From: Betaproteobacteria bacterium SCN2
GTDB taxonomy: Bacteria > Pseudomonadota > Gammaproteobacteria > Burkholderiales > Thiobacillaceae
Reading direction: 5' to 3'
Length of the DNA: 24,000 nucleotides
Assembly (NCBI GenBank): GCA_008923285.1
Contig: WBSG01000009.1
Location: forward strand, 44,114 to 68,113
Shown here: piece after piece, positions 1 to 24,000 of the stretch
How the letters are laid out: each line of letters begins with the position of its first letter
Position numbering within the stretch: the first letter of the stretch is position 1
Notes under the pieces: generated by a model
What the model was told of the DNA's origin: nothing
Databases searched by the model: none
The model's input: the letters and a program-made list of their open reading frames with translations, nothing else
Made by a program: the position numbers and the translations under genes

Positions 1-9
1 GAGTACGAT

Positions 10-396
10 TCATGTCCAGTATTTGGCCTTGTCTGGCAAAACCCAGCGCACCCCTCCCCGCGGGTCTTCCTTATCGCCCCTGTAGCGCGGGATTAGATGA
101 ATGTGCAGATGCGGCACTGTTTGACCGCCAGCGGGTCCATGGTTGATGCCGATGTTGTAGCCATCTGGCTGATGCTGTTTGTCCAGAATAGTCTTTGCTT
201 TTGTCAGCGCCTTGAGTAATGCCGCCTGCTCATCCTCGGTTGCCTCGAACAAAGTTGCAACGTGACGGCGCGGGAGGATTACGGTATGCCCCATTGATAC
301 CGGGAAGCCATCTCGATATACCACCGTGAGCTCATCCTCAGCGAGAATGCGATTGGGCTCAAGATGGCAAAAAGGGCAAGGTTTAGCCGGGGTCAT
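10..396 (-). CDS. HIT-family nucleotide hydrolase/transferase
   Basis: 128-aa ORF with an N-terminal CPFC and the histidine-triad signature HLHIHLIP (HxHxHxx) near the C-terminus. It is the last gene of a same-strand string, 19 nt after the upstream stop. Confidence 0.85.
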   Translation of the reverse strand: MTPAKPCPFCHLEPNRILAEDELTVVYRDGFPVSMGHTVILPRRHVATLFEATEDEQAALLKALTKAKTILDKQHQPDGYNIGINHGPAGGQTVPHLHIHLIPRYRGDKEDPRGGVRWVLPDKAKYWT

Positions 397-415
397 CTAA
401 GCAAGGATAGGCTGA

Positions 416-808
416 TTAATTACCTGCGTACCACGCCAACAAGCGATCTAGACTTGCCTCGTCCCTTACTTCAATCCGCAAGACGTCATTGCTTGCCGGG
501 TCCAGAGACGGATTCTTGCGCGCCACCGATCCCGCAATGCCGGGGTTGCCATTTACTCCCTGATGCCCGTGCACATACTTTTCGAGAACCTGGATTCCGT
601 CCAAGCCTTCAGAAGGGCAAGGCAAGCCAGCAGAGGAACAATGGTTTACGTAAGCTGTTACCCCATTCTTGCGCGCAAGCGAAATGGCCACTTCTCGAGG
701 TTGCGGGCCCTTAACAGTAAAACAGGCTGACTTGGTTGCCTGGTGATGGCATTGATAACCTCGATTCGCAAGTCTATCTGCGGCAAAATCGGCATTCCAA
801 GCGGTCAT
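416..808 (-). CDS. hypothetical protein, 130 aa, no domain recognised
   Basis: The ATG at 806-808 is preceded on the minus strand by GAGGGG about 6 nt upstream. The ORF fills the gap between the ASCH and HIT genes. The competing + strand ORF 364..714 is an Arg/Pro-rich shadow. Confidence 0.5.
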   Translation of the reverse strand: MTAWNADFAADRLANRGYQCHHQATKSACFTVKGPQPREVAISLARKNGVTAYVNHCSSAGLPCPSEGLDGIQVLEKYVHGHQGVNGNPGIAGSVARKNPSLDPASNDVLRIEVRDEASLDRLLAWYAGN

Positions 809-890
809 CGTTTTCCCCTCTGATTTGTTTTGAACTGATGTTGTTTCAGATTGTTCATCGCTTTATCTGAGCGCTTTCTGCTCATGACCG

Positions 891-1319
891 CTATGCTGAC
901 GTGGCGAGTTGCCGGTTTAACTCCTTGATTGCATCTGCGTCCAAGTTGACATAGGTCACAGCCCCGGGATTGTGAGTGTAATTGACTGGTGAGCTGAGCC
1001 GAATGACATTCTTGAGCCGCCATCCATGAGTCCATCCCTTTTCAAAGAAAACATCTCTTTGCCTTTCTGGCTCAACTGCATGCTCGTGAGCGCGGGCTTG
1101 AAATTCTTCATATGTCATAGGCCCGACCGATTCAACAATCTCTGCCACTGCAAATATTTTTCCAGAACCATTTTTGATCAAGGCAACAGGTCCAAGCTGA
1201 CGGTTGTGTTTAGACCGAAGCTCCATGGTTTTGCGGCCTTGAAGAATTTTGTTAAGCGGCTCTTCCATTATTACCAAACCGCGAGTCGGAACAATAAATG
1301 GGATATTTTCAGAATTCAT
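891..1319 (-). CDS. ASCH-domain (PUA-like fold) protein
   Basis: The N-terminal core LNKILQGRKTMELR followed by IKNGSGKIFAVAEI fits the ASCH pattern. I trimmed the 208-aa ORF to Met67 (ATG ending at 1319) because the longer form overlaps gene 1378..2967 by about 140 nt. There is no clear SD, and an alternative ATG ends at 1268. Confidence 0.65.
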   Translation of the reverse strand: MNSENIPFIVPTRGLVIMEEPLNKILQGRKTMELRSKHNRQLGPVALIKNGSGKIFAVAEIVESVGPMTYEEFQARAHEHAVEPERQRDVFFEKGWTHGWRLKNVIRLSSPVNYTHNPGAVTYVNLDADAIKELNRQLATSA

Positions 1320-1377
1320 GTTTTTTGAATAAGTAAGTAAACAGTTGGGGTTTCTCGGGATTTTGCTGATCGAGCGC

Positions 1378-2967
1378 TCAACTTGCGGATTTGAGTTGCT
1401 CGACCTGCTGACCAAGATTGTCCAGTTCTGCATCCAACGCCTTCTGCATCCGCTCCACCCGGTCAATGACCTTCTCGGCATTATTCTTGATTGTTCCGCT
1501 CCAAGTCCGGATTTCATCCAGATATTTCGCCTGCCTCTGGATCTCAGTCAGGGATTTGTCTATGGCCTGAAAATCCGCCACACGCTCGGCATTTTCCACA
1601 CGGGCACGCACCGCCATGGCCTTGGCGGCCATGAAGGCGGCCTTGAGGTAGGCATCACTGGATTCGTCTTCGGCATCCCATACCACGATGATGTCGTTGC
1701 CATAGCGGGCAAGGGTTTCCAGCACGGCTGGGGCGGTGCGGCGTGAATGGACGAAAAGCCCCACCCCGGCATCGCGGTTCTTGCGGGCAGTGTCGATTTC
1801 TTCCAGGGTGGACTTCAAGGTATAGGAAGCGTCTTCCTTGAACTCGACGGCAATGCGCGCGCCGGCCGCGGCATTGTCGGCGCCCAGGGTAATGACGGCA
1901 TCGCCCACCTTGCTACGCGGGATCAGGCCGGTCGTGCTGCCGGTATCCTCGGCGATGTCGCCAGCACGGGTGGCGAGATCCTGCAGGATTTCGAACCCCG
2001 CCTGCTGGAAGTCTTGGCCGTGGGTAGTTGAAGCCGCTTCGGCCGTTTTCTTGGCGCGCATGGCATCCAAAGCACCCACTACCTGGATCTGGAACTCTTG
2101 GGCGGCCTTGTTCTGGGCTTCGATCATCTGGGTCAGTTCACGCTTGAGGCGGGCCAAGGCGGAGTTTTCCGAATCGAGGGTGAACTCGTCGCTGATCTGC
2201 TTTTGCGCTGACTCGACGCGCCTGACCAGGCGGCTCAAGGCCGACTGCTCGTTGTCCAGCGAGAACTCTTGCACGACCTCACCGATTTTCTCCTTGAGAT
2301 CATCGGCTGCCTCGCCATGCTTGTCCTTGAGTTCCCGCACCAGGCGAGCCAACGCACCTTCGGCATTATCCAGCGAGAACTCGCGCAGGATGGCGTCGGC
2401 CTGGGTGGAAAGCGTGGTCTCGACATGACCGCGCAGCGCAGCCAGGAAACGGTTGGACTCGTCCGGCGACAGGTTCTGCATCAGCACGCTGTCTTCGCCC
2501 ACGTGCCGGGTCAGGGTATCGGCCAGGGCGCGTTCGTTCTGCTCGATCTGGGTGCGCATGAGCTTTTCCAGTTCGCCGTCCTGGCGTACCAGACGCTCGA
2601 CACGCTCGTTGAAGCGGCCGTTCTGCGGGTCGAAGTATTCCTTGAGGGTGCCGGTAAGCAGGGTCTCGGTCTGGCGGCGGTAATCGGCCAGGCGGGCTTC
2701 CATTTCCCGCACCAGACGGTCGCCCTCATTGCGCACAGACTCGGCATCGATGCGGCCCTGGGCCTGGTTGAGCGCCAGGATGCCGATGCGAAGCGCAGTG
2801 CGCACGAATCGGTTGCGCTCGCGACCCTCGGGGTAAGCGACCAGCGCGGCGATGGCTTCGGGGTCGTCGATGACCAGGTCCAGGCGCAGGCCGGGCTCCT
2901 GCTCTGCGGCATCGGGCTTGATTTGCCTGGCTGCCGATGTCTGATTGTCCTCTAGCTCTATGGCCAT
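1378..2967 (-). CDS. coiled-coil protein with a C-terminal PD-(D/E)XK-like domain (RmuC/DUF2130-like architecture)
   Basis: 529 aa with a strong SD (GGAGG 8 nt before the ATG at 2967). About 330 aa are Glu/Arg/Leu/Ala-rich heptad-like sequence with three SLD(N/S)ExSAL(A/S)RL motifs. The C-terminus has GDAVITLG...ARIAVEFKED (D...ExK) followed by DAGVGLFVHS. The nuclease-fold call is inferred from the motif only. Confidence 0.55.
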   Translation of the reverse strand: MAIELEDNQTSAARQIKPDAAEQEPGLRLDLVIDDPEAIAALVAYPEGRERNRFVRTALRIGILALNQAQGRIDAESVRNEGDRLVREMEARLADYRRQTETLLTGTLKEYFDPQNGRFNERVERLVRQDGELEKLMRTQIEQNERALADTLTRHVGEDSVLMQNLSPDESNRFLAALRGHVETTLSTQADAILREFSLDNAEGALARLVRELKDKHGEAADDLKEKIGEVVQEFSLDNEQSALSRLVRRVESAQKQISDEFTLDSENSALARLKRELTQMIEAQNKAAQEFQIQVVGALDAMRAKKTAEAASTTHGQDFQQAGFEILQDLATRAGDIAEDTGSTTGLIPRSKVGDAVITLGADNAAAGARIAVEFKEDASYTLKSTLEEIDTARKNRDAGVGLFVHSRRTAPAVLETLARYGNDIIVVWDAEDESSDAYLKAAFMAAKAMAVRARVENAERVADFQAIDKSLTEIQRQAKYLDEIRTWSGTIKNNAEKVIDRVERMQKALDAELDNLGQQVEQLKSAS

Positions 2968-3008
2968 TTTTTATGCCTCCTCTAACCTGCCAAGTTTAAA
3001 CCATCAGC

Positions 3009-3029
3009 ATGCCCCTTCGACCGGGGCAT
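3009..3029 (-). other. GC-rich hairpin in the leader of the 529-aa gene
   Basis: ATGCCCC-ttcgacc-GGGGCAT (7-bp stem) lies between palindrome A copy 1 and the SD of gene 1378..2967. No U-tract follows on the minus strand, so it is not a canonical terminator. Confidence 0.3.
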
Positions 3030-3069
3030 TGCATGACACCGATGCAGTCAGCAAGGCTAACAGCCAGAT

Positions 3070-3086
3070 GGCTCACCGAATGAGCC
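3070..3086. promoter_or_regulatory. operator-like palindrome A, copy 1: GGCTCA-ccgaa-TGAGCC
   Basis: Perfect 6+6 inverted repeat with a 5-bp spacer. It lies in the 142-nt gap between the WYL-1 stop (3110) and the 529-aa gene start (2967). Confidence 0.6.
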
Positions 3087-3109
3087 ACATCTGGGATTCC
3101 TTGCAGTCT

Positions 3110-4087
3110 TCAGCCGTAGTGACGGGCTGCCTGGGCGATCTGATCCTTGACCCGTCTGCGCAGGCTGGCCGGCCCAAGAACCTCCACATCCGGCCCGTAC
3201 TTGAGGATATCCATCAGCAGCTCGCGGTCGTCGGCATAGGGGATTTCCAGCGAGTAACTGCCATCCGTGCCCATGGTGCCCTTCTGCCTGGGATGCCACT
3301 GCTCGTGGGCAACCCAACGGGCCCGCTCGGGCGTGAACTTGAGCTTGGCCCATTGCACCTTGCTGCCGGAGAAGATGCCATACCCCGCCCCCAGTACTTC
3401 ATCCGTGGTCTTTTCGGACACATCCTTGGCCGGCTTTTCCAGAACCTCGGCCTTCTGGATAGCATCGACCGAGAAGTTGCGCAGCCCCTTGCGCAGGTGG
3501 CACCAGGCATCCAGGTACCAGTTTTCCCGGTAATAGACGAGGCGCTGCGGCGAGACTTCGCGCTCGGTCACTTCGTTGGTGCCGCGGGCATGGTAGGTGA
3601 TCATCAGGCGCTTGCGCCTCAGGAGAACGGAGCCGACGGTCTCGAAATGGGACAGATGCATGCGGCGCGCGGCCACGCCGATGATGCGCACCCGCTTCCT
3701 TACCTCTTCGGCCGTGTTGTCGGCCGTGCCCAGGAGGCCGTTCAGCCGGGCCATGAGCGGCTGGATGTGGGGCGAAAGCAGCCCGCCCTTGTCCAGATTC
3801 GCCATCAGGTGCTGCATGGTCAGCAGCGCATGGATTTCCGAGGCGTTGAACCAGAGGCCGGGCAGTTCGAACTGGCTGCCGGCCGGGGCGTCGCCCTTTT
3901 CGTAGCGGTAGCCCCCTAAATCGCGGTCCCAGATGATGGGGGCGTTGAGCCGGTCACGCAGGTACTGGAAGTCCCGCTTGAGCGTGGCCCGCGAGACCTC
4001 CAGCTCATCAAGGAAGTCGTCGAACGGCACGACCTTGCGGTCGCTGATCATCTGGTCGATCTTGTAGAAACGCTCGGTGCGGTCCAT
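3110..4087 (-). CDS. HTH-WYL-WCX transcriptional regulator (BrxR/CapW/PafC-like), regulator 1
   Basis: N-terminal wHTH (RFYKIDQMISDRKVVPFDDFLDELEVSRATLKRDFQYLRD), a literal WYL motif (YYRENWYLDAWC) and a C-terminal WCX-like tail (LLMDILKYGPDVEVLGPASLRRRV). The start is set at MDRTERF (ATG ending at 4087) with GGAG 6 nt upstream. The 110-aa upstream extension of the ORF overlaps the neighbouring gene. Confidence 0.85.
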   Translation of the reverse strand: MDRTERFYKIDQMISDRKVVPFDDFLDELEVSRATLKRDFQYLRDRLNAPIIWDRDLGGYRYEKGDAPAGSQFELPGLWFNASEIHALLTMQHLMANLDKGGLLSPHIQPLMARLNGLLGTADNTAEEVRKRVRIIGVAARRMHLSHFETVGSVLLRRKRLMITYHARGTNEVTEREVSPQRLVYYRENWYLDAWCHLRKGLRNFSVDAIQKAEVLEKPAKDVSEKTTDEVLGAGYGIFSGSKVQWAKLKFTPERARWVAHEQWHPRQKGTMGTDGSYSLEIPYADDRELLMDILKYGPDVEVLGPASLRRRVKDQIAQAARHYG

Positions 4088-4137
4088 GGTGCACTCCATC
4101 AGGGGATGGCGTGATTCTAGGACACTTTTCCCTATCT

Positions 4138-4154
4138 GGCTCAAGGCATGAGCC
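4138..4154. promoter_or_regulatory. operator-like palindrome A, copy 2: GGCTCA-aggca-TGAGCC
   Basis: Perfect 6+6 inverted repeat, 51 nt upstream of the WYL-1 start codon (4087). Position suggests an autoregulatory site. Confidence 0.65.
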
Positions 4155-4266
4155 ATAAGTGGCGCACGGATCATTCGAACGTGCATCGCGCGATCAGGAT
4201 CAGCATGGCAAAGACCACCAGGGCCAATGCCATTCCCCTGAAGAAATACCTGAACGGGCCCATGAC

Positions 4267-4833
4267 TCAGCACCACTCCCGCACCGTCAGGAAGTGAGCT
4301 CCAGGACAACCGTTCCGAACCAGCACGTACCCCGCTAGAAGTTCCTTCTGCCCCCATGTCGTCTCCCATCGCGCAGTAAAGGACCAAAGCTCGTCTCCAT
4401 CCGAACAGCCGTCCAGGAAATCGCGCCAAGCCGCATTCAGGTGGCCGAACGGCAAGTTCGGTACGGCACCCAGGGGGTCTTCCACCGTTTCGCGAGCCTC
4501 GGTCTCCTGCACGGTCAGTCGTTCCTGTAGATGGCCACGCTCCACGGCAAATTCCCGCTCTTCCTCCAGCGCAGGCTCATTCTTCTTCGTAAAGTGCTCT
4601 GTAATCTTCATGTAGGCGGCAACTGGCCAGAATATTACGACAGCGACAGCAGCAAGCGCCGGGGCAACAATGTTGTTCAGTATTCGAAATGAAAGCTTCT
4701 CGCGGTCTGGATTCACCGCATCGAGCAGGTCATGAAGCGATTCCGACTCGCTCTTTTTCGTCAGCCGTTGCGCACCATAAATGAGGACAAGCACCGAAAC
4801 CCCTATCCCGAGGTACCAATACAGGTAGATCAC
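4267..4833 (-). CDS. membrane protein, 188 aa (two predicted TM helices plus a C-terminal soluble domain)
   Basis: Hydrophobic stretches YLYWYLGIGVSVLVLIYG and IVAPALAAVAVVIFWPVAAY. GTG start with AGGAG 6 nt upstream. The GTGA start/stop overlap with the upstream gene suggests translational coupling. Confidence 0.65.
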   Translation of the reverse strand: MIYLYWYLGIGVSVLVLIYGAQRLTKKSESESLHDLLDAVNPDREKLSFRILNNIVAPALAAVAVVIFWPVAAYMKITEHFTKKNEPALEEEREFAVERGHLQERLTVQETEARETVEDPLGAVPNLPFGHLNAAWRDFLDGCSDGDELWSFTARWETTWGQKELLAGYVLVRNGCPGAHFLTVREWC

Positions 4834-5330
4834 GACTCACTCCTGTCGTCCATGTTAACGCGAGGGAACACTGTCATGGCGCCGACTTCGTAGCCTTCGG
4901 GGGCGTCATCGGAGTCGGCTGTCCCGTTGTGTCGCACTCGCGTCGCCACCACGACACCGCGCTCGATGTCCAAGAACAAGTCCCGCTCGTAGGTGCTTCC
5001 ATAGCCCATGTGGACGTACTCGAGCTGCTTACCCTGCGGAATGCGGATGGTGCCGGTGTACCAGTGCGCGAAAACCCTGTCTGGAAAGTCCGGAAAGATG
5101 GTAGCAACCGAGGCCTCGGATCCATCCTCCAAGGTGCCGTGCAGCCCGACCAGGTACAGTCGTTCGTTGACGATTTCCCATCTACCAACGTAGCCGCGCC
5201 ACAGAGCCGTGCAGTTTGACTCGAACCGTGGGGTATACCCACCCATGGCAAAGTAGTCGCTGAGGGGGTTTGTGCACATGGCCACTTCCTTCCCTTGGTA
5301 GAGCAGCCTTTCAGCAATCTGCGCTGTCAT
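4830..5330 (-). CDS. hypothetical protein, 166 aa
   Basis: Start set at MTAQIAERL (ATG ending at 5330) with GGGAGAG about 5 nt upstream. The longer 221-aa form would overlap the 5'-nucleotidase gene. No domain recognised. Confidence 0.6.
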   Translation of the reverse strand: MTAQIAERLLYQGKEVAMCTNPLSDYFAMGGYTPRFESNCTALWRGYVGRWEIVNERLYLVGLHGTLEDGSEASVATIFPDFPDRVFAHWYTGTIRIPQGKQLEYVHMGYGSTYERDLFLDIERGVVVATRVRHNGTADSDDAPEGYEVGAMTVFPRVNMDDRSES

Positions 5331-5382
5331 GATATCTCTCCCTGTTGGCTCCCTGTTCCACCCGCAGCTACCAGCGCTCCCA

Positions 5383-6315
5383 TTAAGCTGCCTTGGCGGT
5401 AAGCTGGACAACCTGGCCATTGGCCACGCCATAGGGCACATGGCCGGTGGCCACATGCTGGCGCGCCGATTCGCAGTGGCCCTGCTGGTCGTCAAAGAAG
5501 ATGTCCGCGCCGAAGGCCTTGAGGAACTCGCCCTTGTTCATGCCGCCCAGAAACAGCGCCTCGTCGATGCGGATGTTCCATCCCCGGAGCGTGCGAATCA
5601 CACGCTCGTGCGCCGGGGCGCTCCTCGCTGTGATGAGTGCGGTGCGGATGGGCGAAGCCTCGCTCGGATACTCGGACTGTATCTGGTGCAGGATGGAGAG
5701 GAAGCTTTTGAACGGCCCTCCGGAGAGCGGTAAGCGAGCGGCATCCCGTTCGTTTTGCTCGAAAGCCCCCAGCCCTTCGCGCTTGTAGATCTGCTCGGAC
5801 TCGTCGGAGAACACCACGGCATCGCCGTCGAAGGCGATGCGCAGTTGCCCGGAGGCGGTGTTCTGGTTCACATGGGACGGCAGGATGGTCGCCGCAGCAC
5901 AACCGGCTTCCAGCGCCTTGCGCACGTCGTCCTGGCTGGCGGATAGGAAAAGGTGCGCGCCAAAAGGCGCGATATAACGCCAGGTGCTCTCCCCGCGGGT
6001 GAAGGCCGCCCGGGTGATGTCCAGCCCGTGGTGACGAATGGAGTTGAACACCCGAAGGCCCGTGTCCGCGCTGTTGCGCGAGAGCAGGATCACCTCGACC
6101 CGCGCCTTGCCGGTCTCGGCATCGTTCAGGGCCAGAAGCTTCTTGACCAGGGGGAAGGCGATGCCGGGTTCCAGCACGTCCTCCTCGTGCTCGATCTGGT
6201 AGCGGCAATAGGCATCCACACCATCCTCCTCGAATACCCGGTGGCTTTCGTCCAGATCGAACAGGGCGCGGGAAGAAATGGCGACGACCAGCTTGTTGTT
6301 GGTGTTATCGGGCAT
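5383..6315 (-). CDS. HAD-superfamily 5'-nucleotidase (cytosolic cN-I-like family)
   Basis: HAD motif I FDGDAVVF (DxDxV), motif II ITARS and motif III/IV K...FGADIFFDDQ. The overall layout, starting KLVVAISSRALFDL, recalls the cN-IA-type 5'-nucleotidase family. Start at MPDNTNNK with AAGGAG 6 nt upstream. Confidence 0.7.
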   Translation of the reverse strand: MPDNTNNKLVVAISSRALFDLDESHRVFEEDGVDAYCRYQIEHEEDVLEPGIAFPLVKKLLALNDAETGKARVEVILLSRNSADTGLRVFNSIRHHGLDITRAAFTRGESTWRYIAPFGAHLFLSASQDDVRKALEAGCAAATILPSHVNQNTASGQLRIAFDGDAVVFSDESEQIYKREGLGAFEQNERDAARLPLSGGPFKSFLSILHQIQSEYPSEASPIRTALITARSAPAHERVIRTLRGWNIRIDEALFLGGMNKGEFLKAFGADIFFDDQQGHCESARQHVATGHVPYGVANGQVVQLTAKAA

Positions 6316-6363
6316 GGCGGGCTCCTTTGGCTTTGTCATACCTGCCATGCTACGGGGAATGGT

Positions 6364-6380
6364 GGCTCATAGAATGAGCC
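6364..6380. promoter_or_regulatory. operator-like palindrome A, copy 3: GGCTCA-tagaa-TGAGCC
   Basis: Perfect 6+6 inverted repeat, 49 nt upstream of the 5'-nucleotidase start codon (6315). Confidence 0.6.
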
Positions 6381-6483
6381 TGTTCATCAAATACTTCAAA
6401 AATGCTTGGGGGCACTTCCGTTTTTGGTGATCACATGGAGAATAACCATGCAAACTTGGACATTTATTCAGCTGTCTAGATTT

Positions 6484-6930
6484 CTAGATTCGTATTCTGG
6501 TTGCATTGATCGGAATGCTTAAATACGTAGTAGATTTTTGACTGTGAGAATAGCCATTTCTCTTATCCGCCCATCTTTTTCCACATCGTACTTCGTTCTT
6601 CTCTGGGTCCAGTATCAAAAACCTGTGGTTGTCTTTCACCACCACTACCCAATGAAAATGCTTTTTTCTACGATTCACGCCAACAATCGCAGTGCCCTGT
6701 ATGTCGTCCCAGCATCCGGATTTTTTCTCTTTTGCACGAATTCCGTATTTTTTAAGAGCCTTACCCAAATCCTTAGCTAGTGTGTAGTACTCCTCCCTTC
6801 GAGTGCTCCAATTAAGAATTTCGGCAAAGGCATCTTTCATTTCTTCGTAAGAGCGATTTGCAATCATGGCCACACAGGCAATTCCACATCCAGTTTTGTC
6901 CTTCTGTTTTATCAAGGATATCGTCGCCAT
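6484..6930 (-). CDS. papain-like cysteine peptidase, C39-like
   Basis: Ordered Q-C-H-D pattern: LIKQKDKTGCGIACVAMI (Gln, then the catalytic Cys in a GCG context) and HFHWVVVVKDNHRFLILDP (His and Asp). GGGAGG lies 6 nt before the ATG. The DNA is markedly AT-rich compared with its neighbours. Confidence 0.6.
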   Translation of the reverse strand: MATISLIKQKDKTGCGIACVAMIANRSYEEMKDAFAEILNWSTRREEYYTLAKDLGKALKKYGIRAKEKKSGCWDDIQGTAIVGVNRRKKHFHWVVVVKDNHRFLILDPEKNEVRCGKRWADKRNGYSHSQKSTTYLSIPINATRIRI

Positions 6931-7011
6931 CAGTTGCCTCCCACCTCGCAGTAATTCTCTGATTCCAACTTAATTAACACAGCCAAATTTCATCATTTAG
7001 CCACAGAAGGA

Positions 7012-8871
7012 TTAGTCAATCCTGTTTGGTAACCTGAAGGCATTTCCCACAAAGCGTTCCAGCGAACCCAATGCAAGTGTACCCGCCGTCATGTCTGATT
7101 CTCCGCCCAGCGGCGTGGCATTTGTCTTGAGACATTCCTCATAGATTGCCTGCCGTCGAGGTTCGCAATTATCGCTGTTGATCAAATCACGCAGTAAATT
7201 GGTCGCCTCGATGCAGTCCATTGAAGGATCTTCATTTCGGGGGCCACTATGCTCCATGAATATATAGGAGAAGGTCTTGTTCATGACCAAGGACGGCATT
7301 TCGTAATAGTAGCGGTCGATCATGACCTGGCGTCTGCTCCCGTCTTGGGCATCGGCCTCGGCGTCTGGGTCCAGTGGAAGAATGAGCAGATCGAAGATGG
7401 CATCATCATCGGTATCCGGTTTCATGGCCAATGTGGAAACATGATTCCCATCCAGGTCGCGGATGGAAAAAATGCGCAGGCCGTACAACAGGCATTTTTG
7501 CGCATAGCTCCCCACACAATGCCCCATGGCATTCCCCTCTTGCCATAAAGAAACTTCATCATTCAGTTCGACGATCATCCGCTTTCCCAACCGGATTGAC
7601 GAATCCAGCAATGGCGTCCAGGAGATTCCCTTTCCTGAAGGGTCGCCAGCAATCCCTTTTGTATTACGCATCTTTTCATGCCAATGATCGCTGATTTTGG
7701 TGAGCGTTTTGGGGCCAGTCTTGAACGCCCATCGCCTGACAGTGCGACGCGCCTTGATCGAACTGATACGGCGGTGATGAGCCACGCCATCGGCAAGCGC
7801 ATCCAGAAAGTCGCTGACGCCTGATACGGCAGGAAACCGCAAATCCTCTTGTTCCTTCTCAAGCACGCTCATGGGAAGCTTTTGATATCCGGTGAGCCTT
7901 TTTAGCGCTGTAGCAGGCATTTCCCACAATCCGCCAATGACGCGCTCATTGATTCTTCCCAGTCCAAGACTGATGCGCCAATAGTGAGCAGCCAGCAAGG
8001 CAACATCACCTTCTTGGGCCAGATATTTCCACCCCGGCTGCATCGACAGCGCCTTGAGCATCGGCTGAAACTCGTCCCGAACTGCCTTGAATAGCGCAGT
8101 CAGATGGAGTCCCTTGGTTCGCCTCAAGGCAGCGGCCGGCACATCGAAATGCCCCGACAGGAAATGAATCAGTTTCAGACCCTGGTCGATGCAGGCGAGC
8201 ACCTTCGACCGCTCTCCGCAGAAGGACATCTTGTCGTCATCTCGACGGCAGTTGGCCCATTCCTCAGGCAGTTCGTGGCAAAGGTATCTTGCCAGCCAGG
8301 GAAAAATGGCAAATGCCTGCCGCCTGTAATGCGAACATCTGGAGTCATCGCAATCAATCAGGTTGTAGGCGGCCACATTCGGGAACATTCCCCTGTCGTG
8401 AGTACGGAGTTTTTTCAGGATGCCGAAAGCCTCTGCATCAAGCAGGCCGATAAACCTCGTGAGGTCTTGTTTGGCCTGCGTAATTTCTGCGGAAGACCTA
8501 CCAAGCCACCCGTCATTGCTCTCGTCGTAATTTCCATCCCAGTATCGCCTGATGATTTCCCCTTCAAGCGCACTCGGGTCAAGCGCCGCACAGACCATTG
8601 GCTCCCAAGCCACGGCATCGTGCGCCTCGTTCAAGATCGAATCCACACCCTTGCCCAGGTGATCAAGCATGGACTGGCATGCTTCTTCGGGCGTACCAGC
8701 CCAATCCTTGCGAACATAGGCGACTGCGCCGCTGGGCATCGCCACCCACATCAAGCAGTCGTGCTGCCCATGATTCTCTGATGAGGGAGCGATCAACTGG
8801 TATAGCCCCGCCACTCCGGGCAATGGGTTAAGGACTGTTTTCGACTCCAAGCGGTGCTTGACGGTATTCAT
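7012..8871 (-). CDS. PcfJ-like domain protein
   Basis: The C-terminal segment LWQEGNAMGHCVGSYAQKCLLYGLRIFSIRDLDGNHVSTL matches my memory of the PcfJ-like signature (EG..M.HCV.sY...ifs.r). Start set at MNTVKH with GGAGG 5 nt upstream, 17 nt after the AAA+ gene stop. The N-terminal roughly 450 aa are unassigned. Confidence 0.65.
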   Translation of the reverse strand: MNTVKHRLESKTVLNPLPGVAGLYQLIAPSSENHGQHDCLMWVAMPSGAVAYVRKDWAGTPEEACQSMLDHLGKGVDSILNEAHDAVAWEPMVCAALDPSALEGEIIRRYWDGNYDESNDGWLGRSSAEITQAKQDLTRFIGLLDAEAFGILKKLRTHDRGMFPNVAAYNLIDCDDSRCSHYRRQAFAIFPWLARYLCHELPEEWANCRRDDDKMSFCGERSKVLACIDQGLKLIHFLSGHFDVPAAALRRTKGLHLTALFKAVRDEFQPMLKALSMQPGWKYLAQEGDVALLAAHYWRISLGLGRINERVIGGLWEMPATALKRLTGYQKLPMSVLEKEQEDLRFPAVSGVSDFLDALADGVAHHRRISSIKARRTVRRWAFKTGPKTLTKISDHWHEKMRNTKGIAGDPSGKGISWTPLLDSSIRLGKRMIVELNDEVSLWQEGNAMGHCVGSYAQKCLLYGLRIFSIRDLDGNHVSTLAMKPDTDDDAIFDLLILPLDPDAEADAQDGSRRQVMIDRYYYEMPSLVMNKTFSYIFMEHSGPRNEDPSMDCIEATNLLRDLINSDNCEPRRQAIYEECLKTNATPLGGESDMTAGTLALGSLERFVGNAFRLPNRID

Positions 8872-8888
8872 GCCTGCCTCCATCCCGA

Positions 8889-10991
8889 TCAGGCCGCAAA
8901 GCCGATCTTGCGGCCATGGCCTTCCTGATTGAGTTCGCTTTCCTGGCGCAGCGCCTCGAGCGCGTCCTCACAGTTCCTGATCCTTCTGAGGCGGGACTGT
9001 CTCGCGACGGTCGCGTAGTTGCCGGGGGTGATCCCGCTTACTCTGGCAAGCCTGGCTTTCAGTTCGGTCGCTGGCGCAGGAAGGGACAGGATGTTGCACA
9101 GGTTCTCAAACAGGCGCCATGCCTGCTCTGGCAGCAGGAATCCAAAGCAGACCTTGAGGTCAAAGCGACGCACCGAGGCCTTGTCCAGGTTGTCCATCAG
9201 GTTGGTCGAGGCAATGAAGATGCCCTTGAAGTTTTCCATGCAGGTCAGCATCTCGTTTACCTGGGTGACCTCCCAGCTGTTGCGGGCCTGCTGACGGTCC
9301 ATCAGAAAGCTGTCCGCCTCGTCGATCAGTAGAACGGACTTGTCCATTTCGGCCCGATCGAAAGCATCGGCAATGTTCTTCTCGGTTTCGCCTACCCACA
9401 TCGAGATCAGGTCCGAGGCGCGCTTGACCAGCAGGGGCTGCCCCAGGAGGTGCGCGAGGTAGTGGCCATAGGCGGTCTTGCCCGTGCCGGGCGGCCCGTA
9501 CAGGCAGAGCCGCCCTTCCCGGCTTTCGAGCAGGCCCTCGCCGAGCGACGCCAGGTCGCAATCCGCGTTGAGGTAGCTCGGGTCGTAGTCGAGCCCGCCT
9601 GCGGCTTTGAGTCCTAAGCCCCTTTTCTTGCCCTGGGCCTTCAGGCTGGTCTCCATGATTCTGGTCAGTACTGCCTGGCGGTCGGAATCAGGAATCTGCT
9701 CGCGGACACTGGAATAGACGGCCGCGCTGCGCTCGATCAGGGCCGGCGTCAGGTGCTCGCAGGCGGCAGCCTGATGAGCCCAGTCTGTGCCGACTTCCGG
9801 TACATGCTGCCTGATGAGCTGTTCGCGCACCGCATAGGGTGGCGTCTTGAGTTCCAGCACATAGTCGAACCGGCGAAGGTAGGCCGGATCGAACAGGTCG
9901 ATGCTGTTGGAAAGCCAGACTGTGGGAACCGGGTTGGTTTCCAGCAGCTCGTTCATGAACGCCTTGTTCTCGGCAGGTTTGTCCTTGCGTACCAGCCATT
10001 CACTCGGCTTGGGGAACACGTCCTCAATCTCGTCGAAGACGATCAGGCATTGCCCGGCCGTGTCGAGCAGGCTCTGGCTGAACATGAAGTACCTGAAGCG
10101 ACCATGGGAGACCAGGGGGTCTCCATAGATGTCCTTGGTCGGCACTTCATAGGCCGCAGAGGAAAGCTCTCTGGACAGGGTGCGAACCAGTTCGGTCTTT
10201 CCGCAGCCTGGAGTGCCATACAGCAGGATATTCACGCCCCTGGCACGGTTGCTCAGCGCATCCTTCAGGCGTGCCAGAACGATCTGCAGGTCATCCCCCA
10301 GGTAGGAAAACGCGGATAGGTCATGTTTCCCCGACTTGCTGCCGACCAGATAGCCTTCCAGGATATCGATCGTGTCGGCATGTTCCTCCTGCATTTGCGA
10401 GGAAAGTCCGGGCAGCAGTTCGACCTTTCTGCTGAAATCCTCAATCTCGGCAGAGAGCTTCAGTATGCCGGTTTTGGCCAGCCGGCCTTCGGATGAAAAA
10501 GCCTTTTGCGCTTCTGCTTCGGGGAGTCCCAACGCTCTGGCAACGATCTGCACACACGCGAGCCGAGGCAATCTTTCAGCTGCATCGAAGATCGCGGTCA
10601 GTGCCGGCTCCTGGCGGACGAGGACTGCAAACAGCAATATATCCTGCTCGCTCTGGCTTAAATCCAAATGACTGGCCAGCCTGGCGATGTTTCTGGACAG
10701 GACAGTGCTTTCCGGCTTTTTGGGTTGTTCGGACTGCTGGGCCCTGAGCAATTCCCCGAAGCCGGCGATCTTTTCCGCTTCCTCCAGCTTCCAGAACTCC
10801 GATGGGGTAATCGCATTGCCGTCACCTCCTAGAGAGAACCTGCTTTCAGTAGCGAGACAAGGAATGTCTAGCTGCAGCGCCTCGTTTTGCCACACGAAGC
10901 CGTGTCGGACAGCCTGGGTTGCATAAGGGCTGACCAGAAAGCGCAGCGCCCACAACCGCATGAGCGGCAGGTATTCGGAGTTGATGGCCAT
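8889..10991 (-). CDS. tandem AAA+ ATPase (two classic-clade AAA domains)
   Basis: D1 has Walker A GTPGCGKT and Walker B CLIVFDEIED. D2 has Walker A GPPGTGKT, Walker B VLLIDEADS, sensor-1-like FIASTN and RRFD. The roughly 230-aa N-terminal region is unassigned. Confidence 0.9.
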   Translation of the reverse strand: MAINSEYLPLMRLWALRFLVSPYATQAVRHGFVWQNEALQLDIPCLATESRFSLGGDGNAITPSEFWKLEEAEKIAGFGELLRAQQSEQPKKPESTVLSRNIARLASHLDLSQSEQDILLFAVLVRQEPALTAIFDAAERLPRLACVQIVARALGLPEAEAQKAFSSEGRLAKTGILKLSAEIEDFSRKVELLPGLSSQMQEEHADTIDILEGYLVGSKSGKHDLSAFSYLGDDLQIVLARLKDALSNRARGVNILLYGTPGCGKTELVRTLSRELSSAAYEVPTKDIYGDPLVSHGRFRYFMFSQSLLDTAGQCLIVFDEIEDVFPKPSEWLVRKDKPAENKAFMNELLETNPVPTVWLSNSIDLFDPAYLRRFDYVLELKTPPYAVREQLIRQHVPEVGTDWAHQAAACEHLTPALIERSAAVYSSVREQIPDSDRQAVLTRIMETSLKAQGKKRGLGLKAAGGLDYDPSYLNADCDLASLGEGLLESREGRLCLYGPPGTGKTAYGHYLAHLLGQPLLVKRASDLISMWVGETEKNIADAFDRAEMDKSVLLIDEADSFLMDRQQARNSWEVTQVNEMLTCMENFKGIFIASTNLMDNLDKASVRRFDLKVCFGFLLPEQAWRLFENLCNILSLPAPATELKARLARVSGITPGNYATVARQSRLRRIRNCEDALEALRQESELNQEGHGRKIGFAA

Positions 10992-11035
10992 GATCGGAAC
11001 GTGTTGTCTGGACGGCTTTCATGTTAGGCCCAGTG

Positions 11036-11054
11036 TCCGACATGTGATGTCGCA
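11036..11054. promoter_or_regulatory. operator-like palindrome B, copy 1: TCCGACA-tgtga-TGTCGCA
   Basis: 13 of 14 arm positions are palindromic. It lies 45 nt upstream of the AAA+ ATPase start codon (10991). Confidence 0.55.
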
Positions 11055-11459
11055 GTGATGATGGGGTAGGTAATTCCTGGGCGGCGACAACCTCAGGGCC
11101 AAGAATGAATTCGCAGCACGTCCAAAGCGGTTCAGGGACAAGTCCAGCAGCTGCGGATTCCGGGAGGACTGACCACCTATTTAGGTGACTACTGACCAGT
11201 CATCCGATCTATTCTGGAAATGACCGATTCTCGGCCAAAGCCGACTTCGGCCCAGCTGCGCAAGTGTGTCTGCTCACGTATCCAGAGCGGTCGTAAGCCA
11301 GTCCGTCACACCGAATGTCTGCTTCCTAGTTCGGCGAACGCGTCCTACCGACCCCAAACGAACGTAAGCAAGCTTGCCATCAACGTTTTCCTTTTAGTCC
11401 TTAGCGGACGAACCAGAGACCTGGCAAGCTGACATTAAACCCGAACATGTCTTGGGCGA

Positions 11460-12512
11460 TCAGCCCGGTTCTTTCCGAGTTGTCAGCTTCTCAGCTGCCT
11501 TCATGACCCCCTTTGTCTTGGAAGAAATGGCTCCACCAACTGCCATTGTCGTGCTCACGGTAGTGTCCACCACCTTGCCAGTGGCGTTTTTAACGCCTTG
11601 GACAGTTGAATCGACAACACCGCCAACAGCATCCCGAATGGCACCGCCAACGGTTTGCACAACTCTCGCCCCATTTTCCGTGGTGATTTCGCGCACCAGC
11701 GTCAGGGCGGATACTGTCGCTGCTTGCCTTACCGTATTTCTTTGAGGCGCAACGAGGGATTCGCAATACTGCCGTGCAACAATGCCCACGCGCAGCGTTA
11801 GAAACGCATTGGCCGAACCGCTGGCGATGCTGTTAACAAGCAGGGCGGCAATCCCCTGAAGGCCAGGTATCGCACCTTTCAAGGACGGGAATATTGATGC
11901 CACCAGAGGCGCGGCAAGCTCCGTGAATTGAACCTCATCCAGGCTATCGGCGATAAGGGCAGTCGCTCCGACATTCGAGTACAAGTAAAGCATCTGCCGT
12001 GGCGATGGGCGCTGGTAAAAAATAGAAGCGATTCGCCAAACCATTCTGAACTGCGTTGCAAGCACAACGAGCCCGTCCAGTCGCCCATTCTGCATGACTG
12101 CCGTACTGACAAATACTGTACTGGCCGTATCTTTAATGACCTTGTCTGCCTCAAGGGATAGCTTGCTCATTGCTATTGACATGTTATCCCTGATGTCCAG
12201 AGGCATGCCTCGCAGAAGAGGGTTTTTCTGCATCCTCAGAAGCAATTCAGCCAGATACTTTTCGTACTCTGGGCCAGAGTCCGTAGCAGGTTGAATCAGT
12301 GGTTTTGGAAGCCTTAAGTAAAGATAGACGGGAATAAGCAGAAGCAGCACCAAAGCAACAATCATCACCCAGAACAATGGCTGACCTGCACCCAAGTATA
12401 TTCTGTCAGCAGCATCGGCAATTTGGGTGACACTGGCGACTATGACTAAGCCAAGATACAAAAGAACCAAAATGGCCAGTAAGGTAAGGATTCGGGCAAT
12501 TGGCTTTTTCAT
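11460..12512 (-). CDS. DUF697/YcjF-like inner-membrane protein
   Basis: Two N-terminal TM helices. The core LDGLVVLATQFRMVWRIASIFYQ and the segment GSANAFLTLRVGIVARQYCESL parallel my recollection of E. coli YcjF ([44 protein letters not shown]). Start set at MKKPIARI (ATG) with GAGGG upstream; the annotated first codon is TTG. Confidence 0.55.
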   Translation of the reverse strand: MKKPIARILTLLAILVLLYLGLVIVASVTQIADAADRIYLGAGQPLFWVMIVALVLLLLIPVYLYLRLPKPLIQPATDSGPEYEKYLAELLLRMQKNPLLRGMPLDIRDNMSIAMSKLSLEADKVIKDTASTVFVSTAVMQNGRLDGLVVLATQFRMVWRIASIFYQRPSPRQMLYLYSNVGATALIADSLDEVQFTELAAPLVASIFPSLKGAIPGLQGIAALLVNSIASGSANAFLTLRVGIVARQYCESLVAPQRNTVRQAATVSALTLVREITTENGARVVQTVGGAIRDAVGGVVDSTVQGVKNATGKVVDTTVSTTMAVGGAISSKTKGVMKAAEKLTTRKEPG

Positions 12513-12538
12513 TTTCCCTCTTTGCAAGGCATTGAATG

Positions 12539-13051
12539 CTACTTCTTGCTCAAAATGGCTGGGCTAACAACAACTACTGATCTGAGCAGAATATCCTGGA
12601 CATGCCCACGAATCCTGATGCTGTCATTAGTCTTTGCTTTTCTTAGCGAATCTACGTCCACATCAGTTGCGGGATATAAAAAAATGACCACTCTCATCAC
12701 TGGCACTGCATCCTTGGATTTAACGGGCAAGGGCTGAGAGGTTATTTTGTAGACGTCATCCTCCAGTGTTATCTCGTACACCAAGATGTCCCACTCGACC
12801 GTCTTTCCAATTATTTCCTGGCGCAGCAAGTCGCGCTGTAAATCCGTGGAGTCGCTGCCGAACGCAAAGGTCTCCGACATGAGCACCTGGGACACTGGCG
12901 TAACCTCGGTACGCATGAGCTCTTCGAGTTGCTCGCCGACGGATGGCCCTGCCTGGGCTGATTGATGGCCGTTACCGCAACCTGCAAGCACCGCCATCAT
13001 GGCAATGCAGAGTAGCCAGGTTGCCAGAGTATGGTGTGTCATGTAGTTCAT
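12539..13051 (-). CDS. lipoprotein, 170 aa
   Basis: Signal peptide ending in the lipobox LAGC (WLLCIAMMAVLAGCGNG). The ATGA start/stop overlap with the upstream gene suggests translational coupling. Confidence 0.7.
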   Translation of the reverse strand: MNYMTHHTLATWLLCIAMMAVLAGCGNGHQSAQAGPSVGEQLEELMRTEVTPVSQVLMSETFAFGSDSTDLQRDLLRQEIIGKTVEWDILVYEITLEDDVYKITSQPLPVKSKDAVPVMRVVIFLYPATDVDVDSLRKAKTNDSIRIRGHVQDILLRSVVVVSPAILSKK

Positions 13052-13353
13052 TTCAACTGATAACTGGGCTTGTGATACTGCACGTTGCCGGTATTCGGGC
13101 TTACCTCGTAAACTCGGTTTCCCTCAATTTTGTACGAGAGTTTGTGATATTGGATGTTGCCTGTCTGGGGGCTTACTTCATACACCTGATCGCCAATTCG
13201 TCTATATGCAGGTTTGTGTTGCTCAAGATTGCCTGTGGCCGGCGAGACTGTATAAGAGGTTTGACCATCTTGAATAGAGGGATTAAACGGCAATTCTGCC
13301 TGCGCTGTAATTGCACAGGCGGTAATCAAGAAAGCAATAAACACTCTCAACAT
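13048..13353 (-). CDS. small secreted protein with three 24-aa tandem repeats
   Basis: Signal peptide MLRVFIAFLITACAITAQA. The repeats are YTVSPATGNLEQHKPAYRRIGDQV, YEVSPQTGNIQYHKLSYKIEGNRV and YEVSPNTGNVQYHKPSYQLK. GGAG lies 6 nt before the ATG. Confidence 0.7.
   Translation of the reverse strand: MLRVFIAFLITACAITAQAELPFNPSIQDGQTSYTVSPATGNLEQHKPAYRRIGDQVYEVSPQTGNIQYHKLSYKIEGNRVYEVSPNTGNVQYHKPSYQLK
13051..13254 (-). repeat. 3 x 72-nt in-frame tandem repeat (24-aa units; the last is truncated to 20 aa)
   Basis: Protein periodicity Y(T/E)VSPxTGN(L/I/V)(E/Q)(Q/Y)HK(P/L)(A/S)Y across residues 34-101. Confidence 0.75.
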
Positions 13354-13479
13354 CGATTACTCCAGTCTAGCCAGGCTTCGGCTTGTTTCATGTTGTCACT
13401 GAATCGCCCCCGATTTTCTAGACACTCGCAAGCCAGAGCAGTTACTACGTTGGCAAGGAATTCGGAGCGACTCAAACCG

Positions 13480-15195
13480 TCAGATTCCGAATGCATTCAA
13501 GATCGTGTCAACAACTCCCTGAATGCCTCGCCCAAATAGGCCAGAACGATCGTCTGGGCGGGGTGTTTCGGCATGGACGCAGCAACCCTTGCCCTGCCAA
13601 CTATCGTTAAACAGCTCGCGCTCTCCGAAGAAGTATGACCAGAAAGTCTCGTTACGGGCTACTGAATAGTCCAGATTGGCGCTGAAGCCGAGTGTCGCGG
13701 CCTGGTTGACAGTCCGTCCGTTAACGGCGGGCTCCACGCGCACACCTCGACAGCCTTTGACAATCAGTTTTGCTGGGCCGTGGAAAGTGATGTAGCGAAA
13801 CTGCAGGGTTAGCCAAGATCCGAGACTGCCGAATCGCCAGTGACGTGTAATCTTCAACTGTTCGCCGCGAGGCTGGATGATGCCAACCAAGCAGCTAGGC
13901 TGTAGAACCAGTGCGGAACCATCCGGGACGGTGAGCAGCGTGAATTCGGCGAGGGGATCGTTTGAGGATGATATCGTGATGCGCTCCTCGCTATTTGGGC
14001 GAATACGGGTCAGACGATACATTCCGGCAGCCAGGCTGGTTAGAGGCATCGACCAGTTGAGCAACCATTGAGTGTCGCTTTCAACGTTGAACGACATACC
14101 CTGCAGGTAATTTGGCAGAATGATCAACTCCGAACGTTCATCTAATACGAGTGAGAGCGATACCACCGATGGAGTCGTCTGACCTGATTCATTGCCCACG
14201 GAAGCGTGCGATGTGTAAATCTGTCCCGACGAATCGGGCAACAAGCGTATCGGCGGTCGGCGCACAGCAACTGGCGCAATCAAATAGTAGGCAATGGCCT
14301 TGACCAACAATGGCGATAGCAGGATAAGTACCAGACTCCAGAGCGCGGTGGGTAGCACCTCCTTGACTGGCCGCATGAACTTGTGAAGGTTTGAGCCTTC
14401 GAGTTGCTTGTTATTTTCAGAGAGGTGTTCGTTGACCGGTTGAATGATGAGATTGGCCGATCCGGGATCGAGGACGAACGGGCCTGGACGCGGGAGTTTC
14501 TGGAAGCCTTGTAGAGTCTTCTGTAGTCGCGCGATTTCAGCGTCGTGCTGCTTTTTGGAGTTTTGCAACGGGCGCTCTTGTGCTTCCAATCCCTTCATCT
14601 TGCGATAAGCACCTGAATAGGGCACTTGCCACATCAGAGGCTCCTGCTTGGACAACTCCCATTGGGCCTTCTTGTTCTGGTAAATCTGCCAAGCAAGCTT
14701 GGTGCTGGCAGTCTGGAGCCGCTTGATTTGGCCTTCGGCTTCAGCTGGCCCGGCGGTGACAGTGTGGAGGTTGCGCACATAAGCGAGTCCTTGTTGCAGG
14801 AACGCAATCTCTATATCCAGGGTGGCAATCCGTTGGAAGGTGTCACTGGTAGGTAGCTTGCGCTCGATTGGATGGTCGTCCCATAGTTTTTTGCGGGCAG
14901 CCCGCTTGTTACTGATCTCGGATTCTAGCGCCTTGATTTGCTCTGCAAGCATGGTTGCCGGTGTGCCAGGATGCGGGATTCGTGATGGCAAGCCCTTGGC
15001 CACCTTGTCGCGGATAGACTCGAGTTTGCCTTTGGCATTACGAAGTGCGGATTGCTCCCCTTCCAGCTTTTCGTACTTCTCGTACTCGGCGCTTAGGAAT
15101 TTTTTGCCCAGGAGGATAGTGATAATTACCACGAGGATCAGGACAGCGCTGGCGGCAAAACTGGCGAAACTACGAAATGGGCTGCGCATGCTCAT
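13480..15195 (-). CDS. membrane-anchored coiled-coil protein, 571 aa; C-terminal beta-rich domain possibly AIM24-like
   Basis: N-terminal TM helix (FASFAASAVLILVVIITILLG), about 230 aa of coiled-coil-like sequence, then a second hydrophobic segment (LPTALWSLVLILLSPLLVKAIAYYLIAPV). In the C-terminal roughly 250 aa, segments such as YITFHGPAKLIVKGCRGVRVEP and LFNDSWQGKGCCVHAE resemble AIM24/DUF124 strands. That domain call is weak. Confidence 0.55.
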   Translation of the reverse strand: MSMRSPFRSFASFAASAVLILVVIITILLGKKFLSAEYEKYEKLEGEQSALRNAKGKLESIRDKVAKGLPSRIPHPGTPATMLAEQIKALESEISNKRAARKKLWDDHPIERKLPTSDTFQRIATLDIEIAFLQQGLAYVRNLHTVTAGPAEAEGQIKRLQTASTKLAWQIYQNKKAQWELSKQEPLMWQVPYSGAYRKMKGLEAQERPLQNSKKQHDAEIARLQKTLQGFQKLPRPGPFVLDPGSANLIIQPVNEHLSENNKQLEGSNLHKFMRPVKEVLPTALWSLVLILLSPLLVKAIAYYLIAPVAVRRPPIRLLPDSSGQIYTSHASVGNESGQTTPSVVSLSLVLDERSELIILPNYLQGMSFNVESDTQWLLNWSMPLTSLAAGMYRLTRIRPNSEERITISSSNDPLAEFTLLTVPDGSALVLQPSCLVGIIQPRGEQLKITRHWRFGSLGSWLTLQFRYITFHGPAKLIVKGCRGVRVEPAVNGRTVNQAATLGFSANLDYSVARNETFWSYFFGERELFNDSWQGKGCCVHAETPRPDDRSGLFGRGIQGVVDTILNAFGI

Positions 15196-15464
15196 TGCCT
15201 TGTTGTTGCGTCCGGCATCGGGACGCTATTAATCGATGTTGTAGCTGAATCGGTAAACTGACGTTTTCTAATAAGTGAATCATCGCCCAGAATGGCAGGT
15301 AATGCATGTTCGGCTACGCCGTTTGGGTGTGGTTTTCGCCAAATTGTCATGTGGATGTGCCATGTAAAATGACTTATGCTCAGATACTTGCCCTCGAACC
15401 CCTTAATCTTTGGCTGACCGCTTGGGGTCGATAGTACGTGTTCGCAGAAGTTAAAAGCGGCCAT
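15192..15464 (-). CDS. hypothetical small protein, 90 aa
   Basis: The only support is the ATGA stop/start overlap with the 571-aa gene and its position at the head of the operon. No SD and no domain. Confidence 0.35.
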   Translation of the reverse strand: MAAFNFCEHVLSTPSGQPKIKGFEGKYLSISHFTWHIHMTIWRKPHPNGVAEHALPAILGDDSLIRKRQFTDSATTSINSVPMPDATTRQ

Positions 15465-15769
15465 TCAGTGGGATTACTAGGCAATGGCGATTGTGCGGTG
15501 CATAGCTGACCTAGGCGGCGCGGTATGCCGCCGGCGGCTTAGGCCGAGGAGCGGACTTCAGCCTTTGCCAGTCTGTGCCGTTTCGGGTCGTTAAGCGTCA
15601 TTGGGCGATTAAAGTAAAGCAGACACCCGGTCAGCACCAGCAAGATGGCCATGCCTACCAGGAATGGCGGGCAACTCGAGCAGCGCCAGCTGCAGCGATT
15701 GGCCCGGGTTATTCAGGCCACGTCGACTCAAATATCTGTGTGTGATTTCGTAACCGGATGACTAGCTCG

Positions 15770-16666
15770 CTAGTGCCGGATATATACTTCCACGCATTCC
15801 CGCATGGTGTTGTCATGAATCTCAAGGATCGGCCCTATGCCCCCTTCGGCATCCACCTGATATCCCCCTGCCAGATCCCAGGCAATGGGCACACCACATT
15901 CCTTGGCTGTCTTGAACACCAGGCCATCGCGCAGCCTGATTTGCTCCGTGGTCAGGAATCCGCCCAAGGGATCATTGATGTGCGGATCAGCGCCGGCCTG
16001 GTACAGGATGATTTGGCAATCCTGCATGGACCTTACGAGTGCTGGAATGCGGGATATGAACGCCTTGGCTTGCGCTGCCTCAGCGTATTCACTGCCCGCG
16101 GTGTAGTGCCTGATCCAAGAGGAAGCCTGGTGATGCTGAATCAGATCTTCCGTTCCATCGCCGTAATGCATGTCGAAATCAAGAATCCCGATGCGTGTCG
16201 CTAGACCTTCATGCTTCAAGGAAAGTGACGTCACCATCAGGCCGTTGAAGGTGCAATATCCGAACGGCTGATCGTATCCTGCGTGGTGAAATCCGGAACA
16301 GGGTGCAACGGCGATCTGGCCGTTGCGGACGGCCTCACGAGCAGCCGACAGCATCGCGCCGACAGTATAGGGAAGCGTGGCAGCCACTTCCTGCAGCGTG
16401 TTTCCGAATCCATTCTTGATCTCCCCGGCCAGAATCCCTTCTACATAGGCAGGACTGTGGGTACGCTTGAGATCCTCGATGGTTGCTGGCGAAGGTTCCA
16501 TGATGCGGATCGGTAACCTGCGATCCATCCAGGATGCGACAACTTGTGCAGGCTTCCCCGCGCTAGGGGAAAAGCTCTCGAAGTTTGCGACCATCCTTGG
16601 CGTATAGAATACCGGCAGCTTCTCTAGCCGCGCGTCGTCTTGGATTTGGTGGCCCATGTCGAACAT
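15770..16666 (-). CDS. histone-deacetylase-fold (arginase/deacetylase superfamily) amidohydrolase
   Basis: All classic HDAC motifs are present: SGFHHAGYD (His-His dyad), FGYCTFNG, DFDMHYGDGT (Zn ligands Asp/His), YQAGADPHINDPLGG (Zn Asp) and LAGGYQ (catalytic Tyr). The start is ambiguous: TTG ending at 16669, ATG at 16666 or ATG at 16657. Confidence 0.85.
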   Translation of the reverse strand: MFDMGHQIQDDARLEKLPVFYTPRMVANFESFSPSAGKPAQVVASWMDRRLPIRIMEPSPATIEDLKRTHSPAYVEGILAGEIKNGFGNTLQEVAATLPYTVGAMLSAAREAVRNGQIAVAPCSGFHHAGYDQPFGYCTFNGLMVTSLSLKHEGLATRIGILDFDMHYGDGTEDLIQHHQASSWIRHYTAGSEYAEAAQAKAFISRIPALVRSMQDCQIILYQAGADPHINDPLGGFLTTEQIRLRDGLVFKTAKECGVPIAWDLAGGYQVDAEGGIGPILEIHDNTMRECVEVYIRH

Positions 16667-16703
16667 CAATATGAATGGAGAAGGTCATATTGAAATCGAT
16701 GTA

Positions 16704-16722
16704 TGCGACAAAAAGTGTCGCA
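16704..16722. promoter_or_regulatory. operator-like palindrome B, copy 2: TGCGACA-aaaag-TGTCGCA
   Basis: Perfect 7+7 inverted repeat, 35-47 nt upstream of the candidate HDAC-fold gene starts (38 nt from the ATG at 16666). Confidence 0.65.
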
Positions 16723-16929
16723 TGCAACTGGATTTGTATGGATCGACTACCCTTACAGCTTCTCCCGGATTTGCCCTCCGCTACGCATCGCCACTGGTTC
16801 CAGTCGGGCCTGTGAATAACTTGCCCGACTTATTCTGACATGCGTATTACTTGATGATGCGAACGCTAGCTCCCGGAAAGATAGGCGCGGTATGCAATTT
16901 TAGTCTGGCTGATTAACAGTGAGCAGACA

Positions 16930-17631
16930 TCAACTCGCTGAAGACAACTCGAACTTATTACGCTTGTAGCGGGATAGCAGACCACCTACTTCATCTCTGA
17001 ACAAAGCAATGTAATCATCGTTCAACCCATGGCTACCGCTCGGATGTGGTAAGCAGGCAACTTCGCATCGCTCAAAGCTCTGGAACCATACTTTGAATCG
17101 TCTTCCATTGAATGGCTTTTGAACAGCGAAGGGATCTTTGGTGCAATTTCCCATTATCTGTTTGAAACGACCCAGCACCTTCCCATCTTGCATTTTCTCG
17201 ATCAGCTTCGACCCCATGAGTAGAATAACACTGGGCCTAAAGTGGTCGACATGGAAAATGAAATTATCTACATGAACAGGTATTAACAGCTTCGTGTAGT
17301 CGCCTCCCATCGAGTGGCCTTCCGTATTACACCAGTTTGTCTGCGCGATGGATTTCTCAAAATCTCCCGGGTTATCCCTATTCAGCGCGTGTCCCCAGAA
17401 ACCAAACCACTTGATAATGTTTTGATCGTATGGCCAACTATAAGCGCGAGGACCGTAGCACAACCCCTTGTTAGAGAAGGTACAGCCAGAGTTGAGCTCA
17501 ATGGGTTGAACATTACCCGCCTCATCGTTCTCCTGGTCCGTCTTGGAGTAACCCCATTCGTATCCACAAATCATCAGCCCCTCCTGTTGCTGCGGGAACT
17601 GAGTGTGCGCAAGATTGAGTTGTTGTCTCAA
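16930..17631 (-). CDS. hypothetical protein; possible uracil-DNA-glycosylase-superfamily fold
   Basis: LMICGYEWGYS resembles UDG motif A (G-x-x-x-G after beta1). SVILLMGSKL resembles the central strand. ACLPHPSGSHGL resembles MUG-type motif B (LPNPSGLS). The first codon is TTG at 17631. An ATG ending at 17574 (MICGYEW) has a strong AGGAGGGG SD, so the true start is uncertain. Confidence 0.45.
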   Translation of the reverse strand: MRQQLNLAHTQFPQQQEGLMICGYEWGYSKTDQENDEAGNVQPIELNSGCTFSNKGLCYGPRAYSWPYDQNIIKWFGFWGHALNRDNPGDFEKSIAQTNWCNTEGHSMGGDYTKLLIPVHVDNFIFHVDHFRPSVILLMGSKLIEKMQDGKVLGRFKQIMGNCTKDPFAVQKPFNGRRFKVWFQSFERCEVACLPHPSGSHGLNDDYIALFRDEVGGLLSRYKRNKFELSSAS

Positions 17632-17641
17632 TTGTTATCCT

Positions 17642-17962
17642 TCACCACAAACGAAATAAAAGTTTCCCCGCGACAGCAAGAATCGACAAATTCCCGATCT
17701 CGTAGGTATTAGCCGAGTTCGCGCCAAGCTTGGGCTTGACTTTCCCGTTCTCAATTACCCAAGTGTTAGATGACGATGCTCCAATTTTTGGCTTCAGCTC
17801 TTTTCCGTCCCATAGCCAGGTATTTGAGGATGAGGCATTCATTTTCGGCTTGATTTCCCGTCCATCGAACAACCAGGTATTTGTTGAGGACGGGTTGTTC
17901 TTGGGTTTTAGTTCACGTCCATTACAAACCCAGTTGCCAGGCAGTTCTAGTTTGTTCGCCAT
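17642..17962 (-). CDS. small protein made of four 19-aa tandem repeats plus a hydrophobic tail
   Basis: The repeats are WVCNGRELKPKNNPSSTNT, WLFDGREIKPKMNASSSNT, WLWDGKELKPKIGASSSNT and WVIENGKVKPKLGANSANT, followed by YEIGNLSILAVAGKLLFRLW. The ATG ending at 17962 has AAAGGA 5 nt upstream. Confidence 0.7.
   Translation of the reverse strand: MANKLELPGNWVCNGRELKPKNNPSSTNTWLFDGREIKPKMNASSSNTWLWDGKELKPKIGASSSNTWVIENGKVKPKLGANSANTYEIGNLSILAVAGKLLFRLW
17705..17932 (-). repeat. 4 x 57-nt in-frame tandem repeat (19-aa units)
   Basis: The periodicity is visible at both protein and DNA level, for example CCAGGTATTTGAGGATGAGGC... and CCAGGTATTTGTTGAGGACGG... spaced 57 nt apart. Confidence 0.8.
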
Positions 17963-18079
17963 CACGATCCTTTGTTGCTTGGTGTTAGAAGGGTGTTTCT
18001 ATTCGATCACTATTACTATGAATTCAAAATTATGCTGCGCCAATTGGCCATTCGATGTATCTCGTCACTCAAAATGGGA

Positions 18080-19081
18080 CTAATTGTAAAGTGCAATCAT
18101 TCCTGAGATTTCTTCTTGAATGGCCTTACGCAAACTGACTGGCTTGACGACTTCCACATAGTGCCCGAGCCCCAGAATCCACCACTTCAATTGGAGTGTA
18201 TCCGCGACTGTGGCAATGACCCTGAGTCGGCCATCCTTGCTCTCCGAAATGACCTGATCGTCTGACAGCGGTGTTTCGTACAAATGCCTGCCGCTGTCAG
18301 GATCGAACAGCAGTTCGATCCTGATCTGGTCACCGTCCCCGAAGTCCATATGTCCTTCCGCCAGGTAGGTATCGATCGAGAAATCCTCCGGACGGGTGAA
18401 TGTCCTGTCCATGCGTGTCGCCTTCTTGATGCGACAGACCGTCAGGATGCGGGTGTCGTCGTAGCCTTCATAGCGGCAAACCAGGTACAGCATGGGTCCG
18501 CGCATGACGTATGCAAGCGGAGAGATGATGTGTTCTTTTGCCTCCGTGCGCCCGCGCCCCTGGTAGCTGACTTGCAGCCACTGGTTATTAAGAAGTGCGA
18601 GGCTGACGGCTTCGTGAACCTTGGGATCAATCGGGCAGGGTTTGAGCGGCTGGGCCGGGGTGCGGGCGCGCACCTTGTCGGGCCAGTCTTTGAGTGCCTT
18701 GGCGTTGTGCGAGGACTTCAACCGCTCACGCGCAGCCTTGAGTAGTGGCGACAAGCTGTCCAGCACGGTGGGGGGCAGCATGTCCTTGATGTGGCGCTCC
18801 AGCATGTAGAGGGACAGCGCCTGCTCGTCATTCATGGCCGGCAGGTTCCAGATGGCAGCATCCCTGGGCCAGCTCCAGCCGTAGGTGCGGTCCCGATCGT
18901 CCACCTGCAGCCCGAACAGTTCCACAAAACTCCACAGATCGCGCTCCACGCTGCGTTTGTTGATGCCGTAGCCGCGATCCATCAGCTTCTCGGTCAGCTG
19001 GCTGGCGGTGATCTGGCTGGGGTAGCGCGGGATCAGCCTCAGCATTTCCCACTGGCGAAGCAGAGTGTTGTCCTTGCTCAT
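18080..19081 (-). CDS. HTH-WYL-WCX transcriptional regulator, regulator 2
   Basis: N-terminal wHTH (LLRQWEMLRLIPRYPSQITASQLTEKLMDRGYGINKRSVERDLWSF), a WYL-position variant (GPMLYLVCRYEGYDDTRILTVCRI) and a WCX-like tail (LKWWILGLGHYVEVVKPVSLRKAI). Start set at MSKDNT with GAGAGG 4 nt upstream. Confidence 0.85.
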   Translation of the reverse strand: MSKDNTLLRQWEMLRLIPRYPSQITASQLTEKLMDRGYGINKRSVERDLWSFVELFGLQVDDRDRTYGWSWPRDAAIWNLPAMNDEQALSLYMLERHIKDMLPPTVLDSLSPLLKAARERLKSSHNAKALKDWPDKVRARTPAQPLKPCPIDPKVHEAVSLALLNNQWLQVSYQGRGRTEAKEHIISPLAYVMRGPMLYLVCRYEGYDDTRILTVCRIKKATRMDRTFTRPEDFSIDTYLAEGHMDFGDGDQIRIELLFDPDSGRHLYETPLSDDQVISESKDGRLRVIATVADTLQLKWWILGLGHYVEVVKPVSLRKAIQEEISGMIALYN

Positions 19082-19130
19082 GGCGCCTCTCATTTGTCCG
19101 GATGGCTCAATCCTAGCAAGGATAGTGTTT

Positions 19131-19155
19131 CAGTGCGACACGTTATGTCGCACTG
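19131..19155. promoter_or_regulatory. operator-like palindrome B, copy 3: CAGTGCGACA-cgtta-TGTCGCACTG
   Basis: Perfect 10+10 inverted repeat, the longest copy. It is centred in the 119-nt divergent region between WYL-2 (start 19081) and the FtsZ-like gene (start 19201). Confidence 0.7.
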
Positions 19156-19200
19156 CTGCCTAAACTGGCCATACTTTGATATAGCGAGGCATGGGCAGGC

Positions 19201-19992
19201 ATGAAGGCATTTGTGGTGAGGTGTGAATACGAGGATGGCGACAGCTACGAGTGGCCGCGCTTTGTCGTGCTGGGCAAGCGCGCGGACGTTCTGGCCGACC
19301 GCATGATCGAATACGCGGGATCGATTTCCCCTGTCGATTGGAAGCTGCAACCGAATGCAATCGAAACCAGACAGTTCGACGTACAAAACTGGCTGGCCAT
19401 GCAGGAAAGCACGGGGTGGACGAACCAGCTCTTTGTGGCGATTGCAGGTACCTTGAGTGGGGAAGAATGCTCCCTACTCGATCGTGTGCTGGCATTGTCG
19501 GGGCAGCACTGCGTCATCGTGGCTGATGCGCACACGCCGCTTCAGGCTACCTGGCAGTCTGTCATTCGGCTACCGCCACATCGTTCATGGGATGCCCAAT
19601 GGGCCTGGGGCATTCGGGTCGTGCTGGACGTGCTGCTGGAAGCGGCGGTTCAGCGAGGATTGATTTGCTTCTGCCCCGATGATGTCCGGATCTGCCTCGA
19701 AGGGCGCTATAGCGAGTTGGCGGTCGCGCACGCCGAAGGCGAAGACAGGGCTGTAGTGGCCGTGGAGAAGGTTCTGCAAGCGTTATCCGGGCGGATGGAT
19801 CTGGCGCTTGCCGAGGCTTTCATCCTGAGTTTCCATGCCGGTTCGGACATCCGCATGCGGGAAATTCATCTTGGGTTGGAGCGACTCAAGGATGTTATCG
19901 TCAGGGAGGATGTCACTATCATGTCGGACATGGTCTGGACAGAAGACCGTCGTTTTGCCGTGAGCCTGATCGCCTCCGCACCTTTTGCCTGA
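19201..19992 (+). CDS. FtsZ/tubulin-fold protein with degenerate GTP-binding loops (predicted pseudo-GTPase)
   Basis: Collinear with E. coli FtsZ as I recall it. RFVVLGKRADVLADRMIE aligns with IKVIGVGGGGGNAVEHMVRE. LFVAIAGTLSGEECSLLDRV aligns with MVFIAAGMGGGTGTGAAPVVAEV. QRGLICFCPDDVRICL aligns with RPGLMNVDFADVRTVM. AHAEGEDRAVVAVEKVL aligns with GVASGEDRAEEAAEMAI. FHAGSDIRMREI aligns with ITAGFDLRLDEF. AVSLIASA aligns with VTVVATG. The G-rich T1 and T4 loops are replaced, and about 30 aa covering T2/T3 are missing. Confidence 0.65.
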   Translation: MKAFVVRCEYEDGDSYEWPRFVVLGKRADVLADRMIEYAGSISPVDWKLQPNAIETRQFDVQNWLAMQESTGWTNQLFVAIAGTLSGEECSLLDRVLALSGQHCVIVADAHTPLQATWQSVIRLPPHRSWDAQWAWGIRVVLDVLLEAAVQRGLICFCPDDVRICLEGRYSELAVAHAEGEDRAVVAVEKVLQALSGRMDLALAEAFILSFHAGSDIRMREIHLGLERLKDVIVREDVTIMSDMVWTEDRRFAVSLIASAPFA

Positions 19993-20009
19993 ACAGAAAG
20001 GACTTACAA

Positions 20010-21473
20010 GTGGCCGGACTTTCCAAATCCCGCATCCTGCTCAACCAGCAATGCCCGAAGCGTCTGTGGCTCAAGGTCAACCGGCCCGATCTGGAAGAGG
20101 CGTCGGATGGCATGAAGGCGCGCTTTGCCGCCGGCGACCAGATCGGCGACATCGCGCGCAGGCTTCATCCCGATGGCCTGCTGATCGATGCGGGCGATCT
20201 CAAGGGCGCGCTCGCCCAGACCAGGGCAGCCCTTGATGAAGCGCCGCGACCCTTGTTCGAGGCCACCTTCGAGCACCAGGGCCTGCTGGTCCAGGCCGAC
20301 CTGCTGCTGCCCGAAGGCGGCGCCTGGCGCATGGTGGAGGTGAAGTCCTCCACCACGGTCAAGGACTACCACCTGACCGATGCGTCGGTGCAGGCCTGGG
20401 TGCTGGAGCAGGCGGGCATGCCGCTAAGCCGGGTGGAAGTCGCCCATGTCGACAACACCTTCGTCTATCCGGGCAACGGCGATTACCACGGTCTGCTGGC
20501 GCATGCGGACATCTCGCGCGAGGCTCGGGCACTGCAGCCGGAGATTCCCGTCTGGATCGATCAGGCCAGACAAACGCTGGATCTTGCTTCCGAACCGGCC
20601 ATGCAACCCGGCCCCCAGTGCACCGATCCCTTCGAGTGCCCTTTCCGCCATCACTGCGACCCGGCCGCCATGGAGCCGATCCCAGCGCACTCGGTCCGGG
20701 TGCTGCCTCATGGCGGCAAGTTCGTGACCGGCCTGCTTGAGCAGGGCAAGGACGACCTGCGGCAACTGCGCATGGATGAGTTGAAAAAGGAAAACCATCA
20801 GCGCATCTGGCGCACCCTGCAAACCGGGCAGGCCGAACTGGACCCGCGTGCCAGCAAGGTCATCAGAGGACTGGGCTGGCCGCGCTATTACATGGACTTC
20901 GAGACCATTAACCCGGCCGTGCCGCTGTGGCCAGGCACGCGCCCCTACCAGCACGTACCGTTTCAGTGGTCGTGCCACATAGAGAGGCCCGATGGGTTGG
21001 AACATGCAGCGTTCCTAGCCGAGGCAGGGATAGATCCCCGCCGGCCCTTCATCGAATCGCTGCTGGCCACACTGGGGGATACGGGTCCGGTATTGGTCTG
21101 GAATGCGTCTTTTGAGCGTGGGCGGCTGGAAGACCTGGCGGACACTTTCCCTGACTTGGCGAAGCCGATCCAGAAAGTGATCAAGCGCCTGTTCGACCTG
21201 CTGCCGCTGTCACGTGACCATTATTACCACCCAGAGATGCGCGGCTCCTGGTCGATCAAGGCAGTATTGCCCACGATTGCCCCGGAGCTGAGCTACGAGG
21301 GGCTGGAAGTAGCACACGGTGGCGCGGCGCAAGAAGCATTTGTCGAGATGATTGCCCCGACCACCTCTCCCGAACGCAAGGCCGCACTCAGGCAGGCAAT
21401 GCTGGAGTACTGCGAGCGCGACACGCTGGCGATGGTGAAGATTGCCGAGCATTACAGCCAGGCGGACAACTAG
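20010..21473 (+). CDS. Cas4-like PD-(D/E)XK nuclease fused to a DUF2779 domain
   Basis: GTG start 17 nt after the upstream stop, with AAAGGA upstream. The N-terminal half has QQCPKRLW plus CTDPFECPFRHHC (1+3 Cys, a Cas4/AddB-type Fe-S arrangement) and MVEVKSS (ExK). The C-terminal half has the DUF2779 hallmark YYMDFETINPAVPLWPGTRPYQHVPFQWSCH (DxE, exonuclease-like). Confidence 0.85.
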   Translation: MAGLSKSRILLNQQCPKRLWLKVNRPDLEEASDGMKARFAAGDQIGDIARRLHPDGLLIDAGDLKGALAQTRAALDEAPRPLFEATFEHQGLLVQADLLLPEGGAWRMVEVKSSTTVKDYHLTDASVQAWVLEQAGMPLSRVEVAHVDNTFVYPGNGDYHGLLAHADISREARALQPEIPVWIDQARQTLDLASEPAMQPGPQCTDPFECPFRHHCDPAAMEPIPAHSVRVLPHGGKFVTGLLEQGKDDLRQLRMDELKKENHQRIWRTLQTGQAELDPRASKVIRGLGWPRYYMDFETINPAVPLWPGTRPYQHVPFQWSCHIERPDGLEHAAFLAEAGIDPRRPFIESLLATLGDTGPVLVWNASFERGRLEDLADTFPDLAKPIQKVIKRLFDLLPLSRDHYYHPEMRGSWSIKAVLPTIAPELSYEGLEVAHGGAAQEAFVEMIAPTTSPERKAALRQAMLEYCERDTLAMVKIAEHYSQADN

Positions 21474-21493
21474 CACCACGGAGCATGCATGAG

Positions 21494-21512
21494 CGCGACA
21501 TGGATTGTCGCA
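21494..21512. promoter_or_regulatory. operator-like palindrome B, copy 4: CGCGACA-tggat-TGTCGCA
   Basis: 13 of 14 arm positions are palindromic, and the flanks GAG/CTC extend the pairing. It lies 71 nt upstream of the membrane-protein start (21583) and 21 nt after the DUF2779 gene stop. Confidence 0.55.
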
Positions 21513-21582
21513 CTCTGGCTCTACCATGTACTCAAGCTCATGCCGAGCTCAAAGTTCAATAACATCCAATAAGGGAGGAAAA

Positions 21583-22323
21583 ATGCTTCAACAAATCGAA
21601 ACCATCTATCTGGCCATTCTCAGGGTCGTCGTCATAGTCATCGCCGGCCTGCTGCTGGTTTCCGTCGTGATCTACGGGCTGAACTCCTTCCAGGGACTGT
21701 CCGAGCCCAAGCCGGACACCACGCCGCCTGCGATCACCAGCGAGTCACTGACCCGTGAGCTCACGGAAACAACCACCGGGGCTGACAACACCCCCGAGTT
21801 ACGAGATGACGCGGAGGCTGAACAAAAGGCTGACCTGGCAAAGAACGGCATCCACTACTCGCGCGCAGCCGAGGCAATAGCCAGGTTTGTGGAAAAACAA
21901 TCGGGTGGCGAGGAATTGGTGATTAAGCAGAAGGTCGAAGAGGTGATCAAGGAGAACGCCGAGTCGCAACCGACGCCAGAACTGGCAACAGCCTATGCGA
22001 AAGGGTTCGCTGATGCCATCGAAGGCACCCTGGCCAATCCTTCCATTGCTAACCTGGCACAGCAAACAGGCGCCATAGAGGTCGTCAACAAGGCATTGAA
22101 CGCTTACAGCCAGTCATTCCACGATCAGCTGGCCGAAAAGGAGCGGAAATTCGTCGAGGAACAACAAGAACGTTTGGAGAAGCAGGCGGGGGCCATGATG
22201 AGCCTCTATATAGCAGCCGGCGCGTTCGGCATGTTTCTGCTGGTCGTGTTCCTGTCCATCTTCATCCGCATCGAGCGGCACCTCCGGCACCTGGATGGCA
22301 GGCCGCTTACGCAGAACAGCTGA
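21583..22323 (+). CDS. bitopic/hairpin membrane protein, 246 aa
   Basis: Start at MLQQIETIY with AAGGGAGG 5 nt upstream. N-terminal TM helix (LRVVVIVIAGLLLVSVVIYGL), an acidic helical middle and a C-terminal TM helix (LYIAAGAFGMFLLVVFLSIFI). Followed by a palindromic terminator. Confidence 0.7.
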   Translation: MLQQIETIYLAILRVVVIVIAGLLLVSVVIYGLNSFQGLSEPKPDTTPPAITSESLTRELTETTTGADNTPELRDDAEAEQKADLAKNGIHYSRAAEAIARFVEKQSGGEELVIKQKVEEVIKENAESQPTPELATAYAKGFADAIEGTLANPSIANLAQQTGAIEVVNKALNAYSQSFHDQLAEKERKFVEEQQERLEKQAGAMMSLYIAAGAFGMFLLVVFLSIFIRIERHLRHLDGRPLTQNS

Positions 22324-22381
22324 TCGAAGGTTGGTGTTGCCCCTAATGACTTCCGGGGACGGAGTTCTACAAGGTTGAAAA

Positions 22382-22407
22382 TCAGGGCCGGGATATCCCG
22401 GCCCTGA
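22382..22407. terminator. bidirectional intrinsic terminator
   Basis: Perfect 26-nt palindrome TCAGGGCCGGGAT/ATCCCGGCCCTGA giving a GC-rich stem. It is preceded by GTTGAAAA and followed by CCATTTATTTATC, so each strand has a T-rich tail. It sits between convergent genes ending at 22323 (+) and 22412 (-). Confidence 0.75.
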
Positions 22408-22411
22408 CCAT

Positions 22412-22612
22412 TTATTTATCTTCGGACTCTGGCACCCAGATAAATCCGTTAGGGGTTTTCTTGCCGATGTGCCGGACACCGTGGATCAGCATCACCAGCT
22501 GCCGGCCCTCATTGCGCATTTCTGCCGGTGGGGGAACAGGATCACCGATCTCGTCATAACGATGGGAATAGATGCGGCTGCGCACATTGGCGCCGAACGG
22601 TTTGCGGTTCAT
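22412..22612 (-). CDS. hypothetical small protein, 66 aa
   Basis: The internal ATG (MNRKPFGANV) has AAGGAG 6 nt upstream. The gene ends at the shared terminator. No domain recognised. Confidence 0.45.
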   Translation of the reverse strand: MNRKPFGANVRSRIYSHRYDEIGDPVPPPAEMRNEGRQLVMLIHGVRHIGKKTPNGFIWVPESEDK

Positions 22613-22893
22613 GACTGACTCCTTTTCAAGTTGATCGAAGCCTTGCAGACGCACGATTCCCGTGCGATGCATAAGCCAAAAAAATCAACTTGTCTGTCAG
22701 GTCAGCTCATAAGTGACGCAATACCTCGTTATCCAAGCGGGCCAACAACAGTGTCGGTCCTCTGGTCTGATTCAAAGAGTCCCCCTATGCCTCAGCCACG
22801 TCCCATTCATGGCAGGATAGGTAGTACTCACGGGGAATTATAGTCCCAACGACATCGCAGTTAAATGACACCCTGCGCGCACTTAACCCAAAC

Positions 22894-24000
22894 TCAGCAA
22901 GCCGTGGTGGGGTCGAGACTGGCCGCAACATGAAGCGCCCATTCTTTCCACTCTTCTGTTCTGTTGCTGCTCAAGACTCCATCCGGATTGGCTGTCGCAT
23001 GAACGACATACCGACGGATCAGATTGGCCATTTGCCAATCCGAGGCCGCCTTGATTAGCTGGGCGACACGCTCGCGTTCCATCTCGCGCCGTCGCTCCTC
23101 CTCCTGGCGCAGCCTGGCCTGCTCCGCACGCCTTTGCTCCTCTTCTTCACGTTCTCTGTGCCAAACCTGCCACTTGCGATCATTCTCACGCACCCGCACC
23201 ACAGCCAGATAAACCTTTCTGAAAACCTCCCCTAGTTTCGTTTCCAGAGGCGAATCCCCCTCGTCCGTTATCTCGACCTCGCCATACCCTGGGCGCCCCA
23301 CGTGAAGGCGCAGCCTCCCCGTCGGCACCAGGATTCGTGACAGCCAGGAGAATGTCTTCCCACTCCCGTCCTTGTCAGGGTGCGCTTCCTCCAATTTCTC
23401 GCTGATACGGATTTCGATTTCCGCCCCATGTCCCTTCAGCATGAAGCGGCCTTTTGACTCGCTGTACTCCGCGACAAACCCGCGTTGTTCCGCCTGGAAA
23501 AGAAAGGTGTTGATAATGGCCAGCGCACGCTCGTAGCCAAGCGGGCTCAGCCTGATTGGCATGGAATGATGGGTGCGGCAAAGTATCTGTCCGTAACTTG
23601 AGAAGACTCGCCATTGGTGTGCGCCCTCGGGCATCCGCCAGCCGCGGACCTTGCCGGCCTTTTCACGCTCGGCAAAGTGCTCAGCTATTTTGCGGTCCTT
23701 CTCAGCCTTGGCCGCCGCTTCTGTCAAACGTTTCTTAAAAGGTGCGACAAGCGGGTGCCAGCGCCCGGGCTTCAAGTCCACGGAGATCACGTTTTCAGGC
23801 TGCCGGTCAAACTCGACCATACCCTGCATCCAGCTCTTATCCTCTGCCGCTTCCTGGCTCGCCTCGACTTCTACCGGGTGACATATATATGTATCTCGAT
23901 CGCATTCCGCAGGAAGTGGCGTCTTGTTTACCTCCTTGCCGGCAGCGACCTTCGCCCAGTGCCCGGCCCTGGGGAGCGGGATATTCATGGCCTTGCAGAT
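22894..24000 (-). CDS. hypothetical protein with a Glu/Arg-rich coiled-coil C-terminal region; 5' end probably outside the window
   Basis: The frame stays open to the window edge. Bases 23989-24000 read ICKA before MNIPLPRAGHWAK. That fits a recurrent N-terminal pattern (...ICK.LNIP.P.RGYWAK) that normally sits some distance after the true start. Confidence 0.65.
   Translation of the reverse strand: MCKAMNIPLPRAGHWAKVAAGKEVNKTPLPAECDRDTYICHPVEVEASQEAAEDKSWMQGMVEFDRQPENVISVDLKPGRWHPLVAPFKKRLTEAAAKAEKDRKIAEHFAEREKAGKVRGWRMPEGAHQWRVFSSYGQILCRTHHSMPIRLSPLGYERALAIINTFLFQAEQRGFVAEYSESKGRFMLKGHGAEIEIRISEKLEEAHPDKDGSGKTFSWLSRILVPTGRLRLHVGRPGYGEVEITDEGDSPLETKLGEVFRKVYLAVVRVRENDRKWQVWHREREEEEQRRAEQARLRQEEERRREMERERVAQLIKAASDWQMANLIRRYVVHATANPDGVLSSNRTEEWKEWALHVAASLDPTTAC

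Follow-up and report, generated by a model that had tools for sequence, protein, structure and literature searches.

The palindrome GGCTCA-N5-TGAGCC marks three intergenic sites in the 24,000-nt stretch of DNA analysed here (the window), and sequence comparison indicates that these copies are very probably docking sites of the regulator encoded next to them, WYL-1. The switching-on of defence islands is still poorly understood, and to our knowledge the operator has been identified for just a handful of WYL regulators (BrxR, CapW, DdaA, DriD, and PafBC). That bacteria switch on anti-phage genes via WYL regulators is already known, and the present case is a new example of this and not a new principle.

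A pattern scan of the window found exactly three exact copies of the palindrome (Table 1). The preliminary description had reported three perfect 6+6 copies with a 5-bp spacer and no other full copy; both statements hold, the latter even when up to 2 mismatches are allowed. Zero copies were obtained in 100 dinucleotide-preserving shuffles of the window, and no additional copy was found in the 8.6 kb of the same contig past the left end of the window. Site 1 is located 23 nt past the WYL-1 stop codon (3110) and 102 nt ahead of the ATG of the 529-aa protein (2967). Site 2 precedes the WYL-1 ATG at 4087 by 50 nt, and site 3 precedes the 5'-nucleotidase ATG at 6315 by 48 nt. The coordinates and gene contexts given earlier are correct, and the gaps of 51 and 49 nt given for sites 2 and 3, respectively, are corrected here.

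Table 1. Predicted promoter elements and genes in the window.
Feature	Position	Strand	Remarks
Operator copy 1 (predicted)	3070..3086	-	GGCTCA-TTCGG-TGAGCC on minus strand; exact match, GGCTCACCGAATGAGCC; between WYL-1 stop and 529-aa gene
Operator copy 2 (predicted, autoregulatory)	4138..4154	-	GGCTCA-TGCCT-TGAGCC on minus strand; exact match, GGCTCAAGGCATGAGCC; upstream of WYL-1
Operator copy 3 (predicted)	6364..6380	-	GGCTCA-TTCTA-TGAGCC on minus strand; exact match, GGCTCATAGAATGAGCC; upstream of 5'-nucleotidase operon
Predicted -10 box TAGCCT	3054..3059	-	exactly 10 nt from operator copy 1; read from sequence
Predicted -10 box TAGAAT	4114..4119	-	18 nt from operator copy 2; read from sequence
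Predicted -10 box TAGCAT	6347..6352	-	11 nt from operator copy 3; read from sequence; offset class 9-11
HIT-family protein	10..396	-	next gene, past window end, is HNH_2 / ScoMcrA-SBD, overlapping HIT by 4 nt
130-aa protein, no known family	416..808	-	public gene call
ASCH-domain protein	891..1319	-	142 aa in public gene call
529-aa coiled-coil protein, unit 3 first gene	1378..2967	-	public gene call
WYL-1 regulator, 325 aa, wHTH-WYL-WCX	3110..4087	-	public gene call: ATG 4099
188-aa membrane-anchored protein, no known family, unit 1 last gene	4267..4833	-	public gene call
166-aa protein, no known family, unit 1	4830..5330	-	described earlier as a 221-aa ORF, start corrected
5'-nucleotidase, unit 1 first gene	5383..6315	-	PF06189; PADLOC candidate defence gene PDC-S08

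The palindrome is kept beside WYL-1 orthologues, of which more than 588 betaproteobacterial ones were found. In a comparative set of 80 orthologue loci and the window (838 kb in total), there were 38 sites with one mismatch or fewer, compared to 1-8 in shuffles. Conservation of the motif near the orthologues had been proposed as a check, and the palindrome was indeed located within 200 nt upstream of the WYL-1 orthologue in 24 of the 80 loci. The 5-nt spacer and the flanks vary, nine natural site variants are asymmetric (e.g., AGCTCA...TGAGCC and GGCTCA...TGAGCT), and the sole gene consistently adjoining the site is the WYL-1 orthologue. One locus, L001, whose WYL protein is 85% identical to WYL-1, keeps all three sites (one ahead of the nucleotidase operon, one ahead of the WYL gene, and one just past the WYL stop codon) despite cargo genes that differ from those of the window; the site ahead of its nucleotidase orthologue has TACAAT at 10 nt. 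Equivalents of site 1 just past the WYL stop codon were found in four loci, including L001. In other loci, the palindrome is upstream of defence genes, encoding Cas3, Cas1, a NERD-UvrD helicase, an IetA-like AAA ATPase, DUF6884, ARPP-1, and vWA proteins, and of the 166/188-aa pair. With about 45 orthologues of the Sulfuritalea type, encoded directly after rsgA, the palindrome was not found within 6 kb, so the targets of the family may sit elsewhere in those genomes, and its regulon may be wider.

Each copy in the window plausibly marks a promoter, since a -10-like hexamer is present at a fixed distance from each of them. The earlier proposal that the copies mark separate transcription units is upheld in the form of predicted promoters. 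Toward the target genes, a TAnnnT -10 box lies 10 nt from the palindrome edge (the modal value; range 9-11), and no recognizable -35 was detected in the flank scan of target promoters with palindrome and TAnnnT. TAnnnT in the flanks is nearly confined to offsets 9-11 and 18. Counting flanks without regard to kinship, it occurs at offset 10 in 16 of 76 flanks, against 0.2 expected (P about 5e-26), and, with relatedness again ignored, at offsets 9-11 in 27 of the 76, against 0.6 expected. Offset 18, occupied by TAGAAT or TACAAT at 8 sites, is found on the WYL-gene side and is the usual spacing toward the regulator gene. Some other sites have near-matches to the -10 box at 10 nt (e.g., GAGAAT and CATCAT). 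The 10 nt between palindrome and -10 box are not conserved in sequence, and the palindrome, with half-sites of 6-7 bp, is upstream of the predicted -10 box wherever such a box is recognizable. At sites 1 and 3, the palindrome centre is near -31 and the palindrome spans -39 to -23. At site 2, in the promoter of WYL-1 itself, the gap is 18 nt, the centre is near -39, and the -10 box is strong. This geometry is unlike that of sites 1 and 3, and a single mechanism therefore may not fit all three sites.

WYL-1 possesses a WYL domain (PF13280; 75.3 bits, cut-off 21.8) followed by a WCX domain (PF25583; 66.6 bits, cut-off 23.9), the arrangement of wHTH-WYL-WCX factors. The HTH_11 match at its N-terminus is weak (20.7 bits, under the cut-off of 25), and the family profile aligns over residues 2-322 with the HTH-containing PafC half of PafBC. 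Among PADLOC models, WYL-1 matches Cas-associated WYL (E 9.5e-39). In comparison with PDB entries, the family profile ranks the activators PafBC (3.9e-26), PafC (1e-17), and DriD (about 2e-12) ahead of the repressors CapW (3.6e-8) and BrxR (3.1e-7). By this ranking of E-values, which is not a phylogeny, WYL-1 stands nearer in sequence to PafBC and DriD than to CapW and BrxR. Six of the nine listed residues of the WYL/WCX pocket that contact ssDNA in the DriD structure (PMC10853764) are conserved or similar in WYL-1: Y165, R176, R187, Y191, R203, and F205 correspond to Y168, R178, R189, Y192, R204, and W206 of DriD. R176 and R207 of DriD are not conserved, being T and S in WYL-1. The putative ligand pocket thus appears to be largely retained.

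Protein and site also vary together. In the DriD structure, R37, E40, and R41 read half-site bases 2, 1, and 4, respectively (PMC10853764). The equivalent residues, aligned by published residue numbers only, are A34, K37, and R38 in WYL-1, and R, E, and R in the second WYL regulator of the island, WYL-2; so aligned, the former set would match GCTCA and the latter CGACA. The recognition helix EVSRATLKRD shows no variation wherever the site is GGCTCA. In five orthologues K37 is replaced with R, C, or N, and their sites are of the GTCTCA-N5-TGAGAC type, exact or with one mismatch, and are followed at 9-10 nt by a -10-like box. One residue of the recognition helix thus changes together with one half-site base, in keeping with the DriD structure.

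WYL-1 and WYL-2 are 20% identical and have different recognition helices. The WYL-2 motif, GCGACA-N5-TGTCGC, is found without mismatch at 16705, 19135, and 21495 and with one mismatch at 11037; these sites share the 6-N5-6 plus 10 nt design, with a DdaA-type half-site. The preliminary description had noted that the two half-sites are unlike, and the comparison of GGCTCA with GCGACA, which differ at positions 1-3, bears this out. The motif sets occupy non-overlapping parts of the island. The distinct motifs, helices, and island parts also support its suggestion that the two paralogues run separate circuits, a separation predicted from sequence. The circuits appear insulated, because half-site base positions 1-2 and two recognition-helix residues differ between them.

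The genes of the putative regulated units recur with the regulator or the site. The start of the 5'-nucleotidase has a GGAG ribosome-binding site and is the same in the public gene call, and this gene is linked to WYL-1 orthologues in 23 of the 80 loci. In L109 and L148, a homologue of the 166-aa protein is encoded directly downstream of a palindrome, and in L143 the two are about 200 nt apart; the gene for the 188-aa protein accompanies that for the 166-aa protein in L109, L148, and L193. In L003, the orthologue of the 529-aa protein is encoded downstream of a one-mismatch site, and a HIT orthologue (80% identical) is found downstream of the WYL orthologue in six loci. Unit 3 probably extends over the end of the window to take in HNH, UvrD, and other genes. 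The PADLOC defence matches in the window are the PDC-S08 nucleotidase, an IetA-like AAA ATPase, and a ThsC-like HIT protein, and the WYL-1 gene is located in or beside anti-phage defence loci, as are those of BrxR and CapW.

The sites, their conservation, their constant spacing, the covariation of protein and DNA, and the ranking by homology are directly established, and from these we infer binding, ligand, and activation: the palindrome is probably the operator of a WYL-1 homodimer in promoters of fixed design, with WYL-1 acting as an ssDNA-responsive activator. The WYL/WCX pocket would take up a nucleic-acid ligand, most likely ssDNA arising in phage attack or DNA damage. Once liganded, the dimer would occupy the palindrome and bring RNA polymerase to promoters otherwise unable to fire, in the manner of the WYL activators DriD, DdaA, and PafBC. 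The expected outcome is joint induction of the nucleotidase/166-aa/188-aa operon and of the coiled-coil/ASCH/130-aa/HIT operon, the latter probably extending to the HNH and UvrD genes. Activation is predicted for sites 1 and 3. An ssDNA-sensing activator is the favoured reading because the geometry, with the centre near -31, resembles that of DriD promoters, because the site, again as with DriD, covers the -35 position with constant spacing to the -10 box where no -35 is present, and because the family profile ranks PafBC, PafC, and DriD above CapW and BrxR.

PafBC, an activator of Actinobacteria, is the best sequence match to the WYL-1 family over the full length. The PafBC motif is followed by N8-TAnnnT, and the promoters that it activates, which are without a -35, carry the motif upstream of TAnnnT at a short, constant distance, as at the WYL-1 sites. 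PafBC is a heterodimer or a fusion of two paralogues that recognizes an asymmetric element and acts by sigma adaptation, whereas the WYL-1 site is a symmetric palindrome, which implies a homodimer.

DriD of Caulobacter crescentus is a WYL activator that recognizes ATACGAC-N7-GTCGTAT (PMC9186387, PMC10853764, PMC13004042). In promoters lacking a -35, its site takes in the -35 position and keeps a constant spacing to the -10 box (PMC13004042), and the distance from site centre to -10 start is about 18 nt, as estimated from printed promoter sequences, compared to 19 nt here. DriD (327 aa) has the same domain order as WYL-1 and is autoregulated; the palindrome upstream of the WYL-1 gene suggests putative autoregulation. 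The two differ in spacer (N7 and N5), in half-site, in the recognition residues R37 and E40 (A and K in WYL-1 as aligned by published residue numbers), and in targets, which are recA and didA for DriD and putatively defence genes for WYL-1, and their sequence similarity is modest. DdaA of Acinetobacter/Moraxellaceae, an activator with the motif CGWCA-N5-TGWCG, controls promoters of CRISPR-Cas, restriction-modification, Zorya, and a division inhibitor (PMC12392091, PMC13010146). According to its published description it is a homodimeric wHTH-WYL-WCX protein, as is proposed for WYL-1, and both palindromes have a 5-bp spacer and inner WCA...TGW. However, the two outer half-site positions are CG for DdaA and GC for WYL-1, so that the WYL-1 sites (GCTCA-N5-TGAGC) do not fit the DdaA motif, whereas GCGACA-N5-TGTCGC of WYL-2 fits it exactly. 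DdaA takes the place of SOS as a single master regulator on the chromosome, whereas WYL-1 is encoded within a defence island beside a second WYL regulator.

A palindrome over -39 to -23 could equally block RNA polymerase. WYL-1 might accordingly be a repressor of the BrxR/CapW type that occupies the palindrome in resting cells and is released by ssDNA, de-repressing the three units, which we regard as rather unlikely. BrxR and CapW, the known island-embedded WYL regulators, are repressors (PMC9122601, PMC9122589, PMC11662680), their family is associated with many different defence systems, and their operators are inverted repeats with a 5-bp spacer; pEFER has two BrxR boxes (R-BOX1 and R-BOX2) in one island (PMC9122601), as several WYL-1 sites lie in one. 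The palindrome also overlaps the place where sigma region 4 is expected to bind, and site 2, over the -35 position with a strong -10 box, has a classical autorepression layout. However, the target promoters, without a -35 and with weak -10 boxes (TAGCCT and TAGCAT), leave little to repress, the strict 10-nt spacing is typical of activators, and the family profile fits activators far better than CapW or BrxR. The BrxR repeats are 10-11 bp long and downstream of the -10 box (PMC9122601), unlike the shorter half-sites upstream of it here, and BrxR and CapW are proteins of about 290-300 aa; the promoter geometry at the WYL-1 sites looks activator-like.

It is improbable that another regulator merely co-occurring with WYL-1 binds the palindrome, or that the palindrome is a chance or mobile-element repeat. 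WYL-1 as the binder is a prediction, and a metagenome scan showed that the bare pattern also turns up by chance in unrelated DNA of 24-74% G+C. Nevertheless, the WYL-1 orthologue is the only consistent neighbour of the site and its recognition helix covaries with it, the three copies in the window share no similarity outside the palindrome, and no relatives of WYL-1 were found in a viral contig collection. Still less credible, indeed very hard to sustain, is the notion that the palindromes function as RNA hairpins (terminators, processing sites, or stabilizers between operons) and not as protein-binding DNA. The site sequences do fold (-10 to -17.7 kcal/mol), and site 1, just past the WYL-1 stop codon, has an extended stem. 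Yet there is no U tract, terminator prediction called none at the three sites, and no Rfam match was found there. The stem is conserved in its sequence, beyond pairing, and the nine asymmetric variants, which are not compensatory, would break a base pair. In divergent promoters, moreover, the site is upstream of both -10 boxes and would not be transcribed.

The proposed operator sequence and promoter rule apply to a regulator family that hundreds of betaproteobacterial genomes encode, and a simple recognition code, open to testing, would pair residue 37 with half-site base 1 and residue 34 with base 2. The island also offers a natural example of its division between two paralogous WYL regulators, each with its own putative operator. 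A motif scan could predict regulons, including CRISPR-Cas induction, and could nominate the 166/188-aa pair, the 529-aa coiled-coil protein, and the PF06189 nucleotidase as induced defence effectors. More tentatively, it is possible that the WYL-1 orthologues constitute an undescribed betaproteobacterial branch of ssDNA-sensing WYL activators with a portable cassette (GGCTCA-N5-TGAGCC, 10 nt, TAnnnT) that places diverse defence cargo on one alarm, and that the R to A and E to K changes re-code half-site bases 1-2 and insulate the two circuits. If so, the cassette would wire type I CRISPR-Cas, the PDC-S08 nucleotidase, NERD-UvrD, Iet-like genes, and the 166/188-aa pair to one alarm signal, and in Thiobacillaceae also a small membrane protein, maybe a division inhibitor like DidA/AciT; the two changes, relative to DriD, DdaA, and WYL-2, would allow one island to host two WYL activators with insulated circuits. 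A gene for a small membrane protein, recalling didA, accompanies the regulator gene in some orthologue loci.

The 24-kb window contains exactly three copies of the palindrome GGCTCA-N5-TGAGCC (motif A), all intergenic within the minus-strand gene series around WYL-1, a predicted wHTH-WYL-WCX regulator (sites 1-3 in the table). A pattern scan and shuffles confirmed the preliminary description of three perfect copies and no other full copy: none of 100 dinucleotide-preserving shuffles contained a copy, and no further site was found in the window at up to two mismatches. No more copies of either motif A or the WYL-2 palindrome GCGACA-N5-TGTCGC (motif B) were found in an extra 8.6 kb of the contig. 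The window corresponds, in reverse orientation, to the first 24 kb of this contig, Ga0400556_00064, a JGI metagenome contig of 68 kb. The three site regions share the palindrome and the A following TGAGCC, and nothing more. Since the similarity ends at the palindrome and this neighbouring base, a duplicated promoter cassette was ruled out as the origin of the sites.

Palindrome copies, predicted promoter elements, and genes (positions refer to the window unless a locus is given)
Feature	Position	Strand	Remarks
ASCH gene	1319-891		142 aa (public gene call; corrected ORF)
Hairpin ATGCCCC-GGTCGAA-GGGGCAT	3010-3035	minus	about -20 kcal/mol with flanks; z-score only -1.4
Site 1	3070-3086		23 nt past WYL-1 stop, 102 nt ahead of 529-aa gene; predicted -10 TAGCCT, offset 10 nt
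WYL-1	3110-4087	minus	
Site 2	4138-4154		50 nt ahead of WYL-1 ATG 4087; predicted -10 TAGAAT, offset 18 nt
166-aa gene	5330-4830		public gene call
Site 3	6364-6380		48 nt ahead of 5'-nucleotidase ATG 6315; predicted -10 TAGCAT, offset 11 nt
Tandem palindrome TCTAGA-AA-TCTAGA	6475-6488		overlaps C39-like gene stop; in A+T-rich spacer ahead of site 3
Operon upstream of site 3	6484-10991		IetA-like double-AAA ATPase (700 aa), 623-aa protein with weak PcfJ match, C39-peptidase-like
Motif B, one mismatch	11037-11053		ahead of IetA-like gene
Motif B, exact	16705-16721		
WYL-2	18080-19093		
Motif B, exact	19135-19151		
Motif B, exact	21495-21511		
~65-aa membrane-protein gene (example)	L075:5703-5897	minus	locus of a WYL-1 orthologue
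Genes from HNH_2/ScoMcrA-SBD to NERD/SLFN-like helicase	L201:12955-21590		the window's contig, beyond the window

The motif is conserved adjoining WYL-1 orthologues. More than 588 WYL-1 relatives were found in betaproteobacterial genomes, and the best 80 (64-85% identical; from Thiobacillus, Hydrogenophilales, Sulfuritalea, Rhodocyclus, and Aromatoleum) were compared. In 24 of these 80 loci, the 200 nt upstream of the orthologue contain the palindrome with no or one mismatch, and neither the 5-nt spacer nor the flanking sequence is constant. The 80 loci and the window together (838 kb) contain 38 sites at up to one mismatch, compared to 1-8 in shuffles. In locus L001, whose regulator is 85% identical, the sites are placed as in the window: one ahead of the nucleotidase operon, one ahead of the regulator, and one just past the regulator stop. 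The cargo of L001 differs (ADP-ribosylglycohydrolase, DUF6884, ARPP-1, and metallophosphatase); the regulatory scaffold is kept and the cargo swapped. A palindrome directly past the regulator stop codon is also present in L057, L078, and L039. These comparative data support and extend the preliminary interpretation of the palindrome overall. About 45 orthologues (L014-L056 and similar, Sulfuritalea/Rhodocyclales) are located directly after rsgA and have no palindrome within 6 kb. In 21 of these, a PF06189 nucleotidase is encoded 0-4 kb downstream, as the immediate neighbour in L035, L042, and L067. A conserved G+C-rich element, AAGTCGGCGCCGGCGACACGGCGACCGCC, is found just ahead of the nucleotidase in many rsgA-adjacent loci.

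A promoter geometry recurs among the 38 sites. We tabulated all TAnnnT hexamers within 45 nt of each site on either side (76 flanks), and the hexamers were nearly restricted to offsets of 9-11 and 18 nt from the palindrome edge. Offset 10 was occupied in 16 flanks against 0.2 expected (P ~5e-26, a probability that ignores shared ancestry), and offsets 9-11 combined in 27 of the 76, a statistic with the same limit. The eight flanks with offset 18 are all on the regulator-gene side and all carry TAGAAT or TACAAT. Sites lacking TAnnnT have near-matches at 10 nt, such as GAGAAT ahead of cas3 in L057, and in seven loci CATCAT occupies the 10-nt position ahead of a small gene on the divergent side; the 10 bases between the palindrome and the -10 box vary among loci. 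Transcription starts are predicted near 3047, 4107, and 6340, and the resulting leaders are sensible, with ribosome-binding sites. A 10-nt gap centres the palindrome near -31 and lets it span roughly -39 to -23. No TTGACA-like bases were found at the -35 distance, and neither half-site is placed there; the half-site was ruled out as a -35 box, as its distance to -10 would be 10 or 21 nt. The palindrome is also unlikely to act as a hairpin or terminator, considering that it has no U tract and no Rfam match, that its natural variants are asymmetric, and that, between divergent promoters, it precedes both -10 boxes.

Covariation between regulator and site led to an inferred recognition code. All orthologues with GGCTCA sites have an identical recognition-helix segment, EVSRATLKRD, which is also found in remoter relatives (~50-76% identical) beside GGCTCA sites in metagenomes. 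In five orthologues (L025, L039, L041, L063, and L078), K37 is replaced with arginine, cysteine, or asparagine, and these loci have GTCTCA-N5-TGAGAC-type sites instead (exact or one mismatch), retaining the -10-like box at 9-10 nt. Among the loci with a site, K37 goes with GG and non-K with GT without exception (Fisher's test, 2e-6; at least two independent changes). In the structure of DriD bound to DNA, R37, E40, and R41 contact half-site bases 2, 1, and 4, respectively (PMC10853764). When the helices were aligned on the canonical T-x-x-R-D segment, the residues corresponding to the DriD contacts in this inferred alignment were A34, K37, and R38 in WYL-1, and R, E, and R in WYL-2. Such an alignment would fit the half-sites GCTCA for WYL-1 and CGACA for WYL-2: the latter is as in DriD and DdaA, whereas GCTCA is altered exactly at bases 1 and 2, and the covarying base is base 1. 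The symmetry of the palindrome points to a homodimer rather than a PafB/PafC-like heterodimer of WYL-1 and WYL-2. A literature search on the half-sites and WYL returned nothing relevant. WYL-1 joins a known kind, the WYL-domain regulators of defence and damage responses. The palindrome, its probable operator, is absent from the searched literature, and the analysis provides for it a clean promoter rule and the code described here.

Whether WYL-1 activates or represses was considered from several sides. A profile of 23 WYL-1 family members, searched against solved structures, matched PafBC (3.9e-26, full length), PafC (1e-17), and DriD (~2e-12) better than CapW (3.6e-8) and BrxR (3.1e-7). The -10 boxes of sites 1 and 3 are weak and a -35 is absent, and thus these promoters should fire only with assistance. 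Strict operator spacing is typical of activators. Among the DriD contacts with ssDNA, six are conserved or similar in WYL-1 and two are not. DriD-activated promoters are without a -35, and the DriD site lies over that position at a constant distance to -10; the distance from the site centre to the -10 start is ~18 nt there, as estimated from printed sequences, and 19 nt here (PMC13004042). Taken together, these points lead us to favour the reading that, at sites 1 and 3, WYL-1 would act as an activator responding to ssDNA. The rival reading as a repressor draws on the characterised island-embedded WYL regulators, BrxR and CapW, which so far are repressors. BrxR likewise has repeats with a 5-bp spacer, two boxes per island, but the BrxR boxes sit downstream of -10 (PMC9122601). 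Site 2 has a strong -10 box with the palindrome centre near -39, and could serve positive or negative autoregulation.

WYL-2 is 20% identical to WYL-1, and among solved structures its best relatives are all DriD entries. The half-site of its motif differs from that of motif A (GCGACA and GGCTCA), as the preliminary description had stated, and agrees exactly with the published DdaA motif, CGWCA-N5-TGWCG (PMC12392091; PMC13010146). At all four copies of motif B, a -10-like box follows at 9-12 nt on the gene side, the same rule as for motif A; the genes facing these boxes are the IetA-like ATPase, a deacetylase, WYL-2 and its divergent neighbour, and a gene at ~21505. Motif A spans 3070-6380 and motif B 11037-21511, with no interleaving, and it is plausible from these sequence features that the two regulators run separate circuits. 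The motif B copy at 11037 seems to control the operon upstream of site 3, which would place the boundary between the two regulons at ~6381-6483.

The motif A sites precede the nucleotidase, 166-aa, and 188-aa genes (unit 1), WYL-1 (unit 2), and the 529-aa coiled-coil, ASCH, 130-aa, and HIT genes (unit 3). The public gene call uses the same nucleotidase start, which is served by a GGAG ribosome-binding site. For WYL-1, the public call starts at ATG 4099 (329 aa), and we favour ATG 4087 by the predicted start site and GGAG; the orthologues all start with MDRTERF. The 221-aa ORF reported earlier at 4830-5495 is replaced with a 166-aa gene. In WYL-1, the WYL and WCX domains exceed the Pfam cut-offs and the HTH_11 match is weak; the 166-aa, 188-aa, and 130-aa proteins have no match in Pfam, NCBIfam, or PADLOC. 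Among PADLOC models, the nucleotidase matched candidate defence gene PDC-S08 (E 1.8e-143) and WYL-1 a Cas-associated WYL protein; HIT was classed as ThsC-like and the 700-aa ATPase upstream as IetA-like. These matches indicate that the island is a defence island. A phage or satellite origin of WYL-1 was considered and dropped, the viral contig collection containing no relatives. Beyond the window, an HNH_2/ScoMcrA-SBD gene shares 4 nt with HIT and is followed on the same strand by UvrD helicase, 1084-aa, MZB-domain, and NERD/SLFN-like helicase genes with gaps of 2-181 nt; unit 3 probably runs beyond the window and may take in these genes. The hairpin in the table falls between the predicted transcription start and the ribosome-binding site of the 529-aa gene, in a leader predicted to be 80 nt long, and has no U tract.

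In other loci, the genes directly downstream of the palindrome include cas3 (L057, L078, and L141), cas1 (L073), NERD-UvrD helicase and IetA-like ATPase (L133), DUF6884 (L016 and L020), a vWA protein (L025), ARPP-1 (L001), and homologues of the 166/188-aa pair (L109 and L148, contigs of quite different G+C). This variety of defence genes suggests that the WYL-1 family behaves like a portable regulator whose defence cargo varies. Linkage to the regulator was seen for the nucleotidase in 23 of the 80 loci and for an 80%-identical HIT protein in six. A metagenome scan for the palindrome plus -10, which carries no information on genome-wide specificity, gave 120 matches, mostly chance ones in unrelated DNA as expected from 15 specified bases; it added seven to eight WYL-linked sites and the recurrent 166/188-aa pair. 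In Thiobacillaceae (L058, L060, L061, L062, L065, L066, L068, L069, L075, L077, and L080), a gene for a conserved membrane protein of ~65 aa (consensus M..L.LY..LGLALA.LR..QG.RP.DALF.GLFWP; no Pfam match) is divergent from the WYL-1 orthologue, and the palindrome between them is exactly 10 nt from the TAnnCT box of the small gene. The protein recalls DidA and AciT, two small inhibitors of division under the control of DriD and DdaA.

Follow-up and report, generated by a model that had tools for sequence, protein, structure and literature searches.

The window, a stretch of 24,000 nucleotides from Betaproteobacteria bacterium SCN2, carries on its minus strand genes for a tandem AAA+ ATPase, a PcfJ-like protein and a C39-like cysteine peptidase (Table 1). 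The open reading frame coordinates agree with a preliminary description of this DNA, which noted the common strand and the tight spacing. The ATPase and PcfJ-like genes lie 17 nt apart if translation of the latter starts at the ATG at 8871, which is preceded by GGAGG, and 5 nt apart if an in-frame ATG at 8883 is used instead; the gap to the C39 gene is 81 nt. The C39 gene is, as had been noted, much more AT-rich than the other two, with a GC content of 42.3% compared with 59.4% for the ATPase gene, 53.9% for the PcfJ-like gene and 63.0% for the next gene.

Table 1. Features of the locus, with positions in the window.
Feature	Position	Strand	Basis
PF06189 5'-nucleotidase, PADLOC candidate system PDC-S08; conserved right-hand flank of the variable slot	5383..6348	-	Pfam 1.5e-139, PADLOC 1.8e-143
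Variable AT-rich replacement segment, 674 bp, 41.7% GC	6383..7056		Nucleotide homology break
Stand-alone C39-like cysteine peptidase, 148 aa	6484..6930	-	Pfam Peptidase_C39, PCAT1 alignment
Long PcfJ-family protein, 619 aa: N-terminal beta unit, helical middle, C-terminal PcfJ core with Cys452	7012..8871	-	Pfam, alignments, structure models
Type II (tandem D1-D2) classical AAA+ ATPase, 700 aa	8889..10991	-	Pfam AAA 1e-42, two stretches
Putative WYL operator, DriD/DdaA-type box CGAC-N7-GTCG, 45 nt upstream of the ATPase ATG	11037..11053		Window statistics, conservation
Operator copy, 36 nt upstream of a histone-deacetylase-like gene (15770-16669)	16705..16721		1 mismatch of 14
WYL-WCX regulator, distant DriD homologue, likely regulator of the boxes	18080..19093	-	Pfam WYL + WCX
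Operator copy in the promoter region from which the WYL gene and the 263-aa / DUF2779 genes diverge	19135..19151		No mismatch
Operator copy at the start of a 272-aa gene (21505-22323)	21495..21511		Box search

The ATPase has the features of a type II AAA+ protein: two modules, Walker A and B motifs, the arginines of the second region of homology and a D2 pore loop. Its two Walker A/B pairs (GTPGCGKT with LIVFDEIED, and GPPGTGKT with VLLIDEADS) are intact, as the preliminary description had stated; this was confirmed by Pfam and by a family alignment of 16 sequences, in which the key Walker residues are invariant. Direct reading shows the second-region arginines kept in both modules (RRFD), and the D2 pore-loop motif MWVG is conserved (MWVGETE at residues 531-537). 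A Pfam scan matched 41 families in all, 25 of them listed for the ATPase, and none of these 25 maps to residues 1-230; a Cdc48-type N-terminal domain was not detected among them. The nearest solved structures are Cdc48, p97 and VAT (1.8e-32). The likeness to the ietAS ATPase that had been suggested holds at the sequence level, where the PADLOC IetA model matches at 5e-43 as a domain-level match only. The NCBIfam model IteA (NF042959) gives 127.5 bits in three partial stretches, which does not reach its cut-off of 510. The dN/dS of 0.08-0.11 indicates purifying selection.

Relatives of the ATPase were confirmed in at least 329 of 600 candidate stretches from one-genome-per-species contigs. At the best 80 loci from other species, the ATPase gene typically lies near genes for WYL regulators, DUF2779 nucleases, SIR2 and RtcB. 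A DUF2779 gene lies directly downstream on the same strand at 10 of these 80 loci; SIR2 takes this position in at least three loci and on one plasmid, with a 4-nt overlap, and RtcB and Metallophos genes do so at still others. On a Sphaerotilus plasmid, a WYL-ATPase-SIR2 module adjoins BREX-2, and on a Methylomonas plasmid a member of the ATPase family adjoins tra genes.

PcfJ takes its name from a gene of conjugative plasmids. The preliminary description recognized the HCVGSY signature, which we confirmed, but it left about 450 residues of the protein without assignment. This can now be corrected: residues ~135-490 align with many PcfJ-family proteins of 550-710 aa, and PcfJ-like proteins of phages match the whole structure model (E 4e-5, probability 0.95-1.0). 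Pfam PcfJ (PF14284) itself matches residues 432-486 only, with 22.5 bits and an E value of 1e-4, under the gathering score of 25. Membership in the family rests on homology to proteins that do pass this model and on the conserved core motif; the former are found among 454 HMMER matches centred on residues 380-490 and include P0019 (PcfJ 115.9 bits), P0072 and P0127. The core motif reads E-G-x4-H-C-x7-C ... S-T ... H-x4-N. Cys452 is invariant in an alignment of 139 sequences, in which E445, G446, H451, C460, S469, T480 and N546 are conserved at 90% or more. An insertion of ~50 residues (487-534) is shared by the closest relatives only. The gene is under purifying selection (dN/dS 0.23-0.39) and evolves faster than its neighbours.

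The PcfJ family profile found no match among PDB sequences, and the full-length model found nothing in the PDB below E 0.6 with Foldseek. Foldseek matches to the model of the core domain were mostly GNAT acetyltransferases at the top (E 0.1-1, TM ~0.35), which we regard as a weak lead. The order of the motif also suggested a papain-like Cys-His-Asn arrangement; we dropped this reading since the fold matches give it no support. PHROGs had no match for ten island proteins, including the PcfJ-like protein. A literature search, in which 'PcfJ' was swamped by C. elegans pCFJ plasmids, found no biochemical test of ATPase or PcfJ-like activity. In other loci, the genes for relatives of the PcfJ-like protein follow a single-module AAA gene of an unrelated family or a gene for a type IV coupling protein; further relatives occur in phages and within giant polyvalent-type proteins. 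The latter carry the PcfJ domain two or three times, together with InPase and topoisomerase IB domains.

The third gene encodes a peptidase with the ordered Q/C/H/D set that had been described. Pfam Peptidase_C39 matches with 40 bits (cut-off 22), C15, H93 and D108 align with the catalytic positions of the PCAT1 peptidase domain (4ry2, 7n87), and Q9 is conserved upstream. This gene lies in the 674-bp replacement segment, along with the last ~15 codons of the PcfJ-like gene and a promoter-like site, TTGACT-16-AATGAT, at 7019-6992. Nucleotide homology to the related loci L001 and L002 ends at 7057 and restarts at 6382. The C39 gene is absent from L001, L002, L003, L095, L096 and L097, whose PcfJ-like proteins are 83-89% identical to that of the window; three other unrelated gene sets stand in its place in relatives, so that the slot has held four different sets overall. 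Homologues of the peptidase are rare, with only 5 clusters in 5.8 billion proteins. They follow RadC or HNH genes, and in the loci examined none neighbours a member of the ATPase or PcfJ-like family.

The preliminary description had read these genes as one cassette, an autonomous three-gene anti-phage system that pairs an ATPase with a protease in the manner of IetAS. The common strand and short gaps, the IetA-like ATPase, the intact catalytic set of the peptidase and the location in a defence island all fit such a system. However, outside the same strain, all close relatives carry unrelated genes in place of C39. The C39 gene sits in a segment of foreign composition with its own promoter-like site, its homologues keep other company, and PADLOC found no match for either the PcfJ-like or the C39 protein. 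Across 80 ATPase loci, 61 PcfJ loci and the C39 homologues we saw no conserved linkage of the three families. Thus, comparison largely refutes the three-gene reading, which we now consider very improbable. The same description had suggested that the peptidase might be a later addition, and the slot exchange, the homology break, the 42% GC and the other partners of the homologues bear this out. Because the gene is absent from close relatives, homology breaks around it, the slot swaps its contents, its GC content is low and its homologues have other partners, we judge from these comparisons that it is a recent AT-rich insertion, cargo at an exchange slot and outside the conserved pair.

The ATPase and PcfJ-like genes behave differently from the C39 gene. 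Together with ~250 bp upstream (11241-7057), they are conserved at 93% nucleotide identity among close relatives whose flanks differ, and the tight pairing was seen in three different flank contexts. Because of the 17-nt gap with its GGAGG, this identity despite differing flanks and the purifying selection on both genes, we interpret the pair as one operon that moves as a block. Adjacency is limited to relatives with at least 83% PcfJ identity. At none of the best 80 ATPase-family loci from other species does a PcfJ-like gene lie next to the ATPase gene; one of them (L026) has a clear PcfJ-like gene 7.4 kb off, and two others have marginal ones at 20-23 bits. Conversely, among 61 PcfJ-family loci, AAA neighbours occur only in the window's own subgroup and come from two unrelated AAA families. 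The single-module AAA gene upstream of the PcfJ-like gene in L004-L009 was rejected as an orthologue of the window ATPase, with which it has the P-loop alone in common. This gene is 82% conserved between islands whose PcfJ-like genes share only 37% identity. These comparisons indicate that the two families are uncoupled at greater distance, and the pairing seen here could be a real functional pair that is merely young.

This bears on the possibility that the two genes form a toxin-antitoxin-like or abortive-infection module, in which the ATPase would restrain or activate a toxic PcfJ-like enzyme or, more generally, a constant ATPase would serve a swappable downstream enzyme. There is a precedent in IetA, which is an antitoxin to the protease IetS (PMC13069673), and the window ATPase is IetA-like. 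The 17-nt gap, the movement of the pair as a block between different flanks, the variety of enzymes in the downstream position elsewhere (DUF2779, SIR2, RtcB, Metallophos) and the faster evolution of the PcfJ-like gene are also consistent with such a module. However, the PcfJ-like gene occupied the downstream slot at none of the 80 ATPase loci, and PcfJ-like genes found elsewhere either are solitary with an operator of their own or come after an AAA gene of an unrelated family. Phages and conjugative elements are the typical carriers of PcfJ-like proteins, the ATPase scores far under the IteA cut-off, and IetS is not present. We regard a toxin-antitoxin module as unlikely.

The preliminary description also placed an operator copy ahead of the genes, and this copy is real. 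It contains the palindrome GCGACA-N5-TGTCGC, which is a CGAC-N7-GTCG box; four copies of this box occur in the window. For the sequence at 11038-11052, CGACATGTGATGTCG, the window holds 3 matches with no more than one mismatch, compared with 0.03 expected. CGAC-N7-GTCG is the consensus of the WYL activators DriD and DdaA (PMC10853764, PMC13010146). In L002, L003 and L095 the ATPase gene is preceded by the same box, which is also kept upstream of WYL genes in the window and in L004. In 29 of 75 loci from other species, a box is found within -400 to +60 of the ATPase start, mostly at about -45, compared with 2.2 expected; 5 of these 29, all from one Comamonadaceae subfamily, fall within the coding sequence at +20, which brings the real count closer to 24. 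Boxes also lie directly upstream of PcfJ-like genes in L004-L009, L026 and L117. No promoter was detected ahead of the ATPase gene with a simple sigma-70 scan. Another 14-bp palindrome, CACCTAAATAGGTG (11174-11187, flanked by GGTCAGT repeats), was considered as an operator and rejected, since it occurs only once in the window and is no longer symmetrical in L002. Of the two WYL genes in the window, at 3110-4429 and 18080-19093, the latter lies 7 kb from the ATPase operon and has a box in its own promoter, and its product matches the DriD structures 8tp8 and 9pfq at 5e-6. We predict that this regulator is the one likely to act at the window boxes.

The surroundings of these genes are those of an island. 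The 5'-nucleotidase is 96-97% identical in L001, L002 and L004, and beyond position 1 of the window lie genes for a McrA-like HNH protein, UvrD, MZB and a NERD helicase. The downstream genes and the sister islands include a 5'-nucleotidase-type phosphatase, ADP-ribosylglycohydrolase (L001, L004), Macro, WYL regulators, restriction-fold nucleases and helicases. The window and the 10 kb beyond position 1, the other side being the contig end, were found to be free of genes for an integrase, a relaxase or type IV secretion, and megablast of the whole window against plasmids gave no match. From this gene content, we read the setting as a mosaic defence or DNA-damage island and not as a conjugation backbone.

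It has to be asked whether the PcfJ-like protein, with or without the ATPase, serves an integrative island in element establishment or counter-defence instead of host defence. Related islands L004-L007 begin with a tyrosine integrase. The origin of the PcfJ name, the distant relative directly after a type IV coupling protein gene, the PcfJ domains of polyvalent-type proteins, the PcfJ-like proteins of many large phages and the ATPase relative beside tra genes all point towards mobile elements. The preliminary description had raised a location within transfer modules as an alternative; the coupling-protein neighbour is in line with this, whereas the window is without transfer genes. The neighbours here are restriction-like and candidate defence genes, and control through a WYL regulator and a DriD-type box suits a signal of host damage or infection equally well. 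We consider a mobile-element function distinctly unlikely.

In sum, we favour the interpretation that the locus is a WYL-box-driven two-gene operon of the ATPase and the PcfJ-like protein with an unrelated C39 cargo gene downstream, and not a three-gene system; we give this a probability of about 0.6. The ATPase and PcfJ-like genes would be independent members of one WYL regulon in many proteobacteria that have here been joined into one transcription unit. The C39 gene would have come later, within the AT-rich segment, at a slot that exchanges cargo.

Based on these results, we propose a model for how the operon may work. By analogy with DriD and DdaA, single-stranded DNA that arises from DNA damage, phage replication or incoming conjugative DNA would bind the WYL regulator of the island. 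The regulator would then sit on the box upstream of the ATPase gene and turn on the ATPase-PcfJ-like operon as well as three other units in the window; the co-transcription, the binding and the direction of control are deduced from sequence. The operon is thus predicted to be inducible by single-stranded DNA. Judging from its conserved motifs, the ATPase ring may thread or remodel a protein by means of its D2 pore loop, and the PcfJ-like protein may work on a target through its invariant cysteine.

In a bolder version of this model, which we consider unlikely, an as yet undescribed modular system would be built around the tandem ATPase as its fixed component, and a DriD-like WYL regulator would turn it on upon the appearance of single-stranded DNA. 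The enzyme slot of this system would be swappable between a DUF2779 nuclease, SIR2, RtcB, a phosphoesterase and, here, a PcfJ-like protein, and PcfJ-like proteins would be cysteine-dependent effectors controlled or delivered by an unfoldase. If true, this would be the first functional assignment for the PcfJ family, which spans phages, conjugative elements and polyvalent proteins.

For the two-gene interpretation, the consequence is that the ATPase-protease lead is set aside in favour of a promoter with a WYL box, an operon of two genes and a cargo slot. Cdc48-like tandem ATPases with a box at a fixed distance would extend WYL DNA-damage regulons to island genes that resemble conflict systems. 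PcfJ-like proteins, which have an invariant cysteine and a core without significant match among solved structures, would belong to the same regulon. Each of these two observations offers a defined inducer and defined mutants.

Several known systems resemble parts of this locus. The window C39 differs from the peptidases of ABC bacteriocin exporters in that it stands alone, and no ABC-transporter family was found among the window open reading frames scanned with Pfam. IetAS (Gao_Iet) is similar in having a classical AAA+ protein, with IetA as the best match in the defence database, a second gene in the operon and a defence-island location. However, IetA is a single module of ~370 aa compared with the 700-aa tandem ATPase, and the partner here is a PcfJ-family protein. 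The nearby peptidase is a non-conserved C39 and not a subtilisin-like IetS, and neither it nor the PcfJ-like protein gave a subtilase match in Pfam or any match in PADLOC.

ARG-centred systems regulated by WYL or Nudix proteins have been predicted to counter viral ADP-ribosylation (Iyer et al., 2022; PMC9503650). The phosphatase, glycohydrolase, Macro, WYL, nuclease and helicase genes downstream and in the sister islands fit their description, whereas the window is without the glycohydrolase and has two small genes in its place. That paper names other chaperones, not an AAA+ ATPase or a PcfJ-like protein. Compared with other PF14284 proteins, the PcfJ-like protein has the same core motif with the invariant cysteine and the long architecture of phage members, but it is chromosomal and island-borne, lies behind an AAA+ gene with a putative WYL operator, and scores just under the Pfam threshold. 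The ATPase shares with the Cdc48/p97/VAT unfoldases two AAA modules, Walker A and B motifs, arginine fingers and an aromatic-hydrophobic-Gly D2 pore loop, but it is without a detected Cdc48-type N domain and belongs to a bacterial, island-borne and apparently WYL-regulated family.

The closest parallel in regulation is the SOS-independent DNA-damage response of DriD in Caulobacter and DdaA in Acinetobacter. The window regulator is no more than a remote relative of DriD (E 5e-6, over WYL-WCX). The box has the same CGAC-N7-GTCG architecture with a variable centre, and here as there a wHTH-WYL-WCX regulator lies nearby with a box in its own promoter and several units share the box. The predicted targets, however, differ: in place of recA, didA, aciT and ssb, they are island genes, which code for a DUF2779 nuclease and a deacetylase-like protein in addition to the tandem ATPase and the PcfJ-like protein.

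We propose that the window carries an ATPase-PcfJ operon controlled by a WYL box (GCGACA-N5-TGTCGC), with the peptidase gene as exchangeable downstream cargo, and we give this composite reading a probability of about 0.6. The ATPase and PcfJ-like families would be separate members of one WYL regulon, joined here into a single operon. The finding is of interest mainly for the family-wide operator result and for the uncharacterised PcfJ core.

The window occupies the final 24 kb of a 68-kb contig, and one of its proteins matches a hypothetical protein of 'Betaproteobacteria bacterium SCN2' at 100% identity. As the preliminary description stated, the three genes lie tightly spaced on one strand behind an operator copy: the gaps are 17 nt (ATPase to PcfJ-like) and 81 nt (PcfJ-like to C39), and CGACATGTGATGTCG precedes the ATPase start codon by 45 nt. 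The PcfJ-like start codon at 8871 is preceded by GGAGG; an alternative in-frame ATG at 8883 is also possible.

Features of the window and of related loci (L numbers)
Feature	Locus	Position	Strand	Remark
Tandem ATPase gene	window	8889-10991	minus	700 aa
PcfJ-like gene	window	7012-8871	minus	619 aa
C39-like peptidase gene	window	6484-6930	minus	148 aa
Operator copy	window	16705-16721		36 nt upstream of deacetylase-like gene
Operator copy	window	19135-19151		divergent promoter, WYL-WCX regulator gene versus 263-aa/DUF2779 genes
Operator copy	window	21495-21511		start of 272-aa gene with weak TrbL-like similarity
CACCTAAATAGGTG region	window	11160-11200		
Cargo slot	L001, L002		opposite	198-aa gene
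Cargo slot	L095, L096			228-aa gene and HNH protein
Cargo slot	L097		opposite	two other genes
GGCTCA-N5-TGAGCC	window	6349-6382		
GGCTCA-N5-TGAGCC	L001	~3205-3225		
GGCTCA-N5-TGAGCC	L002	~5960-5980		
ADP-ribosylglycohydrolase gene	L001	4198-5346		
ADP-ribosylglycohydrolase gene	L004	19101-20255		
Two small genes	window	4267-5495		~166-221 aa and 188 aa
529-aa ORF	window	1378-2967		
ASCH-domain ORF	window	891-1517		
LAGLIDADG gene	L004	9260-9736		
LAGLIDADG gene	L007	6559-7068		
Coupling protein and PcfJ-family genes	L101	5388-10513		
WYL-headed module	L154	5805-16061		
Restriction-like and helicase run	L093/L094	10384-20321		

The operator has three matches in the window compared with 0.03 expected, or four with the 17-nt form. 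With the three further DriD-type boxes, the predicted WYL regulon would span the island and comprise no fewer than four transcription units. L002, L003 and L095 retain the box ahead of their ATPase gene, and L004 retains it ahead of its WYL gene. In loci from other species, it lies near the ATPase start (-400 to +60, starts being estimated) in 29 of 75, mostly at -40 to -100, compared with 2.2 expected from the box density in those 75 loci. Five of the 29, from one subfamily, sit at +20 and are probably coding sequence. PcfJ-like genes of L004-L009, L026 and L117 are also directly preceded by this box. About 180 nt ahead of the ATPase gene, CACCTAAATAGGTG forms a 14-bp perfect palindrome between GGTCAGT direct repeats; it was rejected as the ATPase operator because it occurs only once in the window and L002 does not preserve the symmetry.

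GCGACA-N5-TGTCGC equals CGAC-N7-GTCG, the consensus of the WYL activators DriD (Caulobacter) and DdaA (Acinetobacter), which bind single-stranded DNA and turn on DNA-damage genes (PMC10853764; PMC13010146). The window encodes a WYL protein of 337 aa that is distantly related to DriD. WYL regulators are the commonest neighbours in the best 80 ATPase-family loci (31-32 of 80), followed by DUF2779 nucleases (10-14 of 80), SIR2, RtcB and a phosphoesterase. From DriD and DdaA we infer WYL binding to the observed boxes, the direction of control and the inducing signal.

The peptidase scores above the Pfam C39 threshold, and its Cys15, His93 and Asp108 are in register with the PCAT1 peptidase domain's catalytic residues, in agreement with the papain-like set described from sequence. 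Its gene is indeed AT-rich (42.3% GC, versus 54-63% in neighbouring genes). Six loci from metagenomes and one MAG (L001-L003 and L095-L097) have PcfJ-like proteins that share 83-89% identity with that of the window, with the ATPase 97% identical wherever the contig extends far enough; the C39 gene is present in none of the six. Nucleotide homology with L002 runs at 93% from 11241 to 7057, breaks, and restarts at 6382 ahead of the 5'-nucleotidase gene. The intervening 674-bp segment (41.7% GC) holds the final ~15 codons of the PcfJ-like gene and a promoter-like site immediately ahead of the C39 gene. The C39 protein is rare (5 clusters among 5.8 billion proteins); its homologues come after a RadC or an HNH gene, and no AAA or PcfJ-like gene precedes them in the homologue loci examined. 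These comparisons argue that the peptidase gene is exchangeable cargo downstream of the operon and outside the conserved unit, in line with the earlier suspicion of a later addition. The three-gene system first proposed, in which ATPase, PcfJ-like protein and C39 act together, would suit their close spacing, but is highly improbable, because close relatives replace C39, its homologues keep other partners, and the ATPase-PcfJ linkage is itself lost at distance. A conserved palindrome, GGCTCA-N5-TGAGCC, lies just upstream of the 5'-nucleotidase gene where homology to the sister loci restarts; it could represent a second type of operator or mark the recombination boundary of the cargo slot.

A block of ~250 bp of upstream DNA, the ATPase gene and the PcfJ-like gene reappears between differing flanks (upstream, MazE at one locus and a DUF697 gene at a different one; downstream, three different gene sets). 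Both genes are under purifying selection, with dN/dS of 0.08-0.11 for the ATPase and 0.23-0.39 for the PcfJ-like gene. This argues that, in this lineage, the two genes form a genuine unit that is probably co-transcribed. At greater distance the linkage is lost, and the pairing is young. The ATPase family is large, with relatives confirmed in at least 329 of 600 candidate stretches of a one-genome-per-species collection. In its best 80 loci the PcfJ-family profile found no PcfJ-like gene adjoining the ATPase, one clear match 7.4 kb off (L026) and two marginal ones. Two PcfJ-like relatives ~40% identical to the window's (P0005 and P0006) follow an AAA gene of another, single-module kind, whose similarity to the window ATPase is confined to the P-loop; a LAGLIDADG endonuclease gene separates the two. 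Between two islands this AAA gene is 82% identical and the PcfJ-like genes only 37%. L007 has a tandem ATPase with 38% identity to that of the window; it lies at a distance of 6 kb on the opposite strand, together with Hda-like and Macro genes. Beyond window-type and single-module genes, the PcfJ family had no further AAA neighbours in 61 loci. Free-standing LAGLIDADG homing-endonuclease genes in L004 and L007 are 71% identical, each directly followed by a WYL box.

Functional coupling of ATPase and PcfJ-like protein, either IetAS-like or as an ATPase with swappable effectors, would suit the conserved block and must also accommodate the separation at distance; we consider it unlikely. An overlapping idea, that the tandem ATPase is the constant part of a WYL-switched modular system with an interchangeable downstream enzyme, is about as unlikely.

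Returning to the proposed WYL-controlled operon, its PcfJ-like protein had been described as largely orphan (~450 aa). It is instead a full-length member of a long PcfJ family: residues ~135-490 align with many relatives of 550-710 aa, and phage PcfJ-like proteins match the entire structure model. Among 139 sequences, Cys452 is invariant and Glu445, Gly446, His451, Cys460, Ser469, Thr480 and Asn546 are at least 90% conserved. The core model is good (pLDDT 84) and has no significant match among solved structures, the top ones being weak (E 0.1-1) and mostly GNAT acetyltransferases. We found no experimental work on PcfJ-family function in the literature. Giant proteins of 1,691-3,332 aa (P0019, P0072 and P0127) contain two or three copies of the domain, also bear an InPase domain or a topoisomerase IB core, and look like phage polyvalent proteins. 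L101 is a conjugative-element setting: the gene for a TraG/VirD4-type coupling protein of 1,150 aa is overlapped at its 3' end by a 558-aa PcfJ-family gene, and a gene for a ClpB-like AAA_2 ATPase lies upstream. As the domain occurs both in such giant proteins and directly after a type IV coupling protein, use of the family by mobile elements fits. For the window's PcfJ-like protein, with or without the ATPase, a mobile-element role is improbable; no transfer genes lie in or near the window, and the conjugative location considered earlier applies to that one distant relative.

The ATPase is a classical tandem AAA+ protein with two Pfam AAA modules; the two Walker A/B sets noted earlier are intact and, like the paired arginines, invariant in a 16-member family alignment. 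Its best solved-structure relatives are Cdc48, p97 and VAT. Because the D2 pore loop is canonical (MWVG), the sequence suggests protein unfolding or remodelling. The N-terminal 230 residues have no Pfam assignment. The clearest example of the ATPase within a longer WYL-headed module is L154 (Sphaerotilus plasmid NZ_CP035707), where WYL, tandem ATPase, Sir2 (4-nt overlap), DUF4804, dual-specificity phosphatase, two unnamed-family genes, MoxR and VWA directly follow BREX-2 pglZ and brxD.

Adjoining the cargo slot is the gene for a PF06189 5'-nucleotidase, which corresponds to PADLOC candidate PDC-S08. Past window position 1 lie HIT, a McrA-like HNH protein, UvrD, an MZB protein and a NERD helicase. 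After HIT, L093 and L094 carry ScoMcrA-type DNA-binding and HNH, UvrD, a 1,084-1,105-aa protein without assigned family, an MZB (DUF1998) protein and a NERD/SLFN-like helicase, a run that may represent one or two further defence systems. Sister islands additionally carry ADP-ribosylglycohydrolase, Macro, SIR2 and an integrase. In L001 and L004 the 5'-nucleotidase gene is followed by that for the ADP-ribosylglycohydrolase; the window instead has a pair of unrelated small genes without family matches there, and this position is a second exchange point. A 529-aa ORF without family match (weak PADLOC PDC-S06 match, 7.8e-4) overlaps the start of an ASCH-domain ORF by ~140 nt, and one of these two starts is therefore probably wrong; the L093 gene calls are 529 and 180 aa.

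Compared with IetAS, the ATPase-protease anti-phage pair cited in the preliminary description, the window ATPase resembles IetA at the domain level, but scores far below the curated IetA-type family and has no IetS protease beside it. The gene setting of the window and its sister islands matches the WYL-regulated, glycohydrolase-centred conflict neighbourhoods of Iyer et al.

Follow-up and report, generated by a model that had tools for sequence, protein, structure and literature searches.

A recurrent palindrome upstream of five promoters points to a local regulon of WYL-2, a regulator of the DdaA/DriD type

The window analysed here, a 24-kb stretch of a 54-kb metagenomic contig to which the site counts below apply unless other loci are named, contains the gene of a WYL-domain regulator, WYL-2 (337 aa, 18080..19093, minus strand; Pfam WYL and WCX), which is predicted to be a box-binding activator of the DdaA family, together with the members of its predicted regulon. 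The genes of a double-AAA protein (700 aa, 8889..10991; Pfam AAA, 1e-42) and of an HDAC-fold enzyme (299 aa, 15770..16669; Pfam Hist_deacetyl, 1.5e-29) lie on the minus strand. On the plus strand, the gene of an FtsZ-fold protein (263 aa, 19201..19992) shares an operon with that of a DUF2779 protein (487 aa, 20010..21473; Pfam DUF2779, 1e-44), and a predicted membrane protein (246 aa, 21583..22323), found at this locus only, is encoded farther along. The double-AAA protein showed a weak IetA/IteA-like match under the curated cut-off. The 263-aa protein is without the tubulin GTP-binding signature and its family profile matched PDB FtsZ (E 3e-8) over the C-terminal half only; the best 50 Foldseek matches of its AF2 model (pLDDT 87.7, pTM 0.86) were all FtsZ. 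The N-terminus of the DUF2779 protein is a Cas4-like nuclease domain (PADLOC Cas4, 1.4e-5), and DUF2779 falls within the RNase H-like superfamily. The 246-aa ORF is preceded by the Shine-Dalgarno sequence AGGGAGGA, and its product had no family match in the searches run, Pfam and PADLOC among them. The served genes in the window are not classical repair genes; PADLOC detected no complete defence system there, and neither BREX nor CBASS is adjacent.

A sequence-only reading of this DNA had reported four copies of the palindrome TGCGACA-N5-TGTCGCA, all of which were recovered at the same positions and with the same sequences. Box 1 (TCCGACAtgtgaTGTCGCA, 11036..11054; 1 mismatch, PWM 20.1 bits) and box 2 (TGCGACAaaaagTGTCGCA, 16704..16722; 0 mismatches, 27.0 bits) each serve a minus-strand gene, the AAA+ gene and the HDAC-fold gene, respectively. 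Box 3 (CAGTGCGACAcgttaTGTCGCACTG, 19131..19155, core 19134-19152; 0 mismatches, 26.2 bits) is common to two divergent promoters, and its reported extension to a perfect 10+10 repeat was verified as 10+5+10. Box 4 (CGCGACAtggatTGTCGCA, 21494..21512; 1 mismatch, 19.7 bits) serves the plus-strand gene of the 246-aa membrane protein. These are 4 matches at up to 2 mismatches versus 0.06 expected from dinucleotide-preserving shuffles of the window, and the CGAC-N7-GTCG core occurs in 4 exact copies versus 0.38 expected; at 3 mismatches, one extra, poor match appears inside the HDAC gene. The sequence-only reading had suggested scanning the window with a weight matrix. An independent matrix, trained on 15 sites from other loci only, scored the four boxes at 19.7-27.0 bits, the next best match at 7.6 bits and the best match in 200 shuffles at 18.7 bits. 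Since a matrix trained on other loci scores only these four highly, the window holds exactly four sites, all of them intergenic. The same scan found no site in the envelope operon (11460-15464), as had been read by eye. Non-coding DNA makes up 11.5% of the window yet holds 4/4 full sites (chance ~2e-4), and isolated half-sites (4930, 16535, 18430, 22993 and 23743) are all inside listed ORFs, both as described earlier. The boxes precede the start codons by 44 nt (AAA+), 34 nt (the TTG of the HDAC gene), 40 nt (WYL-2), 48 nt (263-aa gene) and 70 nt (246-aa gene, ATG at 21583); their reported position upstream of starts thus stands, with 70 nt in place of the 71 nt given for the last gene.

Each gene-facing flank of a box carries a -10-like hexamer after a gap of 8-9 nt. 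On the minus strand, TAACAT (11021..11026) starts 10 nt past box 1 and TATCCT (19119..19124) starts 10 nt past box 3, towards WYL-2; on the plus strand, TAAACT (19161..19166) starts 9 nt past box 3, towards the FtsZ-like/DUF2779 operon, and TACCAT (21522..21527) starts 10 nt past box 4. TAAACT is unchanged in the related loci L002, L015 and L017. The weakest -10 fit is that of the HDAC promoter, where the minus-strand -10-like region TTCAATAT (16687..16694) offers TTCAAT from offset 10 or CAATAT from offset 12; TTCCAATATGACC stands likewise downstream of the orthologous box in L017. No such -10-like hexamer was found on the plus-strand side of box 1 or on the minus-strand side of box 4, which points into DUF2779, and overall TAnnnT occurs at offset 9-10 in 4/5 gene-facing flanks of the window versus 0/3 non-gene-facing ones. 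Among 21 boxes from all loci, TAnnnT starts at offset 9-10 in 16/42 oriented flanks (background 0.78% per position, P ~1e-18) and nAnnnT in 25/42, with no enrichment at other offsets. The promoters served by the boxes show neither a -35 hexamer nor an extended -10 and should therefore be weak unaided. From the sequence, each box is predicted to span about -40 to -22, that is, over the -35 position, with its centre near -31. A site over the core promoter also looks like a repressor operator.

This predicted placement is that of DriD, the ssDNA-sensing WYL activator of Caulobacter crescentus (PMC9186387, PMC10853764, PMC13004042), whose sites cover the -35 position and keep a constant spacing to the -10 in promoters without a -35 (PMC13004042); in two Caulobacter promoters printed in that paper, nAnnnT also starts at offset 10. 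Because the box-to--10 spacing and the missing -35 are as in the DriD-RNA polymerase structures obtained by cryo-EM, we infer by analogy that WYL-2 acts by activation, not repression. DdaA boxes in Acinetobacter lie ~50 bp upstream of transcription starts (Song et al., PMC12392091), versus the predicted centre near -31 here, so the closest sequence relative may use another geometry.

The box and its spacing to the -10 recur beside WYL-2 relatives of 35-96% identity (L001, L002, L005, L009, L011, L013, L015, L016 and L017), in agreement with the co-occurrence of motif and orthologues that the sequence-only reading had proposed to look for. The box accompanies these relatives in all loci examined, including upstream of the regulator gene or its operon, and the outer TG/CA positions are particular to the boxes of this subfamily. 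Box 3 is kept in the equivalent intergenic region of L002, L005, L015 and L017. The cross-locus evidence partly reflects shared ancestry of this WYL/FtsZ-like intergenic region, not independent occurrence. Elsewhere, the boxes precede the same families as in the window, namely the 700-aa double-AAA ATPase, the FtsZ-fold protein with the DUF2779 nuclease and the HDAC-fold enzyme: AAA+ orthologues in L005, L011 and L016 each have a box 42-48 nt upstream, and in L001 the HDAC gene is preceded by a degenerate box whose -10 starts at offset 9. Because the AAA+, FtsZ-like/DUF2779 and HDAC genes recur with this regulator family at many loci, the operons form a recurrent set and are not "otherwise unrelated", as had been supposed. 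Defence-type genes (GmrSD, SIR2 and a type ISP enzyme) are also present in related loci.

The AF2 model of WYL-2 (pLDDT 85.5) shows a wHTH (residues 7-75), three helices (89-139), a WYL domain (157-231) and a WCX domain (256-336), and hence the domain order wHTH, helical bundle, WYL, WCX. WYL-2 is a full-length homologue of Acinetobacter baumannii DdaA (30% identity, E 2e-56, residues 8-327); the reference ORF used (L018:3977-4984) bears the published DdaA residues R47, R51, Y173 and Y200. R47 and R51 of WYL-2 are invariant across 39 family members and align with R47/R51 of DdaA, which have been equated with the promoter-binding arginines of DriD (PMC13010146), numbered R37/R41 in that protein (PMC10853764). 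Y177 and Y203 are likewise invariant in the family and align with the ssDNA tyrosines of DdaA (Y173/Y200) and DriD (Y168/Y192), while in the alignment two other ssDNA contacts of DriD differ in WYL-2 (K202 to D213 and W206 to L217). A Foldseek search with the WYL-2 model matched DriD over the full length (7e-16), followed by PafBC (1e-12), CapW (1e-7) and BrxR (1e-6). WYL-2 and DriD are only ~18% identical, and by phmmer WYL-2 matched DriD over the WYL-WCX half only (E 5e-6).

Palindromes built on CGAC-N7-GTCG (CGWCA-N5-TGWCG) occur both in the window and beside homologues, and by sequence this CGACA-N5-TGTCG core is the published operator of the ssDNA-sensing activators DriD and DdaA. DdaA, a WYL protein of Moraxellaceae that activates their DNA-damage and anti-phage networks (Song et al. 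2025, PMC12392091; Ellison et al. 2026, PMC13010146), reads CGWCA-N5-TGWCG (PMC12392091), for example at aciT (CGACAATATGTGTCG; PMC13010146). It resembles WYL-2 in its equal length, domain order, R47/R51 numbering, both ssDNA tyrosines and the core CG[A/T]CA-N5-TG[A/T]CG. However, WYL-2 is just 30% identical to it and has boxes with a conserved outer TG/CA, and the DdaA regulon comprises recA, ssb, uvrA or CRISPR genes in place of the local AAA+, FtsZ-fold/DUF2779, HDAC and membrane protein genes. DdaA in the strict sense stands in for LexA as a global regulator of the damage response, with boxes upstream of recA, ssb, uvrA and similar genes throughout the genome. Acinetobacter DdaA is not self-regulated, whereas WYL-2 appears to be, although its autoregulation is uncertain. 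DriD is the best structural match to WYL-2 and binds ATACGAC-N7-GTCGTAT, including a site at its own promoter (ATACGACAGTTACTGTCGTAT; PMC10853764). Both operators share the CGAC-N7-GTCG core, the proximal half-site TGTCGCA is identical at the CCNA_03891/01149 promoter, and in both systems a site is common to a divergent operon; compared by eye through residue numbers, the [KR]-R-[ST]-x-E-R motif of WYL-2 fits the DriD contacts R36, R37, T38, E40 and R41. The differences are the outer operator positions (ATA/TAT versus TG/CA here), the lack of activation by DriD of its own gene, and the DriD targets, which are repair genes on the chromosome and didA, a division inhibitor.

Mycobacterial PafBC, the second-best fold match, is also ssDNA-activated and acts at promoters without a -35. 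The spacing from TGTC to the -10 in its RecA-NDp motif (TGTCRgtg-N8-TAnnnT) is the same as here. It differs in being a heterodimer of two WYL proteins that uses a non-palindromic -26 element and binds DNA only with RNA polymerase (PMC10853764, PMC13004042). A PafBC-type regulator was rejected, WYL-2 being a single 337-aa gene and its operator a perfect palindrome. The sequence-only reading had listed PafBC among palindrome binders, which is incorrect (PMC10853764). Of its other comparators, DriD held up, but CapW and BrxR did not, as the geometry of a box over the -35 fits the activators DriD and DdaA.

CapW and BrxR share the wHTH-WYL-WCX architecture and bind inverted repeats close to the genes that encode them, and CapW also senses ssDNA (PMC11662680), but they are repressors (CBASS, BREX). 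If the boxes were operators of this kind, WYL-2 would block RNA polymerase until ssDNA frees the core promoter. Such a reading agrees with the box covering each predicted promoter from about -40 to -22, with the well-known WYL repressors of defence loci (PMC9122601, PMC11662680) and with the GmrSD, SIR2 and type ISP enzyme genes in related loci; we nevertheless regard it as unlikely. With neither a -35 nor an extended -10 in any of the promoters, little is left for a repressor to repress, and the box-to--10 spacing is constant within 1 nt over unrelated promoters, like that of DriD activation complexes. Moreover, WYL-2 shares homology with an activator, DdaA, while CapW and BrxR gave no phmmer match among PDB sequences and their Foldseek E-values were 8-9 orders of magnitude weaker than that of DriD. 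The CapW/BrxR class was rejected on its rank behind DriD and PafBC, the missing phmmer match and the missing complete defence system in the PADLOC search of the window.

The boxes might instead be read mainly by another protein, either a chromosomal global regulator of the DdaA/DriD type, by which the island would be plugged into the host damage response, or the second WYL protein of the locus, WYL-1. The core is common to DdaA and DriD operators, DdaA homologues from distant bacteria were shown by EMSA to bind the same DNA (PMC12392091), and the sequence covered here comes from a single 54-kb metagenomic contig of the host. Against this stand the constant company of box and WYL-2 relatives and the outer TG/CA of this subfamily, and we consider a different reader to be a little less plausible still than repression. 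WYL-1 itself is, by its sequence, an unlikely reader: Ala occupies the position of R47, so that the first guanine-reading arginine is missing, and WYL-1 has a palindrome family of its own, including a copy at the WYL-1 promoter. This second palindrome, TGGCTCA-N5-TGAGCCA, is present in three copies and marks a parallel WYL-1 regulon. That the palindromes work as hairpins in RNA or DNA, be it as terminators, processing sites or REP-like repeats, rather than as protein operators seems highly improbable. The arms of each copy could pair into a 7-bp stem closed by a 5-nt loop, and box 4 begins 21 nt past the DUF2779 stop codon. However, the arm sequence is constant over unrelated promoters while the loop varies with no compensatory changes, no copy is followed by a T-run, 0/4 boxes are among the listed terminator-like sites, and no Rfam match was found. 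Every copy is upstream of genes with a -10 hexamer at a fixed distance, and the 24 kb holds just four copies, all linked to one gene set. A REP-like dispersed repeat was rejected, as the four copies in the window all lie upstream of genes with a constant spacing to a -10 and are conserved in sequence rather than covarying.

Taken together, the four 19-bp palindromes upstream of five promoters are very probably WYL-2 binding sites, and we consider it likely that they are the operators of a WYL-2 homodimer, a WYL activator of the DdaA/DriD clade. The proposal of the sequence-only reading that WYL-2 binds the boxes and co-regulates the flanking units finds support in the conservation of the boxes, the homology to DdaA and the separate palindrome of WYL-1. 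The regulon is very probably real and of an already described kind. According to Song et al. (PMC12392091), DdaA homologues beyond Moraxellaceae seem to control ddaA-adjacent genes of unknown function, which is the situation at the WYL-2 locus. What was observed is a conserved motif at a constant spacing to a -10, together with a homology in which the key residues are kept; that WYL-2 binds, in which direction it regulates and what it senses we infer as follows. R47 and R51 in the recognition helix would read the CGAC half-sites, and ssDNA, as it arises when DNA is damaged or taken up or when phages attack, would bind the WYL domain and switch WYL-2 on, by analogy with DriD and DdaA. Activated WYL-2 may then recruit RNA polymerase, so that the five promoters would fire jointly: WYL-2 would raise its own expression (positive autoregulation) and switch on the divergent FtsZ-fold/DUF2779-nuclease operon as well as the genes of the double-AAA ATPase, the HDAC-fold enzyme and the membrane protein.

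The 19-bp palindrome TGCGACA-N5-TGTCGCA (the box) occurs four times in the window at up to two mismatches (at 11036, 16704, 19134 and 21494), compared with 0.06 copies expected from dinucleotide-preserving shuffles, and its core CGAC-N7-GTCG has four exact matches versus 0.38 expected. The copy at 19134 is part of a longer 10+5+10 palindrome. A weight matrix built from 15 sites, all from loci other than the window, gave these boxes scores of 19.7-27.0 bits, as against 7.6 bits for the best other match in the window and 18.7 bits for the top of 200 shuffles. Since the matrix and pattern scans return these sites alone, the window holds exactly four boxes. All four lie in non-coding DNA, which makes up 11.5% of the window; the isolated half-sites fall inside ORFs of the gene list, and neither scan found a box in the envelope operon (11460-15464). 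The sequence-only reading had described the same four intergenic palindromes, only half-sites in coding DNA and a box-free envelope operon, and the pattern and matrix scans bear this out.

The genes predicted to be served by the boxes encode a 700-aa protein with two AAA domains (8889-10991, minus strand), an HDAC-fold enzyme (15770-16669, minus strand), the 337-aa regulator WYL-2 with WYL and WCX domains (18080-19093, minus strand), a divergent 263-aa FtsZ-fold protein (19201-19992, plus strand) and a 246-aa membrane protein (21583-22323, plus strand). Behind the FtsZ-fold gene lies that of a DUF2779 protein (20010-21473, plus strand). Neither PADLOC nor NCBIfam gave a system-level assignment for the regulon proteins, and no near-identical DNA for 15500-22500 came up by megablast in the plasmid and E. 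coli collections. Downstream of WYL-2, a 107-aa ORF (17642-17965) with about four tandem repeats of ~19 aa each (SSxNTW..G.E.KPK) had no family match. The ~400 nt from box 1 to the end of the DUF697 gene (11055-11459) are ORF-free, with no Rfam match and no box-linked -10 on this side of box 1. A perfect 26-nt GC-rich palindrome, TCAGGGCCGGGATATCCCGGCCCTGA (22382-22407), located 59 nt past the 246-aa gene, is probably a terminator separating convergent genes.

The core of the window box is the same as that published for the operators of two WYL activators. Caulobacter DriD has the operator ATACGAC-N7-GTCGTAT, with ATACGACAGTTACTGTCGTAT at its own promoter (PMC10853764), and DdaA of Acinetobacter has CGWCA-N5-TGWCG (PMC12392091), with CGACAATATGTGTCG as its site at aciT (PMC13010146); both are homodimeric activators that are stimulated when the WYL domain binds ssDNA. 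As the DdaA reference, we used a 335-aa ORF (L018:3977-4984) of an A. baumannii chromosome filed in PLSDB, which has the residues published for DdaA (R47, R51, Y173 and Y200). WYL-2 aligns with this ORF over the full length (30% identity, E 2e-56), and its R47, R51, Y177 and Y203, which are invariant across 39 aligned WYL-2 relatives, match the guanine-reading and ssDNA-contacting residues of DdaA and DriD in the alignment. The WYL-2 model (pLDDT 85.5) comprises a wHTH, a three-helix bundle, WYL and WCX; a Foldseek search with it ranked DriD first (7e-16), followed by PafBC (1e-12), CapW (1e-7) and BrxR (1e-6). By sequence, WYL-2 resembles DriD only weakly and only over the C-terminal half, and its wHTH gave no sequence alignment with DriD, either by phmmer with the N-terminal 125 aa or with the family profile; the same was true of the N-terminus of WYL-1, the window's other WYL protein. 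Because the wHTH alignment failed, the recognition-helix comparison rests on the residue numbers of the DriD paper and the direct DdaA alignment. On the basis of the DdaA homology, the invariant residues, the fold ranking and the weak sequence match to DriD, WYL-2 is taken to belong, distantly, to the DdaA cluster and not to be a DriD orthologue.

The relatives of WYL-2 number over 500 and belong to organisms such as Zoogloeaceae, Rhodocyclaceae and Rudaea. In related loci compared with the window, boxes lie in the divergent WYL/FtsZ-like region when the regulator is 96% (L017), 81% (L015), 76% (L002) or 67% (L005) identical to WYL-2. L015 and L017 each have one more copy, L002 has further boxes upstream of a 579-aa gene and beside the 5'-nucleotidase, and L005 has one 42 nt upstream of the AAA+ orthologue. 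At 45-47% identity, boxes lie ahead of the DUF2779 gene, the AAA+ gene and a second WYL paralogue (L011, 46%), 41 nt upstream of the WYL gene and at two neighbours (L013, 45%), and back to back between divergent AAA+ and DUF2779 genes (L016, 45%), and a degenerate box is followed by TAACAT at offset 10, counted in nt from the box end to the hexamer start (L009, 47%). The two L016 boxes (8321-8339 and 8401-8419) are 62 nt apart and serve one gene each, both with their own -10 at offset 9-10, whereas in the window one box is common to two divergent promoters. The distant L001 (35%), which was among the matches listed in a genome-contig search with WYL-2, has boxes ahead of an FtsH-like AAA protease gene and an HDAC gene, with DUF2779 adjoining. 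Thus, as the sequence-only reading had suggested checking, boxes accompany WYL-2 relatives of 35-96% identity, part of this cross-locus signal being shared ancestry. Judged from these box positions, the same genes recur together and the box goes with the regulator. Song et al. noted that DdaA homologues outside Moraxellaceae seem to control adjacent genes of unknown function (PMC12392091), and by its sequence the window locus would be an instance of such regulation.

Several other features were seen around these regulators. GmrSD-type restriction genes often adjoin WYL-2 relatives (in L011, and downstream of the WYL gene in L001 and L016), and the second WYL paralogue of L011, which is shorter, has its same-family box (4542-4560) in a divergent promoter region beside GmrSD. 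Nucleotide/ADP-ribose enzymes are abundant nearby, with HIT, ASCH and PF06189 5'-nucleotidase genes in window 1-6400 and Macro, ADP-ribosylglycohydrolase, SIR2 and Nmad2/3 genes in related loci. L002 also has a phage-type integrase close to its related module, which suggests that the island is mobile or horizontally transferred.

WYL-1 is PafBC-like, with marginal similarity to DdaA and Ala at the R47 position. Its 439-aa ORF (3110-4429, TTG start at 4429) is over-extended, the 5' portion overlapping ORF 4267-4833; the start is most likely ATG 4087 (MDRTERFYKIDQ...), giving 325 aa. A second palindrome, TGGCTCA-N5-TGAGCCA, lies 49 nt upstream of this start. Its three copies in the window (3069-3087, 4137-4155 and 6363-6381, versus 0.12 expected) stand upstream, on the minus strand, of a 529-aa gene, WYL-1 and the 5'-nucleotidase operon, with a -10-like hexamer behind each copy at offset 10-11 (TAGCCT, AAGTGT and TAGCAT), and the copy ahead of the 5'-nucleotidase orthologue is kept in L002 (5915-5933). 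Sharing the 7-N5-7 layout of the WYL-2 box, this palindrome probably serves as operator for WYL-1. Such a second regulon, predicted for WYL-1, favours assigning the TGCGACA boxes to WYL-2.

The boxes also hold a fixed distance to a -10-like element. Twenty-one boxes, drawn from the window plus seven representative loci, gave 42 flanks oriented to the neighbouring gene. In these flanks, TAnnnT occurred at offset 9 or 10 in 16 (background 0.78% per position, P ~1e-18) and nAnnnT in 25; no -10-like hexamer was enriched at other offsets. In the window, the hexamers are TAACAT toward the AAA+ gene, TATCCT toward WYL-2, TAAACT toward the FtsZ-like gene, TACCAT toward the membrane-protein gene and a weaker TTCAAT/CAATAT toward the HDAC gene, and all three flanks without a facing gene lack one. 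The window box promoters have neither a -35 hexamer nor a TGn extension, and a 17-bp spacer would place the -35 on the box's variable centre. A generic sigma-70 scan called a promoter at none of the boxes, which fits promoters without a -35. From the offset to the -10, the box would cover about -40 to -22. In the DriD-RNAP cryo-EM study (2026), the site likewise occupies the -35 position, with constant spacing to the -10, in promoters without a -35 (PMC13004042), and the two Caulobacter promoters printed there, aligned on the box, also have nAnnnT at offset 10. Because the two arrangements are equal, we infer from geometry that the boxes are sites of activation. The DdaA boxes, however, are reported ~50 bp upstream of transcription starts (Song et al., PMC12392091), which differs from the geometry inferred here.

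A box covering the core promoter might also be a repressor operator, but this possibility agrees poorly with promoters that lack a -35, with so strict a phasing and with WYL-2 being a homologue of activators. Readings as hairpins or REP-like repeats are contradicted, since it is sequence and not pairing that is conserved, T-runs are absent, and the copies sit at promoters; neither an Rfam nor a tRNA scan of the window gave a match. Less probably, the boxes could also be read by a DdaA/DriD-type regulator of the host, whose available sequence is a 54-kb metagenomic contig. The WYL-2 regulon proposed in the sequence-only reading is supported by the homology to DdaA, the conserved boxes and the separate WYL-1 palindrome.

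The 'FtsZ-like' label given earlier to the 263-aa protein proved justified: its family profile matched the FtsZ C-terminal domain (E 3e-8), its AlphaFold (AF2) model (pLDDT 87.7, pTM 0.86) has a complete FtsZ fold, and FtsZ structures filled all top 50 matches in a PDB fold search. By eye, it has GTLSGEE where the tubulin glycine-rich GTP-binding signature (GGGTGTG) is expected, and it is probably not a GTPase. Its gene is always paired with the DUF2779 gene and a box in L002, L005, L015 and L017. The protein could be a damage-induced division inhibitor. The DUF2779 protein, recognized by family match, has a Cas4-like PD-(D/E)XK domain (PADLOC Cas4, 1.4e-5) ahead of its DUF2779 domain, which belongs to the RNase H-like class, and given these two domains it is probably a two-nuclease protein.

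Taken together, the system looks like one of the DdaA/DriD kind acting locally on an apparently horizontally transferred island. A further reading, which we consider doubtful, is that WYL-2 and its boxes form a self-contained, horizontally mobile, ssDNA-triggered module, representing the 'local regulon' state that Song et al. deduce for DdaA at a time when it did not yet govern the global damage response in Moraxellaceae. Its conserved cargo would be a GTPase-dead FtsZ-fold protein co-transcribed with the Cas4-like/RNase H-like nuclease, the double-AAA ATPase and the HDAC-fold enzyme. The FtsZ-fold protein would inhibit division by poisoning or capping FtsZ filaments, as an FtsZ-derived functional counterpart of SulA, DidA or AciT, and the whole set would be an arrest or defence system induced by damage or phage.

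The published DdaA work leaves open which targets such regulators had before recruitment to a global damage response. The locus is a clean sequence-defined case of a predicted DdaA/DriD-type activator as a local regulator, with four putative operators and a promoter geometry predictable base by base, and its recurrent cargo can now be named: a double-AAA ATPase, an FtsZ-fold pseudo-GTPase with a DUF2779 nuclease, and an HDAC-fold enzyme. Moreover, two WYL regulators on one island, each with its own 7-N5-7 palindrome, offer a natural system for operator specificity.

Follow-up and report, generated by a model that had tools for sequence, protein, structure and literature searches.

The 263-aa product of a gene in the 24-kb window (the whole stretch of DNA analyzed here, whose coordinates are used throughout) derives from FtsZ, of which it has retained the C-terminal domain together with helix H7 and the T7 loop. 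We refer to this FtsZ-like pseudo-GTPase as FtsZl, and tentatively propose, at somewhat less than an even chance, that it is an ssDNA-induced, non-GTP-binding mimic of FtsZ that would cap host FtsZ filaments and pause division.

The sequence-only reading had placed the FtsZl gene 17 nt upstream of a nuclease gene and divergent from a WYL-domain regulator gene, and the ORF coordinates bear out these positions, the 17-nt gap between the FtsZl stop and the DUF2779 start, and the divergent arrangement (Table 1). The pair is indeed separated from the WYL gene by an operator, a perfect 10+5+10 palindrome within the 107-nt WYL-2/FtsZl intergenic region. Farther downstream, the membrane protein gene likely starts at the ATG at 21584, which is preceded by an AGGGAGG ribosome-binding site.

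Table 1. Features of the FtsZl locus, in coordinates of the 24-kb window.
Feature	Position	Strand	Basis or remark
FtsZl, FtsZ-like pseudo-GTPase gene, 263 aa	19201..19992	+	ORF, homologues, AF2 model, FtsZ-only matches
DUF2779 double nuclease, 487 aa, GTG start	20010..21473	+	ORF, Pfam, PADLOC, invariant residues
WYL-2, HTH-WYL-WCX transcription factor, presumed reader of the box	18080..19093	-	Pfam
DriD/DdaA-type box, perfect palindrome CAGTGCGACAcgttaTGTCGCACTG	19131..19155	.	core CGAC-N7-GTCG at 19136-19150
Candidate -10 hexamer TAAACT	19161..19166	+	starts 10 nt past the box
Second copy of the box, GAGCGCGACATGGATTGTCGCACTC, after the DUF2779 stop and before the following gene	21491..21515	.	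same place in related locus L016
Gene for a membrane protein with two TM segments, under the second box	21584..22323	+	homologue in L016
Terminator-like hairpin with T-run, closing the rightward transcription unit(s)	22382..22407	+	
Box copy preceding the HDAC-like gene by 37 nt	16706..16720	.	same in L016
HDAC-like gene	15770-16669	-	Pfam HDAC 1.5e-29
Box copy preceding the tandem AAA+ ATPase gene by 47 nt	11038..11052	.	
Tandem AAA+ ATPase 'AAA2x', 700 aa	8889..10991	-	Pfam AAA 1e-42

The FtsZl gene is real, being represented by 24 protein clusters at 35-95% identity, and its product yields a confident AF2 model (pLDDT 89.6, pTM 0.89), in which residues 130-263 correspond to helix H7, the T7 loop (RGLICFCPDD) and the FtsZ C-terminal domain. 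The FtsZ homology of this half is far beyond chance: hhalign of the family against an FtsZ alignment returned Prob 98.7 and E 2.5e-16 over residues 131-262, the family profile matched FtsZ only among PDB sequences (E 2.8e-8, residues 145-258), and 20 of the 23 members match Pfam FtsZ_C (best 1.3e-8); by itself, the window protein scores 18.4 bits, under the 27-bit cut-off. Profile and structure searches, which the sequence-only reading had suggested as a check, thus gave significant FtsZ matches; with the full model, the best 50 of 313 Foldseek matches in the PDB (E<=0.001) are all FtsZ (best E 1.4e-11, 293-321 aligned columns, TMq 0.58-0.63), and among BFVD viral models the top-ranked match and one more are named FtsZ or cell-division protein, the best viral matches being FtsZ proteins of phages. 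The names TubZ, PhuZ and tubulin are absent from the structure matches listed for the model.

The three FtsZ-like blocks picked out by eye in the sequence-only reading correspond in the hhalign alignment to the T7-H8 segment, the S7-H9 loop and the S8-H10 loop. The last of these is kept across the family as GxDxxMKE (compare FtsZ GxDLxLxE), and the T7 loop follows the motif CxDPxD, compared with NxDxxD in FtsZ. Within T7, 19 of 23 members have Asp at the equivalent of FtsZ D209, and 20 of 23 at that of D212; in the window protein (CFCPDD), the first aspartate is replaced by C158. In FtsZ, the T7 aspartates act solely on the nucleotide held by the adjoining subunit. D131, which is Asp in 22 of 23 members, aligns with an H7 position where the FtsZ consensus also has Asp; in FtsZ, this residue contacts the guanine base.

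Collinearity with FtsZ had been claimed for the whole protein; it stands for the C-terminal half, and the N-terminal half gives no signal alone. Residues 1-129 fold into a reduced alpha/beta domain that has no G-rich loops and in which G25, G83 and G101 are the only invariant glycines (residues 1-128). Compared with FtsZ by hhalign, this half reaches only E 0.12; its profile has no match among PDB sequences at E<=10, and an AF2 model of residues 1-132 (pLDDT 88.5) yields a best Foldseek E of 0.1, with no FtsZ among the top 50. By these searches, the N-domain shows neither sequence nor fold resemblance to nucleotide-binding proteins, and any descent of it from the GTPase domain is putative. Forced alignments pair strand 1 and G25 with either FtsZ S1/T1 or S4/T4, in registers that are incompatible, such that the proposed loop-by-loop mapping (KRADV for T1, GTLSGEE for T4, T2/T3 deleted) is no more than one possibility.

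The accompanying claim of degenerate GTP-binding elements fared better: the T1 GGGGxN and T4 GGGTG[ST]G loops are absent from the family, and Pfam Tubulin matches 0 of 23 members. Because these phosphate-binding glycine loops are missing, FtsZl should be unable to bind GTP in the canonical fashion. The family's most conserved block, W118...R139 (WxSV[IV]RLPPHRSWDAQWAWGIR), is rich in W, R and H and lies around the former pocket; this position, at the would-be nucleotide pocket and top face, speaks for a new, conserved binding site and against a dead face. Relative to FtsZ, FtsZl combines a homologous H7, T7-H8 segment and entire C-terminal domain, in a superposable two-domain fold, with an N-domain that is ~60 residues shorter and devoid of T1/T4 loops. 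It also differs in lacking a C-terminal linker and FtsA/ZipA-binding peptide (although an EIPHFL tail in one clade-B member resembles this peptide), in carrying Cys for T7 N207 (and, in the window protein, for D209 as well), and in being encoded in a mobile island rather than the dcw cluster.

As had been recognized in the sequence-only reading, the adjacent gene encodes a Cas4-type nuclease fused to DUF2779 (Pfam PF11074, 1.2e-44; N-terminal part PADLOC Cas4, 1.4e-5). A Cas4-like 4-Cys PD-(D/E)XK domain (residues ~1-220) is followed by an RNase-H-fold DEDDy 3'-5' exonuclease domain (residues ~293-487). D97, E110, K112, C204, C210, C216, D296, E298, E369, Y467 and D471 are invariant and C15 is at least 90% conserved; from this residue pattern, the co-transcribed Cas4-like/DEDDy double nuclease is apparently active. 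The tandem AAA+ ATPase AAA2x has its two Walker A and two Walker B motifs intact, its matches to IetA-like and CDC48-like domains all falling under the family cut-offs, and accompanies FtsZl and DUF2779 in each of the three FtsZl clades. COG2251, another family combining Cas4-like and RNase-H-like nucleases, is often fused to tandem AAA domains (PMC3985635), which suggests that the ATPase-nuclease unit is a recurring machine.

The FtsZl family is small (about 24 clusters), and was seen only in genomic islands of environmental Pseudomonadota; we found no relatives in viral contigs, phage records or plasmid records, and no published description. Wherever flanking DNA sufficed, FtsZl lies near a DUF2779 nuclease, a tandem AAA+ ATPase or both. 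In clade A it directly adjoins DUF2779, with a conserved spacing of 17-18 nt; in clade B (L004, L013, L014) it lies 3-7 genes from DUF2779-WYL, and in clade C (L008-L010, L017, L019) it overlaps the gene for a ~690-aa PDZ/membrane protein by 4 nt, and the nuclease gene lies several kb off, behind that of the tandem AAA+ ATPase. At L009, FtsZl and the ATPase are present with no DUF2779 within 10 kb. An obligate FtsZ-like/nuclease pair, as envisaged in the sequence-only reading, is therefore not what the neighborhood survey reveals: adjacency to DUF2779 is not conserved across FtsZl homologues, but is confined to clade A and lost in clades B and C. What remains constant across the three clades is the shared island with DUF2779 and/or tandem AAA+ ATPase, and a box before the FtsZl transcription unit. 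Since the DUF2779 family is very large, with >6,400 clusters at E<=1e-20, and occurs with WYL and AAA+ ATPase genes where there is no FtsZ-like gene, FtsZl is a rare accessory rather than a core partner.

The box upstream of FtsZl, CGACA-N5-TGTCG, is common to the divergent WYL-2 and FtsZl promoters and matches the published DriD box (CGAC-N7-GTCG) and DdaA box (CGWCA-N5-TGWCG; PMC9186387, PMC13010146, PMC12392091), a correspondence in sequence that the earlier reading of this DNA had overlooked. Exact CGAC-N7-GTCG sites number four in the 24 kb, compared with 0.38 expected; all four lie <=90 nt from a start codon, preceding FtsZl/WYL-2, the AAA+ ATPase, the HDAC-like gene and the membrane protein gene. 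Boxes also precede FtsZl, AAA2x, DUF2779, HDAC or other genes in 17 of 24 related loci. In clade A, the box occupies the same place before FtsZl in the window, L001, L005, L015 and L016; in clade B it lies 51-52 nt before the FtsZl ATG (L004, L013, L014), not adjoining a WYL gene, and in clade C it precedes either the coupled PDZ gene (L008, L017) or FtsZl itself (L007, L018). The AAA+ gene is likewise preceded by a box in L001, L004, L017, L018, L019 and L024.

A simple sigma-70 scan found no complete promoter at FtsZl, the -35 hexamer being absent. In most box promoters, a -10-like element (TAnnnT/GAyAAT) begins 10-11 nt past the box, and since TAAACT begins 10 nt past the box at FtsZl, the box covers the -35 position. 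DriD-activated promoters likewise have the box over -35, at a fixed distance from the -10 element (PMC13004042). DriD and DdaA are activators responsive to ssDNA/damage that turn on DNA-damage genes, and each regulon includes a division inhibitor (didA, aciT) along with nucleases (recJ, bapE) (PMC9186387, PMC13010146, PMC12392091); DdaA-type regulators additionally control defense systems (PMC12392091). The window resembles these systems in its HTH-WYL-WCX regulator, in its box, which also sits in an autoregulatory position beside the regulator gene WYL-2, and in a gene set of nucleases, defense-type genes and, as we hypothesize, a division inhibitor. It differs in that the regulon is island-borne (AAA+ ATPase, DUF2779, HDAC-like and membrane protein genes) rather than comprising recA, uvrA or ssb, and in that neither DidA nor AciT, both of them small proteins, is related to FtsZ.

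WYL-2 matches Pfam WYL (8.7e-9) and WCX (8.5e-18), and its N-terminal region holds, as read by eye, a recognition-helix-like segment with two arginines (KRSVERDL). Only five entries matched among PDB sequences (best E 4.8e-6), deposited as WYL-domain/DeoR-family regulators; we take these to be DriD, and their numbering offset fits the published DriD residues. WYL-2 is, by sequence, only distantly akin to these best matches (E ~5e-6), and keeps two of six mappable DriD ssDNA-contact residues (Y168 and Y192), the other four being changed (R176->K, R178->H, W206->L, R207->T; residue list from PMC9186387). This remoteness, together with the two of six contacts kept, counts against our proposal.

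Given the box match, and its recurrence before window genes and before FtsZl in three clades, the likeliest role of FtsZl shifts from allosteric partner of the nuclease, as first imagined, toward induced effector of an ssDNA/damage regulon. The box would be read by a DriD/DdaA-type HTH-WYL-WCX regulator (WYL-2 in the window; in clade C, one probably encoded elsewhere), and the gene set would be induced upon ssDNA arising from DNA damage, incoming DNA or phage replication. The T7/C-domain 'bottom' face of FtsZl would dock onto the nucleotide-bearing face of host FtsZ while presenting no functional nucleotide pocket in return; protofilaments would be capped or poisoned, and division paused while nuclease and ATPase act on DNA, making FtsZl, itself derived from FtsZ, functionally analogous to SulA, DidA and AciT. 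This reading is favored by the FtsZ ancestry of the C-terminal half, the FtsZ-only fold matches and the missing G-rich loops, by the retention of T7 aspartates in most members although their own pocket is gone and of the S8-H10 loop, and by the box enrichment, the box before FtsZl, the DriD-like promoter architecture, the published regulon precedent and the five PDB matches of WYL-2. Against it stand C158 in the window protein itself, the conserved W118...R139 block at the would-be pocket/top face, and the translational coupling of clade C FtsZl to a membrane PDZ protein. Doubtful in our judgment is the broader proposition that pocketless FtsZ-derived pseudo-GTPases, with the T7 'synergy' loop kept, are island-borne, ssDNA-inducible cappers or GAP-like poisons of host FtsZ, and the first division inhibitors built from FtsZ, within a DriD/DdaA-type WYL regulon with an AAA+/double-nuclease module.

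The persistence of the AAA2x/DUF2779 linkage through three rearranged clades suggests a function tied to this module rather than a general checkpoint, and FtsZl might serve the WYL-controlled AAA+ ATPase/DUF2779 module as an adaptor or regulatory subunit while leaving host FtsZ untouched. It would then gate activity, mimic a substrate or act as a scaffold with no catalysis of its own, binding the ATPase and/or the nuclease through its remodeled N-domain. Confinement to such islands in all three clades despite rearrangement, the conserved clade A spacing, the family-specific nature of the most conserved block in the former pocket region, and the COG2251 precedent for a nuclease-tandem AAA unit (PMC3985635) are consistent with an adaptor. 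We nonetheless regard it as unlikely, as DUF2779 adjacency is missing from clades B and C (and DUF2779 itself from within 10 kb at L009), WYL-AAA2x-DUF2779 modules are common without FtsZl, and the retained FtsZ-specific T7 aspartates and C-domain motifs would be left unexplained.

Quite improbable, in our view, is a role as decoy or guard in an anti-phage island, where FtsZl would bind FtsZ-targeting phage proteins (Kil- or gp0.4-type) or phage tubulins, titrating them or signaling their presence to the nuclease/ATPase effectors. The proposal is by analogy alone: inactive cell-division enzymes, and likewise FtsZ/tubulin domains that occur rarely, have been put forward as decoy effectors of bacterial conflict systems (PMC7159879), and DdaA-type regulators control defense systems (PMC12392091). 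The island is defense-like, with GmrSD, HEPN, Fic, Macro, ADP-ribosylglycohydrolase and (by reading the sequence) NADAR-like genes as neighbors, and a 5'-nucleotidase elsewhere in the window that matches the PADLOC candidate PDC-S08 at 1.8e-143. However, no defined defense system in PADLOC-DB 2.0 matches FtsZl or the gene set (DUF2779 gives only weak Cas4 domain hits, and AAA2x only an IetA-like domain), no relatives were found in viral contigs, phage or plasmid records, and the FtsZl blocks are well conserved, with no look of rapid diversification. The ADP-ribose/NAD enzymes among these genes (Macro, ADP-ribosylglycohydrolase, 5'-nucleotidase and NADAR-like), the D131 kept in 22 of 23 members and the W/R/H-rich block encircling the former pocket would also suit binding of a nucleotide or nucleotide-derived ligand in a remodeled pocket, as a small-molecule sensor or self-assembling polymer; we consider this very improbable, as no phosphate-binding loop of any kind remains and the N-domain bears no sequence or fold likeness to nucleotide-binding proteins.

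The systems of Kaur, Burroughs, Iyer and Aravind 2020 (PMC7159879) share with this locus a tubulin/FtsZ-superfamily protein in a conflict-type neighborhood, and the idea of dead look-alikes as decoys. They differ in being built on MoxR-vWA or GAP1-N2 GTPases with HSP70, components that this locus lacks, and term searches of that paper found no WYL/DUF2779/tandem-AAA+ context. Our favored reading, that FtsZl caps host FtsZ, would have parallels in SulA, MciZ and engineered capping FtsZ interface mutants, with which it would share the blocking of one longitudinal FtsZ interface. SulA and MciZ occupy an FtsZ interface and block subunit addition, under damage or developmental control; FtsZl has no sequence relationship to either. 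To our knowledge, every well-studied bacterial DNA-damage regulon has a division inhibitor (SulA, YneA, SidA/DidA, AciT), none of which is related to its target, and we know of no natural FtsZ-filament capper derived from FtsZ. If capping holds true, an inducible, natural FtsZ look-alike keeping only the face that inserts into a neighbor's GTP pocket would halt cytokinesis in a new way, and would offer a ready-made probe of FtsZ filament polarity.

Whatever FtsZl does, the DriD/DdaA box reaches beyond the chromosomal repair genes of Caulobacter and Moraxellaceae, and organizes island gene sets in environmental Pseudomonadota MAGs (e.g. Thiobacillus, Anderseniella), including a widespread uncharacterized module in which a WYL regulator and a tandem AAA+ ATPase accompany the DUF2779 nuclease. 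The window nuclease resembles the 'solo Cas4' and RNase-H-like fusions (PF11074; family F.17, PMC3985635) in being full-length, with its predicted catalytic residues and 4-Cys cluster complete, whereas the mycoplasma DUF2779 member MMSYN1_0389 (PMC13621843) is without two of the four cysteines. The DUF2779 passages of these two papers make no mention of linkage to WYL, tandem AAA+ ATPase or FtsZ-like genes. Through the box-organized module, DUF2779, a large family of unknown function, gains a testable regulatory context, predicted to be induction by ssDNA.

The 263-aa open reading frame that had been read as a degenerate FtsZ is, judged by its conservation, a real gene, because a search of 5.8 billion proteins recovered 24 clusters of full-length homologues (35–95% identity). 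This FtsZ-like protein gene (FtsZl), the nuclease gene 17 nt 3′ of it and the divergent WYL-domain regulator gene WYL-2, across a 107-nt intergenic region, are all present where the sequence-only reading had placed them. An exhaustive profile search of 1.84 billion representatives returned only nine family members at E≤1e-30, one of which is an artefact: P0025 (5,520 aa, E 5e-65) is not a relative, since 39 weak hits to an unrelated tandem repeat add up to its score. Beyond the family, the remaining matches were ordinary FtsZ, aligned to FtsZl residues ~145–260. No relatives were found in IMG/VR viral contigs, GenBank phages or PLSDB plasmids, and neither PADLOC nor NCBIfam has a family for FtsZl.

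Features of the window and of related loci (window coordinates unless a locus is named)
Feature	Position	Strand	Description
WYL-1	3110-4429	-	439 aa, HTH_11-WYL-WCX; closest solved relatives PafBC/PafC
Half-site beside WYL-1	4930-4937
5′-nucleotidase	5383-6348	-	PF06189, 1.5e-139; PADLOC phage-defence candidate PDC-S08, 1.8e-143
PcfJ-like protein gene (weak)	7012-8883	-	623 aa, 5 nt downstream of AAA+ ATPase
Tandem AAA+ ATPase	8889-10991	-	700 aa, Walker A and Walker B motifs intact in both AAA+ domains
Box 4	11038-11052		47 nt upstream of AAA+ ATPase
HDAC-like gene	15770-16669	-	histone-deacetylase family, Pfam 1.5e-29
Box 3	16706-16720		37 nt upstream of HDAC-like gene
107-aa repeat ORF	17642-17965	-	between WYL-2 and a 233-aa gene
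WYL-2	18080-19093	-	337 aa; Pfam WYL and WCX domains
Palindrome	19131-19155		WYL-2/FtsZl intergenic region
Box 1	19136 (core start)		between WYL-2 and FtsZl
FtsZl	19201-19992	+	263 aa
FtsZl residues 118–139	19552-19617	+	conserved block
DUF2779 gene	20010-21473	+	487 aa, GTG start
Box 2	21496-21510		between DUF2779 and membrane-protein gene (likely start 21584)
~690-aa PDZ gene, clade C	L008 7878-9944; L009 7857-9944; L010 7830-9917; L017 7929-9992
DUF2779 genes of L017	835-2304; 19413-20753		clade C
P0010	L012 15-902; L013 7201-8088		clade-B FtsZl member

FtsZl derives from FtsZ and has its overall two-domain arrangement; the C-terminal half and the fold as a whole place it in the FtsZ lineage. 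The single sequence gives only a sub-threshold Pfam match to FtsZ_C (18.4 bits, E 0.003), a family matched by 20 of the 23 FtsZl members (best 1.3e-8); the profile of these 23 retrieves nothing but FtsZ from PDB sequences (E 2.8e-8, residues 145–258), and in profile–profile comparison (hhalign) residues 131–262 match an alignment of 15 FtsZ sequences at Prob 98.7, E 2.5e-16. The three blocks previously picked out as best matching each fall on an FtsZ element, RGLICFCPDDVRICL on the T7-H8 segment, AEGEDRAVVAVE on the S7-H9 loop and HAGSDIRMREI on the S8-H10 loop. An AlphaFold2 model using the family alignment (pLDDT 89.6, pTM 0.89) runs from residue 130 through H7-T7-H8-S7-H9-S8-H10-S9-S10, which we take to be the FtsZ order, and its best 50 Foldseek matches in the PDB are all FtsZ chains, at E 1.4e-11, with 293–321 aligned columns and TM 0.58–0.63 normalised to the query. 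Of the viral models matched, the highest-ranking and one other carry the name FtsZ or cell-division protein, and neither TubZ nor PhuZ is among the matches listed. The collinearity with FtsZ claimed from the first β-strand onwards is supported for the C-terminal half and the whole fold; the N-terminal half taken alone gave no such support.

The N-terminal half is a compact α/β domain (a β-hairpin, then β-α units) in which only G25, G83 and G101 are invariant glycines; the family alignment contains no glycine-rich loop there, and no member matches Pfam Tubulin. Aligned by itself with the FtsZ GTPase domain it reaches E 0.12 in hhalign, which is not significant, its profile has no match among PDB sequences at E≤10, and for a separate AlphaFold2 model of residues 1–132 (pLDDT 88.5) Foldseek gave nothing better than E 0.1, the top 50 containing no FtsZ. 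FtsZl has lost the GTP loops; a check for the signature motifs showed them to be absent, and it is therefore no canonical tubulin-family GTPase. Canonical GTP binding, already doubted in the sequence-only reading, is very unlikely. Part of the domain probably superposes on the GTPase domain, because the TM of ~0.6 for the model exceeds the share of residues in the C-terminal half (51%). The earlier loop-by-loop map (T1 replaced by KRADV, T4 by GTLSGEE, T2/T3 deleted) is not demonstrated, as forced alignments (global and low-threshold hhalign) give two incompatible registers, with strand 1 and G25 equated either to S1/T1 or to S4/T4. We endorse neither that map nor the alternative in which the domain starts at S4.

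The family T7 loop reads R-G-[LV]-I-C-x-D-P-x-D-I, and 21 of 23 members have Cys in place of FtsZ N207. Of the two catalytic aspartates, which align with residues 158 and 161 of the window protein, the first is retained in 19/23 members and the second in 20/23, the FtsZl of the window being one of two members with Cys at the first. Conservation peaks at the S6/H7 junction in the block WxSV[IV]RLPPHRSWDAQWAWGIR (W118 to R139), in which three Trp are invariant or near-invariant and D131 is aligned with the conserved Asp of FtsZ helix H7. This block has no FtsZ counterpart and lies where the nucleotide base pocket would be. One clade-B member, P0010, has a 30-residue C-terminal tail ending ...DLPTEIPHFLQSPEVG, in which EIPHFL resembles the conserved FtsA- and ZipA-binding peptide at the C-terminus of FtsZ (D-I-P-x-F-L-R). 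The tail was found in P0010 only, a search for hidden frameshifted copies elsewhere gave none, and it is given no weight.

Twenty-one related loci were collected and their ORFs clustered, giving three arrangements. In clade A (the window, L015/L016, L005/L006 and L001-L003; 53–95% identity), a WYL gene is divergent from FtsZl-DUF2779, with a gap of 17–18 nt between the latter two; in clade B (L004, L013, L014; 56–59%), the order is (AAA+)-DUF2779-WYL-HDAC-...-5′-nucleotidase-FtsZl on one strand, FtsZl being the last island gene and adjoining housekeeping genes (L012). Clade C (L008-L010, L017-L019; Thiobacillus and other Pseudomonadota MAGs, 33–40%) has FtsZl overlapping by 4 nt the end of a gene for a ~690-aa PDZ-domain protein with a signal/TM region and additional TM helices; a PPP-type metallophosphatase gene is divergent from this pair, and a tandem AAA+ ATPase gene lies 4–7 kb downstream, followed by DUF2779 in L008 and L017. 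No WYL gene occurs within the examined clade-C flanks (≤10 kb per side), so these islands would presumably be read by a regulator encoded elsewhere.

The FtsZl-nuclease pair of the earlier reading is thus specific to clade A, the two genes not being adjacent in clades B and C. What is conserved is that FtsZl shares an island with DUF2779, which only L009 lacks among the contexts with adequate flank, and with the tandem AAA+ ATPase, present in the window, L001-L003, L004, L008, L009, L017, L018 and L019. The ATPase is missing from the examined flanks of L005/L006 and L014 and is no invariant neighbour, so that its linkage to FtsZl is strong but not universal. FtsZl is linked to the WYL/AAA+/DUF2779 module as a rare accessory of a widespread system, because the DUF2779 family is very large (>6,400 clusters at E≤1e-20) and homologues with 56–66% identity occur near WYL and/or tandem AAA+ ATPase genes without FtsZl (for example L022, in a complete Acidithiobacillus genome, and also L023 and L024). 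In other loci the ATPase gene more often lies next to DUF2779.

The double-nuclease reading is supported. The 487-aa protein matches Pfam DUF2779 (1.2e-44), a family whose members are predicted to join a Cas4-like PD-(D/E)XK domain to an RNase-H-fold 3′-5′ exonuclease (PMC3985635, PMC13621843). All of 17 homologues (44–79% identity) keep the PD-(D/E)XK triad D97/E110/K112, cysteines C204, C210 and C216, and the DEDDy set D296/E298, E369 and Y467/D471, and conservation of C15 is ≥90%; both nuclease sites therefore look active by residue conservation. In L017, each of two DUF2779 genes lies behind a box (CGACA-N5-TGTCG) or a box-controlled ATPase gene.

The WYL-2/FtsZl intergenic region contains a perfect 10+5+10 palindrome, CAGTGCGACAcgttaTGTCGCACTG. 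Four copies of the box core, CGAC-N7-GTCG, lie in the window, where 0.38 would be expected (0/100 shuffles reached four). At least four of its transcription units seem to belong to a single regulon, FtsZl among them. The core was found in 17 of 24 related loci: upstream of FtsZl in clades A and B (in clade B at a fixed 51–52 nt from the ATG, though no WYL gene adjoins), upstream of the coupled PDZ gene or of FtsZl itself in clade C, and also upstream of tandem AAA+ ATPase, DUF2779, HDAC and Sel1-repeat genes and, by reading of the sequence, a NADAR-like gene. In most box promoters a -10-like hexamer (TAnnnT or GAyAAT) begins 10–11 nt 3′ of the box, which therefore covers the -35 position; these promoters have no -35 hexamer.

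WYL-2 matches only five PDB sequences, all WYL-domain/DeoR-family regulator entries (E ~5e-6), which we take to be DriD entries; the numbering offset fits the published residues of DriD, and WYL-2 retains only part of the DriD ssDNA-contact set. Both motif and promoter architecture are already known. Caulobacter DriD binds ATACGACCGTTTCTGTCGCA (CGAC-N7-GTCG) and, stimulated by ssDNA, activates the division-inhibitor gene didA, recA, recJ, bapE and others (PMC9186387), its sites overlapping a missing -35 element at constant distance from the -10 (PMC13004042), and Acinetobacter DdaA binds CGACAATATGTGTCG (consensus CGWCA-N5-TGWCG), switching on aciT, which is a division inhibitor, together with repair genes and both RM and CRISPR-Cas systems (PMC13010146, PMC12392091). 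The regulatory system of the window fits these in box, promoter architecture and regulator type, but WYL-2 is only remotely similar to its best PDB matches (E ~5e-6). Defence-type WYL repressors BrxR and CapW are also ssDNA-responsive (PMC13622015), and by analogy the output of WYL-2, activator or repressor alike, would be expected to be induction once ssDNA appears.

We tentatively favour, at somewhat less than an even chance, an FtsZl that acts as an induced capper or poison of FtsZ, because it retains T7, H8 and the S8-H10 loop, has lost its own pocket, and belongs to a box-defined, putatively ssDNA-responsive regulon of a kind whose characterised examples include division inhibitors. The regulon would be turned on by ssDNA arising from damage, DNA uptake or phage replication; FtsZl could then bind a tubulin-family partner, most obviously host FtsZ, at its nucleotide face, and the docked subunit could not be extended. 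In FtsZ, the only role known to us for the T7-loop aspartates is on the nucleotide held by the neighbouring subunit, and to our knowledge a division inhibitor is present in each characterised DriD/DdaA or SOS regulon.

Three observations count against capping and keep other models alive: the former pocket holds a conserved block peculiar to the family, FtsZl is tightly linked to ATPase and nuclease in its islands, and in clade C it is coupled to a membrane PDZ protein. FtsZl might instead be an adaptor of the AAA+ ATPase/DUF2779 module, which we consider rather unlikely; a decoy or guard, by analogy with conflict systems described in PMC7159879, seems improbable, and a remodelled ligand sensor more improbable still. 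That source also offers precedent for tubulin-superfamily and inactive cell-division domains in other conflict systems. The searchable literature yielded no account of FtsZl proteins as a family, of any division inhibitor derived from FtsZ or of a module made of WYL, tandem AAA+ ATPase and DUF2779, and no paper tying FtsZ-like proteins to defence islands or DUF2779 to WYL.

The second domain of the tandem ATPase is IetA/CDC48-like, below family cut-offs, and the L005 homologue of the PcfJ-like gene also carries a box. WYL-1, the second WYL gene, has no full DriD-type box beside it, only a half-site. The 107-aa ORF comprises four tandem ~18-residue repeats (...SSSNTW[LV]xDGxExKPK...) and has no meaningful family match. 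The 5′-nucleotidase co-occurs with FtsZl in L004, L005, L013 and L014, adjoining an ADP-ribosylglycohydrolase in L005, and homologues of the HDAC-like gene, which has its own box, come after WYL in clade-B loci L004 and L014. Genes that Pfam assigns to Macro, ADP-ribosylglycohydrolase and Nmad3, and one that is NADAR-like by reading of the sequence, recur in related islands, a hint of ADP-ribose/NAD chemistry.
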